64,000 nucleotides of DNA from a virus. Under the pieces are notes generated by a model. The model searched no databases. It saw only the letters and a program-made list of their open reading frames with translations, and was not told the origin of the DNA. Of this stretch, positions 1 to 64,000 are shown in pieces (the first letter of the stretch is position 1; the number at the start of each line of letters is the position of its first letter). The stretch lies in the IMG/VR virus record IMGVR_UViG_3300021185_001231. The stretch is one strand, 5' to 3'. Both the position numbers and the translations under genes were made by a program.

Positions 1-414
1 AGAGTCAACTTGGTCACCACCAAGGATGTCGAAAGACTCTTTGATGCGAGCCATTGCATAAACCATCTTACCACCTTTCAGAGAACCAGCGGTAGACATT
101 TCCATACCACCCTCTAAACAGTACTCATTGAAAAATTCAAAAGCAGTTTCGTTTTGACAAGGTTCCCAATTACCGCCCACTTGGGTTAGGACCTTATTGT
201 CGGAAGATCGAACGAGAGCTTCTTTACCAGTAGGTATAAGGTCTACACCGTCCTTTGCGGCAAAAGTAGGACATTTTTCTACGGTCCAATTAGTTCCGGA
301 CTTCTCCATCATTTGTTGTGGAGACAAGTCATTAGAGACTTGAGTTCCAATACCCCAAGGACACTTACCCACAGTCGCAGAGGTTTCTATTTGTAGTACA
401 TCGTTCATGCTCAT
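1..414 (-). CDS. DUF932/DUF945-family phage protein (5' part; runs off the window)
   Basis: Manual translation MSMNDVLQIETSATVGKCPWGIGTQVSNDLSPQQMMEKSGTNWTVEK...ALVRSSDNKVLTQVGGNWEPCQNETAFEFF...AGSLKGGKMVYAMA resembles the DUF932 family; sigma70 promoter directly upstream. Confidence 0.7.
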   Translation of the reverse strand, partial: MSMNDVLQIETSATVGKCPWGIGTQVSNDLSPQQMMEKSGTNWTVEKCPTFAAKDGVDLIPTGKEALVRSSDNKVLTQVGGNWEPCQNETAFEFFNEYCLEGGMEMSTAGSLKGGKMVYAMARIKESFDILGGDQVDS

Positions 415-452
415 AATATAATCCTATATGCTTTCTCAGTTTTAATACAAGT

Positions 453-481
453 ATTATAACACAGAGGAATAGTTTTGTCAA
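453..481 (-). promoter_or_regulatory. sigma70-type early promoter
   Basis: Minus strand TTGACA-17 nt-TATAAT, perfect consensus. Confidence 0.85.
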
Positions 482-500
482 CACTTATTTTAAAAATAAT

Positions 501-1631
501 TTAACGAATTATATCAATATCTTCAGCATTAACATTCCAAGTCTCAACTTGGTGACGTAGTCTGTTATCCGACCTAAGATTCTCGTATCGTTTGGAAGCT
601 TTCTTTCTCCACCATTCGATGACATTCTCAAGTTCGAATCTATCAAAGTTCTCTTTCTTTATTAATGTATCAGTTTCACCATTAAGATATTGCGGAACAT
701 TATCATAACCGTAAGTAGAATAGAAAGAACGTTTCCTTTCTGTTAATCCTTTAGCATCTAGGAAGGTCTGACAGAACTTCGCATAGGCATCTTCATCACA
801 TGACTTGAGAGAGGATTTGATAATAGATACCATTTTACTTTGGGTTTTCAACTTTCGAGAACTGGCGTCAGCTGGAACCAAATAGTCACCGTCATTGCGT
901 TCCTTGAACCAATCGTTTAGTCTTCGGAAGTTATCATCATTTATGAGCGGAGCGAAGTTAGAGTCTGTCAGACCGTTAAATCGTAACAATGGTTTCATTC
1001 CGTCATACATAGAAGATGACTTAGACGAACCATAGAGTGATGTTGTCTCAAACATACAGATATTCGAGTTGTACTTCTTATTGAGAGTTTCTCTTACTGT
1101 ATGTGAACAACAGATAGCGGCAAGAAGTTTTCCGCCAAGATAATTAAAACCAAATGGTTGTGTAGGCACAATATTAAAACCCATGATAACAGAATCATTG
1201 AATCTCTTCATTGTAGCTGGGTCTAGAGTATTGAGAGGTTTACCTAACCACTCATTTCTAGGACGAGAATTTATTGTAGGAGAACCGAAACGAATCATGC
1301 CCATAACCATTCCGGAATTTTTCTCTTTGACCAACCACAGCATTTGTTTGCCTGGGATGCTCTTCTCAACCGGAGCTGAAGTCGTTATTTCCATGTAGGA
1401 CATAAACTGATCCTGTTTACATGGCATTACCACAAATTCCATATCTTTAGGGTGCATATCGAATTTATCAAATAAATCGTTTTCTGGGCCCATGCCGGGC
1501 AAAGAATAAGGAAATGTTTCCATTCTTTCCATTTTTATTTGACGCATATAATCATCAATACGATTAAAGGTATCAAAGAAATTCTCGAATATATTTGCTG
1601 CATGGTAAGCATCAGTCTTGTTTAGAATCAT
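501..1631 (-). CDS. DUF4338/DruA-like protein
   Basis: Motifs FNYLGGKLLA and FETTSLYG..SSMY resemble the DUF4338 (Druantia DruA) core; recognised from memory. Confidence 0.55.
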   Translation of the reverse strand: MILNKTDAYHAANIFENFFDTFNRIDDYMRQIKMERMETFPYSLPGMGPENDLFDKFDMHPKDMEFVVMPCKQDQFMSYMEITTSAPVEKSIPGKQMLWLVKEKNSGMVMGMIRFGSPTINSRPRNEWLGKPLNTLDPATMKRFNDSVIMGFNIVPTQPFGFNYLGGKLLAAICCSHTVRETLNKKYNSNICMFETTSLYGSSKSSSMYDGMKPLLRFNGLTDSNFAPLINDDNFRRLNDWFKERNDGDYLVPADASSRKLKTQSKMVSIIKSSLKSCDEDAYAKFCQTFLDAKGLTERKRSFYSTYGYDNVPQYLNGETDTLIKKENFDRFELENVIEWWRKKASKRYENLRSDNRLRHQVETWNVNAEDIDIIR

Positions 1632-1659
1632 AATAATAAAACCTAATAATATAACGTGT

Positions 1660-1688
1660 ATTATACACTAATCAAAAGAAAAAGTCAA
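1660..1688 (-). promoter_or_regulatory. sigma70-type promoter
   Basis: TTGACT-17-TATAAT with upstream TAGTG extension. Confidence 0.75.
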
Positions 1689-1695
1689 GGAGTTT

Positions 1696-1857
1696 TTAAT
1701 GGTCTTCATCGCTGTCATATTCAACATCGATTATTCCTTGAGACTCAAAAAAACTCAGTGTAGATTTTATACCTTGTTGATTTCCATAGTACCTACCTGT
1801 ATAATATGATATAGCCATTAAGACCAAACAAGTTAGTGTAAATTCGTAACTAGTCAT
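1696..1857 (-). CDS. small hypothetical membrane protein (53 aa, not in ORF track)
   Basis: MTSYEFTLTCLVLMAISYYTGRYYGNQQGIKSTLSFFESQGIIDVEYDSDEDH; AAGGA RBS just after the gp41 stop; N-terminal hydrophobic stretch. Confidence 0.6.
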   Translation of the reverse strand: MTSYEFTLTCLVLMAISYYTGRYYGNQQGIKSTLSFFESQGIIDVEYDSDEDH

Positions 1858-1867
1858 AAAACTTTCC

Positions 1868-3277
1868 TTACATTTTAAAGTTTGAGAAATTTCCCTTCTC
1901 TGATTTTATTCTTTGTCCAGAAGCACTATTGTCGAAAACTGGACCTGTATCTTCTTCAGGTTTGTTTAATACACAAAGACTCTCATCAACATCGTGAAGT
2001 CGCATCTTAGATCTTTCTACACCTATAGTAAATCTTTGATTGACACTTGGATCATTATATCTGTTTTTTAATTGTTTGACCAATATTTGATTGTTGTTTG
2101 CAAGTTCATCATTTGATATGAGAGCAAACATTAAGTCAGCTGTCGCAGGCAGTCCAAATGATTCAGAAGTATCTTCAAGACCGACATCATCATTACTATA
2201 ACCTGATCTTGTAGTCTGAGTCGCAGACATTATTGGTAAGTTAAATTCTACCGCAAGACCTCTCATCTCTTCTGCAATAGACTTTATGTAAGTATAGGAG
2301 TTAATCGAACCTCCCATAGACTTCATTCGAGCAGAGGCACAAATATTCAGATAGTCAATATAAATAAGTTCCGGTACAAAATTCTTCTTAAGTTTCAACT
2401 CATTTAATAATGCACGAAAATGTGAAGTGTTTGCTTGACCAGTCGGGTATTCTTTAATAATAAGTTTACCTTGAGTCTTATCCGCAATTGACTTCACTCT
2501 ATCCTTAAACTTATCCTCTTGCATATACTCAAGAGAACCTATATCAACATTCAGAAGGTTCGCATCAATACGTTCTGCGATACGTTCTTCCGCCATTTCC
2601 ATAGTGATATATAGGACATTACGACCCTGTGATAAAGCGGAAGCTGCACAATGACACATGAATAAAGATTTACCAACACCAGTTCCAGCGAGAGCAATAT
2701 TCAAAGTCTTATTGGGAAGTCCACCCTTAGTAATACGATTAAAGTAATCTAGATCAAAAGGAATGCGTTCCTCTTGTCTATGGTAAAACTCAAATCTTTC
2801 GTCTATGTTCTCTAAGTAATCGTGACCAACTGCTGTATCGAATGTAACAGCAAGTGCTTTACTAAGTACATCGGGTATAGCATTCTTTGAAAGAGTTTGA
2901 TGTTTTCCATCAATTATCTGAATTGACTCCATGACACTATTAAACACGGCACGATCTTGACACCACTTCTCAGTGGAATCAATCAACCATTCTAAGTTTT
3001 CTTTTTGCGGAGTAAATATATTCGGCAATATTTCTATTGCGTGTCGATACTGTTCGTCGTTTAGTCTGTCGCCAGAATCGATTTCAATTTTGAAAGCTTC
3101 CATACTAGGAAGTTTATTGTATTTAGCAATGAATAACGTGAACTCTTTAAAGAGACCTTTGTAGACCCCCTCAAAGTATTCGGGTTGTAAAAATGCAGCA
3201 ACCTTTCTTGCGTAATCATCATTCGTTAACAGATTCCTCAGAATCGTCTGTTCCAGTGTTATCTCCAACTTCATCAT
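1868..3277 (-). CDS. gp41: DnaB-like replicative helicase (T4 gp41)
   Basis: Walker A AGTGVGKS, YITMEMAEE, IDYLN, SATQTTR, SESFGLPATAD, KQLKNRY. Confidence 0.97.
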   Translation of the reverse strand: MMKLEITLEQTILRNLLTNDDYARKVAAFLQPEYFEGVYKGLFKEFTLFIAKYNKLPSMEAFKIEIDSGDRLNDEQYRHAIEILPNIFTPQKENLEWLIDSTEKWCQDRAVFNSVMESIQIIDGKHQTLSKNAIPDVLSKALAVTFDTAVGHDYLENIDERFEFYHRQEERIPFDLDYFNRITKGGLPNKTLNIALAGTGVGKSLFMCHCAASALSQGRNVLYITMEMAEERIAERIDANLLNVDIGSLEYMQEDKFKDRVKSIADKTQGKLIIKEYPTGQANTSHFRALLNELKLKKNFVPELIYIDYLNICASARMKSMGGSINSYTYIKSIAEEMRGLAVEFNLPIMSATQTTRSGYSNDDVGLEDTSESFGLPATADLMFALISNDELANNNQILVKQLKNRYNDPSVNQRFTIGVERSKMRLHDVDESLCVLNKPEEDTGPVFDNSASGQRIKSEKGNFSNFKM

Positions 3278-3578
3278 CTCCTGTAACTAAGCTACCTTCA
3301 TTATATGCTACCTCAAGAATATTCTCAAGTATTTTTGTGGTCTTGTTTTGTAAATCAACATCTTCAGATGTAAGACCATCAATGGGAGAGGAGACTACCG
3401 AAAAACTAAACTTCAGTCTATCCATCTCTCCGTCAAATTGTATGTTACCATACACAATTACAGTTTCAACAAAATCTCCAGTAAGAATTCTTACGTGCCA
3501 GGCTTGTTGGTTACTTGCTTCACCAACAGGTACTAACTCATAATCTACATTCTCAGTTTGATTAGATTGTTCATTCAT
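3219..3578 (-). CDS. acidic hypothetical protein in the T4 gp40 position
   Basis: Lies between uvsX and gp41 as gp40 does in T4; own promoter upstream; identity not verifiable. Confidence 0.5.
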   Translation of the reverse strand: MNEQSNQTENVDYELVPVGEASNQQAWHVRILTGDFVETVIVYGNIQFDGEMDRLKFSFSVVSSPIDGLTSEDVDLQNKTTKILENILEVAYNEGSLVTGDDEVGDNTGTDDSEESVNE

Positions 3579-3589
3579 AATAATACCCT

Positions 3590-3618
3590 ATTATACACTA
3601 TTCTGGGGGGTTTGTAAA
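3590..3618 (-). promoter_or_regulatory. sigma70-type promoter overlapping a hairpin after uvsX
   Basis: TTTACA-17-TATAAT; GGGGGTTT/AAACCCCC inverted repeat. Confidence 0.7.
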
Positions 3619-3636
3619 CCCCCTTTTAAAAATAAA

Positions 3637-4674
3637 TTATGCTGCTTCATTCTCTACTTCGATATCAAGTTCAACAACACTCTGTAGACCTATTTGATAT
3701 TGTTTCTTTAGGAAGTCTTTGAAGTCAGTTTCTTTAAATATAGGAGACCAGAAGTCTTCTGTGAGAGTAACATCTTTACGAACCTTCTTATCAGTTCCAG
3801 CTCGTTGATACCAACCGTTAGATGGTTTTTCCACATAACCTCCAGCCAATGCCACATCAAGTAGACCCGACCATTTTTCTACACCACCATTCCAAGACAC
3901 ACTGATAGGAATCTTAGAATTTTCTTTGGCGTATCGAGACTTCTCAACTTTAATTACAAAATCATAACCAGTAACTTCTGTACCAGTCTTGTTCTGTCTA
4001 CGACCAATGATCCATACATTGTCTGCACTATACATGATACCAGTACCGCCAGAGACAACATCTTTAGGATAGAGACCGATCTCTTTGTATGTATGGTTAA
4101 TAGCGATCATAGGAATCTTCTTCATATTTAAGTATGGTGTTGCCATACGGAATAAAGACTTGAACGCTTTTGCACGTGACATATCAGCAACAGACTTACC
4201 ATCTCTAGCATCATCTAATTCTTTCTTAGATGCAAGGTTACCGACAGAGTCAATTACTATAATAACATCATCTTTCTCAGTTAAGTTTTCTAACTGATTG
4301 ATTAAGTCAAACTTTAATTCCTCAACATCTTTGATAGGTACGTGTAATACACGAGTAGTGTCTATACCAAACTGATCAAAATAAGACTGAGGAGATCCAA
4401 ACTCAGAATCATAAAAAAGCATCACTGCATCTTTTTTATGTTTAAGGTAAGCACCAGCCATCAATAATGCAAAGGAAGTCTTGAAGTGTTTAGATGGACC
4501 AGCAAGAACCGTAAGGCCTGGCGTTACTCCCCCATCAGTAGAACCAGAGAGTGCTACATTTACCATAGGCACTTCAGTAGGAACCATATCCACTTCAGTA
4601 AAAAACTTACTATCCGCAAGGGTAGAACTATCTTTTACTCTAGACTGTTTTTTCAATTTATCCATTAAATTCAT
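3637..4674 (-). CDS. uvsX: RecA-like recombinase UvsX
   Basis: AGPSKHFKT P-loop, FYDSEFG, IDSVGNLASKKE, SGGTG. Confidence 0.97.
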   Translation of the reverse strand: MNLMDKLKKQSRVKDSSTLADSKFFTEVDMVPTEVPMVNVALSGSTDGGVTPGLTVLAGPSKHFKTSFALLMAGAYLKHKKDAVMLFYDSEFGSPQSYFDQFGIDTTRVLHVPIKDVEELKFDLINQLENLTEKDDVIIVIDSVGNLASKKELDDARDGKSVADMSRAKAFKSLFRMATPYLNMKKIPMIAINHTYKEIGLYPKDVVSGGTGIMYSADNVWIIGRRQNKTGTEVTGYDFVIKVEKSRYAKENSKIPISVSWNGGVEKWSGLLDVALAGGYVEKPSNGWYQRAGTDKKVRKDVTLTEDFWSPIFKETDFKDFLKKQYQIGLQSVVELDIEVENEAA

Positions 4675-5582
4675 TCTTTATCTTCTCCAAAATTCACAAA
4701 TGTAATATTATTAACTCTTTCACGATCATCTAACTCATAGTCCTTTCGGTAACGAGTGTTGATATCTAGAATTCTTTCTAGAATATCCATTGATACTATG
4801 TTCCCATCTTCATCAGTCTGTTCAGAAAACTTTAAGAGAGCATTAGTATCTTTCGGCAAACATGCGCCACCGAAACCACGTTTCTTATCGAAGCCCGGCA
4901 CACGTGTATGACCGATTCCGACTCTGGGATCTAATCCCACAGTACGTGATATAATATTGTAACTGCAACCATACATATTAATCAAATCATAAATCTGATT
5001 AAAGAATGTAACCTTAGTCGCTAGGTACGAATTGATTGTATACTTTACAAAGGAAGCTTCAAATGCTGTCATATAGTGGTAGTCATTAGATGCACATCCA
5101 CTAAATATATCATAAATTTCACTTAGTTCACGAGTTGCAGATTCTGATCCACCCATGACATGATAGTCAGCATTGACAAAGTCCGCCTTGGCATTAGACT
5201 CTGTAAGAAACTCTGGGTTATAAACAAAACGATCCGTATCCTTAAGATCCATAGAACTATAAATCTTATCAATTATATCGGGAGTTACTGTCGATTTAAC
5301 AACAACTAATGCTTTAGTATGGATAAGAGATTTTTGTACTGCATCAATAACAATAGTAGCATCAACCTTACCATCTTCGCCTTGTGGTGTTGGTGCGCAT
5401 ACGAATACGAGATGAGGAGAAAACTCTTTCAAGTCATCAATGGAAGTATTATATTTTGGGTCTACAGCATAAGACTTCACCAAAGGATGGGTGAATGCAT
5501 ATTCTACAGCCTGTCCAACAAACCCATGACCTACTATAGCAAGTCGGAATTGGTTATTAGGACTCAATGGTTCATTATTCAT
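4671..5582 (-). CDS. ugd: UDP-glucose/GDP-mannose 6-dehydrogenase family (short form)
   Basis: GHGFVG Rossmann motif, VCAPTP, KSTV, NPEFL, GFGGACLPKD catalytic Cys motif; appears to lack the C-terminal domain. Confidence 0.88.
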   Translation of the reverse strand: MNNEPLSPNNQFRLAIVGHGFVGQAVEYAFTHPLVKSYAVDPKYNTSIDDLKEFSPHLVFVCAPTPQGEDGKVDATIVIDAVQKSLIHTKALVVVKSTVTPDIIDKIYSSMDLKDTDRFVYNPEFLTESNAKADFVNADYHVMGGSESATRELSEIYDIFSGCASNDYHYMTAFEASFVKYTINSYLATKVTFFNQIYDLINMYGCSYNIISRTVGLDPRVGIGHTRVPGFDKKRGFGGACLPKDTNALLKFSEQTDEDGNIVSMDILERILDINTRYRKDYELDDRERVNNITFVNFGEDKE

Positions 5583-6529
5583 TATTTAACCTTATGGTAA
5601 TCTTTGTACCACGCATAAAAGTTTTTAATACCGTCTTCGATATTAGTTTTAGGGACGTAACCCAATCCCTCCAGTTTAGTCGTATTAGACCAAGTCTCTA
5701 AAGAATCTGCTGGATGTCTAGGAACCAAATCAATTATGGCATCTATACCACAGTTCTTTTCAATCTCCCTTACAAAATGCATAAGGTCAACTTGTTTGCC
5801 ACGACCAATATTAAAGATTTCACTATTCCCAATTTCATTATTGTGAATAACGATTTCAATACCATCTAAGATATCTTCAACGTATGTGAAGTCTCTTTTC
5901 ATATTACCATAATTATACACTTTTATTTCGTTTTTGTCAAGTATATTTTTAGTAAAATCAAACAAAGCCATATCGGGTCTTCCCCAAGGGCCATATACAG
6001 TAAAGAATCTAAGTCCTGTATTATTCAGTCCAGATATCTCAAACTGAATTTCGTTGATGTATTTGGTATAAGTGTAGGCGTTTAACTGTTTTCCGAGTAT
6101 CTGATTTTCTTTCCATCCATCTTCAGGTATCTCGGTTCCACCAAACACACCAGAAGTTGATGCATAAATGACTCTAACATCAGGAACAACTTCCTTACAC
6201 ATTTCAATAAGGTTTTGTGTACCGTCAATGTTGTTTGCATGGTATTCAGATTCCTTTCCGAAAGAATCTCTAACTCCAGCATGTGCCGCAAGGTGAACTA
6301 TAGTATCAGGTCTAAAGTCACCCAATACAATTCTTAATCCATCCCTATCTCTCAGATCACATTCAGAAACATCTAATCCAAAATGATTTACTCTATCTCT
6401 TTTCAGTTCTGGTTCATAAAGATGATTGTTGTAGTTATCTAAACCACGAACATCATGTCCACTATTCCTTAACCTATTTGTTAATTGTGAACCGATAAAT
6501 CCTGCGGCTCCAGTTACTAATATTTTCAT
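5582..6529 (-). CDS. NAD-dependent nucleotide-sugar epimerase (UDP-glucuronate 4-epimerase-like)
   Basis: TGAAGFIG, HLAAHAGVR, YxxxK (YTYTK), LRFFTVYGPWGRPDMA, RDFTY. Confidence 0.9.
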   Translation of the reverse strand: MKILVTGAAGFIGSQLTNRLRNSGHDVRGLDNYNNHLYEPELKRDRVNHFGLDVSECDLRDRDGLRIVLGDFRPDTIVHLAAHAGVRDSFGKESEYHANNIDGTQNLIEMCKEVVPDVRVIYASTSGVFGGTEIPEDGWKENQILGKQLNAYTYTKYINEIQFEISGLNNTGLRFFTVYGPWGRPDMALFDFTKNILDKNEIKVYNYGNMKRDFTYVEDILDGIEIVIHNNEIGNSEIFNIGRGKQVDLMHFVREIEKNCGIDAIIDLVPRHPADSLETWSNTTKLEGLGYVPKTNIEDGIKNFYAWYKDYHKVK

Positions 6530-7473
6530 TAACCTTTCCTATAAACGTATTCTAGCGCTCTATCGGCTTCTACGATAATTGGACGATTCTCATACCAATT
6601 GCCATTACAAGCGTCAAACTCTTTACACAATTCAGCAATCTGAATTGCAGTTATTGGGTATCCTTTCTTTATAGCGTTTCCAGCTATCGCTATCATTATC
6701 TGGTACATTTTTGCGTACCATCCAGTTCCAGTTATAGTTTGATATTCCATCGCCATTCTTTTTGGAAAGAATGGACAATCTCTAAAACCCGTCCATCGAT
6801 ACTCAGTATTATTTAGACTATTCTTACGATGTTCTATGACCGCACTTTGCATTTGTGGTGGTAATCTATCAAGAAAAGAATTTCCGGTCTTCTGAACATA
6901 AGGATGTTTAGAGATAAGTTCGGAAGTGTTTAATGCCTTACCAGATGTATTATGAAAAATAAAACCATAGGCGTCAGGATAATCAGCTGGTACATAATAC
7001 ATACGCGCCAAGTCTTTAGTTTGCGGATCTCCCATTTCCCCCAGTTCGGTATTGAGGGCGTGCCAGAACGCTTTGATATTATCTCTCTGTATCTGTTCAT
7101 CAATCCTAAATACAATACGAAATTTAAGATAATCCATGCGACTAGAAGCAGTGCTATAAACCACATAATCGACATCTCCCAGTTGTTCAGAAAGTTGTTC
7201 ATTTAGAGTGTCCACACTGTTAGAAAACCTATGAGTATCAACATCAACAGCACACCAACCACCCCAATATAAAGTATTGTCATTAGAACGCGTACTATCG
7301 GTTTTAAAAACAGCAGGACTAATAAGAGGACTAGAATTATTTCCACCTTTCTTTCCTTTTTGTTTGATCAATCCATAAAGTTCTTGGACGAACTTATCCC
7401 AAGTATCGTAAGAAACTTTTCTATGAGTCTTGTTATCAAACTGATTTTTGAATATAGTTAATTCGTAATTCAT
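6529..7473 (-). CDS. AEP-superfamily primase-polymerase-like protein
   Basis: DxD (VDVD), YSTASS...KFRIVF, D..TKDLARMYYVP motifs, with a helical C-terminal domain. Confidence 0.6.
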   Translation of the reverse strand: MNYELTIFKNQFDNKTHRKVSYDTWDKFVQELYGLIKQKGKKGGNNSSPLISPAVFKTDSTRSNDNTLYWGGWCAVDVDTHRFSNSVDTLNEQLSEQLGDVDYVVYSTASSRMDYLKFRIVFRIDEQIQRDNIKAFWHALNTELGEMGDPQTKDLARMYYVPADYPDAYGFIFHNTSGKALNTSELISKHPYVQKTGNSFLDRLPPQMQSAVIEHRKNSLNNTEYRWTGFRDCPFFPKRMAMEYQTITGTGWYAKMYQIMIAIAGNAIKKGYPITAIQIAELCKEFDACNGNWYENRPIIVEADRALEYVYRKG

Positions 7474-7479
7474 AGTGGT

Positions 7480-7508
7480 ATTATAACATACTTAGGAGTA
7501 TTTGTCAA
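7480..7508 (-). promoter_or_regulatory. sigma70-type promoter (near-leaderless transcript)
   Basis: TTGACA-17-TATAAT ending 6 nt before the ATG at 7473. Confidence 0.8.
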
Positions 7509-10003
7509 CAGAAGAAATCCTCAAGTGATGCGCGAGGTTCAGCTGACCAGTCAACTGCCTCTAGTATAGGTAACAATGGATCGAGGAAAGTCTTATCAAA
7601 CATCTTATCATAGTCGATGTACTTATGTAGATTGACCTCGGGCGGTAAGAACTGAGGATAAGATACTACGTTCTCACTGATAGGATTAGGCATCTTAAGA
7701 TAACAAAACTTGATCTTCTCACCATTCTTAATATATTCATATCTTTTATCGAGGGAAAGTTTTTTAATCTGATCATTGTACAACAAACTACCACGAACAT
7801 GTATGGGAGTACCTTTTGAGTATATACTCTTGGCATCTCTCCACTTCTTAAGATCAGAAACAGACCGAGGGAAGGATACCGACTCTGGGGGAAGAGTACG
7901 AAAATCTGTGCGGAAGTTTCTTATAAAACTTTGAGTATCACTCTCACTACCATTTATAATAACGTGGAAGATTTCCTTGAACTTATCCCTGACCGTCATA
8001 GGAGTACTAGACTTGATTGCCTCGATACCCATCATCTTTAGTTTAGGTTCTGCGTACTGGACACCCTCATTATTATGTACGTTGAGGATGTATCGTTTCT
8101 TGGCTACCCAGATACCCTTGTCCGCGATTACCTCACGACCCATCTCCATTCGGTTTTCATACGCGCCAGTCATGTCAGCCATCTCCTGATACGACTTAGT
8201 CAGAACAGGTTCAAAATGATCCTTACAAATGTTATCTAAAAACTTAACAGGATTCTTGGGAGAGAACTTTTCGACCAAGGATTCCATTCGGATATATACT
8301 GAGTCGGTATCGATCGCAACAACATAGTCTTCCTCCGTCTTAAGAAGTTTTTGCATCTCGTCGTTGACGGTTCTTTCTGCCCACTTAATGGCTAACTGTC
8401 CAGCCATAGTAATAGACTCCGCAACACGTTGATCGAAATATCTGAACCATCGGTTACCCAAAGCACCATAAAGTGAGTTCATAAGAATCTTGATTGCCAT
8501 TTGTTGGTTATCAAGTTGGGATATCTTATTCTTAAGCGAAGGGTCTTTGGTATTCTCAAACTCTTGTTGGGTCTTCAACATCTCCTTCTTAATAACTTTA
8601 CGATCATTATAATAACGAGTAATAATCTCTGGGACAATACCCTTTCGATCATGAGAGAATCTGACTCCGGTGGGAGCGATAGAGTGACAGAGTTTTGTAT
8701 AATCAAAGTCATCCTTAAACAAATTACCTTCTAGTATTTTCTCTACCGATACATCGGGGACAATACCATCAAGGACAGTTTCGGGGGACATATTATATTG
8801 AACGATCAGATTGGGATAGAGTGAGTTCAAGTCAAATGAAGTTACCCAGTTATGTTGACCAACTTGAGGTTCCTTAACATATCCGCCGGGATATGGGGTC
8901 TTAGACTTCTCTATCTTGGGAGGACATGCAATCTTGGATTGGTTCAACATACGATAGATAATGACATCCCATATAGTGGTCGTACCTAGGGTGTCGGAAT
9001 AGTTAACTCCAGCTCGGTAGGCCATTGTCATAACCAAATCAATAAGGCCGAGAACTTCATCAATGCGAAGTACGAGTTCGGTATCTTTAATGTTGTAGTC
9101 AATATATTTTTGTGGGTCTTCGATATATAGATTATGCAGACTTCCGTGTTCCTCATAGGACAACTTACGTTCTCCAAGAACAACATTTGCGATGTGATCC
9201 AGTCTATAGGATTCTTGTTGACCTAATGTATTGTAAGTAAATTTACGGAATAGATCAAAGTAATCTAGTTGCGCCACACCCATAATATCAAATGTGTCAG
9301 CTTCGTCCATACCAAATTTATTGACTCGACCCTTCTTAAGTCTGACCACACCCCAAGGAGAAAATTTCCTAGACTCTTCCTCACCGAACAAACGCATGGT
9401 CCTATTAATAAGATAGGTCATATCAAAAGAAGTACTGTTCCATCCAGTGATGATATCGGGGGTCCACTCTTTCCAGTGTTCAATAAACTTGGTCATCAAC
9501 TCAGCTTCAGTCTCACACTTAACATAAAGAACATCGTCTCTAGTATTCTCATAATCAATACAAGACCAGACCCGACGAATTCCATCTCTCTGAATTATCG
9601 TGATAGCAGTGACAGGATGTTGCGCTAATGTTGGTTCGGGGAAACCTTCCTCAGAGTGAACCTCAATATCTATGTAGGTTACCTCAACATCTTTGGAATC
9701 GAAGTTTATGTTGTTGGGAAACTTTTCAGAAATATATTGGTAAATAAAGTTGTTCATACCATAGACTCGGAAATTTTCTACGTTGTCATAACGTTTTATA
9801 AAGTCTGAGGCTTCCTTCATAGAATCTAACTGGATGGGTTCTAGATTAATTTGATCTAGTCCTTTCCAAGGAGTCTTTTGTTTTGGGGTAGGAATGAAAA
9901 GTGTGGGTTGAAAAGGAACGCGTTTTTTTACACGAACGCCGTCTTTATACCCACGGTAGAGGATGTTATTACCGTAACGAGTTACTGATGTATAAAATTC
10001 CAT
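7505..10003 (-). CDS. gp43: family B DNA polymerase (T4 gp43)
   Basis: Exo DIE and GWN..FD, polymerase DLNSLYP, K..MNSLYG, DTDS, KKRY motifs. Confidence 0.98.
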
Positions 10004-10028
10004 AAAGTCTCCATAATATATAACAGGT

Positions 10029-10057
10029 ATTATACACTATTCAGCATGGAATGTAAA
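10029..10057 (-). promoter_or_regulatory. sigma70-type promoter for gp43
   Basis: TTTACA-17-TATAAT with TAGTG extension. Confidence 0.75.
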
Positions 10058-10063
10058 GTCTTT

Positions 10064-10873
10064 TTAATCGATAACGTGAAAATAATTATGTCTTGTCCAA
10101 GGTTTTTTTATATGTCGGTCTATGTATGTGTGATGATCTTGAGTGACCATCAGACTTTTGGATACTACCTGAGTGGTTGGGTTGGGTATACTGTTCTCTT
10201 CGTCTAAATCTGGTTTGTTAAAGTAAATTCCACAATCTCTACCAAATCCCAAAGTGGTACATTGAGTCCAAGGGTGTACGACGGTAACTTCCTTACCGTG
10301 GTATCTAACGCCAGATTTCTCTAAGTACTGAGTAGAGTATGTTCTATACAATCTCTGAAGAGTGCAGTAAGGACCACAGTTTATAGGGAAATCTTTATTT
10401 ATTAAAAGATCGTACTGCCAGGCAGCGCAATGAGTATCTAGAGAGTAACAACCCATAAACAAACCAATGTTTACATAAAAAGGTTGATGTGATCGAGTAA
10501 AATCTACCATCAATTCGAAAGTATTCAAGTGTTGAGGTAACAGGTAGGTATCATGTTCCATCACAAAAAATCTTTCGTCAGATTCAGATTGCATTCTCAT
10601 AAGTTCCCAATGAGAACACATGCCAGCTTTTTCTGTTTCAGAATGATCCTGAGTTTTTTTGCCAGATCTTGTGTCTGCGAACATCAAACTGGGAGACCAA
10701 TCATATCGATTCAAGTGTTCCTCAAAATCTGGGGATTGTGGTGTTATCGCATCAAAGGTTCTTATTTCGGAAATGATACCAGCATCGATAACTGGTTGGA
10801 AGGATCTTCTAGAAATTTCCGCGTATTGTTCAGACTTATAGTCTCCTTTCATTACAATTTGATACGCTATCAT
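10064..10873 (-). CDS. glycosyltransferase family 25-like protein
   Basis: FDAITP, AGMCSHWELM and VMEHD resemble GT25 G(C)xxSHxxxW and LEDD; start moved to MIAYQ (AGGA RBS, terminator upstream). Confidence 0.6.
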   Translation of the reverse strand: MIAYQIVMKGDYKSEQYAEISRRSFQPVIDAGIISEIRTFDAITPQSPDFEEHLNRYDWSPSLMFADTRSGKKTQDHSETEKAGMCSHWELMRMQSESDERFFVMEHDTYLLPQHLNTFELMVDFTRSHQPFYVNIGLFMGCYSLDTHCAAWQYDLLINKDFPINCGPYCTLQRLYRTYSTQYLEKSGVRYHGKEVTVVHPWTQCTTLGFGRDCGIYFNKPDLDEENSIPNPTTQVVSKSLMVTQDHHTYIDRHIKKPWTRHNYFHVID

Positions 10874-10884
10874 ATATTTTCCTA

Positions 10885-10915
10885 AAAGGTCGGGTGAGCG
10901 GTTTAGACTCACCCT
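10885..10915 (-). terminator. intrinsic terminator
   Basis: GGGTGAG-loop-CTCACCC followed by GACCTTTT on the minus strand. Confidence 0.6.
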
Positions 10916-10938
10916 ATTTAAAAAGTTTCTTGACGGTG

Positions 10939-11061
10939 TTACCTTAGTGGAAATATTGCCATAAAGTAACTTGCCATTAAGACTGAGATTACCAGATACT
11001 CAAAATGTTCTACTTCCATTTTTTTCACTGTTTTTTTAGTCTTTCTGATTATAGTCCGCAT
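10939..11061 (-). CDS. small membrane peptide (40 aa, not in ORF track)
   Basis: MRTIIRKTKKTVKKMEVEHFEYLVISVLMASYFMAIFPLR; strong GAGGAG RBS; follows hsp20. Confidence 0.6.
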   Translation of the reverse strand: MRTIIRKTKKTVKKMEVEHFEYLVISVLMASYFMAIFPLR

Positions 11062-11074
11062 TAGATTCTCCTCG

Positions 11075-11485
11075 CTAATTAATTGAAATTTTGCGAGGTC
11101 GCCTTTCTTCAGGTAACTCTATCTCCATTTGGATCGATAGAATACCGTCCTTAAGAAGGGCACCAGCCACTTCTACATATTCGGACAATCTGAATACCCT
11201 TTTAAACTTTCTTGTTGAGATGCCACGATGGATATAATCCTTGTCAGCAGAACCGCTACTATCACCCACAACAGTGAGAGTACGTTCTATAGATTCAATT
11301 TCGATTTGTTCTTGGGTAAATCCCGCAACAGCGATTTCAATAAGGTAATCTGTGTCTGATACCTTTATTATATTATGAGGAGGATAGTTATCGTTTGCGT
11401 TTTTTGCAACGAAGTCCAACTCATTAATAAGATGATCGAAACCCACAAACGCGTTACGTGGGAATAATTGCTTTACAGTAGTCAT
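11075..11485 (-). CDS. hsp20: small heat-shock protein (Hsp20/IbpA-like)
   Basis: NYPPHNI, IEIAVAGF, YIHRGISTRKF, A.LKDGILSI, PRKISI. Confidence 0.95.
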   Translation of the reverse strand: MTTVKQLFPRNAFVGFDHLINELDFVAKNANDNYPPHNIIKVSDTDYLIEIAVAGFTQEQIEIESIERTLTVVGDSSGSADKDYIHRGISTRKFKRVFRLSEYVEVAGALLKDGILSIQMEIELPEERRPRKISIN

Positions 11486-11548
11486 ATTTTTTCTCCATTA
11501 GTTTCATGCAAGATTAATGGGTACCCGACCATTCGGCATACCCGATTA
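11486..11548 (-). promoter_or_regulatory. putative ROSE-like RNA thermometer 5' UTR
   Basis: 5' hairpin GGGTA..CCGA-loop-TCGG..TACCC, then CUU(G)CAU pairing with AUGGAG (SD) with a bulged G. Confidence 0.55.
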
Positions 11549-11610
11549 TATATATAAGTATTATAACACAAAGTTTATAAAAAATAAAGTTTTTTTTTTT
11601 AAGGAATACT

Positions 11611-11880
11611 ATGTCGAACGACAATGAGGAAGAATGGCACGACTACGAAGAATGGAAGCGCCAACATGAAGAGGATAATCCAGATATCAACTATCCATTT
11701 GGCATAAACAATTTTAGACAGGAAATACCAGCCACAACAACACGCATAGAAGTAGTGGACAAGAATGGTAAGTCTTACACTAATTACGACTGTGATAGAA
11801 TAACTTTATCTTTTAAGGACGAAGGTTTGACTATGCAAGTCGTAATAGAGGATGTTTTGAACAACGCCCCCTACTCTTAG
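11611..11880 (+). CDS. hypothetical protein (only convincing plus-strand gene)
   Basis: AAGGA RBS; fills an otherwise empty gap; TATAAGTA late-like motif at 11553-11560. Confidence 0.65.
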   Translation: MSNDNEEEWHDYEEWKRQHEEDNPDINYPFGINNFRQEIPATTTRIEVVDKNGKSYTNYDCDRITLSFKDEGLTMQVVIEDVLNNAPYS

Positions 11881-12416
11881 AAATATGTTGAGGGGTCCGG
11901 ATCACCTTCCACACCGAAAGAAAAAGTTACTCTAGAATCTTTAGGTATTATTTGATGGTGAGTTCCTCTAGGAATCCAAACATAGTCTCCAGCACTAAAA
12001 GGGAAAGCTTCATTATCATTGATACCTTCTATCCTTAAACCTATAGTAGATATAGCCTGACATAAAAAAACATCCATAGAGTCTTTATGCCAAGGATAAC
12101 TGTCACTCTCCCTACCAAAACCACTGAATGCGATATTGGTTATCTTACCTTCATGGAGAGAAAAGAAGTCTTCCATTTCGGAGACTATTTCTTTTGCGAA
12201 TTCTGGTGCGGAAGGACGACTGTGGAAAGAGTTTAAACCAAGTCTCATCTTCTTAGTATTTCTATCATACAACTCTTCGGGGTGAGAATCCATTAAGTGC
12301 ATATACTTGTTCCAATCAAAAACTGAAGGAACATCAATTGGAAGTTTTCCGAAAAAGGGCGTTTTTGTTTTTATATTTTTTTCTCTTTCTTCAGAGAAAA
12401 TTCCATATCCTACCAT
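11877..12416 (-). CDS. cupin/JmjC-like protein
   Basis: WHKD...DVF and GDYVWIPRGTHH (HxD...H metal site). Confidence 0.75.
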   Translation of the reverse strand: MVGYGIFSEEREKNIKTKTPFFGKLPIDVPSVFDWNKYMHLMDSHPEELYDRNTKKMRLGLNSFHSRPSAPEFAKEIVSEMEDFFSLHEGKITNIAFSGFGRESDSYPWHKDSMDVFLCQAISTIGLRIEGINDNEAFPFSAGDYVWIPRGTHHQIIPKDSRVTFSFGVEGDPDPSTYF

Positions 12417-12430
12417 AATACAATCCTATA

Positions 12431-12841
12431 TCAACTATTTCCTATATTGTACTTAGGTTGCAAATTCCAGTTAGTTTTATCTTTATGAGATATTATCTTA
12501 ATCTGTCTCATTGGGGCAAATTCTTTTACCATATTCTTATTTTCAATATCTATAAGACCCCAATCCTGTAAGAGAATAGCTATAGTGTTTCTTCTCATAA
12601 TATCATTCTCTTCCAGATTAGATTTCTTACCGTCCAATAAAAACAATTCCTTAAAGTGAACTATAAAGTATCTACCTTGTTTGTGCAGTATGTGACATGA
12701 TTGATATAATGTGTTGTCTCTTCTCGACGACACTCCAATTCTAGTTAGAGTTTCCCTCACCTTGAGAAAATCATCGGGTTCTGTCAACACTATTTCTAAC
12801 ATCTTCAGAGGATTCCATTCTACTAAATTATTTTCTTCCAC
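12431..12841 (-). CDS. regA: translational repressor RegA
   Basis: PDDFLKVRETLTRIG, LYQSCHILHKQGRYFIVHFKELF. Confidence 0.97.
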   Translation of the reverse strand: MEENNLVEWNPLKMLEIVLTEPDDFLKVRETLTRIGVSSRRDNTLYQSCHILHKQGRYFIVHFKELFLLDGKKSNLEENDIMRRNTIAILLQDWGLIDIENKNMVKEFAPMRQIKIISHKDKTNWNLQPKYNIGNS

Positions 12842-13226
12842 CTTTAAAAACCTTATTTTGTATCACCGCAATCTGTTCTTTCGATAATATAGTTAATGCT
12901 TGTTTTGCTTTACTATCACTATAACCAAAATACTCTTTCACAGTTTCTATGTTATTAATATTATCCGCTTTAGACCATTTACTAAAACGTTTACGTTTAC
13001 GTACAATATTTATAAAAAAATGATATTGTAGTTTACTATCGAGATGATGGAATCTGTTCATCTCATTAGCCATAAAAACTGTGTCGGGAAAATAAGAAAG
13101 ACTGCGATTAACCATAAACGAATTATAAACCTTTTCGTTATCAGTATCTATAGACATAATATCTATCTTAGAATCATTTATACTATTCAGAAAATCGAAT
13201 GGGGAAAGTGATTTCACCTTTTTCAT
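12828..13226 (-). CDS. gp62: clamp loader small subunit (gp62)
   Basis: YNSFMVNRSLS, ANEMN, YFGYS..KA; synteny 45-44-62-regA. Confidence 0.92.
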   Translation of the reverse strand: MKKVKSLSPFDFLNSINDSKIDIMSIDTDNEKVYNSFMVNRSLSYFPDTVFMANEMNRFHHLDSKLQYHFFINIVRKRKRFSKWSKADNINNIETVKEYFGYSDSKAKQALTILSKEQIAVIQNKVFKGGRK

Positions 13227-13243
13227 AACAAACCTTATATATT

Positions 13244-13606
13244 TTAATTAGAATCTTTAACAAAAACCCCATCGACCATTCGACCCTTTCTATCTTTAAT
13301 ATCATCGTATGCGACGTTTAAACAATGTTTTAAAGACAAATTATTTCTTACAGCAATGTTAATGAGGACAACCATAATATCCCCAATGTCATCTGAGATA
13401 TCATTACCCTTACAAATATTATCGGAAAGTTCTCCACACTCCTGCATCAACTTACAGAACTGATCTTTGTCGTTGGAACCCTCGATCAGATTTCTGTCTA
13501 GATGCCATCTTTCAATAGACTGAATAAGTCTTTCCAAACTTTTTAAAGATTTGTCTCTCTTGAGGAGCTCTCTTTTAGTATAAGTCATAACTTCCATATT
13601 ACCCAT
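13244..13606 (-). CDS. mazG: MazG-like nucleotide pyrophosphohydrolase
   Basis: KLMQECGEL, DDIGDIMVVL, AYDDIKDRKG. Confidence 0.8.
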   Translation of the reverse strand: MGNMEVMTYTKRELLKRDKSLKSLERLIQSIERWHLDRNLIEGSNDKDQFCKLMQECGELSDNICKGNDISDDIGDIMVVLINIAVRNNLSLKHCLNVAYDDIKDRKGRMVDGVFVKDSN

Positions 13607-13607
13607 T

Positions 13608-14543
13608 TTATTTTATCTCCACATTGGCCATGACTTCGGTAAGACAGGCAACTAAGTTAAGTTCGTGATCTGCCACGAACGCATTTTTGTATTGATAGTC
13701 CGCAAGTATAAGAACTAATTGAGGAATACTCTCGGACACTACATAGTCTTGCATATTGTCGTAGACATCTCTAAATATCGAAGCGGGTTCTAAGTCCATA
13801 TTATTGACAACCCACTTGCGCATTTTTTTGAAGTCCTTGTTTTTGATATGAGAAAATAGTTGTGCATAATTACTATTATTATCATTATCTATAACAGTAG
13901 TTAGTAAGGTACCACTAATAGAACCTCTTTGAGCTTCATTAAGGACTCGTCTCCAATCTGGGGCGTGGCGCATAATGAGACCAGCAACAACATCTTTATT
14001 ATACTCGACATCCTCTTCATTAAGAATAGTTTGAAGACGAGTCATAAACTGACCGCACAATTGAACCATTGTATTCTTACCAAAAGTAAACTCATAATTA
14101 GAACAACGAGAATGCAATGGTTCGATTATACGATTCTTAAAATTACAAGTGAGAATGAATCGACAGTTCTTAGAGAACTCTTCTATGAAACCTCTAAGGG
14201 CGGGTTGAGTAGACTGTGGATTAAGGTAGTCCGCCTCGTCAAGGATTACAACTTTGTAACCCCCTGAGAGAGATACGGACGAGGCGAACTGTTTAATCTT
14301 ACCACGTAGGGTATCAATATTACCCTCTTCAGAACCGTTGATGACGATATAGTCAAGTCCAAGTTCTTCGCACATGGCACGAGCGATAGTGGTTTTACCA
14401 GTACCAGCCGTACCACTAAACATCATATTGGGCATATCTCCACCATCCACAATAGACTGGAAAGTGTTTTTAAGATCTTTTGTGAGAATGGTTTCCGATA
14501 CTTTTGAAGGGCGATACTTCTCCACCCATAGAAATTCTTTCAT
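13608..14543 (-). CDS. gp44: clamp loader large subunit (gp44)
   Basis: LWVEKYRP, GTGKTT, DEAD, SRC motif. Confidence 0.97.
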   Translation of the reverse strand: MKEFLWVEKYRPSKVSETILTKDLKNTFQSIVDGGDMPNMMFSGTAGTGKTTIARAMCEELGLDYIVINGSEEGNIDTLRGKIKQFASSVSLSGGYKVVILDEADYLNPQSTQPALRGFIEEFSKNCRFILTCNFKNRIIEPLHSRCSNYEFTFGKNTMVQLCGQFMTRLQTILNEEDVEYNKDVVAGLIMRHAPDWRRVLNEAQRGSISGTLLTTVIDNDNNSNYAQLFSHIKNKDFKKMRKWVVNNMDLEPASIFRDVYDNMQDYVVSESIPQLVLILADYQYKNAFVADHELNLVACLTEVMANVEIK

Positions 14544-14575
14544 AGTTACTCCATAATATATAAGTCAATACACAT

Positions 14576-14604
14576 ATTATAACATAATACGTAAGGTTTG
14601 TCAA
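14576..14604 (-). promoter_or_regulatory. sigma70-type promoter for gp44
   Basis: TTGACA-17-TATAAT. Confidence 0.85.
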
Positions 14605-14625
14605 TCAGTTTCAAGTCTATCTTAA

Positions 14626-14767
14626 TAGTTGTGTACATGTTCGGCCCGCCCTATATCTAGACAACCAGATCTAAACATTAGTCTCTTAATCAGTCGACGG
14701 GCAACCGATTCGTATTCCAATCAACTAGGTTGTGTATGAAAGAACTGGACTGGAAAACAGTTCTTTC
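14626..14767 (-). ncRNA. candidate structured non-coding RNA downstream of the tRNA array
   Basis: No minus-strand ORF; perfect 10-bp hairpin at 14738-14767 and a nested rod (TAGTTG/CAACTA, TACG/TGTA, TCGGTTGCCC/GGGCGGGCCGA) at 14626-14727. Confidence 0.4.
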
Positions 14768-14778
14768 GGGTTTCGGTG

Positions 14779-14855
14779 TGGCACGCCCGGCACGATTCGA
14801 ACGTGCGACCCACAGCTTAGAAGGCTGTTGCTCTATCCAACTGAGCTACGGGCGC
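14779..14855 (-). tRNA. tRNA-Arg(TCT)
   Basis: GCGCCCG acceptor, AGCTCAGTTGGATAGAGC D arm, anticodon loop CTTCTAA, GTTCGAATC, encoded CCA. Confidence 0.95.
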
Positions 14856-14859
14856 ATAT

Positions 14860-14935
14860 TGGAGCGGATAGTCGGGTTCGAACCGACGACCTCGACCTTG
14901 GCAAGGTTGCGCTCTACCAACTGAGCTATATCCGC
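14860..14935 (-). tRNA. tRNA-Gly(GCC)
   Basis: GCGGATA acceptor, anticodon loop TTGCCAA, GGTTCGAACC, TCCA end. Confidence 0.95.
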
Positions 14936-14940
14936 AATAT

Positions 14941-15010
14941 TGGAGCGGAGTGTAGGAACTTCCCCTACCTTCAATGAGTGGTACTCATCGACCCAATAAC
15001 TGACCTCCGC
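14941..15010 (-). tRNA. atypical tRNA-Gly-like RNA (ACC anticodon, degenerate D arm, no TTC in T loop)
   Basis: 70 nt GCGGAG...CTCCGC-TCCA acceptor; stem-loop centred on ACC; GTAGG/CCTAC arm; sits between two real tRNAs with normal spacing. Confidence 0.6.
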
Positions 15011-15015
15011 AAATT

Positions 15016-15091
15016 TGGCATCCCATACCGGATTCGAACCGATGTTGCTAGGATGAAAACCTAGTGTCCTAACCAACTAGACGAATGGGAC
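15016..15091 (-). tRNA. tRNA-Glu(TTC)
   Basis: GTCCCAT acceptor, anticodon loop TTTTCAT, GGTTCGAATCC, encoded CCA. Confidence 0.95.
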
Positions 15092-15096
15092 TCTAG

Positions 15097-15288
15097 TTAC
15101 TTTTCCGTTTTTTCTTCCGAAACTTCTTCAACCAAACTAATAACTTGAATAGACTGTTCCCTTAGTTGTCCGATAGTAAGAAGTTCTTCACCCTTAAACC
15201 CACCTCTACCAGATATAGTATCAATAACAGCAACAGTAGATCTCGCAATTTTATTGGCTAGGTCATTTAATTTTTTCTGATCGGTCAT
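15097..15288 (-). CDS. hypothetical protein
   Basis: 63-aa ORF immediately after gp45; helical; no recognised motif. Confidence 0.7.
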   Translation of the reverse strand: MTDQKKLNDLANKIARSTVAVIDTISGRGGFKGEELLTIGQLREQSIQVISLVEEVSEEKTEK

Positions 15289-15292
15289 CTAT

Positions 15293-15970
15293 TTATTCCC
15301 CATATACCGATGATTTTTCTAAAGCGACAAAGTATTCAATATTAGAATGTGTGCTTCGGAAGTTACTTATAAGTTTGCTAGAGATAGAAACTTCGAAAGA
15401 TTCATTTACAACTTTGATGTTGTTAACGTTTAAAATAAAACTGAAGTCCATGTCTTCAACATAACTACCATCCACACTTATAGAGAAAGAGTTTGAAGTC
15501 GGATCTTTAGAATCTCCTACAGTTAAAGCGATAGATCCGTTTGATGGTGTTATAGAAATCTCTTGATGACCTAAAGCTGAAGAAGCACGTTTAATCTTGG
15601 CGAGAGTTTCCACACTCAAAGTGAACTTAACCTCACCTTCAGGCATTACAATGTCCTTTGTGGGGGTTGTTAACATGTCCGGATCAGAGTAAAAGTAACG
15701 AATAGAAGAGAGTCCTGAACCATCTGTGATGGTTGCATAATCTTCACTAAAACTTATATTGGGGCGTTCAACCAACCCAAGAACATTTAAGAACTCATTC
15801 AAATCATAAATACCAAATGATTTGGGAAAGGTCTCGTCGACAGTAGCTGAAGATACGACATTTCTCGCTACAGCCATAGTTTTAATAGTATTACCCTCAC
15901 TGATAACGATGTTAGGGTTAATGTTAGAGTAGTTCTTGAGAACTGATAGAGTACGATCTGATAATTCCAT
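15293..15970 (-). CDS. gp45: sliding clamp (gp45)
   Basis: MELSDRTLSVLKNYSNINP, FGIYDLNEFL, YFVALE. Confidence 0.95.
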   Translation of the reverse strand: MELSDRTLSVLKNYSNINPNIVISEGNTIKTMAVARNVVSSATVDETFPKSFGIYDLNEFLNVLGLVERPNISFSEDYATITDGSGLSSIRYFYSDPDMLTTPTKDIVMPEGEVKFTLSVETLAKIKRASSALGHQEISITPSNGSIALTVGDSKDPTSNSFSISVDGSYVEDMDFSFILNVNNIKVVNESFEVSISSKLISNFRSTHSNIEYFVALEKSSVYGE

Positions 15971-15999
15971 AATATAATTCCTTAGTTAATATGACATAC

Positions 16000-16028
16000 A
16001 TTATACACTATTTCTACACTTTTGTAAA
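16000..16028 (-). promoter_or_regulatory. sigma70-type promoter for gp45
   Basis: TTTACA-17-TATAAT with TAGTG extension. Confidence 0.75.
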
Positions 16029-16033
16029 GCACT

Positions 16034-17758
16034 TTATGCAACTTTTTTTAATGTGGAGAAATTTTGTTTCTTACTAAACACAAGTTTATTCTCAAAGTGA
16101 GCATCCTCAAGTTCAGCCTTATGAGAGATAACAAAAACATTTGTGTCGTCTCCCAAGGAGTAGATGATCTTCATTAAGTTATCTACACCGTCTTCGTCTA
16201 GAGAAGAATCAAAAGTCTCATCTAGAATCAAAAGATTTGTTGCAACAGAGTTCTTCATCTTAGCCACTTGTCTCCAAGTAAACAATAACGATAAATCTAT
16301 TCTCTGTTTCTCACCTTCAGAAAAAGAATCGTAGGTGAATGAATCACGATGTCTAGATCGGATAGTCTCTTGAAAACTTTCGTCTAAATCAAAATGAACA
16401 AAGAAGTCTAAAGTCTGTAAGTACTGATTCGTTAACTGATTTATAACAGGTATATACTGTTTAATAATTTTAGTCTTAATTCCAGTATCTTTCAAAAGTT
16501 CAGAAGATACCTGATTGTAAGAGTGTTGTTCATTTAACTTATACTTCTCATCTTGGAAGGAATGTAACTGATCTCGCAATTCATCCAAGTCTTTATTCGC
16601 TTGACCCATATCACCTTCACTATCAACAAGACTATCTATGTCAGCCTGTATTCTATCTATCTGAGTCTGGAATTGACTGATAGATTTATTGTTACTGTAC
16701 ATTTCTGTTTGATCTTTCTGAATAAGAACTAATTCCTCATTAACTCTTTCTATATCGGAATTGACTTCAGACAGTTCTTCAGTAACCTTATGCATTGCTT
16801 CATTTAGTTGTTTGGCACGAAACTGAGCTTTATCCTTCTTCTCTTTCCGTAAATCATCACCAATAACTTGTTCGCATGTTGGACAAGATTCGTTATCCTC
16901 AAAAAACTTAGCTTCCTTTACTATACCTCTAACCTGAGTTTTAAATTGTGTATTATAGGAAGTTAGTTTAGTTTTCTTTTCATTCAGACCTTTTATCTCA
17001 TTCGTGTGCGCTGGAAGTAACTCTTCAATCTTAGATGACAAATCAGTATTCTGTTTAGAAAATTGTTTTATCTTCTTATGAAGATCTTTAATATCTTTCT
17101 CTTTCTGTTTTCTACTCGCAACAGTAATAGCTGTAAGATCTCTAATGTATTTTTTCTGAGAATTTATCTTAGTGTTAACAACATCCAATCTGTGGTTATT
17201 ATCACTTATAGAGTTTTTCAATAATGCAATCTTCTCCTTTAGGAGTTGGTTCATTTTAGAAAATACATTAATATCAAGAAGATCTTCGATAACGTCACGT
17301 CTTTGCGTTTGACTCAATTGCATAAAGGGAACAAAAGAACCAGACCCTAGAACAACGATCTGATGAAAAGATTTATGATTAAGTTTAAGAATATTTTTTT
17401 CTAGTATCTGTTGATACTCTTTCGCATGGGAACTCTGATCGATCATCACTCCATTGACATAGATCTCAAAAATGTTTGGTTTTATACCACGAACTATTTT
17501 ATAGTTCTTAGAACCAATACTAAACTCAACCTCAACCATAGTAGACTTGGCATTTATACTATTGACGAGTTGAGGTTTAGATATCTTCCTATGAGCCTTA
17601 CCAAACAAACCGAAGGATAGAGCATCCAACATAGTAGATTTCCCAGCGCCATTCTGACCAACAACTAATGTAGTGGACGAATCTTGCAAATCTATTTCAG
17701 TGAAACTATTTCCGGTAGATAAAAAATTTTTATATCTAAGTTTCTTGAATATTATCAT
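16034..17758 (-). CDS. gp46: Rad50/SbcC-like recombination ATPase (gp46)
   Basis: GQNGAGKS, coiled coil with CPTC zinc hook, FSEGEKQRID, LDETFD. Confidence 0.97.
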   Translation of the reverse strand: MIIFKKLRYKNFLSTGNSFTEIDLQDSSTTLVVGQNGAGKSTMLDALSFGLFGKAHRKISKPQLVNSINAKSTMVEVEFSIGSKNYKIVRGIKPNIFEIYVNGVMIDQSSHAKEYQQILEKNILKLNHKSFHQIVVLGSGSFVPFMQLSQTQRRDVIEDLLDINVFSKMNQLLKEKIALLKNSISDNNHRLDVVNTKINSQKKYIRDLTAITVASRKQKEKDIKDLHKKIKQFSKQNTDLSSKIEELLPAHTNEIKGLNEKKTKLTSYNTQFKTQVRGIVKEAKFFEDNESCPTCEQVIGDDLRKEKKDKAQFRAKQLNEAMHKVTEELSEVNSDIERVNEELVLIQKDQTEMYSNNKSISQFQTQIDRIQADIDSLVDSEGDMGQANKDLDELRDQLHSFQDEKYKLNEQHSYNQVSSELLKDTGIKTKIIKQYIPVINQLTNQYLQTLDFFVHFDLDESFQETIRSRHRDSFTYDSFSEGEKQRIDLSLLFTWRQVAKMKNSVATNLLILDETFDSSLDEDGVDNLMKIIYSLGDDTNVFVISHKAELEDAHFENKLVFSKKQNFSTLKKVA

Positions 17759-17797
17759 AAAATGTATTACTCATAACAAATTATATTAAGGAAGGGT

Positions 17798-17826
17798 ATT
17801 ATACCACAATCAGAACAAAATGTAAA
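17798..17826 (-). promoter_or_regulatory. sigma70-type promoter for gp46
   Basis: TTTACA-17-TATAAT. Confidence 0.7.
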
Positions 17827-17831
17827 GAACT

Positions 17832-18125
17832 TTATAACTTTTCTTTTTCGTGAAGAAAGGCTCTGATCGCATCTCCCATAGTCTGACCGTATGCGGTAAC
17901 TTTAGCGTCGTATATTTTGAACATATCACGACCAACAAAATCAGATGGAGTTATAACGCTGACCCTATGTCTTTCCATGTAGTTTATATCAAAGACAGAT
18001 ATGTTTATATGACTACCATCTCTAGTTGAAGTCTTATTAAAAATATTCTCGAAGTTTTCAGAATACTTCTCACTAGGTGTTTTTGACCGTATAACATCTC
18101 CAGTGATATCATTCTTCGTGACCAT
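17832..18125 (-). CDS. hypothetical protein
   Basis: ORF coupled to the gp47 stop, between gp47 and gp46. Confidence 0.65.
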   Translation of the reverse strand: MVTKNDITGDVIRSKTPSEKYSENFENIFNKTSTRDGSHINISVFDINYMERHRVSVITPSDFVGRDMFKIYDAKVTAYGQTMGDAIRAFLHEKEKL

Positions 18126-18126
18126 A

Positions 18127-19182
18127 TTACGCTATCTCCAAATTCTGAGCTTCAATCATAAGTTCGGATAGTTCCGTCTTAATCCTATTCTTGTCTAGAT
18201 CAGTATCAACCATATCGATATACTTGTGTACCAAGTCAGTAGTGTCATCGATCTTTATATCACCATTGACAGCATCACCAACAAACTCTTTGAAGTTTTC
18301 TACAATTTTTAGTTCATGTATAGGTCGCATCTGAATACGATCAACAAACCTCTCGAAAGTTAAGGGATCTCCTTTATTAACGACAATCAGTTTAACAAAC
18401 TTATTATCAATTCCGGACAAGTCTTGGAACACATCTATAATTTCACTATTATAATAAATCTTTTCGTATATAGTAAGAGGATTGCGAATAGGTGTAAGTT
18501 CTCTAGTGTCAGTATCAAAAATATGAAAATACTTGTTATCGTTACAATCATTCCAGTAGAATTCCATCTGGGACCCTAGGTAGTAAATATTACCTCTAGT
18601 AGATCTAGCGTGGAAATGTCCAGTCATGACCATCTCAAATCTATCGAAATGAGTAGGGGACATTCCATCCCTACACTCTAGACCCCTGTCCATTTCAAAC
18701 CCAGTCAATTCTAAATGAGCTCCAACAATATCTGCCTTACAAGTTCTGATAAACTCTAGAGTATCCTCTTCATTCTCAGGGTTTATCCAAGGGATAAGGG
18801 CAATCTTACATCCGTCATAATCCATAACGCGAGGTTCTTCAATTAAATGAACCTCATTCATGTAATGACCCTGTAGTTCCTTTAATGCATTTAGGTCATT
18901 AGTGTTCTTATAGTAACAGTCGTGGTTGCCAGGAATTATATCCATAGTGATACCATAATCTCTTAGTTTTTCCAAGAACACCTTTCTATTCCTGTGGAGA
19001 GACTTGAAGTTTATGGTTTTCCTATTGTCATAGTAATCGCCCAAATGAAGTATCTGAGTTATGTTATTTTCTAGTAGATATGGAAAAAATATATCAGTGT
19101 AAAACCTTTCCTGATATTCCATAAAGATGTCGGAAGAATTTCTTGTACCACAATGAGTATCATTGAGAATAGCAATCTTCAT
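18127..19182 (-). CDS. gp47: Mre11/SbcD-like nuclease (gp47)
   Basis: DTH.G, HLGD, GNHD, GHFH metallophosphoesterase motifs. Confidence 0.96.
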   Translation of the reverse strand: MKIAILNDTHCGTRNSSDIFMEYQERFYTDIFFPYLLENNITQILHLGDYYDNRKTINFKSLHRNRKVFLEKLRDYGITMDIIPGNHDCYYKNTNDLNALKELQGHYMNEVHLIEEPRVMDYDGCKIALIPWINPENEEDTLEFIRTCKADIVGAHLELTGFEMDRGLECRDGMSPTHFDRFEMVMTGHFHARSTRGNIYYLGSQMEFYWNDCNDNKYFHIFDTDTRELTPIRNPLTIYEKIYYNSEIIDVFQDLSGIDNKFVKLIVVNKGDPLTFERFVDRIQMRPIHELKIVENFKEFVGDAVNGDIKIDDTTDLVHKYIDMVDTDLDKNRIKTELSELMIEAQNLEIA

Positions 19183-19209
19183 AATATAGTCCTATAAATT
19201 TATACGGTA

Positions 19210-19239
19210 ATTATACCATACTTCATAAGTAAATGTCAA
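19210..19239 (-). promoter_or_regulatory. sigma70-type promoter for gp47
   Basis: TTGACA-18-TATAAT. Confidence 0.7.
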
Positions 19240-19247
19240 GTGTTTTA

Positions 19248-19838
19248 TTACAAATAATCTGAGAGATCGGAATCGACTTTAACGGCTCTTCTTTTTCTTT
19301 TCTTTTCTTCCTTAGCGTAATCTTTGAAGTGACCATCAGCATCCTTTACAATATCAATTCTCTGTCGGAGGACATCAACAAATGGTTGGTTATGAATATG
19401 ACCATCTATGTTTTCTCCATTCACCAAAAAGTCTTCTATTGCAGCTTCAGAAATATACTTCATCTTTATATCTTGTTGACGTTTCTCATTCTGTATGCGA
19501 CGTAAGAATGCATACCAAGAAATCTGTGTGAAATATGCGAACGCATTAAGATTCCCCGAACGAGTTGCAGCTTCTGGATCAAACCTATTAATTGCTTTAA
19601 GACAGTTTTCTACAGCATCCATAACCATCTCTTCTCTATATGTGTATCGAACAAAGTTTGCTTTGTGTGATAGTCCCTCACATATTTTAAGAAAGCATTC
19701 AGCGATATAATCAGGAACTACTGGTTTGGATAGACCATCCTTTTCACTTTCTTTCACATGCAAAACATAATCTACTACAGCTTGACTGAATTGTTTATTG
19801 TTAACATAATGTGGTCTTTTAGATGCTTCACTTGCCAT
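19248..19838 (-). CDS. gp55: late-transcription sigma factor (gp55)
   Basis: HYVNNK.F, YTYREEMVMDAVENC, NAFAYFTQI..YAFLRRI. Confidence 0.96.
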   Translation of the reverse strand: MASEASKRPHYVNNKQFSQAVVDYVLHVKESEKDGLSKPVVPDYIAECFLKICEGLSHKANFVRYTYREEMVMDAVENCLKAINRFDPEAATRSGNLNAFAYFTQISWYAFLRRIQNEKRQQDIKMKYISEAAIEDFLVNGENIDGHIHNQPFVDVLRQRIDIVKDADGHFKDYAKEEKKRKRRAVKVDSDLSDYL

Positions 19839-19873
19839 AATATTAGTTCCATTTATATTTGTTAATAGTGTGT

Positions 19874-19902
19874 ATTATACACTATTTTATGTTTTTTGTC
19901 AA
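19874..19902 (-). promoter_or_regulatory. sigma70-type promoter for gp55
   Basis: TTGACA-17-TATAAT with TAGTG extension. Confidence 0.85.
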
Positions 19903-19927
19903 TAACTAAATTTATTTTAAAAAGTGC

Positions 19928-19956
19928 TTGACAATACTTGTCTTATCGTGTATAAT
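19928..19956 (+). promoter_or_regulatory. divergent perfect sigma70 promoter with no sense ORF downstream
   Basis: Plus strand TTGACA-17-TATAAT. Confidence 0.7.
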
Positions 19957-19992
19957 ATATCTACTGCTCCGGAGGGATGAATAGAACAAAAA

Positions 19993-20388
19993 CTAATGTA
20001 TAATAGTTTTCTTATTCACCTCACCAACGATTTCTTTTAACCAGTCTTCTACATTTTCATCTAAAACAAGTTCCTCTTCAGGATCGTTTAATAATTTATC
20101 CATCTGTTCTAGAGCTACATCATATTGAAGTATCATTTCTTTAGTGGGAACACCGAAAGCCATCATATGAGGAGTCATTAACATAATGACTTGAAGCAAT
20201 CCATCCTGATAGGTCATGTAAGAACTAAAAGTAAAATACTTATGATTTTCTTTAGTTAATTTTTCCGTAAGCTTTAAAGCATTTCTAACAATAAAGTGTC
20301 CTTTATGTTCTTCTAGAACCTCACAAATTATTTCGTCGCCATTAGACATTTTTAATTGACGAACATCTTTTTTAACTTTCATCATCAT
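19993..20388 (-). CDS. hypothetical protein (possible Sm-like fold)
   Basis: KMSNGDEIICEV N-terminus typical of small T4-like proteins next to uvsW. Confidence 0.6.
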   Translation of the reverse strand: MMMKVKKDVRQLKMSNGDEIICEVLEEHKGHFIVRNALKLTEKLTKENHKYFTFSSYMTYQDGLLQVIMLMTPHMMAFGVPTKEMILQYDVALEQMDKLLNDPEEELVLDENVEDWLKEIVGEVNKKTIIH

Positions 20389-21883
20389 CCTTAAGTTGAG
20401 AAGTTTTCATATCAATAGGGTATATTTTATATTTAAACCCTTCCTTAGTATATATCTTAATCCTTTCAGCTGAATGTTTTAGGGTGAAGTTCTTATAACC
20501 CTTTTTATGAAAATCATCAGCAATATCAAATAACTTTGTAGTCTCTCCATTATCGGACTGTCTTAATCCACGACCAATACTTTGCAACACTTTTACTTGG
20601 GATTTACTTGGTGTCGCAAACACAATGTTGTGCAAGTTTTTAATATTTATACCAGTACTAAATGTACCAAGTGAAGCTACAATGATCGAGTCTTTCTGTT
20701 TCTCGACAATACTTCTTATAGATTCTCTGTCAGCTGCGCCAACTTCACCGGAGACATAAAATACCTTTCTATCCTCATCAACCGAATCCTTTATCTTATC
20801 AAATAAAACCTTTCCGTGTTTCTCAACAAACTGAAACATAACTAGAGTATTTCCTTTTTGATCTACGGCTAATTTAGTTATGAAATTATTTCTTGCATCA
20901 TTCGTAACAATCCAATCTATCTCTTCTTGATAAGTCTTACCGTCCATGAAATGACATATATCATTATGGTAACGTAACAACAAAACAGATATATCCAGAT
21001 CAGCTAATTGTTTGTCTTTCTGTAATTGCGCAGTACTAGTAACTTTAAATACAGGACCAAATAACCCTTCCAATACAAGTTTATTTGTTTCAGTCCCATC
21101 TAAAGTTCCGGTGGTTCCAAATCTATATTTTGCATTGATACATTTATCCATCATAGTAGATAAAGATTTTGCTTTAAACAAATGTACCTCATCACCAAAT
21201 ACAGCACCAAATTGTTCAAACCACTCAACACCAAATTTATAAATTGATTGCCATGTAGATATGATAATAGGTTTATCTGTAACTTTGTCTTTACCAGAGT
21301 AAATCATATGTACGTTTTTATCTACATCATAACCATAGTCAGAAAAATCTTTATACATCTGTTCCACTAAGGAAGTAGTAGGTACGATGATTAATGTTTT
21401 ATTTATTTTGTTATTTTCCTTGACAAAACGCATCAAGTTGTATATAATAAAGCTCTTACCGCTTCCGGTAGGAGAGAGTAACAAACATCTTTTATTTTCT
21501 ATGCCATGCGTAATGGCTTTGTATTGGTAGTCTCTAGACTCAAATGGCAAGTCCCAACTAGTCATAGTTTTTATTAAAGAAGGGTGATCAATTTCCTCTT
21601 TCGATGAGGGTATTCCATATTCTGGATGATCTAGGATTTCCATTGGATAAAATCTATCTGCGCAAAATCTTCGAAGATGTGTATATAACCCGACATGCAT
21701 CTCTTTAGTTATCTGGTTATATAACTTTATTCGACCATCCCATTGTTTACGTTTATAAGCGGGCATGTATTGATAACCCGGCACAAAGAAAGCAAAGTAC
21801 TCCCTCAGTTCTTGGTCAATAGAAGGATGCGCAGACACAAGAAGTTGCGCATGATTCTTCATTTGTATTTGAATTTTTTCCAT
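20372..21883 (-). CDS. uvsW: SF2 DNA/RNA helicase UvsW
   Basis: RDYQ, SPTGSGKS, DEVH, TTGTL, QSIGRGLR. Confidence 0.96.
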   Translation of the reverse strand: MEKIQIQMKNHAQLLVSAHPSIDQELREYFAFFVPGYQYMPAYKRKQWDGRIKLYNQITKEMHVGLYTHLRRFCADRFYPMEILDHPEYGIPSSKEEIDHPSLIKTMTSWDLPFESRDYQYKAITHGIENKRCLLLSPTGSGKSFIIYNLMRFVKENNKINKTLIIVPTTSLVEQMYKDFSDYGYDVDKNVHMIYSGKDKVTDKPIIISTWQSIYKFGVEWFEQFGAVFGDEVHLFKAKSLSTMMDKCINAKYRFGTTGTLDGTETNKLVLEGLFGPVFKVTSTAQLQKDKQLADLDISVLLLRYHNDICHFMDGKTYQEEIDWIVTNDARNNFITKLAVDQKGNTLVMFQFVEKHGKVLFDKIKDSVDEDRKVFYVSGEVGAADRESIRSIVEKQKDSIIVASLGTFSTGINIKNLHNIVFATPSKSQVKVLQSIGRGLRQSDNGETTKLFDIADDFHKKGYKNFTLKHSAERIKIYTKEGFKYKIYPIDMKTSQLKDDDES

Positions 21884-21901
21884 AATATATCTATACGAAT
21901 G

Positions 21902-22366
21902 TTAACCGCCCGCCTCGAACTGTTTCCACCTTATAATATTACCAATTGTCTGGTGTCTCCACTTCAGAGAGTCAACTATCTCTGTTAGAGTCTGTATCAT
22001 AATTTTATAGTATTGAACCTTTTCGTCAGCTTCCTGTATTTCTGGATCAGAATTATAATAATAATCCATGTCACCTTTGAGAATTTTTAGTCCATTAAAA
22101 GGATCTGGTTGCCATCCTTTAGAAAGAATAGAATCTTGATCCATCTTACCGTTATAATACAACCACTTGTCTTTCAACAAGTTTTGTTGTGAGTTTTCTA
22201 TCCTCTTAAGTTTCAACTTAGTTAAAGATAATACTTGCAGATATTTTGCATGAAGACTGGGCGTCTGTCGTGAGACCTCATCTAATTGATGTTGAGGTAT
22301 CTTACAATCATCTTCCCATTCTTTCATTATAGATTCTAAATCTAATAACATAATATAATCCTTCAA
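21902..22366 (-). CDS. uvsY: recombination mediator UvsY
   Basis: LHAKYL, KWLYYNGK, YYNSDPEI, I.NIIRWKQFEAG; adjacent to uvsW. Confidence 0.9.
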   Translation of the reverse strand: MKDYIMLLDLESIMKEWEDDCKIPQHQLDEVSRQTPSLHAKYLQVLSLTKLKLKRIENSQQNLLKDKWLYYNGKMDQDSILSKGWQPDPFNGLKILKGDMDYYYNSDPEIQEADEKVQYYKIMIQTLTEIVDSLKWRHQTIGNIIRWKQFEAGG

Positions 22367-22370
22367 TAAT

Positions 22371-23009
22371 TCATTTAGTACTTATATGTTCAATACAGTC
22401 CTGCCAGTAGGACTTATCATGACCTAAAACATAGGAAAGAGTAATCCTAGGACAATAGGTTCTAGCTGCATGGTAAACAACATTTCCACTATCATACGAT
22501 CCAAAGTATCCAGCCTTAAGTGTCCAACCGGAAGAATCTTCCATTGTAATCAACTCATGTGTCTTGGGATCTATATATTTAAACCAACCCTCACCAGTCT
22601 CGGACCATGTTAGGATAAGATTATATGCTGAAGCGTTTGCGTTGTTATGCCAACCAATAAATCCATTAGATGGATAAAACTGACTCAAGGCGGAATTTTG
22701 TGTACCTAACTCAGATTGAATTAAGTAGTTGAGATTGGAATAGTCCAAATTATATCTAGAATCTTTTCCATTATAATGATCAGGTTTTATCGCAACCGAA
22801 TAGGACTTTTCAGCTGCACCACTATGATTTTCTTTCATAGATATTATTTGGCGCATAAAACCTTCGCCAGTATACCAGTCAGCCTCACCTTCAAACTCCG
22901 GAGAAAAAATGGTGTTGGTCTTTATGATGTCGTATTTTTCAATGTATGTGTAACGAAACTGTTCGAGAATGTCGATCAATTCTTCATTACGTATTTCATA
23001 ATTTTTCAT
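22371..23009 (-). CDS. 2OG-Fe(II) oxygenase-like protein (HxN variant), paralogue of 53794..54501
   Basis: YP..GFIGWHNNANA, YHAA, RITLS double-stranded beta-helix pattern. Confidence 0.55.
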   Translation of the reverse strand: MKNYEIRNEELIDILEQFRYTYIEKYDIIKTNTIFSPEFEGEADWYTGEGFMRQIISMKENHSGAAEKSYSVAIKPDHYNGKDSRYNLDYSNLNYLIQSELGTQNSALSQFYPSNGFIGWHNNANASAYNLILTWSETGEGWFKYIDPKTHELITMEDSSGWTLKAGYFGSYDSGNVVYHAARTYCPRITLSYVLGHDKSYWQDCIEHISTK

Positions 23010-23533
23010 TATATAATCTCAAATTGAGCGAATCTAAACGTTGCATTAAACGTTAGATATGTTACATCTCCTGTAGTAGCATTTAAATCAATGGCACTTA
23101 ACGCCGTTGGAATACAGTCTTGATATTTAATCTTCACAGATTGATTATTTTGACTAGACAAAACTATAACAGTTATGTCTGAATATATTGATGATACCGG
23201 AGTCTCTAGTATTCCTCTGGTATTTGTTTCTATTGTTCTCTCCAACCAAGATTGCATCTCTTTATAACCAGTCATATCTTCATCTAAGATAAGAGTAAGT
23301 TCTAATTCTGAATACGTAATCTTGTCTCCAGCTAGAGGGACTGAAGTTATTTGTCTGACAGGAAGGTCTACTACATTCACTGTAGCGCCGGGATGCATCA
23401 CTGACTGCGCAAAATATTGTAGATTTGCATAGTACCCTTTATTGATGACAATGCGAAACCCAGTAGGCTGTAGAAATCCTTTATTCTCTGTTAGAGTACT
23501 TTCTAGTATTCCTGTAGTAGTTGTGACTGGCAT
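23009..23533 (-). CDS. gp3: tail completion/sheath stabiliser (gp3)
   Basis: FLQPTGF, PG, GDKITYSEL...LDEDM..Y.E...W, F.ATF; position after gp23. Confidence 0.85.
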   Translation of the reverse strand: MPVTTTTGILESTLTENKGFLQPTGFRIVINKGYYANLQYFAQSVMHPGATVNVVDLPVRQITSVPLAGDKITYSELELTLILDEDMTGYKEMQSWLERTIETNTRGILETPVSSIYSDITVIVLSSQNNQSVKIKYQDCIPTALSAIDLNATTGDVTYLTFNATFRFAQFEII

Positions 23534-23558
23534 GATAACCTCTTTTAATCTATACCTT

Positions 23559-23566
23559 TATTTATA
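23559..23566 (-). promoter_or_regulatory. T4-type late promoter
   Basis: TATAAATA upstream of gp3. Confidence 0.8.
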
Positions 23567-23579
23567 CAAAAATTAAGAT

Positions 23580-23606
23580 AAAAAAAAGGGAGACCGAAGT
23601 CTCCCC
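23580..23606 (-). terminator. intrinsic terminator after gp23
   Basis: GGGAGAC-TTCG-GTCTCCC plus U tract (cUUCGg tetraloop). Confidence 0.92.
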
Positions 23607-23644
23607 TAAAATGATCCCTTTTGGGGATTCTAGTTTTTATAATC

Positions 23645-24940
23645 TTATGCGAGGATGTTGTCCACACGGAAGATTCTGTAGTACTGGTTGGTTTTAGCAG
23701 CAGCTAGGTTATCTGAAGGAGTAGGTCCAACAAATGGGTTAGAAGTCATACCATAACGAGTCTTGAATCCGATTCGTGGCTGGAAGTCATTCTCACCGAC
23801 AGCTTTAACCATCTGTAGAGGTACATATGGGCAGTAGAAAATACCTGAGTCATATGGGTTAGTACCCTTATAACCGACAGTGATATAATCAGTAGTTGCG
23901 TATGGATCGATGTAAACCTTAGTACGACCATTAAGAACACCAGCAAAAGTATTACCAGTGTCGTCTACCTGTAGAGTAGTGCTCATAGCAGGAGTGTAGT
24001 CCAACATACCTGAAGCAGAAAGTGCAGTAGCAACGTCTGAAGAACAGATAACGATGTTACCCTTACCACGACGAGTTTCTTTAGCAATTACGTTCGCTTC
24101 ACGATCTAATTGTACAACTAGACCTTTGAACTTCTCAGCAGACCAACGGCCGTCAGCATCTGAAGAAAGATCAAAAATACCTTTCTTGGTAACGTTTGCT
24201 TGTTGTGCGCCAGTGATTGCCTGTGAGTTGATTGTACGGATAACTTCACGGTTGATTTCTGCAAGAATTTCAGTTGACAAGATGTTTGCCAATTCTGTTT
24301 CTGCATCCAAACCGTGGATAGCTTTCAAGTCTTGAGCAAGTTCAAGAGAGTATTCTGCTTTCAAAGCACGTGACTTTGCAGTAACAGTTGACTTCTCGAT
24401 AGTGAAACCCATCTCAGCGAAAGAGTTACCAGTGTTACCTAGAGCTTCAGCATCAGCTGTCTCCATTCCAGCAGCAGCAAGATCAGTTACTCGAGCGCCT
24501 TCAGAATCGATACCAGCAAAACCAGAACCGTCAGCAGGCTTGTTTGAACCGTCGCCAGAGAAACCAGTTTTAGCTTCGTCGAAAAATGCTTCGTCATTAG
24601 AAGTTGAACCGCCATTATATCTTGACTTCATAGCAAAGATAAGACCAGTAGGACCAGACATAGGTTGAACACCACAAACGTCATAAGCCATCAAGTTAGG
24701 CATTGCACGACGTACCAATGAGATCAATACTGGATCCCATCGTGACTGTGATGTAGTGTTATTTGCCGCAGTTTCAGTGATGAAACCAGACTCTTGTAGG
24801 TGTTGCTCGTTCATTGCTTTTTCTTGGTTCTCAAGAACGGCAGCAGTTACAGCTTTACGCTGATGATCTCGAATAGTTCCGGCACTCTCTTCATTCAGTA
24901 CTGGAGACCACTTTTCGATTAGTGTATCAAAAGATTGCAT
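23645..24940 (-). CDS. gp23: major capsid protein (gp23)
   Basis: GVQPMSGPTGLIFA, KSRALKAEYSLELAQDLKAIHGLDAE, FQPRIGFKTRYG. Confidence 0.98.
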   Translation of the reverse strand: MQSFDTLIEKWSPVLNEESAGTIRDHQRKAVTAAVLENQEKAMNEQHLQESGFITETAANNTTSQSRWDPVLISLVRRAMPNLMAYDVCGVQPMSGPTGLIFAMKSRYNGGSTSNDEAFFDEAKTGFSGDGSNKPADGSGFAGIDSEGARVTDLAAAGMETADAEALGNTGNSFAEMGFTIEKSTVTAKSRALKAEYSLELAQDLKAIHGLDAETELANILSTEILAEINREVIRTINSQAITGAQQANVTKKGIFDLSSDADGRWSAEKFKGLVVQLDREANVIAKETRRGKGNIVICSSDVATALSASGMLDYTPAMSTTLQVDDTGNTFAGVLNGRTKVYIDPYATTDYITVGYKGTNPYDSGIFYCPYVPLQMVKAVGENDFQPRIGFKTRYGMTSNPFVGPTPSDNLAAAKTNQYYRIFRVDNILA

Positions 24941-24952
24941 TTTAGTAATTCC

Positions 24953-25990
24953 TTATTTTTTAGAGGTTTTTCTAAGAGTAGTTAAGTAGTGCTCCATTAC
25001 TGAAGAAACTTCAACTTCTTCATCAGCTTCTTCAACAAGTGATTCAGCTTCATTGGTCTGCTCTACGATTTCTTTAGCGAAGTAAGATTCTTTGATAGTA
25101 GCAATTTTCTGAGTGAATTCTTCTTCACTTTCAAAATCAATGCTTTCTACAAGTCCTTTTAACTTCTCAGTTTGGGTGTCAGCTAGGTCACGACATGCTT
25201 CGGAGATAATAGACTCACGTTTGTAAGTTTCTAACTCTTCAGCTAGAGCAATTGCATCACCAGTAGTAGAATTTAACTTCTCTTCTAGTTCTGTAACTTG
25301 TTCTGATAGATCGTCAACTAGGTCAACTTTAGTTTCTGGTACTTCGACATAAGATTCTACAAATACGTCTCTCATCTTGGTCATAAAGTTCTCAGCAATT
25401 TCAGTACGGAGACCGTTCTGGATTGCAACCTTATTGTCTTCTACCCAAGACTCAACAACGTAGTTCAAGTATGAATCGACAGAAGAAACCAAATCTTCTT
25501 TGATTGTAGCAACTTCTTCCGCGAGTTCTTCCTGATACTGTTCTTCAAGTCGGTTAACTTCTTCAGATAACTTAGACTTGACAGCAGCTTCAAAAATTAC
25601 CGCAGTTTTTTCTTTGAACTCTTCTGAAAGAGTCGCTTCGCTTTGACATAGAGCATCGATTTCAGATGTAGTATCTGAACCTTCGATTACTAGGTCTTCA
25701 GCATCAACGCCTTCGCATACTTTTGAGTATGCAGCTTGTAGATCACCTTTCTTCATTTTGCTCATGCTTTTATACATAGCATTGATCATACCAGCTTTTG
25801 TTTTAGGCAAAGAAGTTTTAGTTGTCGCTTTTGTCGCCTTATCGACAGATGCAATAGATTCGTCTTCGCTTGGCGCTTTAACGTCTGTTGCTCCACCTTT
25901 AGGCTCTTGCGCTTCTTCGAGAGTTTCCTCCACGATTTCGTTAATATCTTCGTCGTGAAGTTCAACTTCGACTTTACTTTCTTCAGTCAT
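24953..25990 (-). CDS. gp22: prohead scaffold (gp22)
   Basis: Acidic helical; LSEEFKEK...IFEAAV, YL.YVVE.W; synteny. Confidence 0.92.
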   Translation of the reverse strand: MTEESKVEVELHDEDINEIVEETLEEAQEPKGGATDVKAPSEDESIASVDKATKATTKTSLPKTKAGMINAMYKSMSKMKKGDLQAAYSKVCEGVDAEDLVIEGSDTTSEIDALCQSEATLSEEFKEKTAVIFEAAVKSKLSEEVNRLEEQYQEELAEEVATIKEDLVSSVDSYLNYVVESWVEDNKVAIQNGLRTEIAENFMTKMRDVFVESYVEVPETKVDLVDDLSEQVTELEEKLNSTTGDAIALAEELETYKRESIISEACRDLADTQTEKLKGLVESIDFESEEEFTQKIATIKESYFAKEIVEQTNEAESLVEEADEEVEVSSVMEHYLTTLRKTSKK

Positions 25991-25999
25991 AATTGACTC

Positions 26000-26662
26000 C
26001 TATATTTTAGATTTGATTAACGAGAGGAAATTCTTAAACTCACGAATTTGCACTTCTGGACGATGCGCAACCGTTGCTTGTTTGATTTCAGTCTCCATCT
26101 CTTCAATTACTTGAGGTTCTAGAATCCCATTATTCCAAATCCAATCTACACCTTCCATTATACCATTAACGAAAGCATCAGGTGCACTTGGATCTTGTAC
26201 GATATCTACCGTACTAAGAATAAAGTCTTCTTTGACGTAGTTTACGCCATTTCTTGTCTCAAGACTTCCCATACCACGAGTTGAGACACCTAACTGTACA
26301 CCACCCTCAAGAAGACCTTTGACAATCTTTCCCATTGGGGTATCTAGTATTTGTGCCTTTCCGATCACATCATTGCCTTCTAATTTAAGGTCAGTGATGA
26401 GATGCGAAACTTTATCCAAGTTAACAGTTGGGCCTTCAGGATGATTTAACTCACCTACCGCCCTCTTCTTGTTAACCTGTTCGGTCACGTATTTTGATAC
26501 TGCCGATTCCATTATAGGTTTCGGGTATACACGACCATTACGATTCTTTTTGTCTGCTTGCGCAAAAACGCCTTCTATAACGTATGATTTCTCACCGTTC
26601 TCTTTGGCTTCCACAATGCATTGTACATCATTATTTTCATTAAACTCAGTAATAAGTTTCAT
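26000..26662 (-). CDS. gp21: prohead protease (gp21)
   Basis: NRNGRVYP, GELNHP, LGVSTRGMGS, DIVQDPSAPDA. Confidence 0.97.
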   Translation of the reverse strand: MKLITEFNENNDVQCIVEAKENGEKSYVIEGVFAQADKKNRNGRVYPKPIMESAVSKYVTEQVNKKRAVGELNHPEGPTVNLDKVSHLITDLKLEGNDVIGKAQILDTPMGKIVKGLLEGGVQLGVSTRGMGSLETRNGVNYVKEDFILSTVDIVQDPSAPDAFVNGIMEGVDWIWNNGILEPQVIEEMETEIKQATVAHRPEVQIREFKNFLSLIKSKI

Positions 26663-26889
26663 TATAGTTTACCGCCTAGTTCTTTTACCGTACTCTTGAG
26701 TGCTTTCATTGCTTCACCCTGAGACTTAAATACATCTAGTTTGTCACCATCAATGTAAACAGTGAAACCTTTAGGTTCCTTAATAATAGAGACAGAAGCT
26801 TTAGCAATACGTCCACCAGCCTTACCAGAAAAAACAACATCACCTTTCGGTTGTTTTCCTTTTTCTCTAATTTCTTTAAAAGATTTCAA
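26662..26889 (-). CDS. small basic protein (gp68 position)
   Basis: ORF coupled to gp21 and preceded by a late promoter. Confidence 0.6.
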   Translation of the reverse strand: MKSFKEIREKGKQPKGDVVFSGKAGGRIAKASVSIIKEPKGFTVYIDGDKLDVFKSQGEAMKALKSTVKELGGKL

Positions 26890-26907
26890 TTTAATACCTT
26901 TACTTAG

Positions 26908-26915
26908 TATTTATA
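26908..26915 (-). promoter_or_regulatory. T4-type late promoter
   Basis: TATAAATA. Confidence 0.8.
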
Positions 26916-26943
26916 CAAATTACATTCTTAAAATAAAAATATT

Positions 26944-27207
26944 TTATACTGCGTCTTCTTCCGCAACACTCTCTTCTTCAGAATCCTCTTCTTCCAACTC
27001 GGACTCCAACTCAGATTCTAAATCAGTTTCATTCTCTAAGGGTTCATTAAAAATATCAGATGCTACAACAACTTTTTCTGCATCCAGTGCAGTATTAACC
27101 TTGTCACCCAAAACACTAGAAAATATAGATTCAGCTCTATTGAATTCTTTTTCACCTACGGCATTAATAAAATCATTTATTGTCATTTCTTGATTATCTT
27201 CGTTCAT
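26944..27207 (-). CDS. acidic prohead core-like protein (gp67 position)
   Basis: Very acidic C-terminus, directly after portal; start likely MNEDNQ. Confidence 0.65.
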   Translation of the reverse strand: MNEDNQEMTINDFINAVGEKEFNRAESIFSSVLGDKVNTALDAEKVVVASDIFNEPLENETDLESELESELEEEDSEEESVAEEDAV

Positions 27208-27208
27208 A

Positions 27209-28732
27209 TTATACTCCAAGTTCATCATCTACTTCGTCGTCGCTTTGTGCATTTTCAGCTTCGACCTGTTTTGCCATATCTTCGATATCTTCATCACCAA
27301 ATCTCATGACATTCTTCATTACCCACTCACGCGAGAAATATTCGCCTACATACTGAGAGACTTGATCCATAGTCTGGAGTCTTTCTCTAAGTATTTCCGA
27401 TTCTTTTAGTTCCGCAAAGTGATTGTCTCGCAAGAAGTCAACGTTGATATCTGACTTCCAACTTTCCCAATCTAGCTCAGTGCACACACCTTTCAGAAGC
27501 AATTGTTTCTTAAGAATTGATATGAATAGATTAGAAAATTTCTTTCTTAATCTATCGACAAACTTCTGAAACTTAACTTCGTCTCTGTTTATCTCTGTAG
27601 CTCTACCAAGACTAAACTGAGCTTCCTGTTCCAAACGATTCATAGGAACATTTAATGAACGATACACCTTCTTTTGGAAGTAAACAATATCATCAATCTG
27701 ACCTAAGTTTTCTCCGCCTGGTAGTGTACTAATCTCAGTACCTCGACCACCTTCACGTCTGGGTAACCAGAAGTCTTCAAGCATAGACATATGCTTTCGG
27801 TCATCCTTCATTTCACCAGTACTTGCATCATAGACTAACTTGTTTCTATAACGAGTCATAATGTCTTTCATGTGTTGTTCCGCTTTACCCTTGGGTAAGT
27901 TACCAACATCTATATAAAAGATTCTACGTTCTGGTGCACGTGCAAGTCTATAGATAACCAAAGAGTCTTCCATCATCCTTAACTGGTTAACTGGTTTGAT
28001 AACCTTATGTAGGTGAGAAATAACTCTCTTCTTTTCTGGGTCCAATAGACCCGAAGTAACATACGAAACAGAATCTGGAGACAACTTTACGCCTTGATTA
28101 GAGCCTGCTTTCTCTTGATAAATGTAAAATTCTTTTACCTTATCTACAAGTTTAGCTCCCGTAACTGGATCCTTTTTGTATTCTACCTCTTTCACTTTTC
28201 TTATTTTTGTGGCATCTACAGGACGTATCTCCTGAATACCAGCTTTCAAATTACTTTCGTTGACCAATAGATGATGATATATTCTGCCATCGACATACCA
28301 ACTACGGAACAGATCATGACCATGTTCTTCAAAATTTAACATAGAACATATAGCGTCAAACTCTTCATGTAAAGTTTTCTTAATCTTATCGGTAGTTTCT
28401 ACTTTATCCAAATCTAATGATACCGAAGCTTCTAATTCTGAAGCCACTACAGATTCATTAACAATATCCTCGATTGCAGCATCCACCTCTGGGTGTTCCG
28501 CAATACCTCGATATTTTTTGATTAACTGATGGTTGTCCTTAGCGGACTTACCATTCATATCAACATACTGACCAAAGTGTGAACCGGAAGCGGTTATATA
28601 ACCAGCTCCATCCTCATCAATCTTGGGAACTATGGAAGGAAGTTTTTTGTTTTCCTCACCAGAAGATTGTGACTTGGATCTTTTTAATTCGAATCCAAAT
28701 GCTTTTAGAATACTATTGTCTTGATCTGCCAT
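27209..28732 (-). CDS. gp20: portal protein (gp20)
   Basis: WYVDGR, YRLARAPERRIFYIDVGN, EDFWLPRREGGRGTEI. Confidence 0.98.
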   Translation of the reverse strand: MADQDNSILKAFGFELKRSKSQSSGEENKKLPSIVPKIDEDGAGYITASGSHFGQYVDMNGKSAKDNHQLIKKYRGIAEHPEVDAAIEDIVNESVVASELEASVSLDLDKVETTDKIKKTLHEEFDAICSMLNFEEHGHDLFRSWYVDGRIYHHLLVNESNLKAGIQEIRPVDATKIRKVKEVEYKKDPVTGAKLVDKVKEFYIYQEKAGSNQGVKLSPDSVSYVTSGLLDPEKKRVISHLHKVIKPVNQLRMMEDSLVIYRLARAPERRIFYIDVGNLPKGKAEQHMKDIMTRYRNKLVYDASTGEMKDDRKHMSMLEDFWLPRREGGRGTEISTLPGGENLGQIDDIVYFQKKVYRSLNVPMNRLEQEAQFSLGRATEINRDEVKFQKFVDRLRKKFSNLFISILKKQLLLKGVCTELDWESWKSDINVDFLRDNHFAELKESEILRERLQTMDQVSQYVGEYFSREWVMKNVMRFGDEDIEDMAKQVEAENAQSDDEVDDELGV

Positions 28733-28755
28733 ACCTTTACCCTATAATATAATAT

Positions 28756-28793
28756 GGAGGGAAGAAACCTTCCCCCCGTATCATATACTTATA
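28756..28793 (-). terminator. hairpin after gp19 with adjacent TATAAGTA late-promoter variant
   Basis: GGGGGAAG-GTTT-CTTCCCTCC stem; TATAAGTA at 28786-28793. Confidence 0.55.
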
Positions 28794-28799
28794 CCAATA

Positions 28800-29324
28800 T
28801 TAACTAGTAGTATCTGCTTCCCAGTACTGTACTTGGAACTCCACAGTGAACTCTTCTAGAGTATCTACTGTATCATAACTTAACTCGATAGCACTTAAGT
28901 TTGTCGGAAAACATCCACGGAACTTATAAGTCTTAAGGACTGATCCATCTTTATCTAATTGTTCTACAAGTAGGTCAGCTTGGTATGCTACAGGGTTAGT
29001 TATACCTGTATTTGCACTATGACCGTTCATCCCATTCATCCACCTTTCCAAAGCATTACGCACTTCGAAACCAGTGTCGTTAATTACAGTAGGAGACCAT
29101 ACTTCAAAAGTACGATCACCAGCAATCTTTAACTGACGACCACGGAAAGGAACCTCAATAACATTCATGATTGATGCTGGCAATTGCGCAGCTTTACACA
29201 TAAATGAAGTGAGTTCCACATCACCACCGGCATATACTGGGAAGTTGACTGTTGCACGGAATAAATTAGGACGTGCACCACCACCTTTTAATTTTGCTTT
29301 AAAATCATCTACTCTTAATGACAT
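28800..29324 (-). CDS. gp19: tail tube protein (gp19)
   Basis: GGARPNLF, FRGRQLKIAGDRTF..W, FPT.LS.IEL. Confidence 0.96.
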   Translation of the reverse strand: MSLRVDDFKAKLKGGGARPNLFRATVNFPVYAGGDVELTSFMCKAAQLPASIMNVIEVPFRGRQLKIAGDRTFEVWSPTVINDTGFEVRNALERWMNGMNGHSANTGITNPVAYQADLLVEQLDKDGSVLKTYKFRGCFPTNLSAIELSYDTVDTLEEFTVEFQVQYWEADTTS

Positions 29325-29335
29325 GACTATTCCCC

Positions 29336-30850
29336 TTATACTGTGCCAACGACTTCTTCAAAATCAACACCAGTTCTAACAGCTACGAAGTTTAGAGTTA
29401 CGTAGTTGATTGAACGTGCTGGTTTGATGAAGCAAGATGCTATAAATTCGTTACGGTCAATAACCTCTGGAGTATTGTTTGTTTCATCACAAACAACTCG
29501 GAAATCACTGATACCACGACGACCCTGAATTTCTCTTAGGAATGGTTCTACAATATTGACAAACTCTGCACGAGTGAATTCATCGTTGAATTCAAACATA
29601 ACGTTTTGTCCAGCTTCGCTTATCGCTCTTTCAATTACTAAGAATAATCGACGAACATTAATACGATCGAATGCTGAAGGACGTTTTAGATGAGTTTTAT
29701 CACCGAGCAACATAATACCTTGACCCGACATACTTACAATTGGATTAACACCTAACTTGTACTGTTCATCACGTTGAGTCTTAGTTGGATTATGTGCTAG
29801 TTCAGTTACCCCTAGGTACTGACCTCGACGTGATCCAGCTGGCGAGAACCATGGCGCTGAAACCGCATCGGATGCTGCCATAATACCAGCTGTTGATGAT
29901 GCAGCGGGAATGAAGACATATTTATCATTGTACTTATCGTAAACTTTCAACCAATTTGAATCTACTACCAAGTAAGAAGTGTTGTAATTGTTCGCAGTGA
30001 TATATCCAGAGACATCACCAGAAGTTGCGGAATTGTAATCCACAGAAACCACAGCAACACAATCCTTTCGTTGTTCCGCAATAGAAACTAACTTAGAATA
30101 GAGAGATGGGATGTCATTTAGACCTCCAGCTGGACCAATCAAAAAGTCGATCTGAATTTCTTCTTTGTTTTCAAATTTATCGTAACCGTCCATATAGTGG
30201 CTTGTGTTTGGATTGCCATCAGTACCACCACCAAGATCGAAATCTATAAATGTTGGGACTGACGTAAAGTTTATCCAAGAAGAACGATTTGCAATAACAT
30301 CGACGATATAATTAGTAGTTCCATTAGTTGTTAGTGCACCATCAACAGTTGAAAGATATTCGAAAGTTTCGGTAATAACACCGTCTACTAACACAACAAC
30401 ATGTACCTCATCACCTTCTGGCGCTGAAGTAAACGCGGATGCGTAAGTCCAATTATCGAATTCATTAGTGAGTTGGTCAGAGTCAGCAGCATCTATTGGA
30501 CCACATACTGAAACGTCGATTTTGTTTCCAAGAGAGCCTGGATATTTACCCTGACAAACACCATCGGATGATTTAGCGCCTGGATTAACGTTTACAACAT
30601 ATAAACTTGAGGAGTATTTTAGGAAGTATGAAGCGGAAAGGAAATCTCCTACATTCACGGTTCCGGTGTTAGGGTTTCCGAAAACAGAGGCCAATTCAGA
30701 TTCATTACCGATTAGAATTGGTTTGTTGACAGGACCCCAATTGAAGTCACCTACTAATGCACCAGTCGTAGAAGTGACAGCAGGAACCGTTCCTGTCAAG
30801 TCAATTTCTTTGATCTGTACTGCTGGTGACTCAGAAAATTTAAGAGTCAT
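29336..30850 (-). CDS. gp18: tail sheath protein (gp18)
   Basis: SPAVQIKEIDLT, WFSPAG..RG, SAFDRINVRRLF, FEFNDEFTR, IKPARSIN. Confidence 0.96.
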   Translation of the reverse strand: MTLKFSESPAVQIKEIDLTGTVPAVTSTTGALVGDFNWGPVNKPILIGNESELASVFGNPNTGTVNVGDFLSASYFLKYSSSLYVVNVNPGAKSSDGVCQGKYPGSLGNKIDVSVCGPIDAADSDQLTNEFDNWTYASAFTSAPEGDEVHVVVLVDGVITETFEYLSTVDGALTTNGTTNYIVDVIANRSSWINFTSVPTFIDFDLGGGTDGNPNTSHYMDGYDKFENKEEIQIDFLIGPAGGLNDIPSLYSKLVSIAEQRKDCVAVVSVDYNSATSGDVSGYITANNYNTSYLVVDSNWLKVYDKYNDKYVFIPAASSTAGIMAASDAVSAPWFSPAGSRRGQYLGVTELAHNPTKTQRDEQYKLGVNPIVSMSGQGIMLLGDKTHLKRPSAFDRINVRRLFLVIERAISEAGQNVMFEFNDEFTRAEFVNIVEPFLREIQGRRGISDFRVVCDETNNTPEVIDRNEFIASCFIKPARSINYVTLNFVAVRTGVDFEEVVGTV

Positions 30851-30916
30851 GATAGTGTCCTTTTTAGTTAAGGTATAATAAGTTAGTCATAATACGGAAT
30901 TCTTTCTCAATAGTTC

Positions 30917-30924
30917 TATTTATA
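30917..30924 (-). promoter_or_regulatory. T4-type late promoter
   Basis: TATAAATA upstream of gp18. Confidence 0.8.
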
Positions 30925-30941
30925 ATTATTCTATCTTTGAC

Positions 30942-32600
30942 TTACCAGTCTTCGTCAATAATGTGTGTATGACCTATATCATGCCATCCTGTATCGTATA
31001 TATTGTCAGATTCTATCCGATTAATAAAATCTGAACCGTCGTCTATTATACCGAATGGTGGCACATCTTGTTCTATCGCAACCATTTTTTCCTCAAACAT
31101 CATTCTTTTCAAATCTATATCGGTCATATCGGAAAAGAACTGGGTTGATACAAAGTAACCAAACATCACGAGGTTCATCATTAGATCGTCGTGATTTCCA
31201 TTGGAAGCCTCATATGAGGTCCCTTTAGCTGTAAAGGTTGATACTTCTGATATAGTTTGTTCATCGTGAATATCTAATTTATTATTTTCCAACAAATCCT
31301 TTACCGCAGAACATCCAAGTCTTTTCACCTTCCTTGTCATCTCTATACCCAAAGCATTGGCTTTAATAGCCGACTCTGTATGCAAGTTCTCATATTCTAG
31401 TTCATAGTATAAACCATTACAAACTACTTGACCTTGATCGTTAGCTTCGACAACCGTATATGCGTTATTGTAGAGAATCGAATACTTATAAATAATGTTT
31501 GGAAAGAGTATCGGAGAAATACTATTATTGCGATACACCGCAACCTGTTGAAAGGGTTGGACCGTTATATCGATTACGTTGAACGTACTGAAATCCTGAC
31601 CTCTTCCGCGTGCTACATCTACGAGAGTGATGTATTGATGATCCTTGATAGGGTCCTTATATATTAATAGATCTCCCTGTTCTAGGGATCTTTTGTAGGG
31701 TTTCGCCCTCAACTTAAGTAAGGTATCCCCTTTGACTAGGGTATTGCCAGTACCAAAAAAGGTATTTCCGAATTCCTGATCGAATTGCATTTGTGATGTG
31801 TTGGAAATAGTTTCTTCTTTCCATTTGTCGTCTCTGCCGGGCACATCCCACCAATTAACTTCGAATGATTTGTACTCGTTGACTTTTTGTTTTGCACCTG
31901 TCCAAATCCTCTCGAATACATTACCGATACCATTCGCGGTAGAAGTAATAATAACCTTGGTATTTCTACCGGAGGATACTACTGGGTAGGTTGAAGTGTA
32001 GAACTCTGCATCATTATCCACAAACGCGAACTCGTCTAGAAACAATAGATTTACGGACATACCTCGAATAGAGGAACCAGAAGTTGCAGCTGCAATGATT
32101 CGTGAGTTGTTACTAAGTTCTATAGAACCCTTGTTGAGTGCCTTACATCCCGGCTGTAGAAAGAAGGGAAGATTCTCCAACATAAGTGTCACACGCGCAA
32201 GCATTTCTCTTGCGGTAGCACCTTTGTTCGCAAGAACTGCGATAGTTTTTTCGGGATGAAATAACGCATACCAGAGAAGGTATGCTACAGAACTTATAGA
32301 TTTGCCCGACTGACGACACGCTAATACAATAGAGAATCGATTATCGTTAAAGTGATCGAACATATCTTCTTGATAATCATAGAGATCAAAAGGTACTAGA
32401 CCTTTATCAAGTGATATAATTTTAACATAGGTTCGAGCGAAGTACGATGGATCTTCCATGCACTTTTTATATTCTAGAAGCTTCTTCTGTGTCCACTCCT
32501 CTTGTACACCGTCACGTTTTACGTTAGGGTTTCCGAGATAGTGTGCAGCGGTACTAGATTTCGTTTGATCCAGAACTGTCGATTGCATCTTCTGCTTCAA
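30942..32600 (-). CDS. gp17: terminase large subunit (gp17)
   Basis: RQSGKS, LDEFAF, TSTANG, DVARGRGQDFS, HDDL. Confidence 0.97.
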   Translation of the reverse strand: MKQKMQSTVLDQTKSSTAAHYLGNPNVKRDGVQEEWTQKKLLEYKKCMEDPSYFARTYVKIISLDKGLVPFDLYDYQEDMFDHFNDNRFSIVLACRQSGKSISSVAYLLWYALFHPEKTIAVLANKGATAREMLARVTLMLENLPFFLQPGCKALNKGSIELSNNSRIIAAATSGSSIRGMSVNLLFLDEFAFVDNDAEFYTSTYPVVSSGRNTKVIITSTANGIGNVFERIWTGAKQKVNEYKSFEVNWWDVPGRDDKWKEETISNTSQMQFDQEFGNTFFGTGNTLVKGDTLLKLRAKPYKRSLEQGDLLIYKDPIKDHQYITLVDVARGRGQDFSTFNVIDITVQPFQQVAVYRNNSISPILFPNIIYKYSILYNNAYTVVEANDQGQVVCNGLYYELEYENLHTESAIKANALGIEMTRKVKRLGCSAVKDLLENNKLDIHDEQTISEVSTFTAKGTSYEASNGNHDDLMMNLVMFGYFVSTQFFSDMTDIDLKRMMFEEKMVAIEQDVPPFGIIDDGSDFINRIESDNIYDTGWHDIGHTHIIDEDW

Positions 32601-32952
32601 TCACCTTTTCTTCATTATCAAGGTTTCCCAACATTCTCTGTAAGTCTGTTGTCGAACCTATAAAAACATTATTATTTGTAGTTCCGTTTGGAAGCGCATT
32701 GGTGCTTTCTTCCGGTTTTTTGATGTCCTTATGTTTCTTATTTAGATCCATAAGTTTATCATTAACATCGGAAATATTCTTAATCATTCCCGACAAAACC
32801 TCAAAGGCTCTAGGGTGTTCACTTTCCCTAGCGACCTGTATCATCAACTCAAGAGATTCTCGGCCCTTTTCGATTAAATCGTAATAAGTATCTCTAGAAT
32901 GTTCATAATCATTTTCAATGTTATTTTCTTTATCAGATTTCATTTCCATCAT
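32554..32952 (-). CDS. gp16: terminase small subunit (gp16)
   Basis: DYEHSR, EHPRAFEV, NNVFIGSTTDLQRML. Confidence 0.93.
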   Translation of the reverse strand: MMEMKSDKENNIENDYEHSRDTYYDLIEKGRESLELMIQVARESEHPRAFEVLSGMIKNISDVNDKLMDLNKKHKDIKKPEESTNALPNGTTNNNVFIGSTTDLQRMLGNLDNEEKVIEAEDAIDSSGSNEI

Positions 32953-33718
32953 TATCCAAGTATTTCACATTAAATCCATAGTCACTGTCAGGGCTTACAC
33001 CAATAGGGTCTGGTGTAATATTTATAGTTTCTAGAGGTGGGTTATTCTGTAGATCGGTCAATATACTCAAGGGACTATTAACCTCTCGTATTATTGATTG
33101 GTCCCTATCTGGTCCATAGAAGTTTATCTTCATCTGAAAATCTAATGTATAAATAATCGTCCTTCTCTGTTCCAAACCACTTTCATAGTCATCGGAAAAT
33201 GTCACTCCCTGTAAAACTACAGGTACATCTTCCTTAACGTTGGGGTAGTCTGCGAAAGGTTTTACCGTTAGATTGTATTGTGGCGCGAAATAGGGTATGA
33301 TTTGTTCAACTATCTGCAAAGCATCATCTTGTGACTTCGCATAGATATTTAATTGAAATTGTATATTATACGGAACTCCAGTATAAACCTTTCTGTCTTT
33401 TGTATTATCTGTAGATAGAGATTCTCTGTAGGCGTTAACTTTAGGTAATTGTCTTATAGGATCGTATGCAAGATCAACAATCTCGAAAGACATTCGAGGC
33501 AACTTCATTGCAACTCTACGTTCAGCTTCTTCACCGTTATCCATTGACGACAGTCTTTCTAGAAAGTTTCTCTTCGGGGCATAAGAGAGAGGAACCTTAA
33601 CCTGAGATATAACCTCATTAGAACTATTGGTTCGTATTACATGTATATTGTTAAACAATGATCCAAATATTGATACCGTAGTTCTTACACGCTTATTATA
33701 AAAATGAGTTCCGAACAT
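32933..33718 (-). CDS. gp15: tail sheath stabiliser/terminator (gp15)
   Basis: FGSLFNNI, KVPLSYAPK, LPRMSFE, QIVEQIIPYF.P. Confidence 0.95.
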   Translation of the reverse strand: MFGTHFYNKRVRTTVSIFGSLFNNIHVIRTNSSNEVISQVKVPLSYAPKRNFLERLSSMDNGEEAERRVAMKLPRMSFEIVDLAYDPIRQLPKVNAYRESLSTDNTKDRKVYTGVPYNIQFQLNIYAKSQDDALQIVEQIIPYFAPQYNLTVKPFADYPNVKEDVPVVLQGVTFSDDYESGLEQRRTIIYTLDFQMKINFYGPDRDQSIIREVNSPLSILTDLQNNPPLETINITPDPIGVSPDSDYGFNVKYLDNDGNEI

Positions 33719-34836
33719 TATAATGGATCTCCGAATGGGTTTGACTCACTAAAGTCTAAAAAGTCTGAAGCAAAATCATCAAAGACTTCATTCTGAGACT
33801 CGGTATGGATGTCTTGAATTTCTGTTATAGAAGATGGTATCCAGTTAGCCGTGTCACTAGTGATAAGATTGTTGGTTGTCCATAAATGGAACTTACCGTC
33901 TGTAGCTCCACTATGCGATATGGAAAGAGTTTTAGTGTCACTATTCCAAGTAGTAACTTCCCCCTTCATTGTATATTCACCATTATCCTGTGTTAAAGTT
34001 TGGCCGTCAGTGAATATTCCGCCCGAAGATGGTGGGGAGACTGTGACAGTGGGTGCTGTCGTATAGAGAGAACCTTGATTTGTAATAATACCGCCAGTTA
34101 CTAATCCATTATCTATTTCTAAAGTGACTTCTGCTGTAACCCCAGCAGAGTCTAAAGGTGAAGAGAATGTAACTGTTGGTACTGAAGTGTATGCTTTACC
34201 TGAATTTATAATGTTCAGATCAGTGACCATTCCATTACTATCAATAACTGAGGTGAGAGATGCGGTAGATACCGAGGTCTCTTCCATAACTAATTCATAT
34301 TTGAATGCGGATTCCTGTTCAACAATATCGACTCCCTCGATTCCGGTATCGAAGTCCTCGTCGTTATATTCAAACAACTCACATTGCAATCGGAAAGTAG
34401 GTAATTGACTTAACTGATAGAATGGTGATTCTGTTTCTACCTTCATAATTTGGAAGATAGATTCTGACATAGGAAGGAATATTAAGTCGCCTTCTCTAGG
34501 TCTAAATTTCTGTGATTCGAGATAGTCTCCAATTAAAGATTGCCATCTCTTACGTGCAACAACAAAAGTTGCTTGATCTCTTAACTCAATACCAAATTTG
34601 GTGAATAAATCACCCTCTCCATCAAAACCGTCTTGGTTTTCAATGTACATTTCGACTTTGTATGAATCAGAAAAACGTGAAGGAACATCATCAATAAAGA
34701 CTGGATCTCTATTGATAATTTCCCTTGGGAGATAGTACACGTCTTGTCCATAAAACTGGATAGACTCAATGATCAAATCCTCATAGAGGTTCTGTTCACT
34801 ACGTACCTTTTGACTTATATAACGATTAGTGGCCAT
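33718..34836 (-). CDS. gp14: neck protein (gp14)
   Basis: EQNLYEDLIIESI...G.DVYYLPR, PREGDLI, DFSESNPFG; internal N.G..YT..PTVT insert. Confidence 0.93.
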   Translation of the reverse strand: MATNRYISQKVRSEQNLYEDLIIESIQFYGQDVYYLPREIINRDPVFIDDVPSRFSDSYKVEMYIENQDGFDGEGDLFTKFGIELRDQATFVVARKRWQSLIGDYLESQKFRPREGDLIFLPMSESIFQIMKVETESPFYQLSQLPTFRLQCELFEYNDEDFDTGIEGVDIVEQESAFKYELVMEETSVSTASLTSVIDSNGMVTDLNIINSGKAYTSVPTVTFSSPLDSAGVTAEVTLEIDNGLVTGGIITNQGSLYTTAPTVTVSPPSSGGIFTDGQTLTQDNGEYTMKGEVTTWNSDTKTLSISHSGATDGKFHLWTTNNLITSDTANWIPSSITEIQDIHTESQNEVFDDFASDFLDFSESNPFGDPL

Positions 34837-34837
34837 A

Positions 34838-35590
34838 TTAACCTACAAAGAAGATTGGGCCTTCATCTTCCTCTTCTCGGAACTTCTCCATAATCTTTTC
34901 TATATCTTGGAGAGCGTCTTCATATATCTGACGAGCATTAACAGTAACACCGCCAGGCAGTGTCATACCATCAAACTTTATAAGGTTAGTACCCCATTGT
35001 CTTTTGACAAGAGCTGTAGAATATGATTTAATAAATTTATGATTCCACAATGAATTGTATTCATAATCGGAGTTGGGAGTTCTCATCCCATAAACTTCGA
35101 AAACAACATATTGTCCAACTGGAATCTTGGATTTACTTAAGAAAAAGTTTACTCTATTGTTCTGTCTATCGAATGTTATCTCTGGCAACCCAGAAAGTTT
35201 CATATCTAACAATGATAGATGTTGTTGCATTTGTTCGTAATATGCCATATCACCGGCATAATTATTTAAATCTGTGATATCATTTAACATCATTTGGTAC
35301 TTAATATCAAAGAAGTTTGTTTGTCCTTGTACAGTATTAACGGGCAACATCCTGACAACAGACATGACATCCACACCAAAATCGATGTATCCGTTATCAA
35401 TATCATCCTGTGTTAGTTGATGTGACAAATATTGTCTTTTTGATCCGTCTGGATGATGTTCACGAAACCACTGTAGGGCTTCGTCAATTCTATCGTCCAA
35501 TTGGTCGTCATCAATATTTACTTCTACTACTGGATGTCCTAAAGACCTCAAGCAGTAATCCATCAATTCGTCTTTACTGTTCGGTATCAT
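34838..35590 (-). CDS. gp13: neck protein (gp13)
   Basis: YCLRSLG.PV..N, KRQWGTNL.KF..LPGG. Confidence 0.95.
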   Translation of the reverse strand: MIPNSKDELMDYCLRSLGHPVVEVNIDDDQLDDRIDEALQWFREHHPDGSKRQYLSHQLTQDDIDNGYIDFGVDVMSVVRMLPVNTVQGQTNFFDIKYQMMLNDITDLNNYAGDMAYYEQMQQHLSLLDMKLSGLPEITFDRQNNRVNFFLSKSKIPVGQYVVFEVYGMRTPNSDYEYNSLWNHKFIKSYSTALVKRQWGTNLIKFDGMTLPGGVTVNARQIYEDALQDIEKIMEKFREEEDEGPIFFVG

Positions 35591-35615
35591 ATAACCTATT
35601 CCTATTTTATAACTA

Positions 35616-35637
35616 GGGTGCCACGTTGTGACACCCT
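35616..35637 (-). terminator. hairpin after the 3307-aa gene
   Basis: AGGGTG.CAC/GTG.CACCCT inverted repeat in the intergenic gap. Confidence 0.5.
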
Positions 35638-35641
35638 GTTA

Positions 35642-35649
35642 TATTTATA
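35642..35649 (-). promoter_or_regulatory. T4-type late promoter
   Basis: TATAAATA upstream of gp13. Confidence 0.8.
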
Positions 35650-35656
35650 CAATTTA

Positions 35657-38600
35657 TTAGTTAACGATGTTACCGTTAATGTCATAAATGTCGATACGGA
35701 AGTGTGAACTCTGTTGACCGTCTAACTTTTCAGAGTTGTCTACTGTAAGACTAACTGCATCGCCAGGTTGTAAAGCGCTATCCGCCTTAGCACCTTGAGC
35801 AGCAGTTGCGACATCGGCAGTATTTGCCTTAGTTGCAAGACTATTAGTTATAGTAGATGCAAAGTTCGCGTCGTCACCAAGAGCAGCAGCTAGTTCGTTC
35901 AACGTATCCAATGCCGCAGGGGCAGCGTCTACAGTTGCCGCAACAACACCATCAACATACCCTTTGTTAGCAGCTTGTCCAACGTCTGTCGGAGTATCAA
36001 CTCTAACATCCGAACCACTTAGCATGACAATACCGTCTTGGAAGTCGAATGTTCCGCCAGGACCAGTAATGGATATTGAACCACCAGATGCAACCTGAAG
36101 TTGATCTGTTGCCAAACGACCACTTAGTAGCTCAGTCCACTCATAGTCTGTACCGTTCCACTTGACGAATTCGCCAGCATTAGCGGTAGGAATGTTTAAG
36201 TGTGCATCGACCTCTGCCTTAGTAGCAGTACCGAAACCACTACCAATGATTGTTGACGAACCGAAGTTTACTATAGAACCTTCGAAATCGACAGTTCCTG
36301 TTTGAACTTTTAGGTCATTCGATTCAATTGTGTCAATGAATCCACGGTTAGCGTAAACATCATTAACATCCTTGATGTTGTTCTGACCCATCTCAATGCC
36401 TACTGACAATGCGATATTGGAGTCAGAGTCTACACTGATACCAGCAGTACGTCCGTCCGTTGCAGCAACAACATTATCAACATAAACCTTAGATGCGATT
36501 GTAGATGCATCAACACTAGGAGTGTTTATGGCAACAGTTGGTCCATCTGATTTCCATACACCTTTATGTTCAGCAACTAATATTTCATGGTTGTCTGAAA
36601 CGTCAATATAAGTGTATGATTTATTACCAGAAGACACTCCCTGTTCTAAATCCCAACTATTAGTTGCAACGGTTTTATCTGAGGACGCCATATCAAAGAT
36701 ATAGGCCTTTTTGTTGTTGTAGTCACCCACATTAGAGCCAGGAATAATTACCGCGTCTCCATTTGTCGCAGTCACTGTCTGAGTAGGGCTTGCACCCCAT
36801 CTCATGACGCTACTCGGTCTAGGTATAGTCGCAACTAAATTGTCAGTTCCAACTTCATAAACCAAAGCTGGATTGTCCCCATAAGAATCGGGATAATCAT
36901 GACCAGCATTAGAATTACTATCAACAATTACAATATACTTACTACCCACGGAAACTGTTTTACTACTAACATCACCTTGAGTGCCTGGGTTCGGGCCTTT
37001 TAACCAGTGTCCAAATGTTGAATAAGGAATTACGTGTGTCGCACCAGTGTCGAAATTGTAACCTCGGATATTAGGATCTGATTGCATTCTTCCTGCTACA
37101 TAAACCCAACCAGATGCAGAATGAACATCACAACTGATGTACTGTGGATTAACAACTGGCAACCAAGGTAGACTAATCTCTTCTTGAGTTACCCAATTAG
37201 TCGCACCAAATTCACCACGCGAACCATAATTAGATTGATTGGTAACAATTAGTTTATCGTTACCGACAGATCTTATAAATGCATACACACCATTCTGATT
37301 ACCCCCTGCGGTAATCGTATTATAATCAACAGTGAATAACTTGGAATGACTTCTATGACCACCTATCGCAGTATCGAGATCGTCTATAGAGTATACTTTA
37401 TATCCAGCTCCATTTGAAGAGTAACTATATGCTATGAATACGTGAGTATCCGTGATCTCAGCACTTACAAGTTTCTCTCCTATTGATAAGGCACCGTACA
37501 AATCGTTATTAGATTGTCGTACTATGCTGCCCATATCATATTCACGAATCTCTACACCACTCGCATTATATACTCTAACAGTGTAAGAGATGTCTGTATT
37601 TGATGGGATACCTGAACCAACCCAATTGTTAAAGACCGCAACCACATTTCCATTAGGACTAGTTCTAACATCGACAGCATCTCTAATGTCATCTATGTCG
37701 TCTCTCTTGTAAAAACTTTGCGTTTGTTTCCCAGAATCTGGTTGATAATCAGTAGCTGACCAGTCAACAGTATATGTTGTTGTTGATCCATCAGCAAGTG
37801 ACCAGAAGTCTTCTGGTTGTACCGCAGTGTCTGCCTTAGCACCCTGTGCAGTAGTTGCCTTACCATCAAGAGCAGTAGTAGTTGCAGCATCATCTGCCTT
37901 AGAGGCAAGACTAGTGGTAACTGTTGATGCAAAGTTTGCATCGTCACCTAATGCAGCAGCCAACTCGTTAAGAGTGTCCAATGCGGCAGGAGCAGCATCT
38001 ACGGTTGCAGCAACAACTTGATCAGCATATGCTTTAGCGTCTACTTCTGCTTGATCTGCTTTACTAGTTGCATCAGCACTTGCAGTAGAGATAGCAGATG
38101 TTATTGCAGTTTCCCTAGCAGATGTTTCGGCAGCAATTGCAATTTCCCTAGCAGATGTCTCCACAGAAACTAATGATTCTAGATCCGACTGTAATGAGAA
38201 ACCACCGGCAAGACTAGATACATCCCATCTATTAATACCTTTTGGAGAAGATGATCCACTACCATCATATTCGGTAATATACAATGTCTCGTCATCCGCA
38301 GTGATACCACCGAAGTACCCATAAAACGACTGTGCTGTCGATATAGTCACTGGAGTGGCATTAAGGTCACTCAGATCATAAACTTTCAAAACTCCTTCGT
38401 CTGTTCCCAAGGCACCATATTGATCTGATTTTATCGATCCGATATATAAATGACTAGAAGTCGCATGAAGTGCATTCGAAGGATTTCCACCCAAGTCAAT
38501 TGCAGTCCTAACATTAGAACCAAATTCGTAAACGTTAGCAATTGTATTAGGTGACCAACTAATAAATTTACCACCTCCGATTACTCCATAGTATGAATTC

Positions 38601-41600
38601 CCACTATTAGTAATAGTAGATTGGAGAGTCAATGTCGCCACATCATACTCATACCAAGTCGAGGTCGCTTGTTCGAATACGTACATCCGACCTTCACCAG
38701 CTACCACGCGTTTCCCCCAAGATACACCAGTCGGACTTACAAAGACAGTGGGTGATGCAGATAAAGAATTTTCATCCCAAAGTAGAAGTTGTGACCCTGA
38801 AACGTTAGTCTTACTTGTTGCAATAAACTTTCCGTCAGTATTTGCTCTTACTTTCAACTTATCGTCCGTAGATCCCAGATATTGATGTTTCATGGATATG
38901 TTATTTCTATCAGTGACATCGAAGAACTGTATACCGCCTGTATTTGAACTACTGACCGAAGTCGACCATGAACACGCTAGAGTCTTAGTATTCTCTGACC
39001 ATACCATATTTTCGCCGAAGCTAGGTCCATATTGAGTGTTGATAAGAGAACTTTCATTTTGCATCTCAATGACTGATGGAACAGATTCTGTGTTATTTTT
39101 ATCATACACAAAAACTTGTCCATGTTGATCAGACCCATAGTTATCTGCAGCAACGATCACATAGTCGTTAGTGATAATCATATTAGATCCGAAACGATCA
39201 CTATGTGATGAACCTGAACTAATAGGAGATATCTTAGTCAATGGAACCGCTTCCGGAGTTACGTCAGAAACATTGCCATTCAAGAAATCTTCGATAGCAG
39301 TAACAGTAGTAACGTCTGCCTTAGTTGCAAGAGCAGTAGTAGTTGCAGCACCATCTGCCTTAGTAGCAAGAGCAGCAGTAGTTGCAGCATCATCTGCCTT
39401 AGAGGCAAGACTGGTGGTAACTGTTGATGCGAAGTTCGCATCATCACCAAGAGCAGCTGCTAGTTCATTCAACGTATCCAATGCGGCAGGAGCAGCATCT
39501 ACAACATTAGCGACTTCAGCAGTAATTGCAGTATTCATCTCAGCGGTTGTTGAGTAGTCACTCAAGTCGGTAGAAGGAATTGCAGCAATAGCGGCAGTTC
39601 TAGCAGCAGTCTCAGCAGCGATAGCAGAAGCGTTAGCGGATATACTATCAGTAAGACTAGTATCAGTTCCAGACAATGCAGATATTTCCGAACGTAACTC
39701 ATTGATAGCGGGAGTTATCTCAGTAGCCACAGTCTCTAATGCCGCAGCAGGAGAGGTCATAGTATAACCAATCGAAGCTGACATTCCGAACCTAGATTCG
39801 TTGATAGTAGAGAAAGGTTGATTGAGAACTTTTTGGGGTGTAGACAAGTCATTAACATCATAGATGTGTAACTGACCATTGACATTGCCATCATTAAACT
39901 CATGATACCCTAATAAAATTATATTCCCTTTAGCACTGACCGACTTTGCATGAACATTAAACCCATCACTAGAAGAACCATATCGCGCAACATAAGTTGG
40001 TTGAGATGAAATACTTGATAGGGGCCAAACATACATTCCATTATTATCTGAACCACTTAGACCAGCACCAATAGAAATAATGTGACTATCAGTCATTTCT
40101 ATATATTGAATCCAGTTATCATTTGTTTCAATATTAGGTTTCTGTATAGTGCCAATCAGTTGGTTATTGGAAGAATTGAATATGTGTATGACTTCTGGTG
40201 TACCACTTGCACCAGAATAAGCAACTGCGGCCCAATGGGTCGAATTTGCCGCAACAGACGAACCAAAACTATTTCCATGAGTGTTTGATTGTGTAGCTAT
40301 TTCAGTGGGTGATGCATTTAAGTCATCAATATTATAGATGTATACTCTACCCTGATTTTGTGTAGAACCATCATAACTAACAAAACCTACATAAAGTTTT
40401 CTACCAACAGAAACTATAGAACTATTGTTTTCCCCAAACCACTGATTTCCTCCTAAAGCATTAAAATTTCTACTAGGAGATAATTTTGTAGGACTAGAAA
40501 AATTCAGATTTTGATTATCGTTCGAATAATTAACAGTATATGCGTATATAGCACCTTCAACCTTATCACCACTTGCTGCATTACTGTCTTCGTTCTTTGC
40601 AGCTACGAACAATCTATCTCCGGATTCTGACCAAACTACAGTTTTACCAAAGTTTTCATTCAGAGAAGAGTTTGGTGAAGAGGGAAGTAGATTTTGCAAT
40701 AATGAGCCATCTGGGTTAAATATACTAACACGACCACCACCAGTATAATTATGATCTCCTATCGCAACAAAACCATACTGGTTAATTGTTGTACTATAAG
40801 GTTTATCATTACTTCCCTGCGCCATCCATTCTCTAGGGTCAGCACTTTCTATTGTCAATACTGGAGATGAAGTGTCTGCTGCATTGTATAGATAAGTTTG
40901 TCCAGCTCTTTGAGTTCCATCAGAATGTTCCGCATAAGGAGCACTGATTAATATGCTAGTTCCAACGACATCTTGACCTTTAATAAGAGATTCTAAGGTA
41001 TCAAGATCTGTCTGATCTGACTTAGTAGCAAGAGCAGCAGTAGTTGCAGCATCATCTGCCTTAGTTGCGATAGACGAAGTTACTGTTGAAGCAAAGTTCG
41101 CATCGTCACCTAATGCAGCAGCCAACTCGTTAAGAGTGTCTAATGCGGCAGGAGCAGCGTCTACTGTAGAAGCAACAACTTGATCAGCATATGTCTGTGC
41201 TTCTGTTTTAGCAGTAGCAATTGCAGAAGTCATCTCGGTAGAAGTTGAGTAAGGAGTCAAATCTGTAGAAGGAATTGCAGAAATAGCAGTATTCATTTCC
41301 GAAGTAGTTGAGTAACCAGAAAGATCAACACCAGCAACACCCGAATCAACATATGCTTTAGTAGCAAACAATGAATCGTCTACAACAAAACTTGTAGTTG
41401 TAGTACCAGTTTGTGCGACACTAGAGAAGAATCTCTTTTGACTATAGGTTATTAGGGTATCACCTACGATTATAACTTCTACATTTCCATTCTCAAAACA
41501 AGCAAATGTACCCGATTGTTGTCCATCGGATATGTTATATGCCTTTATTGTTTTACTCTGGACACTATTATCAGCACCTATAAATATTCTACCTCCTCTT

Positions 41601-44600
41601 ACCGCAAGATAACTACTCATATGTGGTTTTGCAGCATCATACTGAGTGGTGTTAATAGTTGCTATGTGAGAGTAATCTTCAGTACTAAACACTTCAACTA
41701 TTGCACCTTGACTATCATTATAATTATCACCAGCTGGAGCTGCATGATATCTAGTTACCGCCAAGTGATTCAGAGTTCTATCGATAGCCATTTGACCACC
41801 AAACTTTCTTTGAGAGACACCAGGCGCAGTAATAGTCTGTACTACAGTATTAGTTGATAGATCAACAACATAGACAGCTCCATCGGGTACCATGCTATTA
41901 GAAGCAGCACCATAGAAAAAATCACTGATAAATGCTTTATTTCCTTGTACCAATATTTTTCGAAGTTTATGACCTTCGTTTGAATTAGCATTAGTTGCGG
42001 ATCCAGGCAACGCAATAGTCGCATCCAGATTACCAGTAGCGATATCATAAATGTACATCTGATTTATGTAAGCGGTTAAGAACTTAGTTCCATAAATCGC
42101 ATGAGCAACATTATAGTTACCAGAAGTAACGGGGAAACTATTGACTAAAGAACCATCACTTAAGTTATGAATATAAGCTGTGTCCGTTGAAGCTTTAATC
42201 CAAGCGGCATAAGTTTCATCCATAACCATAGTTGGATCGTCATCACCGACATTAACATCCCAAACTTTATTTAAGTCTTTATCAAGAACCTGTATAGTTT
42301 TTGTCTGAATGCCTGAGACTTTACCTTGAGCATAAATGGAAAAATGCGTAGAATCATTAGTTCTCATTCTAGTTGCATCTGCACCATACTGACTACCGAT
42401 CATATTATCGGTTATAGTAAGTCCTAGTGTACCAGCACTGAATGTTCCATTAGCACTCCAGTCAGAACTAGTTACTGTATTAGTACCGAATCCAGTTGTT
42501 AAATCAACAGGTTGGATAGCAGTATCAGCAAGAGCACCTTGAGCAGAAGTTGCAACGGCACTAGCGTCTGCCTTAGTAGCAAGAGCAGCAGTAGTTGCGG
42601 CATCATCTGCCTTAGTTGCAAGACTAGTGGTAACAGTAGATGCGAAGTTTGCGTCATCACCTAGAGCAGCAGCTAACTCGTTAAGGGTATCCAATGCCGC
42701 AGGAGCAGCATCTACAACATTAGCAACTTCAGCAGTAATTGCTGAGTTCATTTCCGAAGTAGTTGAGTAACCAGAAAGATCTACAGTAACGTTATCGATC
42801 GCAGTATTCATTTCCGCTGTAGTTGAGTAACCAGAAAGATCAACGTCAGCACTAGAAACAGCAGAATCAACGTATGCTTTAGTTGCCGCATCTGTACCAC
42901 TCGTTGGCGTTCCAAGATTAGAAATCTTGTTTGTGGCCATGTCAACATTTGCTTGCATCTCAATATCAGTTGAACCTGAAGAGGTACTAATACCAGAGAC
43001 CTGATTTTGAAGTATAGCAATTGCTTGGTTGTTAATAGTTTCCGCAGAAGTCGCACGAGTTGTTTCGGCAGTTAAGTCAACTTGACTTGCCTTATCAGCA
43101 AGACTAGTAGTAACAGTTGAAGCAAAGTTTGCATCATCACCAAGAGCAGCTGCTAGTTCATTCAACGTATCCAATGCGGCAGGAGCAGCATCTACAACAT
43201 TAGCGACTTCAGCAGTAATTGCAGAGTTCATTTCTGTAGTAGTTGAGTAACCAGATAGATCAACACTAACATTAGAGATTGCAGTATTCATTTCTGTGGT
43301 AGTTGAGTATCCAGAAAGATCAACGTCAGCGTTAGCAATAGCAGTATTCATTTCCGCAGTAGTTGAGTATCCAGAAAGATCAACACCAGAAACACCAGAG
43401 TCAGTATACGCTTGTGCTTGCGATAAAGTTGCGGCTAATTCAGCAGTAGTTGCATATGGAGATAAATCCGTACCTTCTAATAATAGTTTACCACTAGTAA
43501 GTGCAAGACCAGCAATGTAATCACTTTCAGTTGTAGTAACACTACCATCGTCTTGTACATAGTACGTTGACCCGACTGAAAGACCAGTCAAGACGGTAGT
43601 AGAACTATTCTTAATAGCGACTTGTACATTTTCACCATCTGCTTGAGTACTTGTTGCGATACCGATCCACTGAGCAGTATTACTTACAGGCGTCATTCTA
43701 GAGACGTGTGCTTTGACCTCGTTGCCATAGACACGACTTCCAGAATTATTTCTTAAAAATACACTATGACCATTTAATTCTGGGCCGTCAAAAACAACAA
43801 AAGAGGTAGAGCTACCATTGGAAGTGTCAGAATAAGTGTGAGCCCCTCCGCGCCATTCTTCGGTTACTGTCCAAGAGCCCGAAGAATCAATACTGCCGAG
43901 AACATAACCCCATCCATTATCACTGTTGTATTGTCGTCCGTACATAAATGTAACGGTGTCACTTAATGAAGATGTTGCTACGGCTATAGAATTATAACTC
44001 TGGTTTCCGGTATCATTAATCAATTTTGAAATGAAAGACTTTTCAACTAAATCTCCACTAGAGTCAAATTCGAGCACCATTGCTCTTATGTAAGTATTTG
44101 AACTCCAAGATTTCATCGGCACAACAATATTGCCCGAGTATGCCGAATATGAAATCCAACCACCAGTTATTCCACCATTATCACCTATGCTCGTGTCGAT
44201 GTGATAATTACCAGAAGTTCTACTAGTGTAGTCATATTGTTTAGCGTCTCCAAAACTCAATTGTTCATTAGATACGTCTACTTTTATAGCAGTAATTTGT
44301 TTGCCGTTATGCAGCATAAACATCCAGTCTTGACCGTCTATTGTTAAGACTGTAGTTCTTTCTGGCAGACTATAATAGCTTTGATTTGTTCCAAGGCCAA
44401 GGAAATAATTTTCAAAATCAGACTGATTGCTTGCAGCTGAATATAAGGTGTATTCAGTACCGATTATTAATTCACCATTATAAACTGAAATTTTTGTTCC
44501 CATTACGTTACTATTGTTTTCATCACCCGGGCCAACTCCATTCTGTCTATAGAATAGATGTAGTTCACCATCAACTACAGCATGCTGTAGTTGGTTTGTA

Positions 44601-45580
44601 TAAGACCTGTTAAAAGTAGTGAAGCCTACTTTAGATATAGAAGAACCATTATTATAAAAAAGTACAATTCTTTCTCGTTCAGCATTAACAAGAACATAGT
44701 ATGCTGTGCCTGGTATTACAGCCATAATAGCTTTTTTACTAACAGCTTCTCCCAGCATATAGGCCCAATTATTAGATCCAGTCGCAGCATCAGAATTAAA
44801 AGAGTAATGTACAGTAGTTTCTAGTGACATTGGATCAGGGGTTACAGCAGAAATTTTTATCTTTTCTTGTCCATAGTTACTACTCTTTTCACTGGCCATT
44901 ACAATTAATTGATTATTCACAGTATCCCAATCCATGAACATGGCTCTTTTATCAATATTCGTACCTAAACTAGTATAGGTTTCATTCATGTCGGGTATAT
45001 TAGATGATATCTGTGTAACCTTTCCAGTAGATGTTAAAGCAACCGCGCTTCCACTAGTAACAGTACCAAACGCTTCATAGGTTTGAGTACCAATTGTATT
45101 TTCTAAAGCGGTTAAGTCTGCTTGTGTAGCAGCATTGTCAGCTTTAGTACCCTGTGCGGCAGTCGCAAAAGATGTGATCGCAGCTGTCGCGGCAGTTCCT
45201 AGACCAAGATTTGATCTAGCAGCAGCGGCATCGGCAACGTCACTTAAGTTGTTTGCAGCGTTTAATTTTGTGTTTAGTGCGTTCGTCATTGACGTTGCGA
45301 AATCCGCATCATCTCCGAGTGCCGCAGCTAATTCGTTTAATGTGTCTAAGGTCGCTGGTGCGGAGTCTGCAAGAGCAGAGACAGCAGTAGTGACAGCACT
45401 ATCAATTGAACCTTGGTCAACACCCTGTGCGACAGTAGCGTCAATCATGGCTTGAACGGCAGTTTGATACGATGCTTCGTTTAGTACGCCATCAGCACCA
45501 ACAATGTTGATACCATTAACGAAAACTTCACCAGCAACGTCTAAACCGTTCTGTATTCTAAATTTCTTTTCTGAACTCAT
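35657..45580 (-). CDS. giant modular tail-fibre/adhesin-like protein (3307 aa)
   Basis: Seven APxxLDTLNELAAALGDD fibre repeats and DLSGYSTTxEMN repeats separating about five beta-rich, propeller-like domains. Confidence 0.75.
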   Translation of the reverse strand: MSSEKKFRIQNGLDVAGEVFVNGINIVGADGVLNEASYQTAVQAMIDATVAQGVDQGSIDSAVTTAVSALADSAPATLDTLNELAAALGDDADFATSMTNALNTKLNAANNLSDVADAAAARSNLGLGTAATAAITSFATAAQGTKADNAATQADLTALENTIGTQTYEAFGTVTSGSAVALTSTGKVTQISSNIPDMNETYTSLGTNIDKRAMFMDWDTVNNQLIVMASEKSSNYGQEKIKISAVTPDPMSLETTVHYSFNSDAATGSNNWAYMLGEAVSKKAIMAVIPGTAYYVLVNAERERIVLFYNNGSSISKVGFTTFNRSYTNQLQHAVVDGELHLFYRQNGVGPGDENNSNVMGTKISVYNGELIIGTEYTLYSAASNQSDFENYFLGLGTNQSYYSLPERTTVLTIDGQDWMFMLHNGKQITAIKVDVSNEQLSFGDAKQYDYTSRTSGNYHIDTSIGDNGGITGGWISYSAYSGNIVVPMKSWSSNTYIRAMVLEFDSSGDLVEKSFISKLINDTGNQSYNSIAVATSSLSDTVTFMYGRQYNSDNGWGYVLGSIDSSGSWTVTEEWRGGAHTYSDTSNGSSTSFVVFDGPELNGHSVFLRNNSGSRVYGNEVKAHVSRMTPVSNTAQWIGIATSTQADGENVQVAIKNSSTTVLTGLSVGSTYYVQDDGSVTTTESDYIAGLALTSGKLLLEGTDLSPYATTAELAATLSQAQAYTDSGVSGVDLSGYSTTAEMNTAIANADVDLSGYSTTTEMNTAISNVSVDLSGYSTTTEMNSAITAEVANVVDAAPAALDTLNELAAALGDDANFASTVTTSLADKASQVDLTAETTRATSAETINNQAIAILQNQVSGISTSSGSTDIEMQANVDMATNKISNLGTPTSGTDAATKAYVDSAVSSADVDLSGYSTTAEMNTAIDNVTVDLSGYSTTSEMNSAITAEVANVVDAAPAALDTLNELAAALGDDANFASTVTTSLATKADDAATTAALATKADASAVATSAQGALADTAIQPVDLTTGFGTNTVTSSDWSANGTFSAGTLGLTITDNMIGSQYGADATRMRTNDSTHFSIYAQGKVSGIQTKTIQVLDKDLNKVWDVNVGDDDPTMVMDETYAAWIKASTDTAYIHNLSDGSLVNSFPVTSGNYNVAHAIYGTKFLTAYINQMYIYDIATGNLDATIALPGSATNANSNEGHKLRKILVQGNKAFISDFFYGAASNSMVPDGAVYVVDLSTNTVVQTITAPGVSQRKFGGQMAIDRTLNHLAVTRYHAAPAGDNYNDSQGAIVEVFSTEDYSHIATINTTQYDAAKPHMSSYLAVRGGRIFIGADNSVQSKTIKAYNISDGQQSGTFACFENGNVEVIIVGDTLITYSQKRFFSSVAQTGTTTTSFVVDDSLFATKAYVDSGVAGVDLSGYSTTSEMNTAISAIPSTDLTPYSTSTEMTSAIATAKTEAQTYADQVVASTVDAAPAALDTLNELAAALGDDANFASTVTSSIATKADDAATTAALATKSDQTDLDTLESLIKGQDVVGTSILISAPYAEHSDGTQRAGQTYLYNAADTSSPVLTIESADPREWMAQGSNDKPYSTTINQYGFVAIGDHNYTGGGRVSIFNPDGSLLQNLLPSSPNSSLNENFGKTVVWSESGDRLFVAAKNEDSNAASGDKVEGAIYAYTVNYSNDNQNLNFSSPTKLSPSRNFNALGGNQWFGENNSSIVSVGRKLYVGFVSYDGSTQNQGRVYIYNIDDLNASPTEIATQSNTHGNSFGSSVAANSTHWAAVAYSGASGTPEVIHIFNSSNNQLIGTIQKPNIETNDNWIQYIEMTDSHIISIGAGLSGSDNNGMYVWPLSSISSQPTYVARYGSSSDGFNVHAKSVSAKGNIILLGYHEFNDGNVNGQLHIYDVNDLSTPQKVLNQPFSTINESRFGMSASIGYTMTSPAAALETVATEITPAINELRSEISALSGTDTSLTDSISANASAIAAETAARTAAIAAIPSTDLSDYSTTAEMNTAITAEVANVVDAAPAALDTLNELAAALGDDANFASTVTTSLASKADDAATTAALATKADGAATTTALATKADVTTVTAIEDFLNGNVSDVTPEAVPLTKISPISSGSSHSDRFGSNMIITNDYVIVAADNYGSDQHGQVFVYDKNNTESVPSVIEMQNESSLINTQYGPSFGENMVWSENTKTLACSWSTSVSSSNTGGIQFFDVTDRNNISMKHQYLGSTDDKLKVRANTDGKFIATSKTNVSGSQLLLWDENSLSASPTVFVSPTGVSWGKRVVAGEGRMYVFEQATSTWYEYDVATLTLQSTITNSGNSYYGVIGGGKFISWSPNTIANVYEFGSNVRTAIDLGGNPSNALHATSSHLYIGSIKSDQYGALGTDEGVLKVYDLSDLNATPVTISTAQSFYGYFGGITADDETLYITEYDGSGSSSPKGINRWDVSSLAGGFSLQSDLESLVSVETSAREIAIAAETSARETAITSAISTASADATSKADQAEVDAKAYADQVVAATVDAAPAALDTLNELAAALGDDANFASTVTTSLASKADDAATTTALDGKATTAQGAKADTAVQPEDFWSLADGSTTTYTVDWSATDYQPDSGKQTQSFYKRDDIDDIRDAVDVRTSPNGNVVAVFNNWVGSGIPSNTDISYTVRVYNASGVEIREYDMGSIVRQSNNDLYGALSIGEKLVSAEITDTHVFIAYSYSSNGAGYKVYSIDDLDTAIGGHRSHSKLFTVDYNTITAGGNQNGVYAFIRSVGNDKLIVTNQSNYGSRGEFGATNWVTQEEISLPWLPVVNPQYISCDVHSASGWVYVAGRMQSDPNIRGYNFDTGATHVIPYSTFGHWLKGPNPGTQGDVSSKTVSVGSKYIVIVDSNSNAGHDYPDSYGDNPALVYEVGTDNLVATIPRPSSVMRWGASPTQTVTATNGDAVIIPGSNVGDYNNKKAYIFDMASSDKTVATNSWDLEQGVSSGNKSYTYIDVSDNHEILVAEHKGVWKSDGPTVAINTPSVDASTIASKVYVDNVVAATDGRTAGISVDSDSNIALSVGIEMGQNNIKDVNDVYANRGFIDTIESNDLKVQTGTVDFEGSIVNFGSSTIIGSGFGTATKAEVDAHLNIPTANAGEFVKWNGTDYEWTELLSGRLATDQLQVASGGSISITGPGGTFDFQDGIVMLSGSDVRVDTPTDVGQAANKGYVDGVVAATVDAAPAALDTLNELAAALGDDANFASTITNSLATKANTADVATAAQGAKADSALQPGDAVSLTVDNSEKLDGQQSSHFRIDIYDINGNIVN
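35850..45362 (-). repeat. seven dispersed near-identical coding repeats (APAALDTLNELAAALGDDANFAS)
   Basis: Copies near 35900, 37970, 39470, 41130, 42680, 43160 and 45340, with high DNA identity. Confidence 0.9.
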
Positions 45581-45609
45581 TTTTAATTTCCTTTAATTTT
45601 TATGCAAGG

Positions 45610-45634
45610 TCAGGGGAGCATTGCACCCCCCTGA
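45610..45634 (-). terminator. intergenic hairpin
   Basis: TCAGGGG/CCCCTGA stem between the 1538-aa and 3307-aa genes. Confidence 0.45.
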
Positions 45635-45667
45635 ATTTAATTTTTATGCATAACAATGAATTGATTA

Positions 45668-48600
45668 TTATGCATCGATGTACGTAGCAACGACTGTTAC
45701 CTTAGTACTCTCAGCATTAGCAGTGTAAGTCAATTCAATGTCGCCAGTACCCGAATTAACACGTACATCTGTATCACCCAAAGTAGTGGAACCTGTGAAG
45801 ATTACACCATACTCAGTGATGAAGGCAGAAGTACCGTTATGGACTACTAGACATTCACGTGTTTCGAACTCTTGTCCGTCTGGAGACTCAATAGATACCA
45901 AGTACTTAGCGGATCTGTGATTCGCTTTAGGGAATGAAGAAACCACAGCTTCGACAGTACCGACAGTTCGTTGTGCACCCTGTTCACCGACTTTAATGTC
46001 TGCGGTGAATGATGAAGTAGAAACTGAACCATCAAGAACACCTTGTACAGCACCGACAGAGTGAGAGATGATAACTGCCTGAGCACCATTAGGAATCGGA
46101 GCAGTAAATACAATCTCTTGTGCAACCGAATCAAAGTTATAGTGTGTGCCTGGATCCTGAATAACACCACCAACGAATACTAGAGCGTCTGCAATATTTA
46201 CATAGAATGTAATTGCGAAGTTAGTCTGTACTCCATCACCATTCATAACTTGACGATTAGGTTGTACGAATTGAAGATCATTCGGGTGGATAAAGTCCCA
46301 ACCGGATTCATCAGACTTAACTTGCATTAAGTACTCAGCTTTACCGACATAAGTAGTTTCTGATATATCATCCAACTCAAGTAGAGTACCAGCAGTATCA
46401 ATAGCGATAACACCAGTAGTATTATCGTAAGAAACTCTTCCGTTACCTTTAGTATCAACCGCACTAATAGATTCTCTTGAACGAGCTTCAGTAAAGTATC
46501 TGTTAGATGCATTCGGATCTTCTACAAGATCACTCGTGTCAAACTGCGAGATGTGTTGTGCAGCAAGACCAGCGTCCATTTGACCCTTGTTAACAGCGTC
46601 AGAAGCGACAGTACCATCAGCTACAGCAGCAACCTTGTTTGAACCCATGTTCAATACACCAGACATAGTGTCGCCAGACTTGGCAACCTTTTGATCGATG
46701 TTTGACTGAAGAGTCGTGTCCGCAGAAGATCGTGCGGATGCTTCAGCAGATACAGCAGCTGCTCTATCAGTGATCTCTTGTGCAAGACCAGAAGCGTTAG
46801 TTGCGATGTCAGTTTGGTTAGAAGAGATAAGTGAAGTTAGATCACTATCTGCGTCACCAAATGCGGTAACAATCTCTGTCAATGAATCCAAAGCAGCGGG
46901 ATCAGTGTTAGAAACGATGAAGTCTACTCGTGCGTTTACAGCTGCTTCAGCAGTCTGTGCACGTGTCGCTTCGTCAGAGATAGAAGTAGCGTTAGTTGCA
47001 ATATTTGCAGCATTTGCTTGTTCAGCTGAAGTAGCACGACCAACTTCCGCAGTAATCTGTGATTGCAGACTTGCGTCACCTGAAGTTCTAGAAGAGATTT
47101 CTGAGTTCAAGTTATTAGTTAGTGTATTATCCGCAGCGATACGTGCAGTTTCTTCTGCCTTAAGTGCAACGTCTAACTTGGTAGACTCGTCCTTAAGTGA
47201 TACCGCAGTATCTAAGAAGTTAGAACCTGAACGTGATAGGTAAGCACCATCAGTAGCAACACCGACAGAAGTTTGAGTTAGAGTCATTTCTGATTCTAAA
47301 GTAGTTGCTCTAGTGTCTAATGCGTTATCAGCATTCGCTCTTGTTGTAGCTTCAGCGGTGATTTGACCTTCAAGTAGATCGTCAGCAGCTTCTCTTGTTG
47401 AAGCTTCAGTAGCAACGATTCCGTCAGAATAAGTCTTAGCGGCCGCTTCAGCATTATCTGCTTTAGTCGTCGCATCTGAAGATGCAGAGTTTAATACAAC
47501 GGCATCGGCAGTTGCGAAATCACTACGGATTGAAGTATCAGCAGCAGCAAAATCGCCACGAATCGAAGTTTCTTCAGCTTGTGCACGGGCAGTCTCCGTA
47601 GAAATGGCAGTTGCGTTAGTTACAATAGAAGATTCGGCAGTAGTCATTCGACCAGCTACCGCATTTGTATCTGTATGCAATTCGTTTACCGCACCAGCGA
47701 GATCATTCGCAACTGTGTCAAGTGAAGTACCTTCACCAACAAATGCTTCTAGATCATCGATTTCACTTTCAGCAGCATCCATCTCTGTCTCTAGAGTAGT
47801 AGCGCGTGCTTCGACAGCATCCATTTCAGATTCTAGTGTAGTAGCGCGTGCTTCTACAGCATCCATTTCTGTGTTCAGAGTTGAGATAGAAGATTCGTTT
47901 GTGGTCAATCGTGAAGAGTTATTATCGATAACAACTTGCATATCACTGTCAGCATTCTCATATGCGCCAATGATTTCAACTAATGTATCTAATGTTTCCG
48001 GAGCAGCATTTACTAAGAAGTCTACTCGACCTTCGACGATGTCTAAATCTGTTTGAATTGCAGCATCAGCGGCAATACGTGCAGAAGTCTCATCAGCGAC
48101 GGCAGTAGTAAGAACACCTTCAGCTGCGATAGCACGAGCAACTTCAGAGTTGATGCTTGCAGCATTAGTTGCAATGCTACCAGTGTTTGTATCAACGTCA
48201 GTTCTTAGACCAGCTTCTACACCAGTTGCACGTGTAACTTCCTGTGCAAGTGAAGCATCAGTGGCAGAGTCAGCTGCGATTCTTGCAGTTTGTTCTGCGA
48301 GAAGATCAGCGTCATGTTGAGTATCAGCAGCCGCACGAGTGACAGCTTCTGCATCAATGTTACCTTGGAGAGTAGCATCAGCAGAAACACGAGCAGTAGT
48401 CTCGGTAGCGATGTCTGAAGTATTTGCATCGATATCTGTCTCAGCAGTATCCATACGACCTTCTAGGTTAGTAGCGCGTAGAGATAGTGCGTCATCACCA
48501 GAAACTCGTAATGCAGTTTCAGCAGCAACAATAGTGTCTGCATGAGTTTCCGCAGTAGTTTTTGCAGTTGCAATACGTGCGGTAACAGTATTTCCGCCAG

Positions 48601-50284
48601 TTCCGTCTACAGAAGCATCACCAATAAATAGTGCATCTTTAGTTTCTGCGTGAGACTTAGCGGAAACTTCTGCCTCATCTGCTTTAGTAGTTGCGTCGAC
48701 GGCAGCAGCCGCTTGAACCGCAGTATCACCAGCAGCACGATCAACAAGTTCTTGCGCAAGACCAGAAGTCAAAGTTGCATCAGCAGTTGCACGAGTTGAC
48801 GCTTCGGTGTCAATGTTTGACTGAAGAGTCGTATCAGCAGAAGTTCTAGCAGAAGCTTCATTTGAAATAGCAGTGGTGTTTGATGAAATCAAAGCGCCCA
48901 TATCGGTATCTGCTTGTTGGAAAGCAGCAACGATTTCTGTTAATGAGTCAAGAGCAGCTGAGTCAGTATTAGAGATAACATTATCTAGTTTAGATTCGAT
49001 TCTAGACTCCTCAGAAGTAGCACGAGAAACTTCGGATGTTAAGTCTGATTGTAGAGTAGAGATCTCACCATCATTAGAAGTGATCTGAGTTTGTAGTCCG
49101 GATTCAGCAGTTTCAGCACGAGTCTTCTCAACCAATACCTTAGCAGCAGCGTCAGCAGCTGCGACAGATTCAGCACCTGATTTGGCAGTTGCAATACGTG
49201 CAGTAATAGTATTTCCACCAGTTCCATCTACACTGTTATCTCCAATAAGAAGATCGTCATGTGATTGAGCAGATACTAGAGTTGCATTATCACCAGCAAC
49301 GATGTCTGCACCTAGGTCAGAACGTACCGCATTATCAGCGATAGCACGTGCAGAAATTTCTGCCGCAAGACCTTGAGCGTTAGCTTCTTCAGCAGCGGTT
49401 GCACGAGTAACCTCAGCAGAAACTGAATTCTGTAGAGCAGTTACTTCACCATTTGTAGTTGAGATTTCGGCAGCTAGATCAGTTTCCAGTTGCGTTATAT
49501 CACCCTCAGCAGTAGTCATACGTGCATCTAGAGCATTATCAGCAGAAACACGAGCCGCAGATTCGTTAGTTATGTTTGTTTGTAGAGTTGTGTCCGCACC
49601 TTGTCTTGCAGTAGTTTCTGAAGCGAGGTTGGCTTCGATTGTGGACTCTTTAGTAGTCGCACGTGAAACTTCATTCGAGATAGCAGTTGCGTTAGTAATG
49701 ATTGAAGCAGATAATGCATCATCAGCATCTTGGAATGCAGTAACAATTTCCGCAAGAGAGTTAAGTGCTTCCGAGTCAACATTAGACAATACATTATCAA
49801 TACGAGTATTGATTGCTGTGTCCGCAGACTGGAATGCAGATTCCATTGCGTTTTCTCTATTGGTAGCACGAGTAACTTCAGTGTCCAAAGAGGTTTGTAG
49901 TGCAGTATCAGCAGCAGTTCTTGCCGCAGTTTCAGCTGCAAGATCAGAAGTTAAAGTTGTATCCGCAGCAGCACGTATTGTCGCTTCAGCGGCAACGGCA
50001 TCAGCAATATCCTGAGCGACAGCGGCTTTAGCACGAACGTCTGTGAAGTAAAGGTTAGAATTTGATTCAGTACCTTCTGATATGTCATCGGTAGTATAAG
50101 AACCGATAAGACCAGATGAAGATACTTTCTTAAGTGCTTGTGTGTCGTTATCAAAAACGAGGAATGTGTCAAGACCGTCAACTCCTGAGAGAGAGGCCTG
50201 TTGATCAATTGCGGAGGTATCTAGTTTGGTATTTAATACCGCTTGATTTGCTAGAGCTCCGGATTTAATTTGCCTAAATGCCAT
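45668..50284 (-). CDS. long coiled-coil fibre protein (1538 aa)
   Basis: Recurring E.T.R..AD..L helical repeats, four L(D/N)(S/T)L.EI..A(F/Y)..AD nodes, C-terminal RSAKYLVSI...ECLVVHNG...EYG domain. Confidence 0.7.
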   Translation of the reverse strand: MAFRQIKSGALANQAVLNTKLDTSAIDQQASLSGVDGLDTFLVFDNDTQALKKVSSSGLIGSYTTDDISEGTESNSNLYFTDVRAKAAVAQDIADAVAAEATIRAAADTTLTSDLAAETAARTAADTALQTSLDTEVTRATNRENAMESAFQSADTAINTRIDNVLSNVDSEALNSLAEIVTAFQDADDALSASIITNATAISNEVSRATTKESTIEANLASETTARQGADTTLQTNITNESAARVSADNALDARMTTAEGDITQLETDLAAEISTTNGEVTALQNSVSAEVTRATAAEEANAQGLAAEISARAIADNAVRSDLGADIVAGDNATLVSAQSHDDLLIGDNSVDGTGGNTITARIATAKSGAESVAAADAAAKVLVEKTRAETAESGLQTQITSNDGEISTLQSDLTSEVSRATSEESRIESKLDNVISNTDSAALDSLTEIVAAFQQADTDMGALISSNTTAISNEASARTSADTTLQSNIDTEASTRATADATLTSGLAQELVDRAAGDTAVQAAAAVDATTKADEAEVSAKSHAETKDALFIGDASVDGTGGNTVTARIATAKTTAETHADTIVAAETALRVSGDDALSLRATNLEGRMDTAETDIDANTSDIATETTARVSADATLQGNIDAEAVTRAAADTQHDADLLAEQTARIAADSATDASLAQEVTRATGVEAGLRTDVDTNTGSIATNAASINSEVARAIAAEGVLTTAVADETSARIAADAAIQTDLDIVEGRVDFLVNAAPETLDTLVEIIGAYENADSDMQVVIDNNSSRLTTNESSISTLNTEMDAVEARATTLESEMDAVEARATTLETEMDAAESEIDDLEAFVGEGTSLDTVANDLAGAVNELHTDTNAVAGRMTTAESSIVTNATAISTETARAQAEETSIRGDFAAADTSIRSDFATADAVVLNSASSDATTKADNAEAAAKTYSDGIVATEASTREAADDLLEGQITAEATTRANADNALDTRATTLESEMTLTQTSVGVATDGAYLSRSGSNFLDTAVSLKDESTKLDVALKAEETARIAADNTLTNNLNSEISSRTSGDASLQSQITAEVGRATSAEQANAANIATNATSISDEATRAQTAEAAVNARVDFIVSNTDPAALDSLTEIVTAFGDADSDLTSLISSNQTDIATNASGLAQEITDRAAAVSAEASARSSADTTLQSNIDQKVAKSGDTMSGVLNMGSNKVAAVADGTVASDAVNKGQMDAGLAAQHISQFDTSDLVEDPNASNRYFTEARSRESISAVDTKGNGRVSYDNTTGVIAIDTAGTLLELDDISETTYVGKAEYLMQVKSDESGWDFIHPNDLQFVQPNRQVMNGDGVQTNFAITFYVNIADALVFVGGVIQDPGTHYNFDSVAQEIVFTAPIPNGAQAVIISHSVGAVQGVLDGSVSTSSFTADIKVGEQGAQRTVGTVEAVVSSFPKANHRSAKYLVSIESPDGQEFETRECLVVHNGTSAFITEYGVIFTGSTTLGDTDVRVNSGTGDIELTYTANAESTKVTVVATYIDA

Positions 50285-50329
50285 TAGGTAGTTCTCCTGT
50301 TAAAAGTGAAAATTAAACTGATAATAAGT

Positions 50330-50674
50330 TTAACGAAATTTGATATAGATGTCCATCCCAAGAGATGGGGTTTCAGTAAAGATTAGTGTGTCATCCTGTA
50401 CATCATAAACTTCGCCGGGACGTTGTAAAACGTTTTCGACGAATACGTCAATTAAATCAGATCTTGCGGGCACGCCATTGAGTGAATATTCAGTTGTGAA
50501 ACCGTCACCAATAAAACCTTGAGATTCCGGAATAGTACTATCTACAGTATCAAAAGTAGCACTGAAGATATCTTTGTCTAGGCCAGGAGTCTGACTTATA
50601 ACTGTTTGGTTATTGTTTGCTAAATTGAATAAACTTTCCGCGATGACACGGTTGAAAGATTTGTTGTTGATCAT
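50330..50674 (-). CDS. virion structural protein (hypothetical)
   Basis: GDG.TT.Y...VFVENVLQ.P...Y domain also present in the 1538-aa and 780-aa proteins. Confidence 0.6.
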   Translation of the reverse strand: MINNKSFNRVIAESLFNLANNNQTVISQTPGLDKDIFSATFDTVDSTIPESQGFIGDGFTTEYSLNGVPARSDLIDVFVENVLQRPGEVYDVQDDTLIFTETPSLGMDIYIKFR

Positions 50675-50728
50675 AGCGAACTCTTAAAATTTAGATAGAG
50701 AGACAAGAAAATTTTTATTGTCTGATTC

Positions 50729-50736
50729 TATTTATA
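50729..50736 (-). promoter_or_regulatory. T4-type late promoter
   Basis: TATAAATA. Confidence 0.75.
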
Positions 50737-53074
50737 CAGAAACGGAGTGTCGAACGGACTTAAATTCATAAGAATGTGTAGAATTTGGTAAAATAGTTAC
50801 GACCATATTAGTACCAACTATATTAACTTCTATGGAAGCTTCAGATGATGGTCCAGTGTGCAACTCTCCATATAAAGTGGTGTGAACTTCAACACCATCG
50901 TGAACAAGTAAAAGTTCATTTGACTGGTATGACATATTACTAATGTTGGATATCTGTATAGTATATCGAGCAGTTCTAAAATCCGAAAGGGGAACGGTAT
51001 CGATAACAATAGGATCCATATTACCAGAGGTGATAACTCGGTTTGTATCTACACTATAGTCTTTTATTTGAGTTGGTTTGTATAAGACCGCTTTTGATTG
51101 TGTTATATCCATAACGTCACTATCACTATGACGTATTTTCAAATCTCCAGTAGCGTTAGGACGTTGTTCTAAAATGGTATTGCTTCCGTCATGAGTAAGC
51201 AAAGCATCGTAACCAGTACCAATAAGAAGTTTTACGTTATCTTCTATATTTAGATCATTTTGAATATCAATAATCGCAGCTCTATATGCGGCGACTTGAA
51301 CGTGATAACCAGCATCTAAAGGAACAGTGAATACAATGGAAAGTCCATCATTAGCAACATAATCTATAGAGGAGTTTAATAGTACACCGTTTAAGAATAC
51401 TAGAAGTCTGCCACCAACATCATATTCCAGTCCATTACCAAAAGTATCCTGTCCAGTAAATGTAACTTGTTCTTGAGACGCAACATAATCGAAAGTATCA
51501 AAAGTACCGCTACTACCATTACCCAATCCACTACCGAGTTCAATAATAGAATCGATACCTTCATGTTGTCTCTTAATAAATACCTTACCATCAACTGTAT
51601 TGATAGCAAGTTCACCGACATTTAGTTCCTGTTCTGTCGGAAGTACTCCAGCACTATCATAAGTCTTCAACCTGATTAGTGTGTTATCACCATCAATAGA
51701 ATGAAGATTTACATGGCCGGAACTATCGACATTGAACTGCGCAGAATCAAAGGATGAAACTCCAGCAGTAGAAGTGGTTGCCAAATCCGCAGAAACTGAG
51801 TATTGATTGTCAGAATCATTATACTCTAGAGTAAGACCTTCACCACCAACTAATAGGTTTGCGACTTTATCATCAATAACCTCACCAATAGACTCTCCGT
51901 TTATTGAGAGTGGACCATTAATGTCAAGTCCTTTGTTGGTGGTCAGTCTATCATTCTGCGCATCGTAAAGTATTGAAGCGTCTGCGCCACCAATAATTAT
52001 CCCTGCGCCATCAGCTTCTAAATCTGAAGTAGCACCAGAAGCCAGAGTAAATGTGAGATCATTTACGGAAACTTCGGTTGAGTGTATAGTCGTCTGGGTT
52101 CCTTGTACGACAAGGTCACCACGAATTACTAATGTTCCACCATCGGAATCAGTTGGTGCCGGATCAATAATGATCTCATTAGAAGAATCCGTAGACTTGA
52201 TAGTATTACCATCAATCTCTAGATTTCCAACTACTAACTTACTTAAACCAGTAACTTCACTATCTAAAGAGTAATCTACTGTGTTTGTTGAACTGTCGTA
52301 AGTAACATTAACATTACTTGACCCAGAAAATGTAATGTCGGAATCGAGAAGTGATACCGTATCACCATTTACTGTAAGACTGGTTGCTATATCCGAAGTT
52401 GTTACATCGGTTATTCTACCAGTGTGATCGACAGTAATTCTGGGAATCTTGGTTTCGTCACCATAGGTGTCAGCTGTAACACCAGATGAATCTAAACCAA
52501 AAATTATTGAATTATTTACAGAATCTAACTGTGCGGATAGACCAAGTCCACCCTCAAAGGTTAGTGTAGTTTGTGATGGAGTGAAGGTTGTGACTTCACC
52601 GTTTGCACCTACAGTAAAGACAACGCTTGCGGCAATATCATCCGCATAGGTTTTAGTTACTGCGTCTTGGGGGTCTACTGGATCTAATAAATTTACAAGA
52701 CGACTACTACCGCCTAAATTTACATTGCCTGGCGATACTAGATTTAAATCACCGAGTGTGTTTTCTAAAGTACTTGTTGTTAAAGTAACTTTTCCGACTT
52801 TTATCTCATCAAGTTCTCCATTGGAGTCTGCGATGAGTGCGGTATTAGGTGTTACTATACCAAAAGGTGCGTTTTCTCCACCTAATAGATCGGTGTAGTA
52901 TTTACCACCAATAATAGTATGGTCCGCAGCATTGAGATTATTCTCACTACCAGTACCGATGTAAAGTTTATTACCTCCGGCACCGTCAAAGTAGGAATAT
53001 GCTAATTCACCATTGGCCAGTACACTGGGATTTCCACTGGTACCGGACCGTTTTATTCTAATTAAATCGGCCAT
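50732..53074 (-). CDS. tail-fibre-like structural protein (780 aa)
   Basis: IRIKRS...L..GELA N-terminus (motif repeated internally), PVDPQDAVTK.Y, L.V.GT.TT, C-terminal FRTARY.IQ...ELLLVHDG domain. Confidence 0.7.
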   Translation of the reverse strand: MADLIRIKRSGTSGNPSVLANGELAYSYFDGAGGNKLYIGTGSENNLNAADHTIIGGKYYTDLLGGENAPFGIVTPNTALIADSNGELDEIKVGKVTLTTSTLENTLGDLNLVSPGNVNLGGSSRLVNLLDPVDPQDAVTKTYADDIAASVVFTVGANGEVTTFTPSQTTLTFEGGLGLSAQLDSVNNSIIFGLDSSGVTADTYGDETKIPRITVDHTGRITDVTTSDIATSLTVNGDTVSLLDSDITFSGSSNVNVTYDSSTNTVDYSLDSEVTGLSKLVVGNLEIDGNTIKSTDSSNEIIIDPAPTDSDGGTLVIRGDLVVQGTQTTIHSTEVSVNDLTFTLASGATSDLEADGAGIIIGGADASILYDAQNDRLTTNKGLDINGPLSINGESIGEVIDDKVANLLVGGEGLTLEYNDSDNQYSVSADLATTSTAGVSSFDSAQFNVDSSGHVNLHSIDGDNTLIRLKTYDSAGVLPTEQELNVGELAINTVDGKVFIKRQHEGIDSIIELGSGLGNGSSGTFDTFDYVASQEQVTFTGQDTFGNGLEYDVGGRLLVFLNGVLLNSSIDYVANDGLSIVFTVPLDAGYHVQVAAYRAAIIDIQNDLNIEDNVKLLIGTGYDALLTHDGSNTILEQRPNATGDLKIRHSDSDVMDITQSKAVLYKPTQIKDYSVDTNRVITSGNMDPIVIDTVPLSDFRTARYTIQISNISNMSYQSNELLLVHDGVEVHTTLYGELHTGPSSEASIEVNIVGTNMVVTILPNSTHSYEFKSVRHSVSV

Positions 53075-53352
53075 TAGTAAAATCCACCATCTAATGTCCG
53101 AGGGTTATCTGTAAGTAAAACGGTTTCCCATGTATCTAGATCTTCGTTATACCTTACAACGGAACCATCCCTCAATACATCTGACGGTGTCACATCAAAC
53201 AGTTCTACTAATTTTTGATTGACCGCACCACCCACACCCATTGAGTGAATAGGTTTACCGAGAGTTACCTTCTTGACTTTGGTATTTTGGCTAGTTGTTA
53301 CTTTTGAAACAACTTTTTTGGTTCCGGTGGAAGCTACACGAAAGGCCATCAA
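53074..53352 (-). CDS. hypothetical structural protein
   Basis: L.DV...DG.V..Y...W and terminal LDGGFY; translationally coupled. Confidence 0.6.
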   Translation of the reverse strand: MMAFRVASTGTKKVVSKVTTSQNTKVKKVTLGKPIHSMGVGGAVNQKLVELFDVTPSDVLRDGSVVRYNEDLDTWETVLLTDNPRTLDGGFY

Positions 53353-53355
53353 TAG

Positions 53356-53712
53356 TTACCTCGTTACTGACGGATTGACTTTTATCTTACCTTCGAGTAT
53401 TCTTTCTATCATAGTCGCACCATCTTCGTCCACATATGACAATTCGACATCATACACGTAACGACCACGACTAGATAGACTATCGGTTTGGATGTTTGAT
53501 AAGGATATGACTACGATACCATCCGTAGGAGGATCAGCGATAACCGAAGTGAAATCTAAGGTCTCTGAAACATCGCTATTGTAGTTTCTTTTTAGTTTTG
53601 CGTTTACAGAATGTCCTGTTAAGTTTTTAACTGAACCATCAGTATCAACAAGCTCCAATTCTAGTGCAATGTCTGCACCTTGGTCTATTGCAAAATCTTC
53701 ATATGTCGCCAT
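53356..53712 (-). CDS. baseplate/fibre-associated Ig-like protein (hypothetical)
   Basis: IDQGAD, LTG, GRYVYDVE, RILEG.I.V.PSVT pattern common in T4-like structural modules. Confidence 0.6.
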   Translation of the reverse strand: MATYEDFAIDQGADIALELELVDTDGSVKNLTGHSVNAKLKRNYNSDVSETLDFTSVIADPPTDGIVVISLSNIQTDSLSSRGRYVYDVELSYVDEDGATMIERILEGKIKVNPSVTR

Positions 53713-53751
53713 TTCATTTTCCCAGAATTGTTTTTTAAATAATAATAATAC

Positions 53752-53759
53752 TATTTATA
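53752..53759 (-). promoter_or_regulatory. T4-type late promoter
   Basis: TATAAATA. Confidence 0.8.
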
Positions 53760-53793
53760 CAAAAACAAAACTAGGAAAACGATTTAGATTTAT

Positions 53794-54501
53794 TTATTCT
53801 TCCGATGAGATGTCGGCAATAACCATTTCGCGGAATTCTTCTGAAGCCTGTTCCGTATTAAATGTATACGAAACGGTTGTTCTCCAGTTATCAGTATCCG
53901 CAGCGTGATACAATAATTTATCATCTTCACTATAATGTCCAAAGTAAGCAGCTTTACAGGTCCATTGACCAGCTTCATCTTCACACACCACCTCTTCTTT
54001 AGTAACAGGATGTATGTATTTGAAACAACCTTCACCGAACTCTGACCAAGTAAAGATAAGGTTAAATGCAGCTGCATTAGCATTATTGTGCCAAGAGATA
54101 AACCCGCCTGGAGGATAAATCGCACAAAGTGCATTGTTTCTTACTGACAAAAAATTCATCATTTTATCGTTAAGATCTGCTAAGTTTTTAGTAAGATCTC
54201 TTTTAAACACGGGGTCAGCATCCTTAGTAAATATCTGATGATTTCTTTCACCTAATTTTAGATTATAACCAACCAATTGTTCAGGAAATCCTTCATGTCG
54301 AGTTCCCTGTGAAATTATTTCGTGTCTATGGTTGTCCCCAACCCAGTAAGGACGTTGTCTAGCATGTTCTGATGCTGATAAATGTACTTTATCCTCAAAA
54401 CCTTCTAGAGTATGTAGTTTGGTGTATCCGTCAAGAATCTCCAACAACTCTGGGTTATTGATTGGCACATGTTTTAAATATTCGTCGTTAATCTGTGTCA
54501 T
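53794..54501 (-). CDS. 2OG-Fe(II) oxygenase-like protein (HxN variant)
   Basis: YPPGGFISWHNNANA, YHAA, RTTVS; clear paralogue of 22371..23009. Confidence 0.55.
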   Translation of the reverse strand: MTQINDEYLKHVPINNPELLEILDGYTKLHTLEGFEDKVHLSASEHARQRPYWVGDNHRHEIISQGTRHEGFPEQLVGYNLKLGERNHQIFTKDADPVFKRDLTKNLADLNDKMMNFLSVRNNALCAIYPPGGFISWHNNANAAAFNLIFTWSEFGEGCFKYIHPVTKEEVVCEDEAGQWTCKAAYFGHYSEDDKLLYHAADTDNWRTTVSYTFNTEQASEEFREMVIADISSEE

Positions 54502-55223
54502 ACGATTGGTTTATCCTTGTTAAGTCCAGCAGAAAAGTGTCTGATAATAACTTCACCTTTCGGTCTAGTTCTCGCCCAATTAAGAGCGTTGTAGTAATTC
54601 CACCTTAAATCGTCTTCAAATATTCCGATATTAAGGTCTTTGTATTTTTCTTCCTTTTCAGTAAGCCACCACAATGAGAATTGATCCCAAGATTTGAGAC
54701 TATCCGCATAACCTTCTGGCCACCATTGATCGGCCATTTGTTTTTTAGTCAATTCCCACCAATCATCCATAAACTCTCGAATAATTGGTTTTCTCATGTC
54801 ATATAAACAAACTGCACCACATAAAGTAAATTTCGCCTTTCCTTCTGGGGTATCAAAATCACGTTCTGCATAAATATAATCCCGATCATCGGTAAGTTCT
54901 GACCAGACCATATCATAGTCTTTTAGTTCATCCCATACCTTCGCAATATCTTCGTGTTCCACTTCCATGTCAGCATCAATATACATGGTAATATCATAAG
55001 GAGATTTTGCCATACCATATAATTTAGCTCTATAGTGGTCATCACAAAGGATTAAATCATCTGCAACTTCTTCTCGACCATCCAGAAAGCGTTCTTCTGT
55101 AACCAAACAAATCTTTGCTTCTTCATAGACATCTCTAATAGATTCGCATAGATTTATTGCATACAAATAAAAGTTACGGTTCCTTGAAGCAACAACAATA
55201 AAACCTTTAGTTGGTTCTGTCAT
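54498..55223 (-). CDS. GT-A fold glycosyltransferase
   Basis: K....SPYDITMYIDAD (DxD), WDQFSLW, RWN, IIRH motifs typical of nucleotide-diphospho-sugar transferases. Confidence 0.75.
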   Translation of the reverse strand: MTEPTKGFIVVASRNRNFYLYAINLCESIRDVYEEAKICLVTEERFLDGREEVADDLILCDDHYRAKLYGMAKSPYDITMYIDADMEVEHEDIAKVWDELKDYDMVWSELTDDRDYIYAERDFDTPEGKAKFTLCGAVCLYDMRKPIIREFMDDWWELTKKQMADQWWPEGYADSLKSWDQFSLWWLTEKEEKYKDLNIGIFEDDLRWNYYNALNWARTRPKGEVIIRHFSAGLNKDKPIV

Positions 55224-55672
55224 TATTCTGCCTCATTCAAAGATTCTTGTAGAATCATGATTGACCACATATCAACTTCAATTCGAGACTTAGCTCTGCG
55301 AAGTTTTGCTTTTAATTTGCGATTGGTTGAATTTTTAATTTCTTCAACTTCAAAAGCTTCGAGTTTATAGTTAAACAACTTTTCTAACTTACGTGCTTTT
55401 GCGTGTTCTTTATCACGTTGAACGTGTTCTTCTTTTTCAGCTTTCTTCCGTTCAACTCTATCTTCGGTTTCTTTGTCGATAACGTCTTCGCCTAATGCAT
55501 CGACTACTTCATCAAAGTCTGGATTTGCATTACCTTCTTTGTCGGTCCTATTGAGTAACATGACCTGACGAGTCATCCTACCAACATCATCTTCCATTTC
55601 TAGGATACAATTTAACTGAGACTTGTCATCATTTTCCCAGAAAGCATTATCCATCCAACGTTTAAAACTCAT
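55223..55672 (-). CDS. hypothetical charged helical protein (possible chaperone)
   Basis: AGGAG RBS; small N-terminal alpha/beta part plus highly charged helical C-terminus; coupled to the GT gene. Confidence 0.6.
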   Translation of the reverse strand: MSFKRWMDNAFWENDDKSQLNCILEMEDDVGRMTRQVMLLNRTDKEGNANPDFDEVVDALGEDVIDKETEDRVERKKAEKEEHVQRDKEHAKARKLEKLFNYKLEAFEVEEIKNSTNRKLKAKLRRAKSRIEVDMWSIMILQESLNEAE

Positions 55673-55723
55673 TACATCATCTCCTTCTCAATCAAAATTT
55701 ATATAATATATCTATATTAGAAA

Positions 55724-55750
55724 TAAGGTGGTCTTTCTTAGACCACCCCC
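55724..55750 (-). terminator. hairpin after the 2144-aa gene
   Basis: GGGGTGGTCT-AAGAA-AGACCACCTT followed by ATTT. Confidence 0.55.
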
Positions 55751-55760
55751 TTCTCTAATA

Positions 55761-58700
55761 TTAAGCTACTCTTACATATAGAGTGTAAGTTTCTACTGTA
55801 GAACTTGAACCCTGAATCGTAAGACCAGTATAGTTACCCACAAAGTTACGTGAGAAATCACCTATAAAGTTTCTTGAATAATTACTAACTAAATTTCTTG
55901 AGTAATTACCTGTGTAGTCCCCTGCGAAATCTCTACTAGATACCCTAGTGGATACTGAAGTATATGAAGAAGCTCTAACTCCAGTATAGGAAGAAATTCT
56001 GGTTCTGATAAAGTCGTCGGTACTATTTCTAGTGTACTCCCCAGTAAACCCTCTACTGAAGTTACTAACATAGTCTAGAACGTAAGAAGACATTCTTGTT
56101 CTAGAGTATTCACCAGAGAAATCTCTTGAGTAGTTACCCACAAAACCTCTTGAGTAATTACTTACAAAGTTTCCAGCATAAGTAGAAACTCTATCTCTTG
56201 AGTAATTACTTACAAAACCTCTTGAGTAATTACTTACAAAGTTTCCAGCGAACTCACTTGCATATTCTCCTGCGTATTCTCCAACGAATTCACGAGAGTA
56301 ATTTCCGACATATGAACTACTTCTTACTTGAGCGAAATCACCAACAAAGTCTCTTGAATAATTACCTTCAAAGTTTCTAGAGTATGCGCCAGTATACTCG
56401 CCCACAAATCCGCGAGAGTATGTACCAGCATATTCACCGGCAAAGTCTCTTGAGTACTGTCCAGTATACTCGCCAATAAAGTTCCTAGAGTAAGCACCAG
56501 TAAATTCACCGGCAAAGTCTCTTGCATAGTTACCAGTATAAGAATCGGTTATGTTTCTAGAGTAAGCACCAACATATTCACCAACGAAACCTCTTGAGAA
56601 ATTACCGACATAAGAATCAGTTATGTTCCTAGAGTAAGCACCAGTAAATTCACCGGCAAAGTCTCTTGCATAGTTACCAGTATAAGAATCGGTTATGTTT
56701 CTAGAATATGTTCCGGCATATTGACCAGAGAAATCTCTTGAGAAATTACCGACATAAGAATCAGTTATGTTTCTGGAATATGTTCCGGCATATTGACCAG
56801 AGAATCCTCTTGCATAGTTACCGACATAGGGATCGGTTATGTTTCTGGAATATGTTCCGGTATATTGGCCAGAGAAATCTCTTGAGTAATTACCGACATA
56901 GGGATCGGTTATGTCTCTAGCGTAGTTGCCTACATAGTTACCAGCATAACCTCTTGAATAGTTTCCTACATAGTTACCACCAAAACCACGAGCATAATTT
57001 CCTACATAATCCCCTGCGTAGTATGCAGTGTATGTACCAGTGTACTCTCCAATAAAGTTCCTCGCATAGTTACCAGTAAATGTCCTTGCATAGTTACCAC
57101 CGAAGTCTCCAGCGAAGTTAGTTACACGATCTCTAGTGTATGTAGAAGCCCTTCCTCTGGTATAGGTAGAATAACGAGTACGTGCATAAGCGGAGTAACG
57201 TGTTCTCGTAGAGGTTCTAGCATATTCCCCCACATAGTTACCAGCGAAATCTCCAGCGTATGTACGTGAATAGTTACCTACAAAATTTCCGGTAAATGTG
57301 GTCGCATAGTTACCCAAGAAATCACCAGTAAAGTTAGTGACTCGGTTTCTTGAATAATCACCAGCAAAATTACCAGTAAATGTAGTCGCATAGTTTCCTA
57401 CAAAGTTACCTACATAGTTTCCACCAAAGGCACGTGAATAGTTACCTACAAAGTCACCAGTAAATGTTGTAGCGTAGTTACCAACAAAATCGCCAGCGAA
57501 GTTAGTTACACGATCTCTTACATAGTTACCTACGTAATCCCCAGCATAATAACCTATTCTAGTATATGTACCAACCCTAGTATAATCTGCTGAGTATGAA
57601 TTTGTATAATTACCAGTAAAGTCTCCAGTATAAGCTAAAGTGCTTGATCTTACAGGAGTTCTACTGTAATATCCGGTATATGTTGAACTACGAGGAAATG
57701 CTGTTGCAGGATCCCGTGTGTATGTAGAATTCCTAGTGTAATTTATCTGAGTGTCTCTTGTGTATGTAGAATCCCTAGTGAAATTTCTTGTACTAGTTCT
57801 AGTGTAGTATAATGTTGCTGGTCTAGTTCTGGTATAATATAAGTTTCTGGTATAATTACCGACATAGTTTCTGGAATAAGAGACGGTCGCATTACGTGTG
57901 CGTGTGTAAGTACCTCCCGCTAAAGTAGAAATTCTGGTATAATTGCCTGGGTAATTAGAGTTGGCCGTACTTACTCGAAAACCAGCAAAATAACTATATG
58001 TCTGCGCGGCAGTAGAAGAGTTGGGCATGTCATCCAAAGACCAACGAACACCACTTGATGCATGTTTAAAGTATCGAATTGGTCCTACATCAAAATAGGT
58101 CACGTGTTCAGCGGTAGTATAATTTGAGTAGTACTGTTGTTTCCTTAATACACCGTTGGTATATACTTTAATAGTTATACCACTAGATCCCCCGTATCCG
58201 TAATGTAACTGCCATGAGTTATAATTAAATTGATAATCCCAAGGACTATTATTTGCCCAACCAGTATAGTTTCCGGTAAAACTTTGTGTTCCGCCATAGT
58301 TTCCTACATACTGATTAGTACGGTTAAATGAAGCAGTACGAGTTCTGGTGTAGTCTCCTGTTCTAGCGTAATCTCCAGTGTAATTTACTAATAAGGAATA
58401 ATCACCGACAAAACTGTTAGCGAAAGTTAAACCCGTAGTATAGTTACCACCATAAAAGTTAATGGACGTTATAGTTCTATTATAGTTTCCGGTATATTTT
58501 ACGTAATTAACAAAAGTTCTAGAGTAGTTTCCGACAAAAGTATCTACGCGAGAATATGTAGAAACTCTAGAAAAACTAGTGTCTCTCTCACGAGTAAAGT
58601 TCCTAGAATAATTTCCAGTGAAATAAAGATTTCTATTATACCCTAGGGTCCGTGTTGAAGTTCGGGTAGAAGTACTTGCATAATCTCCTACAAAGTTACC

Positions 58701-61700
58701 AGCAAAGTTTGTAACTCTATTTCTTGAAAAATCTCCAACGTAATTTGTGATACGTGTACGTGCATAAGCTGAATAACGAGTTCTACTGTAATCTGTTGCA
58801 CGAGTCCTAGCAAAATCTCCAACGTAGTTTGTTACACGAGTTCTTCCGTAATTACCTGTGAAGTCTCCAGCATAATTCGTTATACGAGTCCTAGCAAAAT
58901 CTCCAACGTAATTTGTGATACGAGTCCTTGCATAAGCAGAGTAACGAGTTCTAGTAGATGTACGAGTAGAAGTTCTCGCATAATTACCGACATAGTTACC
59001 AGCAAATCCTCTTGAATAGTTACCAACAAAGCCTCTGGCATAATTACCAGTAAAGTATGAAGTATAGTTACCAACAAAATTACCAGCAAAATTAGTTACT
59101 CGGTTGCGGGTGTAAACCGATACTCTTGATCTAGAATAAGCGGAATTACGAGTACGAGAATATGTACCGTCAAAATTCTGTGTCATAGTTCTAGTATAGT
59201 TTGCTGAATATGTAGAAATTCTATTTCTTGTGTAATCACCAGCATAAGCAGAAACTCTATTTCGAGCAGAAGTTCTTGCATAAGTGGAAACTCTCTGTCT
59301 CGTGTAGTTAGCTGCATAAGCAGAAACCCTGTTTCGAGAATAAGTTCCAGCGTAAGTGGAAGATCTTTGTCTAGTGTAATTATCTGAATACGTTGAAATT
59401 CTATTTCTTGAGTATGTTCCGGTATATGCAGAAGATCTTTCTCTCGTATAAGGTTGTGAGAATGCAGAAATTCTTGTCCTAGAATAAGTTCCGGAATAAG
59501 ATGAAGATCTTTGTCTAGTATAATCAACTACATAAGCAGAAACTCTTGTTCTAGAGTATGTGCCAGTGTAAGACGATGGTCTTTGTCTTGTGTAGTTAGT
59601 TGCATAAGCAGAAACTCTAGTTCTAGCATATGCACCAGTGTAAGAAGAGGCTCTTTGTCGTGTGTACGGAGCAGAATATGCAGAATTTCTTGTTCTTGCG
59701 TAAGTTCCAGAATATGCAGAATTTCTTGTTCTTGCGTAAGTTCCCGAATATGTAGAAATTCTAGTTCTAACGTAGGTTCCGGCATAAGAAGAGTTTCTTG
59801 TTCTGGTGTAAGTTCCAGCATACGATGAAGGTCTTCCACGAGTATAGGAAGATGTTCTGTTCCCAGTGTAATATGCAGTAAATCCTTGGTTTCTGGTTGT
59901 CGCATAAGAAGATACTCTTGCACGAGAGTAATAACCAGTGAAATTTGCAATAAAGGCGACAACAACGTCACGAGTGTATGTAGAAGGACGAGTTATTACA
60001 TATTCACCAGTAAAAGTTCTAGAAAAATTAGTTACTCGATCTCTGGTATATGTAGAACTTCTGTTTGTTGTGAAAGTGTTTGTGTAAACACCAGTATATT
60101 CACCAACAAAATCTCTAGAGTAGTTTCCGGTAAAGGGTGTTGTGTATGTGCTAGTCCTGACTCCGGAATAGTTACCTACAAAGTCACCAGTATAGTTACC
60201 AGCAAAATCTCTCGAGTAATTACCTTCAAAGTTTCTGGTATAGTTACCAGTGAAGTCTCCGGCATAGTTAACTGTAGATAATCTGGTAGAAATTCTAGAA
60301 TATGAAGAAACACGAGTTCTAGAATATGTAGAAGTTCTTGGTGTGGTATAAGTACTTGCGCGAGTTCTTGTATAACTTTGGTCTGAAACATCTTTTTTAG
60401 TGTTTAACGCAGTACCTACAGCTTTCCAAGTGCCCGGATCGGTGGGTGCACCTTGTGTGGATGATCGGAACTGATATGAACCAATGTTTCCGGCAGTAGC
60501 GCGAAGAGTTTGTATTCTTTGACCAAGAGTATATTGAATCTCTTCGTCGGTCATAACTTGTAGACCAGAGAAACTAGCAGGTCCTGTTGTGTAAGTTCCG
60601 ACATTTCCAGAAGACAAACCAGAACCTGTCCAACTCGTTCCCGAAATCTCAGTCAACAAATTACCGGAAAGATCATAAATATAAATTCTTCCAGCAGCTG
60701 AGTTGTATCTCCAATCAGAAGTAACAATATTATCACCAACAAAATAAACCTGATCACCAAAAGTATTATAACTATGTCCCGATCCACTAGGTTGGGTTAC
60801 TGTAGTTCCATTTTGAAGATCCAAACTATCGTATATTGCAAATTTTGGAGAACCGTTATCACCGAAGACTACCTTCCCAGAATCCTCATGATAGTCTATA
60901 GTAGATCCAAAGGAACTGAATCCAGCTGGAGACAAAGTTTGAGTATTTACAAGATCTTGATCAAAAAACTTAGCTCCACCAGAACCAATACCAAAGACCA
61001 TTCTTTCCCCAGATGAAAAAGGAAGTATTTTCGCTTCTTTACCGTTTGAATATGGATTAAATGTGAAAACTTTTAATTGATTAGATCCGTCTAAATCAAA
61101 TCTCCAAGTATAGTATCGACTATTTCCCCAAGCATAAACATAATTTCCCCAAAGTTTTACTCCCATCCCAAGCATCTCATTGACTTCAGGAGTATCATCA
61201 AATATTTCAACCATATTATTGCCATCTAAGTCATAAACATAAACCGCTCCATGTTGATTAAGACCCTGTGAACCGTTTCTACTAGCTCCTACTGCGATAT
61301 GTGTATCTGATACATCAATAGATGCAGCAAAACTATTATTATGTAAAGTGTTTCCGATTGCATCCGGAGCTAATATAGTATTGACTAAATTGCCGGAAAT
61401 ATCATAAATATTTACCTGACTTTGTCTATAATTTGCAACATATATTTTCTCACCAGAAAATTTAACAGTTTGTATTTGATCTGTGCCGGGATCTGTTATT
61501 GTAAAACGAACAGATCCGTCTGAGTTATGTATCTGTAGATCTCCAGCATTTCCATTACTAGAAAATGATGCAAATAAACCTTGACCATTAAATGTTGGAA
61601 CGCCAGTAGTGTTTTTTAATGTCATCGGACGAACAGTAGTGGGAGCTGCTACTGTAGTTTTTACGTACACATGGTAGGGAACGGAAGTTCCATCACCCTG

Positions 61701-62195
61701 TGTATCTGAGAATATGCTATCGATAAATACGTTGTAATCTACGCCAGGAGAAGTAGATGCCAGCTTAAATGTGCCGGGATAGTCTAAGTCTACAAGTTTT
61801 CCAATTACACGATTTGCCAGTGAGTCTAGATCCGCATCTACCATTTCGTAGAGGCCGGGAACATCGACATGACTGTAGTAACCTATAGGTCTCTTGAAGT
61901 TTGAACCTGACTCGTCTGCAACACCAGTTTTTTGATGAACTGTGGTTGTAGTTTCGCCAGATGTAATCTGTGATGCTGGGTGTGTTCCTGTGGTCTGATT
62001 GAAGAATGTATCTACAAAAGAACCAATAGGAGTAGCATCAGCAGAACTCAAACTAAGGTTACCTATTGCATCAGTTGAAGCTGATGTCAGATGTTGACTT
62101 ACACAGTACGCAAGATAGTTTTCTTCTATCGGGGAGTACTCATGTAAATCTGTACCTGAGTTTATAAGTTTTAAAGGTATACTCGATTTGGACAC
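55761..62195 (-). CDS. giant tetrapeptide-repeat 'hairpin' fibre protein (2144 aa)
   Basis: N-terminal repeated small domains and a propeller-like region, then about 1500 aa of (Y/F/R/S)xxx tetrads in two mirror-complementary arms around a unique centre; late promoter upstream; start codon is GTG. Confidence 0.75.
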   Translation of the reverse strand: MSKSSIPLKLINSGTDLHEYSPIEENYLAYCVSQHLTSASTDAIGNLSLSSADATPIGSFVDTFFNQTTGTHPASQITSGETTTTVHQKTGVADESGSNFKRPIGYYSHVDVPGLYEMVDADLDSLANRVIGKLVDLDYPGTFKLASTSPGVDYNVFIDSIFSDTQGDGTSVPYHVYVKTTVAAPTTVRPMTLKNTTGVPTFNGQGLFASFSSNGNAGDLQIHNSDGSVRFTITDPGTDQIQTVKFSGEKIYVANYRQSQVNIYDISGNLVNTILAPDAIGNTLHNNSFAASIDVSDTHIAVGASRNGSQGLNQHGAVYVYDLDGNNMVEIFDDTPEVNEMLGMGVKLWGNYVYAWGNSRYYTWRFDLDGSNQLKVFTFNPYSNGKEAKILPFSSGERMVFGIGSGGAKFFDQDLVNTQTLSPAGFSSFGSTIDYHEDSGKVVFGDNGSPKFAIYDSLDLQNGTTVTQPSGSGHSYNTFGDQVYFVGDNIVTSDWRYNSAAGRIYIYDLSGNLLTEISGTSWTGSGLSSGNVGTYTTGPASFSGLQVMTDEEIQYTLGQRIQTLRATAGNIGSYQFRSSTQGAPTDPGTWKAVGTALNTKKDVSDQSYTRTRASTYTTPRTSTYSRTRVSSYSRISTRLSTVNYAGDFTGNYTRNFEGNYSRDFAGNYTGDFVGNYSGVRTSTYTTPFTGNYSRDFVGEYTGVYTNTFTTNRSSTYTRDRVTNFSRTFTGEYVITRPSTYTRDVVVAFIANFTGYYSRARVSSYATTRNQGFTAYYTGNRTSSYTRGRPSSYAGTYTRTRNSSYAGTYVRTRISTYSGTYARTRNSAYSGTYARTRNSAYSAPYTRQRASSYTGAYARTRVSAYATNYTRQRPSSYTGTYSRTRVSAYVVDYTRQRSSSYSGTYSRTRISAFSQPYTRERSSAYTGTYSRNRISTYSDNYTRQRSSTYAGTYSRNRVSAYAANYTRQRVSTYARTSARNRVSAYAGDYTRNRISTYSANYTRTMTQNFDGTYSRTRNSAYSRSRVSVYTRNRVTNFAGNFVGNYTSYFTGNYARGFVGNYSRGFAGNYVGNYARTSTRTSTRTRYSAYARTRITNYVGDFARTRITNYAGDFTGNYGRTRVTNYVGDFARTRATDYSRTRYSAYARTRITNYVGDFSRNRVTNFAGNFVGDYASTSTRTSTRTLGYNRNLYFTGNYSRNFTRERDTSFSRVSTYSRVDTFVGNYSRTFVNYVKYTGNYNRTITSINFYGGNYTTGLTFANSFVGDYSLLVNYTGDYARTGDYTRTRTASFNRTNQYVGNYGGTQSFTGNYTGWANNSPWDYQFNYNSWQLHYGYGGSSGITIKVYTNGVLRKQQYYSNYTTAEHVTYFDVGPIRYFKHASSGVRWSLDDMPNSSTAAQTYSYFAGFRVSTANSNYPGNYTRISTLAGGTYTRTRNATVSYSRNYVGNYTRNLYYTRTRPATLYYTRTSTRNFTRDSTYTRDTQINYTRNSTYTRDPATAFPRSSTYTGYYSRTPVRSSTLAYTGDFTGNYTNSYSADYTRVGTYTRIGYYAGDYVGNYVRDRVTNFAGDFVGNYATTFTGDFVGNYSRAFGGNYVGNFVGNYATTFTGNFAGDYSRNRVTNFTGDFLGNYATTFTGNFVGNYSRTYAGDFAGNYVGEYARTSTRTRYSAYARTRYSTYTRGRASTYTRDRVTNFAGDFGGNYARTFTGNYARNFIGEYTGTYTAYYAGDYVGNYARGFGGNYVGNYSRGYAGNYVGNYARDITDPYVGNYSRDFSGQYTGTYSRNITDPYVGNYARGFSGQYAGTYSRNITDSYVGNFSRDFSGQYAGTYSRNITDSYTGNYARDFAGEFTGAYSRNITDSYVGNFSRGFVGEYVGAYSRNITDSYTGNYARDFAGEFTGAYSRNFIGEYTGQYSRDFAGEYAGTYSRGFVGEYTGAYSRNFEGNYSRDFVGDFAQVRSSSYVGNYSREFVGEYAGEYASEFAGNFVSNYSRGFVSNYSRDRVSTYAGNFVSNYSRGFVGNYSRDFSGEYSRTRMSSYVLDYVSNFSRGFTGEYTRNSTDDFIRTRISSYTGVRASSYTSVSTRVSSRDFAGDYTGNYSRNLVSNYSRNFIGDFSRNFVGNYTGLTIQGSSSTVETYTLYVRVA
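55833..60374 (-). repeat. 12-nt-period coding repeat array in two arms (58647-60374 and 55833-57548)
   Basis: Strict 4-aa periodicity; an identical block of about 80 nt recurs at 56481 and 56625 (144-nt spacing). Confidence 0.9.
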
Positions 62196-62234
62196 TGTAA
62201 TCTCGCTCTTTAGGTTAAGTTGATCATGTACCTT

Positions 62235-62242
62235 TATTTATA
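62235..62242 (-). promoter_or_regulatory. T4-type late promoter for the 2144-aa gene
   Basis: TATAAATA 40 nt upstream of the start. Confidence 0.8.
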
Positions 62243-62301
62243 CATTTTTAAATCACAGTGCGAGGATTTATTGAACCTTTTTTAACTTAATTTTACGAGA
62301 T

Positions 62302-62742
62302 TTATTCTGGTTGTGTGGGCCAGTTAACATCACTAACATTGCTTATGTCAGAAGAAACGAATGACAAATCACGAAGAGTTTGACGATAAGTTTGCCACTC
62401 AGATTTTTTTTCTTCTGGTAATGGTGAGTCTGACATTTGAGTCCAGTCACATCTATATAATAGATTATTACGAACATTTCTGACATCTACCATAACGTCT
62501 TCAAGATCCCAATCCCAAGAAGAACCATTCCACCTAGAGTATTTGTTTGGCGCGGCATCTCTTACTTTCCATTCGCCATCCCAATAACGAGTTTTTATAA
62601 ATTGTAATCTGTCCGCAATAGAAAAATCTATGTGGACTATAGTAGTGCCATCCTCTTGAAGACCTTCCGACGGATTGTCACCAGTCGATAACTTTAATGT
62701 TTTTATTTGACCATTTTCAATGACCGCTATATAATAAATCAT
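62302..62742 (-). CDS. tail fibre assembly chaperone
   Basis: R..RN.LL...DWTQ..D.P......W..YRQ.LRD......WP.QP signature. Confidence 0.85.
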   Translation of the reverse strand: MIYYIAVIENGQIKTLKLSTGDNPSEGLQEDGTTIVHIDFSIADRLQFIKTRYWDGEWKVRDAAPNKYSRWNGSSWDWDLEDVMVDVRNVRNNLLYRCDWTQMSDSPLPEEKKSEWQTYRQTLRDLSFVSSDISNVSDVNWPTQPE

Positions 62743-62753
62743 TTAATTTTCCT

Positions 62754-63542
62754 TTAAACTAATTCTGCCGAAACTATAATTTGTCTTATGTTGTTGAATG
62801 TTCTTCCGCTGCCACCAGTATTAGGACCTGGCCCAAATGGGTTTCCAAGTCCACCTCCACCGTTAGGTTCATCATCTAAACCACCATTATTTGGTAATCC
62901 ATCTCCAGAGTCGGTCTCTCTCCAACCATGAGCCTTAACTTCACCAGCTTCTCCTAGTAATGGAGGAAAAAATTGTATTCCTTGTAAACTGGTTGGTACG
63001 GCGGAAAAATTATGACCCAGTGAAAATGTCCACTTACCAATTTCCCAATAGTCATTGTAGTCTCCTAGAGATACTGAACTGTTATCACTAATATCTCCGT
63101 TAACACTTCTTGGTGGGTGATAGGCAGTAATTAAAAAATGACTACCTAACTTAACAGAACGACTATCGAATTGAATACTATTATCACTATTTTTAATTTG
63201 TAAACCATAATCATCCGAACTAGTACTTATATTATCTGAATGAGTCACAACAAAATAATCTAATTCTACCGCTATTGCCGAATCATCATCTTCATCATAC
63301 TGAAAAAAATTAACATTAGCTCCATTATATCTAGGACTGGCAAATATTATTTTTGAAGATAGTGCATTTTCTTGGCCAGAAGGAGGTCGTATAAATATAA
63401 ATTCATCTTCTATATTAGAAGAATCTGAAACGCCTGTACCAGTTCCCATTTCTCTTATGACATAACTACTCATTCCCTTTCGAGAATCGAACATTACCCC
63501 ACCGTCATTATTATTTACAACTAAACCATAATCATTGGACAT
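62754..63542 (-). CDS. tail-tip-associated protein (hypothetical)
   Basis: Duplicated DYGL...N.D....FDSR motif; Gly/Pro/Asn-rich insert near the C-terminus. Confidence 0.55.
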   Translation of the reverse strand: MSNDYGLVVNNNDGGVMFDSRKGMSSYVIREMGTGTGVSDSSNIEDEFIFIRPPSGQENALSSKIIFASPRYNGANVNFFQYDEDDDSAIAVELDYFVVTHSDNISTSSDDYGLQIKNSDNSIQFDSRSVKLGSHFLITAYHPPRSVNGDISDNSSVSLGDYNDYWEIGKWTFSLGHNFSAVPTSLQGIQFFPPLLGEAGEVKAHGWRETDSGDGLPNNGGLDDEPNGGGGLGNPFGPGPNTGGSGRTFNNIRQIIVSAELV

Positions 63543-63832
63543 TATCTAAACCTAAAAATTGATAAGTAGTATGGAACATCACCGACAGTAGAATTTGATA
63601 ATGTTAGAGTATCTGATGAAGTTGTTACAGATATCGATTCTGTATCATTATCTTCGTCTATATTATAAGCCATTAGTGCCGCATCATCTATATCTGGAAT
63701 ATTTAAAGTTATTGAAGAATTTGATGTCATTGTCCCCGCTTGAGATGCAAATATTTCTTCATTAAAAATATTATTAGAGTTTGTTATAACTCCACCATTA
63801 ACACCATCTGAAATATATAGTCCGTAACTCAT
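63542..63832 (-). CDS. small tail-associated protein (hypothetical)
   Basis: MSYGL start like the neighbouring gene; beta-rich. Confidence 0.55.
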   Translation of the reverse strand: MSYGLYISDGVNGGVITNSNNIFNEEIFASQAGTMTSNSSITLNIPDIDDAALMAYNIDEDNDTESISVTTSSDTLTLSNSTVGDVPYYLSIFRFR

Positions 63833-63833
63833 A

Positions 63834-64000
63834 TTATACCGCCAGATTTCCTAATTGAACTCTTAGTTGACCGGCAGAATCAAATATCTTTGTAACATCA
63901 TCTTTCATTTCCATGCGAGCACCGGATAGGTTTGCACCTATATCTAGGTTACCTGTAACTTTAACATTTGATAGTTCTATCTGATCGCCAGAAATAGTAA
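63834..64000 (-). CDS. 3' end of a tail-tip/host-specificity (gpJ-like C-terminus) gene
   Basis: Manual translation ...TISGDQIELSNVKVTGNLDIGANLSGARMEMKDDVTKIFDSAGQLRVQLGNLAV*. Confidence 0.5.
   Translation of the reverse strand, partial: TISGDQIELSNVKVTGNLDIGANLSGARMEMKDDVTKIFDSAGQLRVQLGNLAV

Follow-up and report, generated by a model that had tools for sequence, protein, structure and literature searches.

Conservation and covariation across homologues lead us to conclude that a tRNA-like element in a marine phage genome is a real, selected RNA gene, a derivative of tRNA-Gly that lacks the D arm and the elbow. The element, 70 nt long and here named X, lies on the minus strand of the window, which is the whole stretch of 64,000 nucleotides that was analysed (Table 1). 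X represents a conserved, covariation-supported family from bacterial viruses that breaks the cloverleaf-only rule yet keeps the letters read by glycyl-tRNA synthetase (GlyRS). The fold is already known from mitochondrial tRNAs, and the "non-proteinogenic" glycine theme from staphylococci.

X lies in a row of tRNA genes downstream of gp45

The window is part of the genome of a marine T4-like myovirus, and X is surrounded by genes for homologues of T4 gp47 and gp46 (an SbcCD-like nuclease), the gp45 sliding clamp, the gp44 clamp loader and a MazG-like pyrophosphatase. The closest named relative of the window phage is C48C1 (Kyanoviridae), with a gp45 identity of 62%. An earlier reading of this DNA from its letters alone (the sequence-only reading), in which the quoted element is the reverse complement of window positions 14941-15010, had placed it within a tRNA array. 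This placement was borne out: on the minus strand the order is promoter, gp45, a 63-codon ORF, tRNA-Glu(UUC), X, tRNA-Gly(GCC) and tRNA-Arg(UCU). The spacers between the four RNA genes are 5, 5 and 4 nt, leaving 5-nt gaps on both sides of X, and an encoded CCA ends all four. A transcript covering gp45, the small ORF and the tRNA row probably starts at the predicted sigma-70-like promoter before gp45, and no intrinsic terminator (a hairpin followed by a T run) was found between window positions 14400 and 16100, which span the tRNA row. Acceptor pairs 1-5, U73 and CCA are common to X and the adjacent tRNA-Gly(GCC), which is a weak match to the X covariance model (23-27 bits).

Table 1. Positions of X, its parts and the neighbouring features in the window
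Feature	Position	Strand	Basis
Sigma-70-like promoter before gp45, 11/12 matches	16000..16028	minus	consensus match only
Canonical tRNA-Glu(UUC), upstream neighbour of X	15016..15091	minus	ARAGORN; Rfam 59.2 bits
X, D-arm-reduced tRNA-Gly-like RNA gene, 70 nt	14941..15010	minus	covariance model R1, 94.5 bits; homologues aligned in A1 and A4
X: acceptor stem 5´ strand, nt 1-7, GCGGAGG	15004..15010	minus	pairs 1-6 invariant in 20 sequences save one G1.A72
X: vestigial D arm, nt 8-18, 2-bp stem and 7-nt loop	14993..15003	minus	RNAalifold; both pairs covary
X: anticodon-like arm, nt 20-40, 8-bp stem and 5-nt loop UACCA (loop 14979-14983)	14971..14991	minus	all 8 pairs covary
X: 2-nt connector AG replacing the variable loop	14969..14970	minus	AG or G in 19/20; GU in L114
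X: T-like arm, nt 43-59, 5-bp stem and 7-nt loop GGAAGUU	14952..14968	minus	stem 100% paired, 2 covarying pairs
X: acceptor 3´ strand, nt 60-66, U73 (14944) and encoded CCA (14941-14943)	14941..14951	minus	
Canonical tRNA-Gly(GCC), downstream neighbour of X	14860..14935	minus	ARAGORN, Rfam
Canonical tRNA-Arg(UCU), final gene of the row	14779..14855	minus	ARAGORN, Rfam

Standard annotation passes over X. The Rfam tRNA model scores its three neighbours at 59-68 bits, and the search with Rfam 15 (RF00005) gave nothing over X at the gathering cut-off, nor at E<=10. ARAGORN with default settings called the three neighbours only; a call for X required -ps80 or the -mt -ps mode. The ARAGORN score, a check proposed in the sequence-only reading, was thus negative by default and positive in the mitochondrial mode at a lowered threshold, where exactly these 70 nt were returned as "D-loop mtRNA-Gly(acc)". 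This silence of ARAGORN and Rfam raises the question of whether a whole class of phage RNA genes is missed by standard annotation. Folded as a single sequence, X forms a three-way junction with a modest z of -2.2, so a single sequence by itself proves little; the covariance-model matches to the homologues have E values of 1e-8 to 1e-24.

Homologues of X are found on marine and aquatic viral contigs

Homologues were sought on 80 viral contigs gathered via the gp45 protein and in IMG/VR and JGI metagenomes, which were scanned with patterns for either half (3´ and 5´) and for the overall shape, and then with covariance models R1 and R2. We obtained 20 distinct sequences, 66-70 nt in length, from about 30 viral or metagenome contigs of marine or aquatic origin. 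For 8 of these sequences, all among the later homologues, the search pattern itself prescribed the acceptor; for L042 and the first 12 homologues the 5´ acceptor strand was left unconstrained. The most informative copy (L042/L115) was reached by gp45 synteny and the model, with no acceptor pattern. Compared with the window copy, it has different bases at every pair of the anticodon-like stem, at both pairs of the D stub and at two pairs of the T stem, and it keeps the acceptor GCGGAGG/ACUCCGC, U73, CCA, the AG connector and a loop of the same type (UUCCC).

X is found in several genomic contexts (Table 2), and is present without neighbouring canonical tRNAs in L084, L091, L092, L099, L144, L148 and L154. 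Three related genomes, two of them complete and one 87% complete, have no X, nor has phage C48C1, and its absence from related complete genomes makes X an accessory gene.

Table 2. Genomic contexts of X
Context	Contigs
Glu-X-Gly-Arg	window, L082, L083, L088
Glu-X-Arg, without tRNA-Gly	L085, L087, L089, L104
X-Gly ... Ala	L090, L093
Arg-X-Leu	L115
Glu-X	L100, L105
Solitary among protein genes	L084, L091, L092, L099, L144, L148, L154, L114, L117

A blastn search with X of 50,697 records of cultured phages (INPHARED, GenBank) returned a single 21-nt chance match. An acceptor-pattern scan of 185,579 prokaryote species, with one genome per species, yielded 105 pattern matches and no convincing X; only L208, L234 and L164 scored 23-30 bits, and these were taken as chance matches, with L234 misfitting the fold and L208 lying inside a long ORF on a high-GC contig. 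Other amino-acid identities were sought with a descriptor (7-bp acceptor, 8-bp stem, 5-nt loop, 5-bp T stem and CCA) in two sets of viral loci, the first of 1.3 Mb and the second of 0.4 Mb; no member with a different acceptor or loop type was found in these loci, which were picked via gp45, the Gly pattern or a hydrolase gene and are not a fair census.

The window stretch recurs in marine metagenomes of at least 13 studies. RNA-library contigs from three marine metatranscriptome studies cover X, among them a pair of 151-nt contigs identical to the window and two longer contigs of the L082-type variant that bridge Gly-X-Glu. These contigs were not counted as evidence for expression of X, since ends, strand and level are not readable from contigs and DNA carry-over is possible.

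Covariation supports a fold with constant arm lengths

Covariation in homologues, another check proposed in the sequence-only reading, gave a positive result. In the alignment of the 20 sequences (A4), the proposed structure pairs 95.7% of cells, compared with 81.0% in shuffles, and compensatory changes on both sides of a pair are seen in 13 of the 22 pairs (65 cells), with all four helices represented. The covariation score of A4, which was fitted to the covariance model and thereby favours the structure, was 0.445, compared with 0.146 in shuffles (0 of 500 reached 0.445) and 0.05-0.08 in slid controls, in which partners were moved by 1-3 columns; a MAFFT alignment of 12 close copies shows the same trend.

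Each of the eight long-stem pairs shows change on both sides, down to the one that closes the loop (G-C in 18 sequences, A-U in 2). This stem had been read from the window as 9 bp; eight pairs hold in all homologues, and the ninth (U28-A32) is found in the window copy only. The D region is an 11- to 12-nt connector with a 2-bp stub, proposed independently by RNAalifold; its two pairs covary (UA/CG/UG/GC and CG/GC/UA). As in canonical tRNA, a 7-bp acceptor with discriminator and 3´ CCA sits on a 5-bp T stem; pair 7-66 is G.A in the window copy and A-U, U-A, G.U or U.G in 10 of the 20 copies. The T loops vary (GGAAGUU, UGAAACU, UGAGAYU, UGCAAUG and similar) and never contain UUC, the elbow G18-G19/U55-C56 is absent, and no D-loop/T-loop kissing pair conserved across lineages was found by eye. 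Both the T loop GGAAGTT without TTC and the reduced D arm, which has no 4-bp stem, had been described correctly from the window sequence. The arm lengths are constant across copies, with 7+5 bp in the acceptor/T limb and 8+2 bp in the other limb. Selection for such constancy would come from a factor, like GlyRS, that contacts the CCA end and the CC loop together.

X retains the glycine identity elements

Invariant or nearly invariant letters are acceptor pairs 1-6 (G-C, C-G, G-C, G-C, A-U, G-C), U73, CCA, the AG or G connector and the CC of the loop. The loop follows the pattern N-N-C-C-M, with CC at loop positions 3-4 in 20/20 sequences and variation at positions 1, 2 and 5 (UACCA, AACCA, GACCA, UGCCC, UUCCC, UACCC and GUCCA). 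CCA is intact in 19 of the 20 distinct sequences, L085 having CUA; L089 has CCA but a G1.A72 mismatch.

By experiment, the identity of bacterial tRNA-Gly has been assigned to U73, G1-C72, C2-G71, C35 and C36 (PMC9976931), while G3-C70 counts in some systems and a purine 4 - pyrimidine 69 pair is preferred (PMC9976931, PMC10464925). This set is complete in X, including G3-C70, purine 4 - pyrimidine 69 and the equivalents of C35 and C36. The sequence-only reading had noted the retention of G1-C72, C2-G71, G3-C70, U73, CCA and a CC-containing loop, a list that the homologues confirm and extend with G4-C69, A5-U68 and G6-C67, and its equation of these letters with the bacterial GlyRS identity elements agrees with published work (PMC9976931). 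With respect to bodies of reduced size, E. coli GlyRS is reported, in work cited in PMC10464925, to charge an acceptor/T minihelix, and an engineered D-armless tRNA-Gly was barely charged by the GlyRS of L. plantarum, which needs an L-shaped body (PMC10464925). As judged from its sequence, X could probably be glycylated by the host GlyRS.

X combines features of several known tRNA types

With canonical tRNA-Gly (RF00005), X has in common the 7-bp acceptor, G1-C72/C2-G71/G3-C70, U73, CCA, the 5-bp T stem with a 7-nt loop, C35-C36, and its position and spacing in gene rows. It differs in having an 8-bp stem and 5-nt loop where the canonical form has 5 bp and 7 nt, in its length of 66-70 nt, in the 2-nt connector that stands for the variable loop and in the loss of the 4-bp D stem, the elbow and the T-loop UUC, and it is not scored by RF00005 or default ARAGORN. 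A short loop in place of the D arm, an extended anticodon stem and a non-canonical T loop are shared with the D-arm-lacking mitochondrial tRNA-Ser(AGY) type. However, these forms are organellar, have serine identity and keep a 7-nt anticodon loop with U33, whereas X is phage-encoded, on contigs with gp44/45/46/47, has glycine identity and does not keep such a loop. The non-proteinogenic tRNA-Gly species of staphylococci resemble X in that GlyRS identity is kept and translation features are weakened; they have, though, a full cloverleaf with a normal anticodon loop and few base differences, and their partners are known Fem transferases.

An engineered D-armless "mini HisT" of E. coli is, like X, an adaptor without a D arm, but this synthetic molecule has a normal anticodon loop, is of histidine identity and depended on a pnp mutation to be stable, while X is natural and conserved (PMC11551756). 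According to the same 2024 paper, all known bacterial tRNAs are cloverleaves and natural arm-less tRNAs occur only in mitochondria (PMC11551756). Searches of full-text papers gave no description of an arm-reduced tRNA of a phage or bacterium, and Rfam 15 has no such family. The X family is a natural test of the minimal tRNA for a bacterial synthetase, RNase P, EF-Tu and the ribosome.

A possible mimic of the tRNA-Gly acceptor end

As a class, we rate the chances as even that X, charged or able to be charged, mimics tRNA-Gly and acts elsewhere than at the decoding centre, as a decoy or as a toxin-resistant back-up; an anti-toxin mechanism specifically is a considerably more tentative proposal. 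X would be cut from the gp45-tRNA transcript by host tRNA-processing enzymes, with RNase P acting at the 5´ end, and the host GlyRS would bind X and most probably glycylate it. The 8-bp arm and 2-bp stub would give about ten stacked pairs, close to the roughly ten stacked layers of the normal anticodon/D domain, and would thereby space the CC loop and the CCA end correctly. More speculatively, X might offer the acceptor end of tRNA-Gly, charged or not, to factors that read that end only, and might serve as a mimic or back-up where the phage is in conflict with host toxins that target tRNA-Gly; FaRel2-type toxSAS pyrophosphokinases and TacT-type GNAT acetylases are examples.

[quoted passage not shown] The GNAT toxin TacT acetylates Gly-tRNA-Gly, reading U73 and G71 (PMC9976931). 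The determinants of both toxins, including all four base pairs and the free CCA end in the case of FaRel2, are present in X. toxSAS toxins have been linked to defence against phages, and their modification is undone by a small alarmone hydrolase of phage origin (doi 10.1101/2024.07.05.602228). In a related theme discussed in the same work, the tRNAs of phage T5 are isoacceptors that escape the tRNA-targeting defences of retron and PARIS effectors (doi 10.1101/2024.07.05.602228). X would share with the T5 tRNAs the principle of an extra phage tRNA of the targeted identity, and the idea of a remodelled body that evades or absorbs an effector; unlike X, however, the T5 tRNAs are canonical decoders with few substitutions, and a link of X to defence is hypothetical. 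A stoichiometric decoy would be a weak defence against an enzyme with turnover, which counts against the decoy idea.

In its most far-reaching form, this reading would make the X family phage-specific glycyl-tRNA mimics, charged by GlyRS and barred from decoding, which serve as decoys or back-ups against tRNA-Gly-directed immune effectors and are the first natural arm-reduced tRNAs outside mitochondria; on the sequence comparisons presented here, we regard this as a speculative proposal with the odds clearly against it. Other phage tRNA-Gly paralogues, with 6-nt anticodon loops, were also seen. As part of the same speculative proposal, they might be independent solutions to the same problem. 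X bears on why phages carry tRNA genes beyond codon supply, given that two classes of anti-translation toxin select tRNA-Gly by this acceptor stem.

Decoding on the ribosome is the less probable role

The best-surviving alternative is that X is a genuine elongator tRNA-Gly with a mitochondrion-like fold without a D arm, taking the usual route of charging by GlyRS, delivery by EF-Tu and use on the host ribosome; its loop would open to 7 nt on the ribosome, and ACC, GCC and UCC would be isoacceptor switches. The location of X in tRNA rows with tRNA-like spacing, the full glycine identity set and the 7-bp acceptor on a 5-bp T stem, which is the helix bound by EF-Tu, are all consistent with this role, as are the facts that every loop triplet is a glycine anticodon, that ARAGORN in its mitochondrial mode models a D-loop tRNA-Gly and that X occurs without a canonical tRNA-Gly in some lineages.

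The loop itself argues against decoding. Read as a 7-nt loop, its positions 32 and 38 are always Watson-Crick paired, and the pair covaries (G-C/A-U). "U33" is kept in 14 of the 20 copies and is A or G in the other 6, which include the nearest relatives of the window, and position 37 is C in 13/20. A normal 7-nt anticodon loop therefore does not hold up, the loop being closed to 5 nt by a covarying pair with U33 missing in 6/20 and C at position 37 in 13/20. The first "anticodon" base is A, G or U, unrelated to context, and the earlier suggestion of a GGU-specific decoder with A34 fails as a conserved role, given this variation among homologues. In L090 and L095 the loop of X reads GCC and a canonical tRNA-Gly(GCC) lies next to it, a duplication of the anticodon that makes X redundant for decoding in these phages. 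In addition, X has neither U54-U55-C56 nor G18-G19, and thus the elbow contacted by the ribosome and RNase P, together with the T-loop motif, is gone.

Given the closed 5-nt loop, the failure to keep U33 and a purine at 37, the drifting "wobble" base and the duplicated anticodon in some phages, X is unlikely to be an ordinary decoder. An engineered D-armless tRNA works in E. coli translation, being accepted by HisRS, EF-Tu and the ribosome without adaptation, and the limiting step was degradation by PNPase (PMC11551756). Because the E. coli machinery accepts such a tRNA, we keep the elongator role, including the opening loop and the isoacceptor switches, as a minority reading that is improbable but deserves serious weight.

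Neighbouring genes point to no protein partner

X might instead be a non-ribosomal glycine carrier, charged by GlyRS, kept out of translation and serving an aminoacyl-tRNA-dependent transferase of the phage or host. The retained glycine identity set and the relaxed decoding features would fit, and there is a precedent of tRNA-Gly species dedicated to cell-wall synthesis: in staphylococci, non-proteinogenic tRNA-Gly is used by FemXAB. Further uses of aminoacyl-tRNAs outside translation have been listed (PMC9976931). However, no homologue of FemAB (PF02388) or Acetyltransf_6 (PF13480) was found when five viral records with X were examined, of which two are 91-93% complete; a partner might be encoded by the host. 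The protein genes next to X change from lineage to lineage, and none accompanies it consistently. The large ORFs downstream of X match no Pfam family and are not homologous between lineages. We consider a carrier role improbable.

In four lineages, X directly follows an HD_4 hydrolase ORF (RelA/SpoT hydrolase type) or overlaps the 3´ end of the ORF by 24 nt. A functional module of X and this small-alarmone-hydrolase-like gene was rejected as a general explanation: X is present at only 3 of 80 sampled hydrolase loci. Many of the remaining sampled loci have ordinary tRNA genes downstream, and the HD_4 gene is absent from the X-bearing genomes G004 and G007 (91-93% complete). The adjacency most likely reflects a shared hot spot for tRNA genes.

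The same arrangement could suggest that X is an uncharged structural signal, a tRNA-shaped site for RNase P or 3´-end processing by which neighbouring mRNAs would be punctuated or made more stable. Mitochondria offer a precedent in their tRNA-like processing signals. In these four lineages the end of the HD_4 hydrolase mRNA falls either 1 nt short of X or 24 nt within it, and X is solitary between protein genes in several phages. Nevertheless, such a role leaves the invariant CC of the loop, U73, the sequence of acceptor pairs 1-6 and the fixed 8-bp arm unexplained, and the true tRNAs that flank X in the window already supply processing sites; we find it slightly harder still to credit than the carrier.

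X is conserved beyond its flanking coding DNA

The conservation of X ends exactly at G1 and at CCA, and the flanks are unalignable between lineages. Between the window and its close relatives, X is 91-94% identical and the canonical tRNAs 96-100%, compared with 80-91% for the DNA of gp45, gp44 and the small ORF; between the window and L084, X is 87% identical and gp45 DNA 71%. Overall, X is 87-94% identical and flanking coding DNA 71-90%. This excess over coding DNA indicates that X is under purifying selection, slightly weaker than that on true tRNAs, and is not a pseudogene. The sequence-only reading had taken the intact stems as a sign of selection rather than decay, and this view is upheld by the compensatory changes, by retention without canonical neighbours and by the identity above that of flanking coding DNA. 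X probably derives from a canonical tRNA-Gly gene.

That X is a functionless, decaying duplicate of the adjacent tRNA-Gly gene would fit the acceptor pairs 1-5 and D-loop-like stretch that it has in common with tRNA-Gly(GCC), 3´-end defects in two lineages, a possible relic in X-negative relatives and the complete related genomes without X, but is very hard to reconcile with the comparative data, which count strongly against it: compensatory changes in every helix with constant lengths, retention in several genomic contexts across phages whose gp45 proteins are only 63-72% identical to that of the window, and better conservation than flanking coding DNA.

In the only two variants with no canonical tRNA-Gly separating X from tRNA-Arg, the 3´ end of X is defective, which counts against the mimic reading: CUA replaces CCA in L085, L087 and L104, and G1.A72 is found in L089 and L096. 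The identical 3´ ends of X and tRNA-Gly may have served as end points of a deletion that left these defects as scars; alternatively, X may be decaying once tRNA-Gly has been lost. At the syntenic site of the X-negative relatives L027, L030 and L032, we observed an 8-bp hairpin with a UUCCU loop beside a terminator hairpin. The 8-bp hairpin gives a weak match to model R2 (24.9 bits) and may be a relic of X.

Some HD_4 hydrolase genes overlap or abut X, and such genes often precede ordinary tRNA genes

Three loci carrying homologues of X, the 70-nt D-arm-reduced tRNA-Gly-like RNA gene, have an overlapping open reading frame upstream (L148, L144 and L114; see table). In each, a small HD_4 hydrolase ORF of the RelA/SpoT type ends inside X, its final 24 nt being the first 24 nt of X. 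The hydrolase C-terminus reads ..AELIDGL in L148 and L144 and ..AELIAEL in L114. Given this arrangement, excision of X at G1 would be predicted to strip the stop codon from the overlapping hydrolase mRNA. For L091, L094 and L099, the HD_4 ORF stops 1 nt upstream of X.

Among 80 viral loci that encode an HD_4 hydrolase (L264-L343), ordinary tRNA genes or rows often lie 0-2.5 kb downstream of the hydrolase gene. In L307 and L308 the hydrolase match runs slightly past the start of a tRNA-Tyr gene, and a tRNA-Arg gene is located 150 nt downstream of the hydrolase gene in L279. This pattern may indicate that hydrolase and tRNA genes are generally neighbours in these phages.

Coordinates of features in the window and in compared loci
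Feature	Locus	Position	Strand	Remark
HD_4 ORF overlapping X	L148	3016-3552		X at 3529-3595
HD_4 ORF overlapping X	L144	213-749		X at 726-792
HD_4 ORF overlapping X	L114	2885-3484		X at 3461-3528
Solitary 74-nt phage tRNA-Gly, ACC anticodon	L119	8536-8609	-	
Same	L121	8742-8815	+	
Same	L127	5104-5177	-	
Same	L149	6148-6221	+	
tRNA-Gly-like gene, cloverleaf	L111	7938-8010	+	also in L116, L132
Second tRNA-Gly-like gene type	L125	3462-3534	-	also in L135, L143
Hairpin site	L027	4880-4945	+	same in L030, L032
Sigma-70 consensus (TTGACA, 17 nt, TATAAT, with TG)	window	14576-14604	-	between tRNA row and clamp-loader gene
472-aa ORF, di-haem cytochrome c peroxidase (CCP_MauG) domain	L113	6379-7797	-	directly upstream of X

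Some other phage tRNA-Gly and tRNA-Gly-like genes have an ACC anticodon or a constricted loop

Viral contigs do contain A34 glycine tRNAs, since the four solitary genes carry ACC in a normal 7-nt anticodon loop. Their T loop reads UGCGAUU, with G55, and GG is missing from the D loop.

Two further types of tRNA-Gly-like gene with canonical T loops have 6-nt anticodon loops. The L111 type (A-UUCC-U), labelled 'tRNA-??? (tc)' by ARAGORN, is found 3 nt downstream of a canonical tRNA-Gly(UCC) within a 13-gene tRNA row on an unrelated viral contig. The L125 type (G-UCCC-C, with a G-C closing pair), which has the same acceptor stem, received no ARAGORN call; together with X, it suggests that constricted anticodon loops are recurrent among phage tRNA-Gly paralogues.

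Changes at the X locus among relatives

Two variants, one represented by L085, L087 and L104 and the other by L089 and L096, have no canonical tRNA-Gly between X and tRNA-Arg. The 3´ end and spacer are identical in X and tRNA-Gly (UCCGCUCCA-AUAU), an identity that could mediate a deletion of the tRNA-Gly gene. In both variants the 3´ end of X is also changed, with CUA for CCA, or G1.A72.

The L027 hairpin site, 3´ of the sliding clamp gene gp45 and a small ORF in a complete genome that is X-negative, contains a hairpin whose stem is 8 bp long and whose loop reads UUCCU; a G+C-rich terminator hairpin and a U run come next. Its match to R2, the second covariance model built from X homologues, is weak (24.9 bits), and six acceptor-like base pairs could form. 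This site may be a relic or re-use of X.

Two other features were noted: the sigma-70 match in the window is perfect (12/12), which is unusual, and the CCP_MauG-domain ORF is an odd auxiliary gene for a T4-like viral contig.

Follow-up and report, generated by a model that had tools for sequence, protein, structure and literature searches.

The two repeat arms of a giant phage protein pair with each other as one antiparallel block and according to a residue-level code, and most of its close relatives have changed the length of both arms together. In the reading that we propose, with a probability of about 0.6, a single chain forms one very large β-hairpin that serves as a virion fibre with a swappable tip. 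The register, the code and the matched indels are shown below; the β-ribbon geometry, the side-chain chemistry and the single-chain state are inferred. The gene lies in the window, i.e. the whole stretch of 64,000 nucleotides that was analysed (IMG/VR record IMGVR_UViG_3300021185_001231), whose source is reported to be an uncultured marine T4-like phage of a widespread lineage. The parts of the gene are the following:

62235..62242, minus strand: T4-type late promoter TATAAATA, 40 nt 5' of the GTG start
55761..62195, minus strand: whole ORF, 2144 aa, putative fold-back fibre protein; sequence reproduced in independent runs
61608..62195, minus strand: base domain (residues 1-196), comprising the first two internal repeats and the beginning of the third, from the alignment, the AlphaFold model of P0001 and the HHalign repeats
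60576..61607, minus strand: optional insert of ~345 aa (residues ~197-540), probable β-propeller (fold inferred)
60375..60575, minus strand: base repeat 3, residues 541-607, with helix, strand, GTW motif and outgoing strand leading into the N-arm
58314..60374, minus strand: N-arm (outgoing strand), residues 608-1294
57885..58313, minus strand: turn region, residues 1295-1437, including a non-repetitive tip of ~105 aa
55833..57884, minus strand: C-arm (returning strand), residues 1438-2121
55764..55832, minus strand: conserved C-terminal strand, residues 2122-2144, which completes base repeat 3; its aligned counterpart in repeat 2 is the return strand

The fibre gene is not an assembly artefact, because an independent marine run reproduces its sequence: positions 56742-59701 are identical, and positions 59715-62300 contain one difference. 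DNA of this gene was found in marine runs of about a dozen studies. RNA contigs cover portions of the gene; expression cannot be read from them.

Pairing register and residue code of the arms

In the initial annotation, two 572-aa arms had been proposed to face each other in antiparallel four-residue units, with Arg placed over Gly or acidic positions. All of the tetrad pairs quoted there were found at their rows, and the 143 rows, counted forward from residue 608 (beginning at nt 60374) and backward from residue 2121 (ending at nt 55833), contain no indel. The extent of the arms held only in part; the pairing continues to about residues 1294/1438, and residues 611-1294 face residues 2121-1438 in one block, antiparallel and without a gap over 684 positions. 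The tetrads of the N-arm are strict until about residue 1180 and thereafter follow a less regular phase, with the register unchanged. At the best residue register (i+j = 2732), the partners of Arg include Tyr (84) and Gly (40) and never Arg (0), and acidic residues are rarely found opposite Arg (6 Asp); the acidic part of the proposed code is weak. Since Arg seldom faces an acidic residue and the 572-aa arms have a net charge of +74, salt bridges are not the main pairing rule.

When crude tetrad classes were compared, an antiparallel peak was observed at offsets -1, 0 and +1, with z 10.5-12.4 as against 5.6 for the next best. One parallel offset likewise attains z 9.4, so this test is not sharp by itself. 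A held-out code of residue pairs, learnt from 11 proteins that do not belong to the clade of the window protein, gave a single peak at offset 0 (score 0.21 vs -0.13 +/- 0.05 elsewhere; z 6.6). This peak is the only one in the outer and inner thirds of the arms; in the middle third, which is periodic, it is degenerate at intervals of 3 tetrads. The claim that the antiparallel register exceeds controls is thus upheld by the held-out code. No DNA inverted repeat was found between the arms (best reverse-complement identity 0.34), as had been stated before. Between close pairs, point substitutions did not peak at the register; co-substitutions were few and clustered by region only.

The analysis was extended to relatives of the family, which comprises 461 protein clusters. 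In 76 of the 90 complete proteins, this register scores best among 64, using a code pooled over the same proteins. Additionally, 26 of 33 further proteins, retrieved via another gene, start at the same register, and 20 of them form a single block of 131-948 pairs. Close relatives show matched indels in the two arms (60/60, 32/32, 176/176, 28/28, 24/24 and 4/4), and 40 of 49 short members, with arm lengths of 28-60, are exactly balanced. Arg-Arg pairs at the register were observed 16 times, against 263 expected. A minority of variants is unbalanced, namely L124 (44/0), L118 and L194 (N-side excess of 20 aa and 24 aa, respectively), L212 (12 aa on the C-side) and the other 9 short members, which are mostly off by 12; these may represent either tandem-repeat assembly errors or real differences. 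The prediction that indels of homologues compensate each other therefore held in most cases. Among distant representatives, the strict code fits just 12 of 57, and a code-free test placed 20 of 55 within offsets -2 to -7, against ~4.5 expected, with no sharp peak. As a separate observation, one balanced relative contains exact 29-nt repeats at a period of 36.

It could be argued that each arm folds on its own, as a parallel β-solenoid or a triple β-helix, and that repeat expansion produced the mirror pattern only incidentally; arms that fold alone had been named in advance as one of the findings that would refute the fold-back. The parallel offset seen with crude classes and the existence of unbalanced variants speak for it. 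However, it leaves unexplained the matched mirrored indels, the directional held-out code and the insertion into a β-turn whose flanks pair, and there is no DNA inverted repeat between the arms. We consider this explanation largely refuted and very unlikely, given the mirror register and the matched indels.

Base domain, insert and tip

The base domain consists of three internal repeats, as shown by HHalign probabilities of 96% (repeats 2 and 3) and 91% (repeats 1 and 3), with scores of 49 and 38, respectively, vs shuffled maxima of 12-14. The entire repeat region is located at the turn of the hairpin of repeat 3, and the equivalent place in repeat 2 is a tight turn; the C-terminus therefore comes back to the base. 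The fold-back reading gains independent support from this arrangement, in which the repeat region replaces a β-turn of the base and the last 15 residues complete the domain. The fold-back interpretation of the initial annotation is supported; the free two-stranded ribbon, its length and its presence in the virion are still inferences.

In the AlphaFold model of the short homologue P0001 (397 aa), the base has pLDDT values of mostly 85-98, and long strands are seen at residues 242-269 and 366-395. No confident structure of the arms was obtained: the distal hairpin of this short member reached pLDDT 37-58, and the inner arms and tip of the window protein (residues 1151-1581, 10 sequences) had a mean pLDDT of 29.7, which is uninformative either way.

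The insert of ~345 aa is absent from the near-identical relative L003, and L002 carries a propeller-like sequence of another kind in its place; 5 of 93 complete proteins have a large insert at this site. Its similarity to Pfam FG-GAP_2 (E 6e-4) does not reach the cut-off. The tip is only 22% identical to that of L003, whereas the arms of both proteins are 86-89% identical, and other runs show differences and a 6-nt deletion located in the turn region.

Searches of Pfam, PHROGs and PDB sequences assigned no family to the base, the arms or the tip, nor to the whole protein. Foldseek gave no match with E < 0.001 against the PDB and viral models, and the Atlas shape search returned solely unnamed viral clusters above TM 0.5.

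Proposed architecture and neighbouring genes

In the proposed architecture, the N-terminal base would be a single-chain pseudo-trimer of three collar-like units that probably docks on the tail or baseplate. The chain would leave at the hairpin turn of the third unit, run ~690 residues out to the variable ~105-aa tip and return, and the last 15 residues would close the base. Tetrad positions 1 and 3 of both strands would share one face, where large residues may meet complementary partners (Tyr-Arg cation-π; Arg or an aromatic residue over Gly; Phe over Ser), and the other face would be formed by positions 2 (Thr/Ser/Ala/Val) and 4 (Asn/Asp/Thr). Since the code would set the register, length would change only via matched blocks in both arms; extra domains may loop out of one strand like an RNA bulge. 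The ribbon would act as a spacer of at most ~225 nm (~190 nm had been estimated before) that holds a swappable, host-surface-binding tip off the particle. To our knowledge, there is no precedent for a free two-stranded ribbon of this length, which may possibly need partners for stiffness.

A hairpin could also form without projecting as an adhesion fibre: the ribbon, which is cationic and aromatic, might be coiled up, might follow the capsid or the tail, or might bind polysaccharide or DNA over its full length. The repeat regions are positively charged in 76 of 90 complete members (up to +160), the window arms use Arg without Lys, and no receptor-binding family was matched by the tip in Pfam. 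On the other hand, the architecture is unchanged in 14 members whose charge is neutral or negative (down to -77), the length of the repeat region ranges from 115 to 3057 aa, as in a spacer, and the hypervariable, exchangeable tip and the adjoining fibre chaperone fit a fibre. We regard this alternative as unlikely. The chaperone and the genes linked to the putative projecting fibre are listed here:

62302..62742, minus strand: tail-fibre assembly chaperone, directly upstream of the fibre gene (Pfam PF16778 E 4e-17, PHROG 4912)
55223..55672, minus strand: linked gene 1, 149 aa, no function assigned; downstream of the fibre gene in 84/85 loci
54498..55223, minus strand: linked gene 2, 241 aa, glycosyltransferase-like, with an invariant DxD; 84/85 loci
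53794..54501, minus strand: linked gene 3, 235 aa, possibly 2-oxoglutarate/Fe(II) oxygenase-like; 85/85 loci
53356..53712, minus strand: linked gene 4, 118 aa, PHROG 1084/3304 (3304 annotated as tail fibre assembly); 82/85 loci

The chaperone gene lies directly upstream in 38 of 124 loci. Linked gene 2 has weak Pfam GT2 matches in 16 of 34 members (best E 3e-4), and a fibre C-terminus is found just upstream of it in 72 of 78 loci; the fibre family is nearly always located just before this glycosyltransferase-like cassette. In linked gene 3 the residues His138, Asn140, His199 and Arg207 are invariant, no Pfam or PDB match was obtained, and the Atlas leads reach only 0.87.

The position of the fibre gene, between baseplate and neck genes, is shown, as is the late promoter; matches to the T4-type late promoter number 15 in the window vs 6.7 expected. 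Late expression, the position in the tail module, the fibre chaperone and the hypervariable distal domain fit the tail fibre class; the presence in the virion and the binding of the host by the tip are inferred.

Known fibrous and repeat proteins gain length via local contacts or the wrapping of several chains; the contacts of this fibre reach across as many as 1500 residues and follow a code that can be read and that is preserved by both halves changing together. If the reading is true, long protein rods can be built in a new way, a length-tunable nanoscale spacer would be available, and β-sheet pairing rules (cation-π, aromatic over glycine) could be tested on tens of thousands of natural cross-strand pairs. 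A folding question arises, because the first strand must await the last residues. The novelty lies in the architecture; the probable function, that of a fibre whose tip varies, is well known. The results indicate an overlooked appendage in a widespread uncultured marine T4-like lineage. A bolder reading, which we can neither favour nor dismiss, is that of a new class of repeat proteins: a single-chain two-stranded β-ribbon of programmable length (~10 to >300 nm in the family), with its register given by a residue-level code, an RNA-stem-like evolution (paired insertions, bulge domains) and a pseudo-trimeric base that descends from the collar fold of T4, maybe decorated by a dedicated phage glycosylation/hydroxylation cassette.

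Comparison with known fibres, prisms and rods

The closest analogy is the needle of T4 gp37 (D10-D11, residues 811-1026, with D10 formed by residues 811-881 and 1010-1026; PMC6957217, PDB 2XGF). As proposed for the fibre, the gp37 chain exits a collar-type domain, extends to a tip that binds the receptor and, after its way back, completes the domain it had left. However, gp37 is a trimer with seven iron sites and an insert of ~130 residues, and no repeat code is known to us in its needle, whereas the fibre, with its 684 pairs and tetrad code, contains almost no His, shows matched indels and has three collar-like units per chain. The out-and-back course from a collar-type or collar-like domain is common to both, the His-x-His ladder is lacking, and no sequence or profile similarity was found in Pfam, PHROGs or the PDB; the PDB search gave no sequence match between the fibre and any solved structure.

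T4 gp10, gp11 and gp12 share a "flower" fold, in which a helix and a three-stranded sheet carry large insertions (PMC3004832; PDB 1EL6). Repeat 3 aligns with gp11 residues 63-219 (Z 3.0), with a GTW motif and a similar RTA end, and also with Klebsiella phage KP1 (Z 2.9); the structural matches to this fold are weak (Z 2.7-3.0, 45-49 aligned, 22-27% identity). With HHalign, no significant similarity was obtained between the base and individual sequences of T4 gp9-gp12 and fibritin (probability <2%). The terminal hairpin turn of gp11 is short, whereas the fibre family inserts up to 3000 residues there; moreover, the T4 proteins are true homotrimers, and the base has its three units within one chain.

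These comparisons raise the possibility that the fold-back and the code are as proposed but the hairpins bundle, as a homotrimeric six-stranded antiparallel needle like gp37, a side-by-side pair, a partnership of tandem paralogues or an interchain arm swap. Several points favour it: each base unit weakly resembles the collar-type domain of trimeric gp11 (Z 3.0, rmsd 3.9, 49 aligned, 26% identity, with a motif match), the gp37 needle is inserted in such a domain (PMC6957217), two family ORFs occur in 63 of the 147 loci retrieved (in tandem where inspected), the small-residue face of the ribbon could fill a narrow barrel, and covariation is unable to distinguish intrachain from interchain pairing. 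Against it, the base chain already contains three units, which would use up the trimerising three-fold axis of gp10/gp11/gp12; the repeat region has only 3 His in 1514 residues, all within the tip, so that no gp37-type iron ladder can be built; the charge of +74 per chain disfavours tight packing; and the aromatic face bears most of the Arg, which would presumably be unburiable in a six-stranded core. If the fibre were a trimeric needle, it would be a giant variant of that of gp37 and not a new class. We infer that the protein is probably one chain rather than a gp37-type trimer.

The MABP β-prisms (MVB12, Plu1415, MPEG1 P2) consist of three internal repeats with three-stranded sheets and pseudo-three-fold symmetry (PMC2881412). 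The base likewise has three internal repeats with pseudo-three-fold symmetry, and domains of this type are the best structural matches of the 397-aa model (Z 6.0-6.9, rmsd 3.5-3.8, 110-122 aligned, residues 40-397), with Z-scores in the range that the search tool calls common. However, the identity is 6-8%, each base repeat adds a helix and no Pfam match to the base was found; the similarity probably reflects a shared arrangement, and homology is not shown. The rods of SasG/Aap and other Periscope proteins (PMC4458895, PMC8201768) are likewise single-chain, length-variable spacers with a binding domain. SasG/Aap rods are built of tandem domains that fold locally from N to C, whereas the fibre arms are two strands paired across up to 1500 residues.

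The literature searched (subscription journals were outside its coverage) contained nothing on phage C48C1 or on such a fibre; as far as this search reaches, the design is described nowhere, in agreement with the initial annotation, which knew of no phage fibre with this architecture. Matches to Synechococcus S-RIM2 were rejected as homologues, as they belong to a different threonine/glycine-rich low-complexity repeat. One match lies in the genome bin of a bacterium; it probably stems from a phage contig that was binned wrongly, and no host was named from it. The only full-length phage match in GenBank is the C48C1 protein WJE88074 (OQ984149, 3347 aa), a true homologue that is annotated as hypothetical and has the same downstream cassette. 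In this protein, which has several such domains, and in three others, non-repeat domains are looped out of the C-arm, and the pairing of the N-arm is continuous.

Pairing of the two repeat arms

55761-62195 (-), probable fibre ORF, 2144 aa, with two arms of four-residue units (tetrads)

The initial annotation had claimed an antiparallel pairing of the N-arm and C-arm of this protein, visible in quoted tetrad pairs and not due to inverted repeats in the DNA. Every one of the quoted pairs was present, and no inverted repeat was found in the arm DNA. Mutual information between crude tetrad classes gave an antiparallel peak at offsets -1 to +1 from the claimed alignment (z 10.5-12.4), but one parallel offset reached 9.4, and a sharper test was therefore needed. 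A residue-pair code learnt from 11 proteins of other clusters selected offset 0 alone (z 6.6), with offsets -1 and +1 below the mean.

In the fold-back alignment of the fibre ORF, residues 611-1294 pair with 2121-1438 without a gap, giving one block of 684 pairs. At the strongest residue-level register (i+j, the sum of paired residue numbers, = 2732), Arg is found opposite Tyr 84 times, opposite Gly 40 times and never opposite Arg; this sum ranked first among 141 sums in 10 of the 17 windows placed along the arm. At the same register, 16 Arg-Arg pairs were observed family-wide versus 263 expected, and the favoured pairs were Arg-Tyr, Phe-Ser, Arg-Gly, Asn-Asn and Val-Val. Register 2730 was likewise strong and could represent a diagonal contact; the choice of the direct cross-strand register is inferred, not shown. 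The fold-back of the arms is very likely, and the opposite reading, in which the arms do not pair, is very unlikely.

The family was gathered by base-domain searches (about 150 loci, 91 distinct complete proteins) and forms 461 clusters at 50% identity, the repeat region of the complete proteins ranging from 115 to 3057 aa. Compensating indels, also proposed as a check in the initial annotation, were observed: near-identical pairs differed equally in both arms and at mirrored depth, with exceptions. Two L004 paralogues differed from L005 by 32/32 and 60/60 aa in the two arms, and other near-identical pairs by 176/176, 28/28, 24/24 and 4/4. In a short subfamily (arm lengths 28-60 aa), 40 of 49 proteins were exactly balanced. 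Among 33 more proteins, obtained via the neighbouring gene, 26 had the same register at the start and 20 paired in one block. Unbalanced cases are genuinely present in the data, namely a 44/0 difference, surpluses of 12, 20 or 24 aa in one arm only, and nine of the short proteins. All correspond to whole numbers of repeat units; either misassembly or tolerated intermediates might account for them. Distant subfamilies use different repeat words: 12 of 57 fit the strict code, and the most that a code-free test showed was enrichment near the register. A test for point co-substitution revealed no peak.

Other repeat alphabets, proline/glutamine-rich or strongly acidic, occur with the same base and C-terminus in the distant members P0196, P0201, P0244, P0252, L147 and L149. 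Two family ORFs were present in 63 of 147 fetched loci (e.g. L004 6788-14893, L005, L006, L014, L016 and L023), in tandem where inspected; the shorter ORF is usually first, and some paralogue pairs have a common tip sequence.

Base domain, proposed ribbon and tip

The AlphaFold model of a 397-aa member was confident in the base (mostly pLDDT 85-98), with long strands at 242-269 and 366-395, and of low confidence in the distal hairpin. Its best structural matches were three-fold beta-prisms of the MABP type (Z 6.0-6.9); since these span residues 40 to 397, the last strand is part of the base. Profile comparison identified three internal base repeats (probability 96% and 91%; scores 49 and 38 versus shuffled maxima of 12-14), each terminating in a beta-hairpin. 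The hairpin of repeat 2 has a turn of few residues; in that of repeat 3 the whole repeat region occupies the turn, and the C-terminal 15 residues are the return strand. The topology thus supports fold-back independently of the code.

Repeat 3 weakly matched the C-terminal domain of T4 gp11 (Z 3.0, rmsd 3.9, 49 aligned, 26% identity), whose fold is common to gp10, gp11 and gp12 (PMC3004832) and likewise carries the gp37 needle as an insertion (PMC6957217). Kinship is possible, the match being no more than suggestive. Whereas gp10, gp11 and gp12 are trimers of one unit, the fibre family has three units within one chain, which points to a pseudo-trimer formed by one chain, in which just one of the hairpins is elongated. 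We favour, with a probability of about 0.6, a single-chain ribbon fibre; bundling of several hairpins, as an alternative, remains possible.

Alternate residues of an antiparallel ribbon are established to face opposite sides. Within a tetrad, Tyr/Phe/Arg occupy position 1 and Gly/Arg/Ser position 3, with small or polar residues at 2 and 4. Cation-pi contacts and large side chains packed over glycine stabilise hairpins, and the observed pairs are consistent with both. The single-chain ribbon would measure up to about 225 nm (684 pairs x 0.33 nm per residue), or less if twisted.

The tip of about 105 aa shows 22% identity between the window and its near-identical relative L003, the arms being colinear over 703 residues at 86-89%; differences in other runs are located in the tip and an optional insert. 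From this pattern we infer a receptor-binding end on a spacer. A hairpin with a non-projecting role is unlikely.

60576-61607 (-), optional propeller-like base insert, also in L001, L002, L076 and L094

This insert varies between phages with nearly identical base and arms, which suggests that it might be a second swappable binding module. In phage C48C1 and others, non-repeat domains of 45-270 aa are looped out of the C-arm, leaving N-arm pairing unbroken. The C48C1 homologue (L007 19950-30044, 3346 aa) carries six such inserts (~45-270 aa), all of them in the returning strand; a segment of ~65 aa is present twice, possibly by assembly duplication.

The topology resembles that of the gp37 needle, but the protein lacks iron motifs and sequence similarity to it and has three units per chain; nor does it qualify as a solenoid fibre. 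Periscope proteins are similar in purpose. Open-literature searches found no description of such a fibre. We regard the fold-back fibre as real and strongly supported at the sequence level, structurally unproven, and as a novel architecture whose job is probably a familiar one.

Genome setting and linked genes

The window comes from the genome of a T4-like phage, with genes for portal, major head, terminase, sheath and neck proteins downstream on the same strand. A T4 late promoter lies 40 nt 5' of the fibre ORF, which is preceded by a tail-fibre chaperone gene; in relatives, the fibre gene lies between baseplate and neck genes. By major head protein, the closest GenBank phage is C48C1 (72% identity; listed in Kyanoviridae without a host), every other one reaching 62% or less. 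Runs containing the window's DNA are marine metagenomes, and an independent run contained inner arms and tip identical to the window. The sole match among 185,579 prokaryote genomes, a 70-kb contig in a Microbacteriaceae bin (L235), is likely a phage contig binned by error and no evidence of host.

Four-gene cassette at 53356-55672 (-), almost always directly 3' of the fibre gene
Linked gene 1, 149 aa, unknown protein
Linked gene 2, 241 aa, glycosyltransferase-like, invariant DxD
Linked gene 3, 235 aa, possibly oxygenase-like (lead only)
Linked gene 4, 118 aa, tail-region protein

Each cassette gene was 3' of the fibre gene in 82-85 of the 85 loci with enough DNA, not all independent. The fibre was directly upstream of the glycosyltransferase-like gene in 72 of 78 loci; the other six (L222, L225, L227-L230) had no recognisable fibre C-terminus there. 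Among GenBank phages, only C48C1 has the fibre or the 241-aa gene in full. Modification of the ribbon's Ser/Thr/Asn face by the cassette is conceivable, a guess and not a result.

Two further large ORFs were observed in the window:

35657-45580 (-), 3307 aa, with a domain that occurs about seven times and matches PHROG tail/tail-fibre families phrog_1197, 2631 and 7032
45668-50284 (-), 1538 aa, alanine-rich, coiled-coil-like, containing three copies of a short motif; fibritin occupies this region in T4
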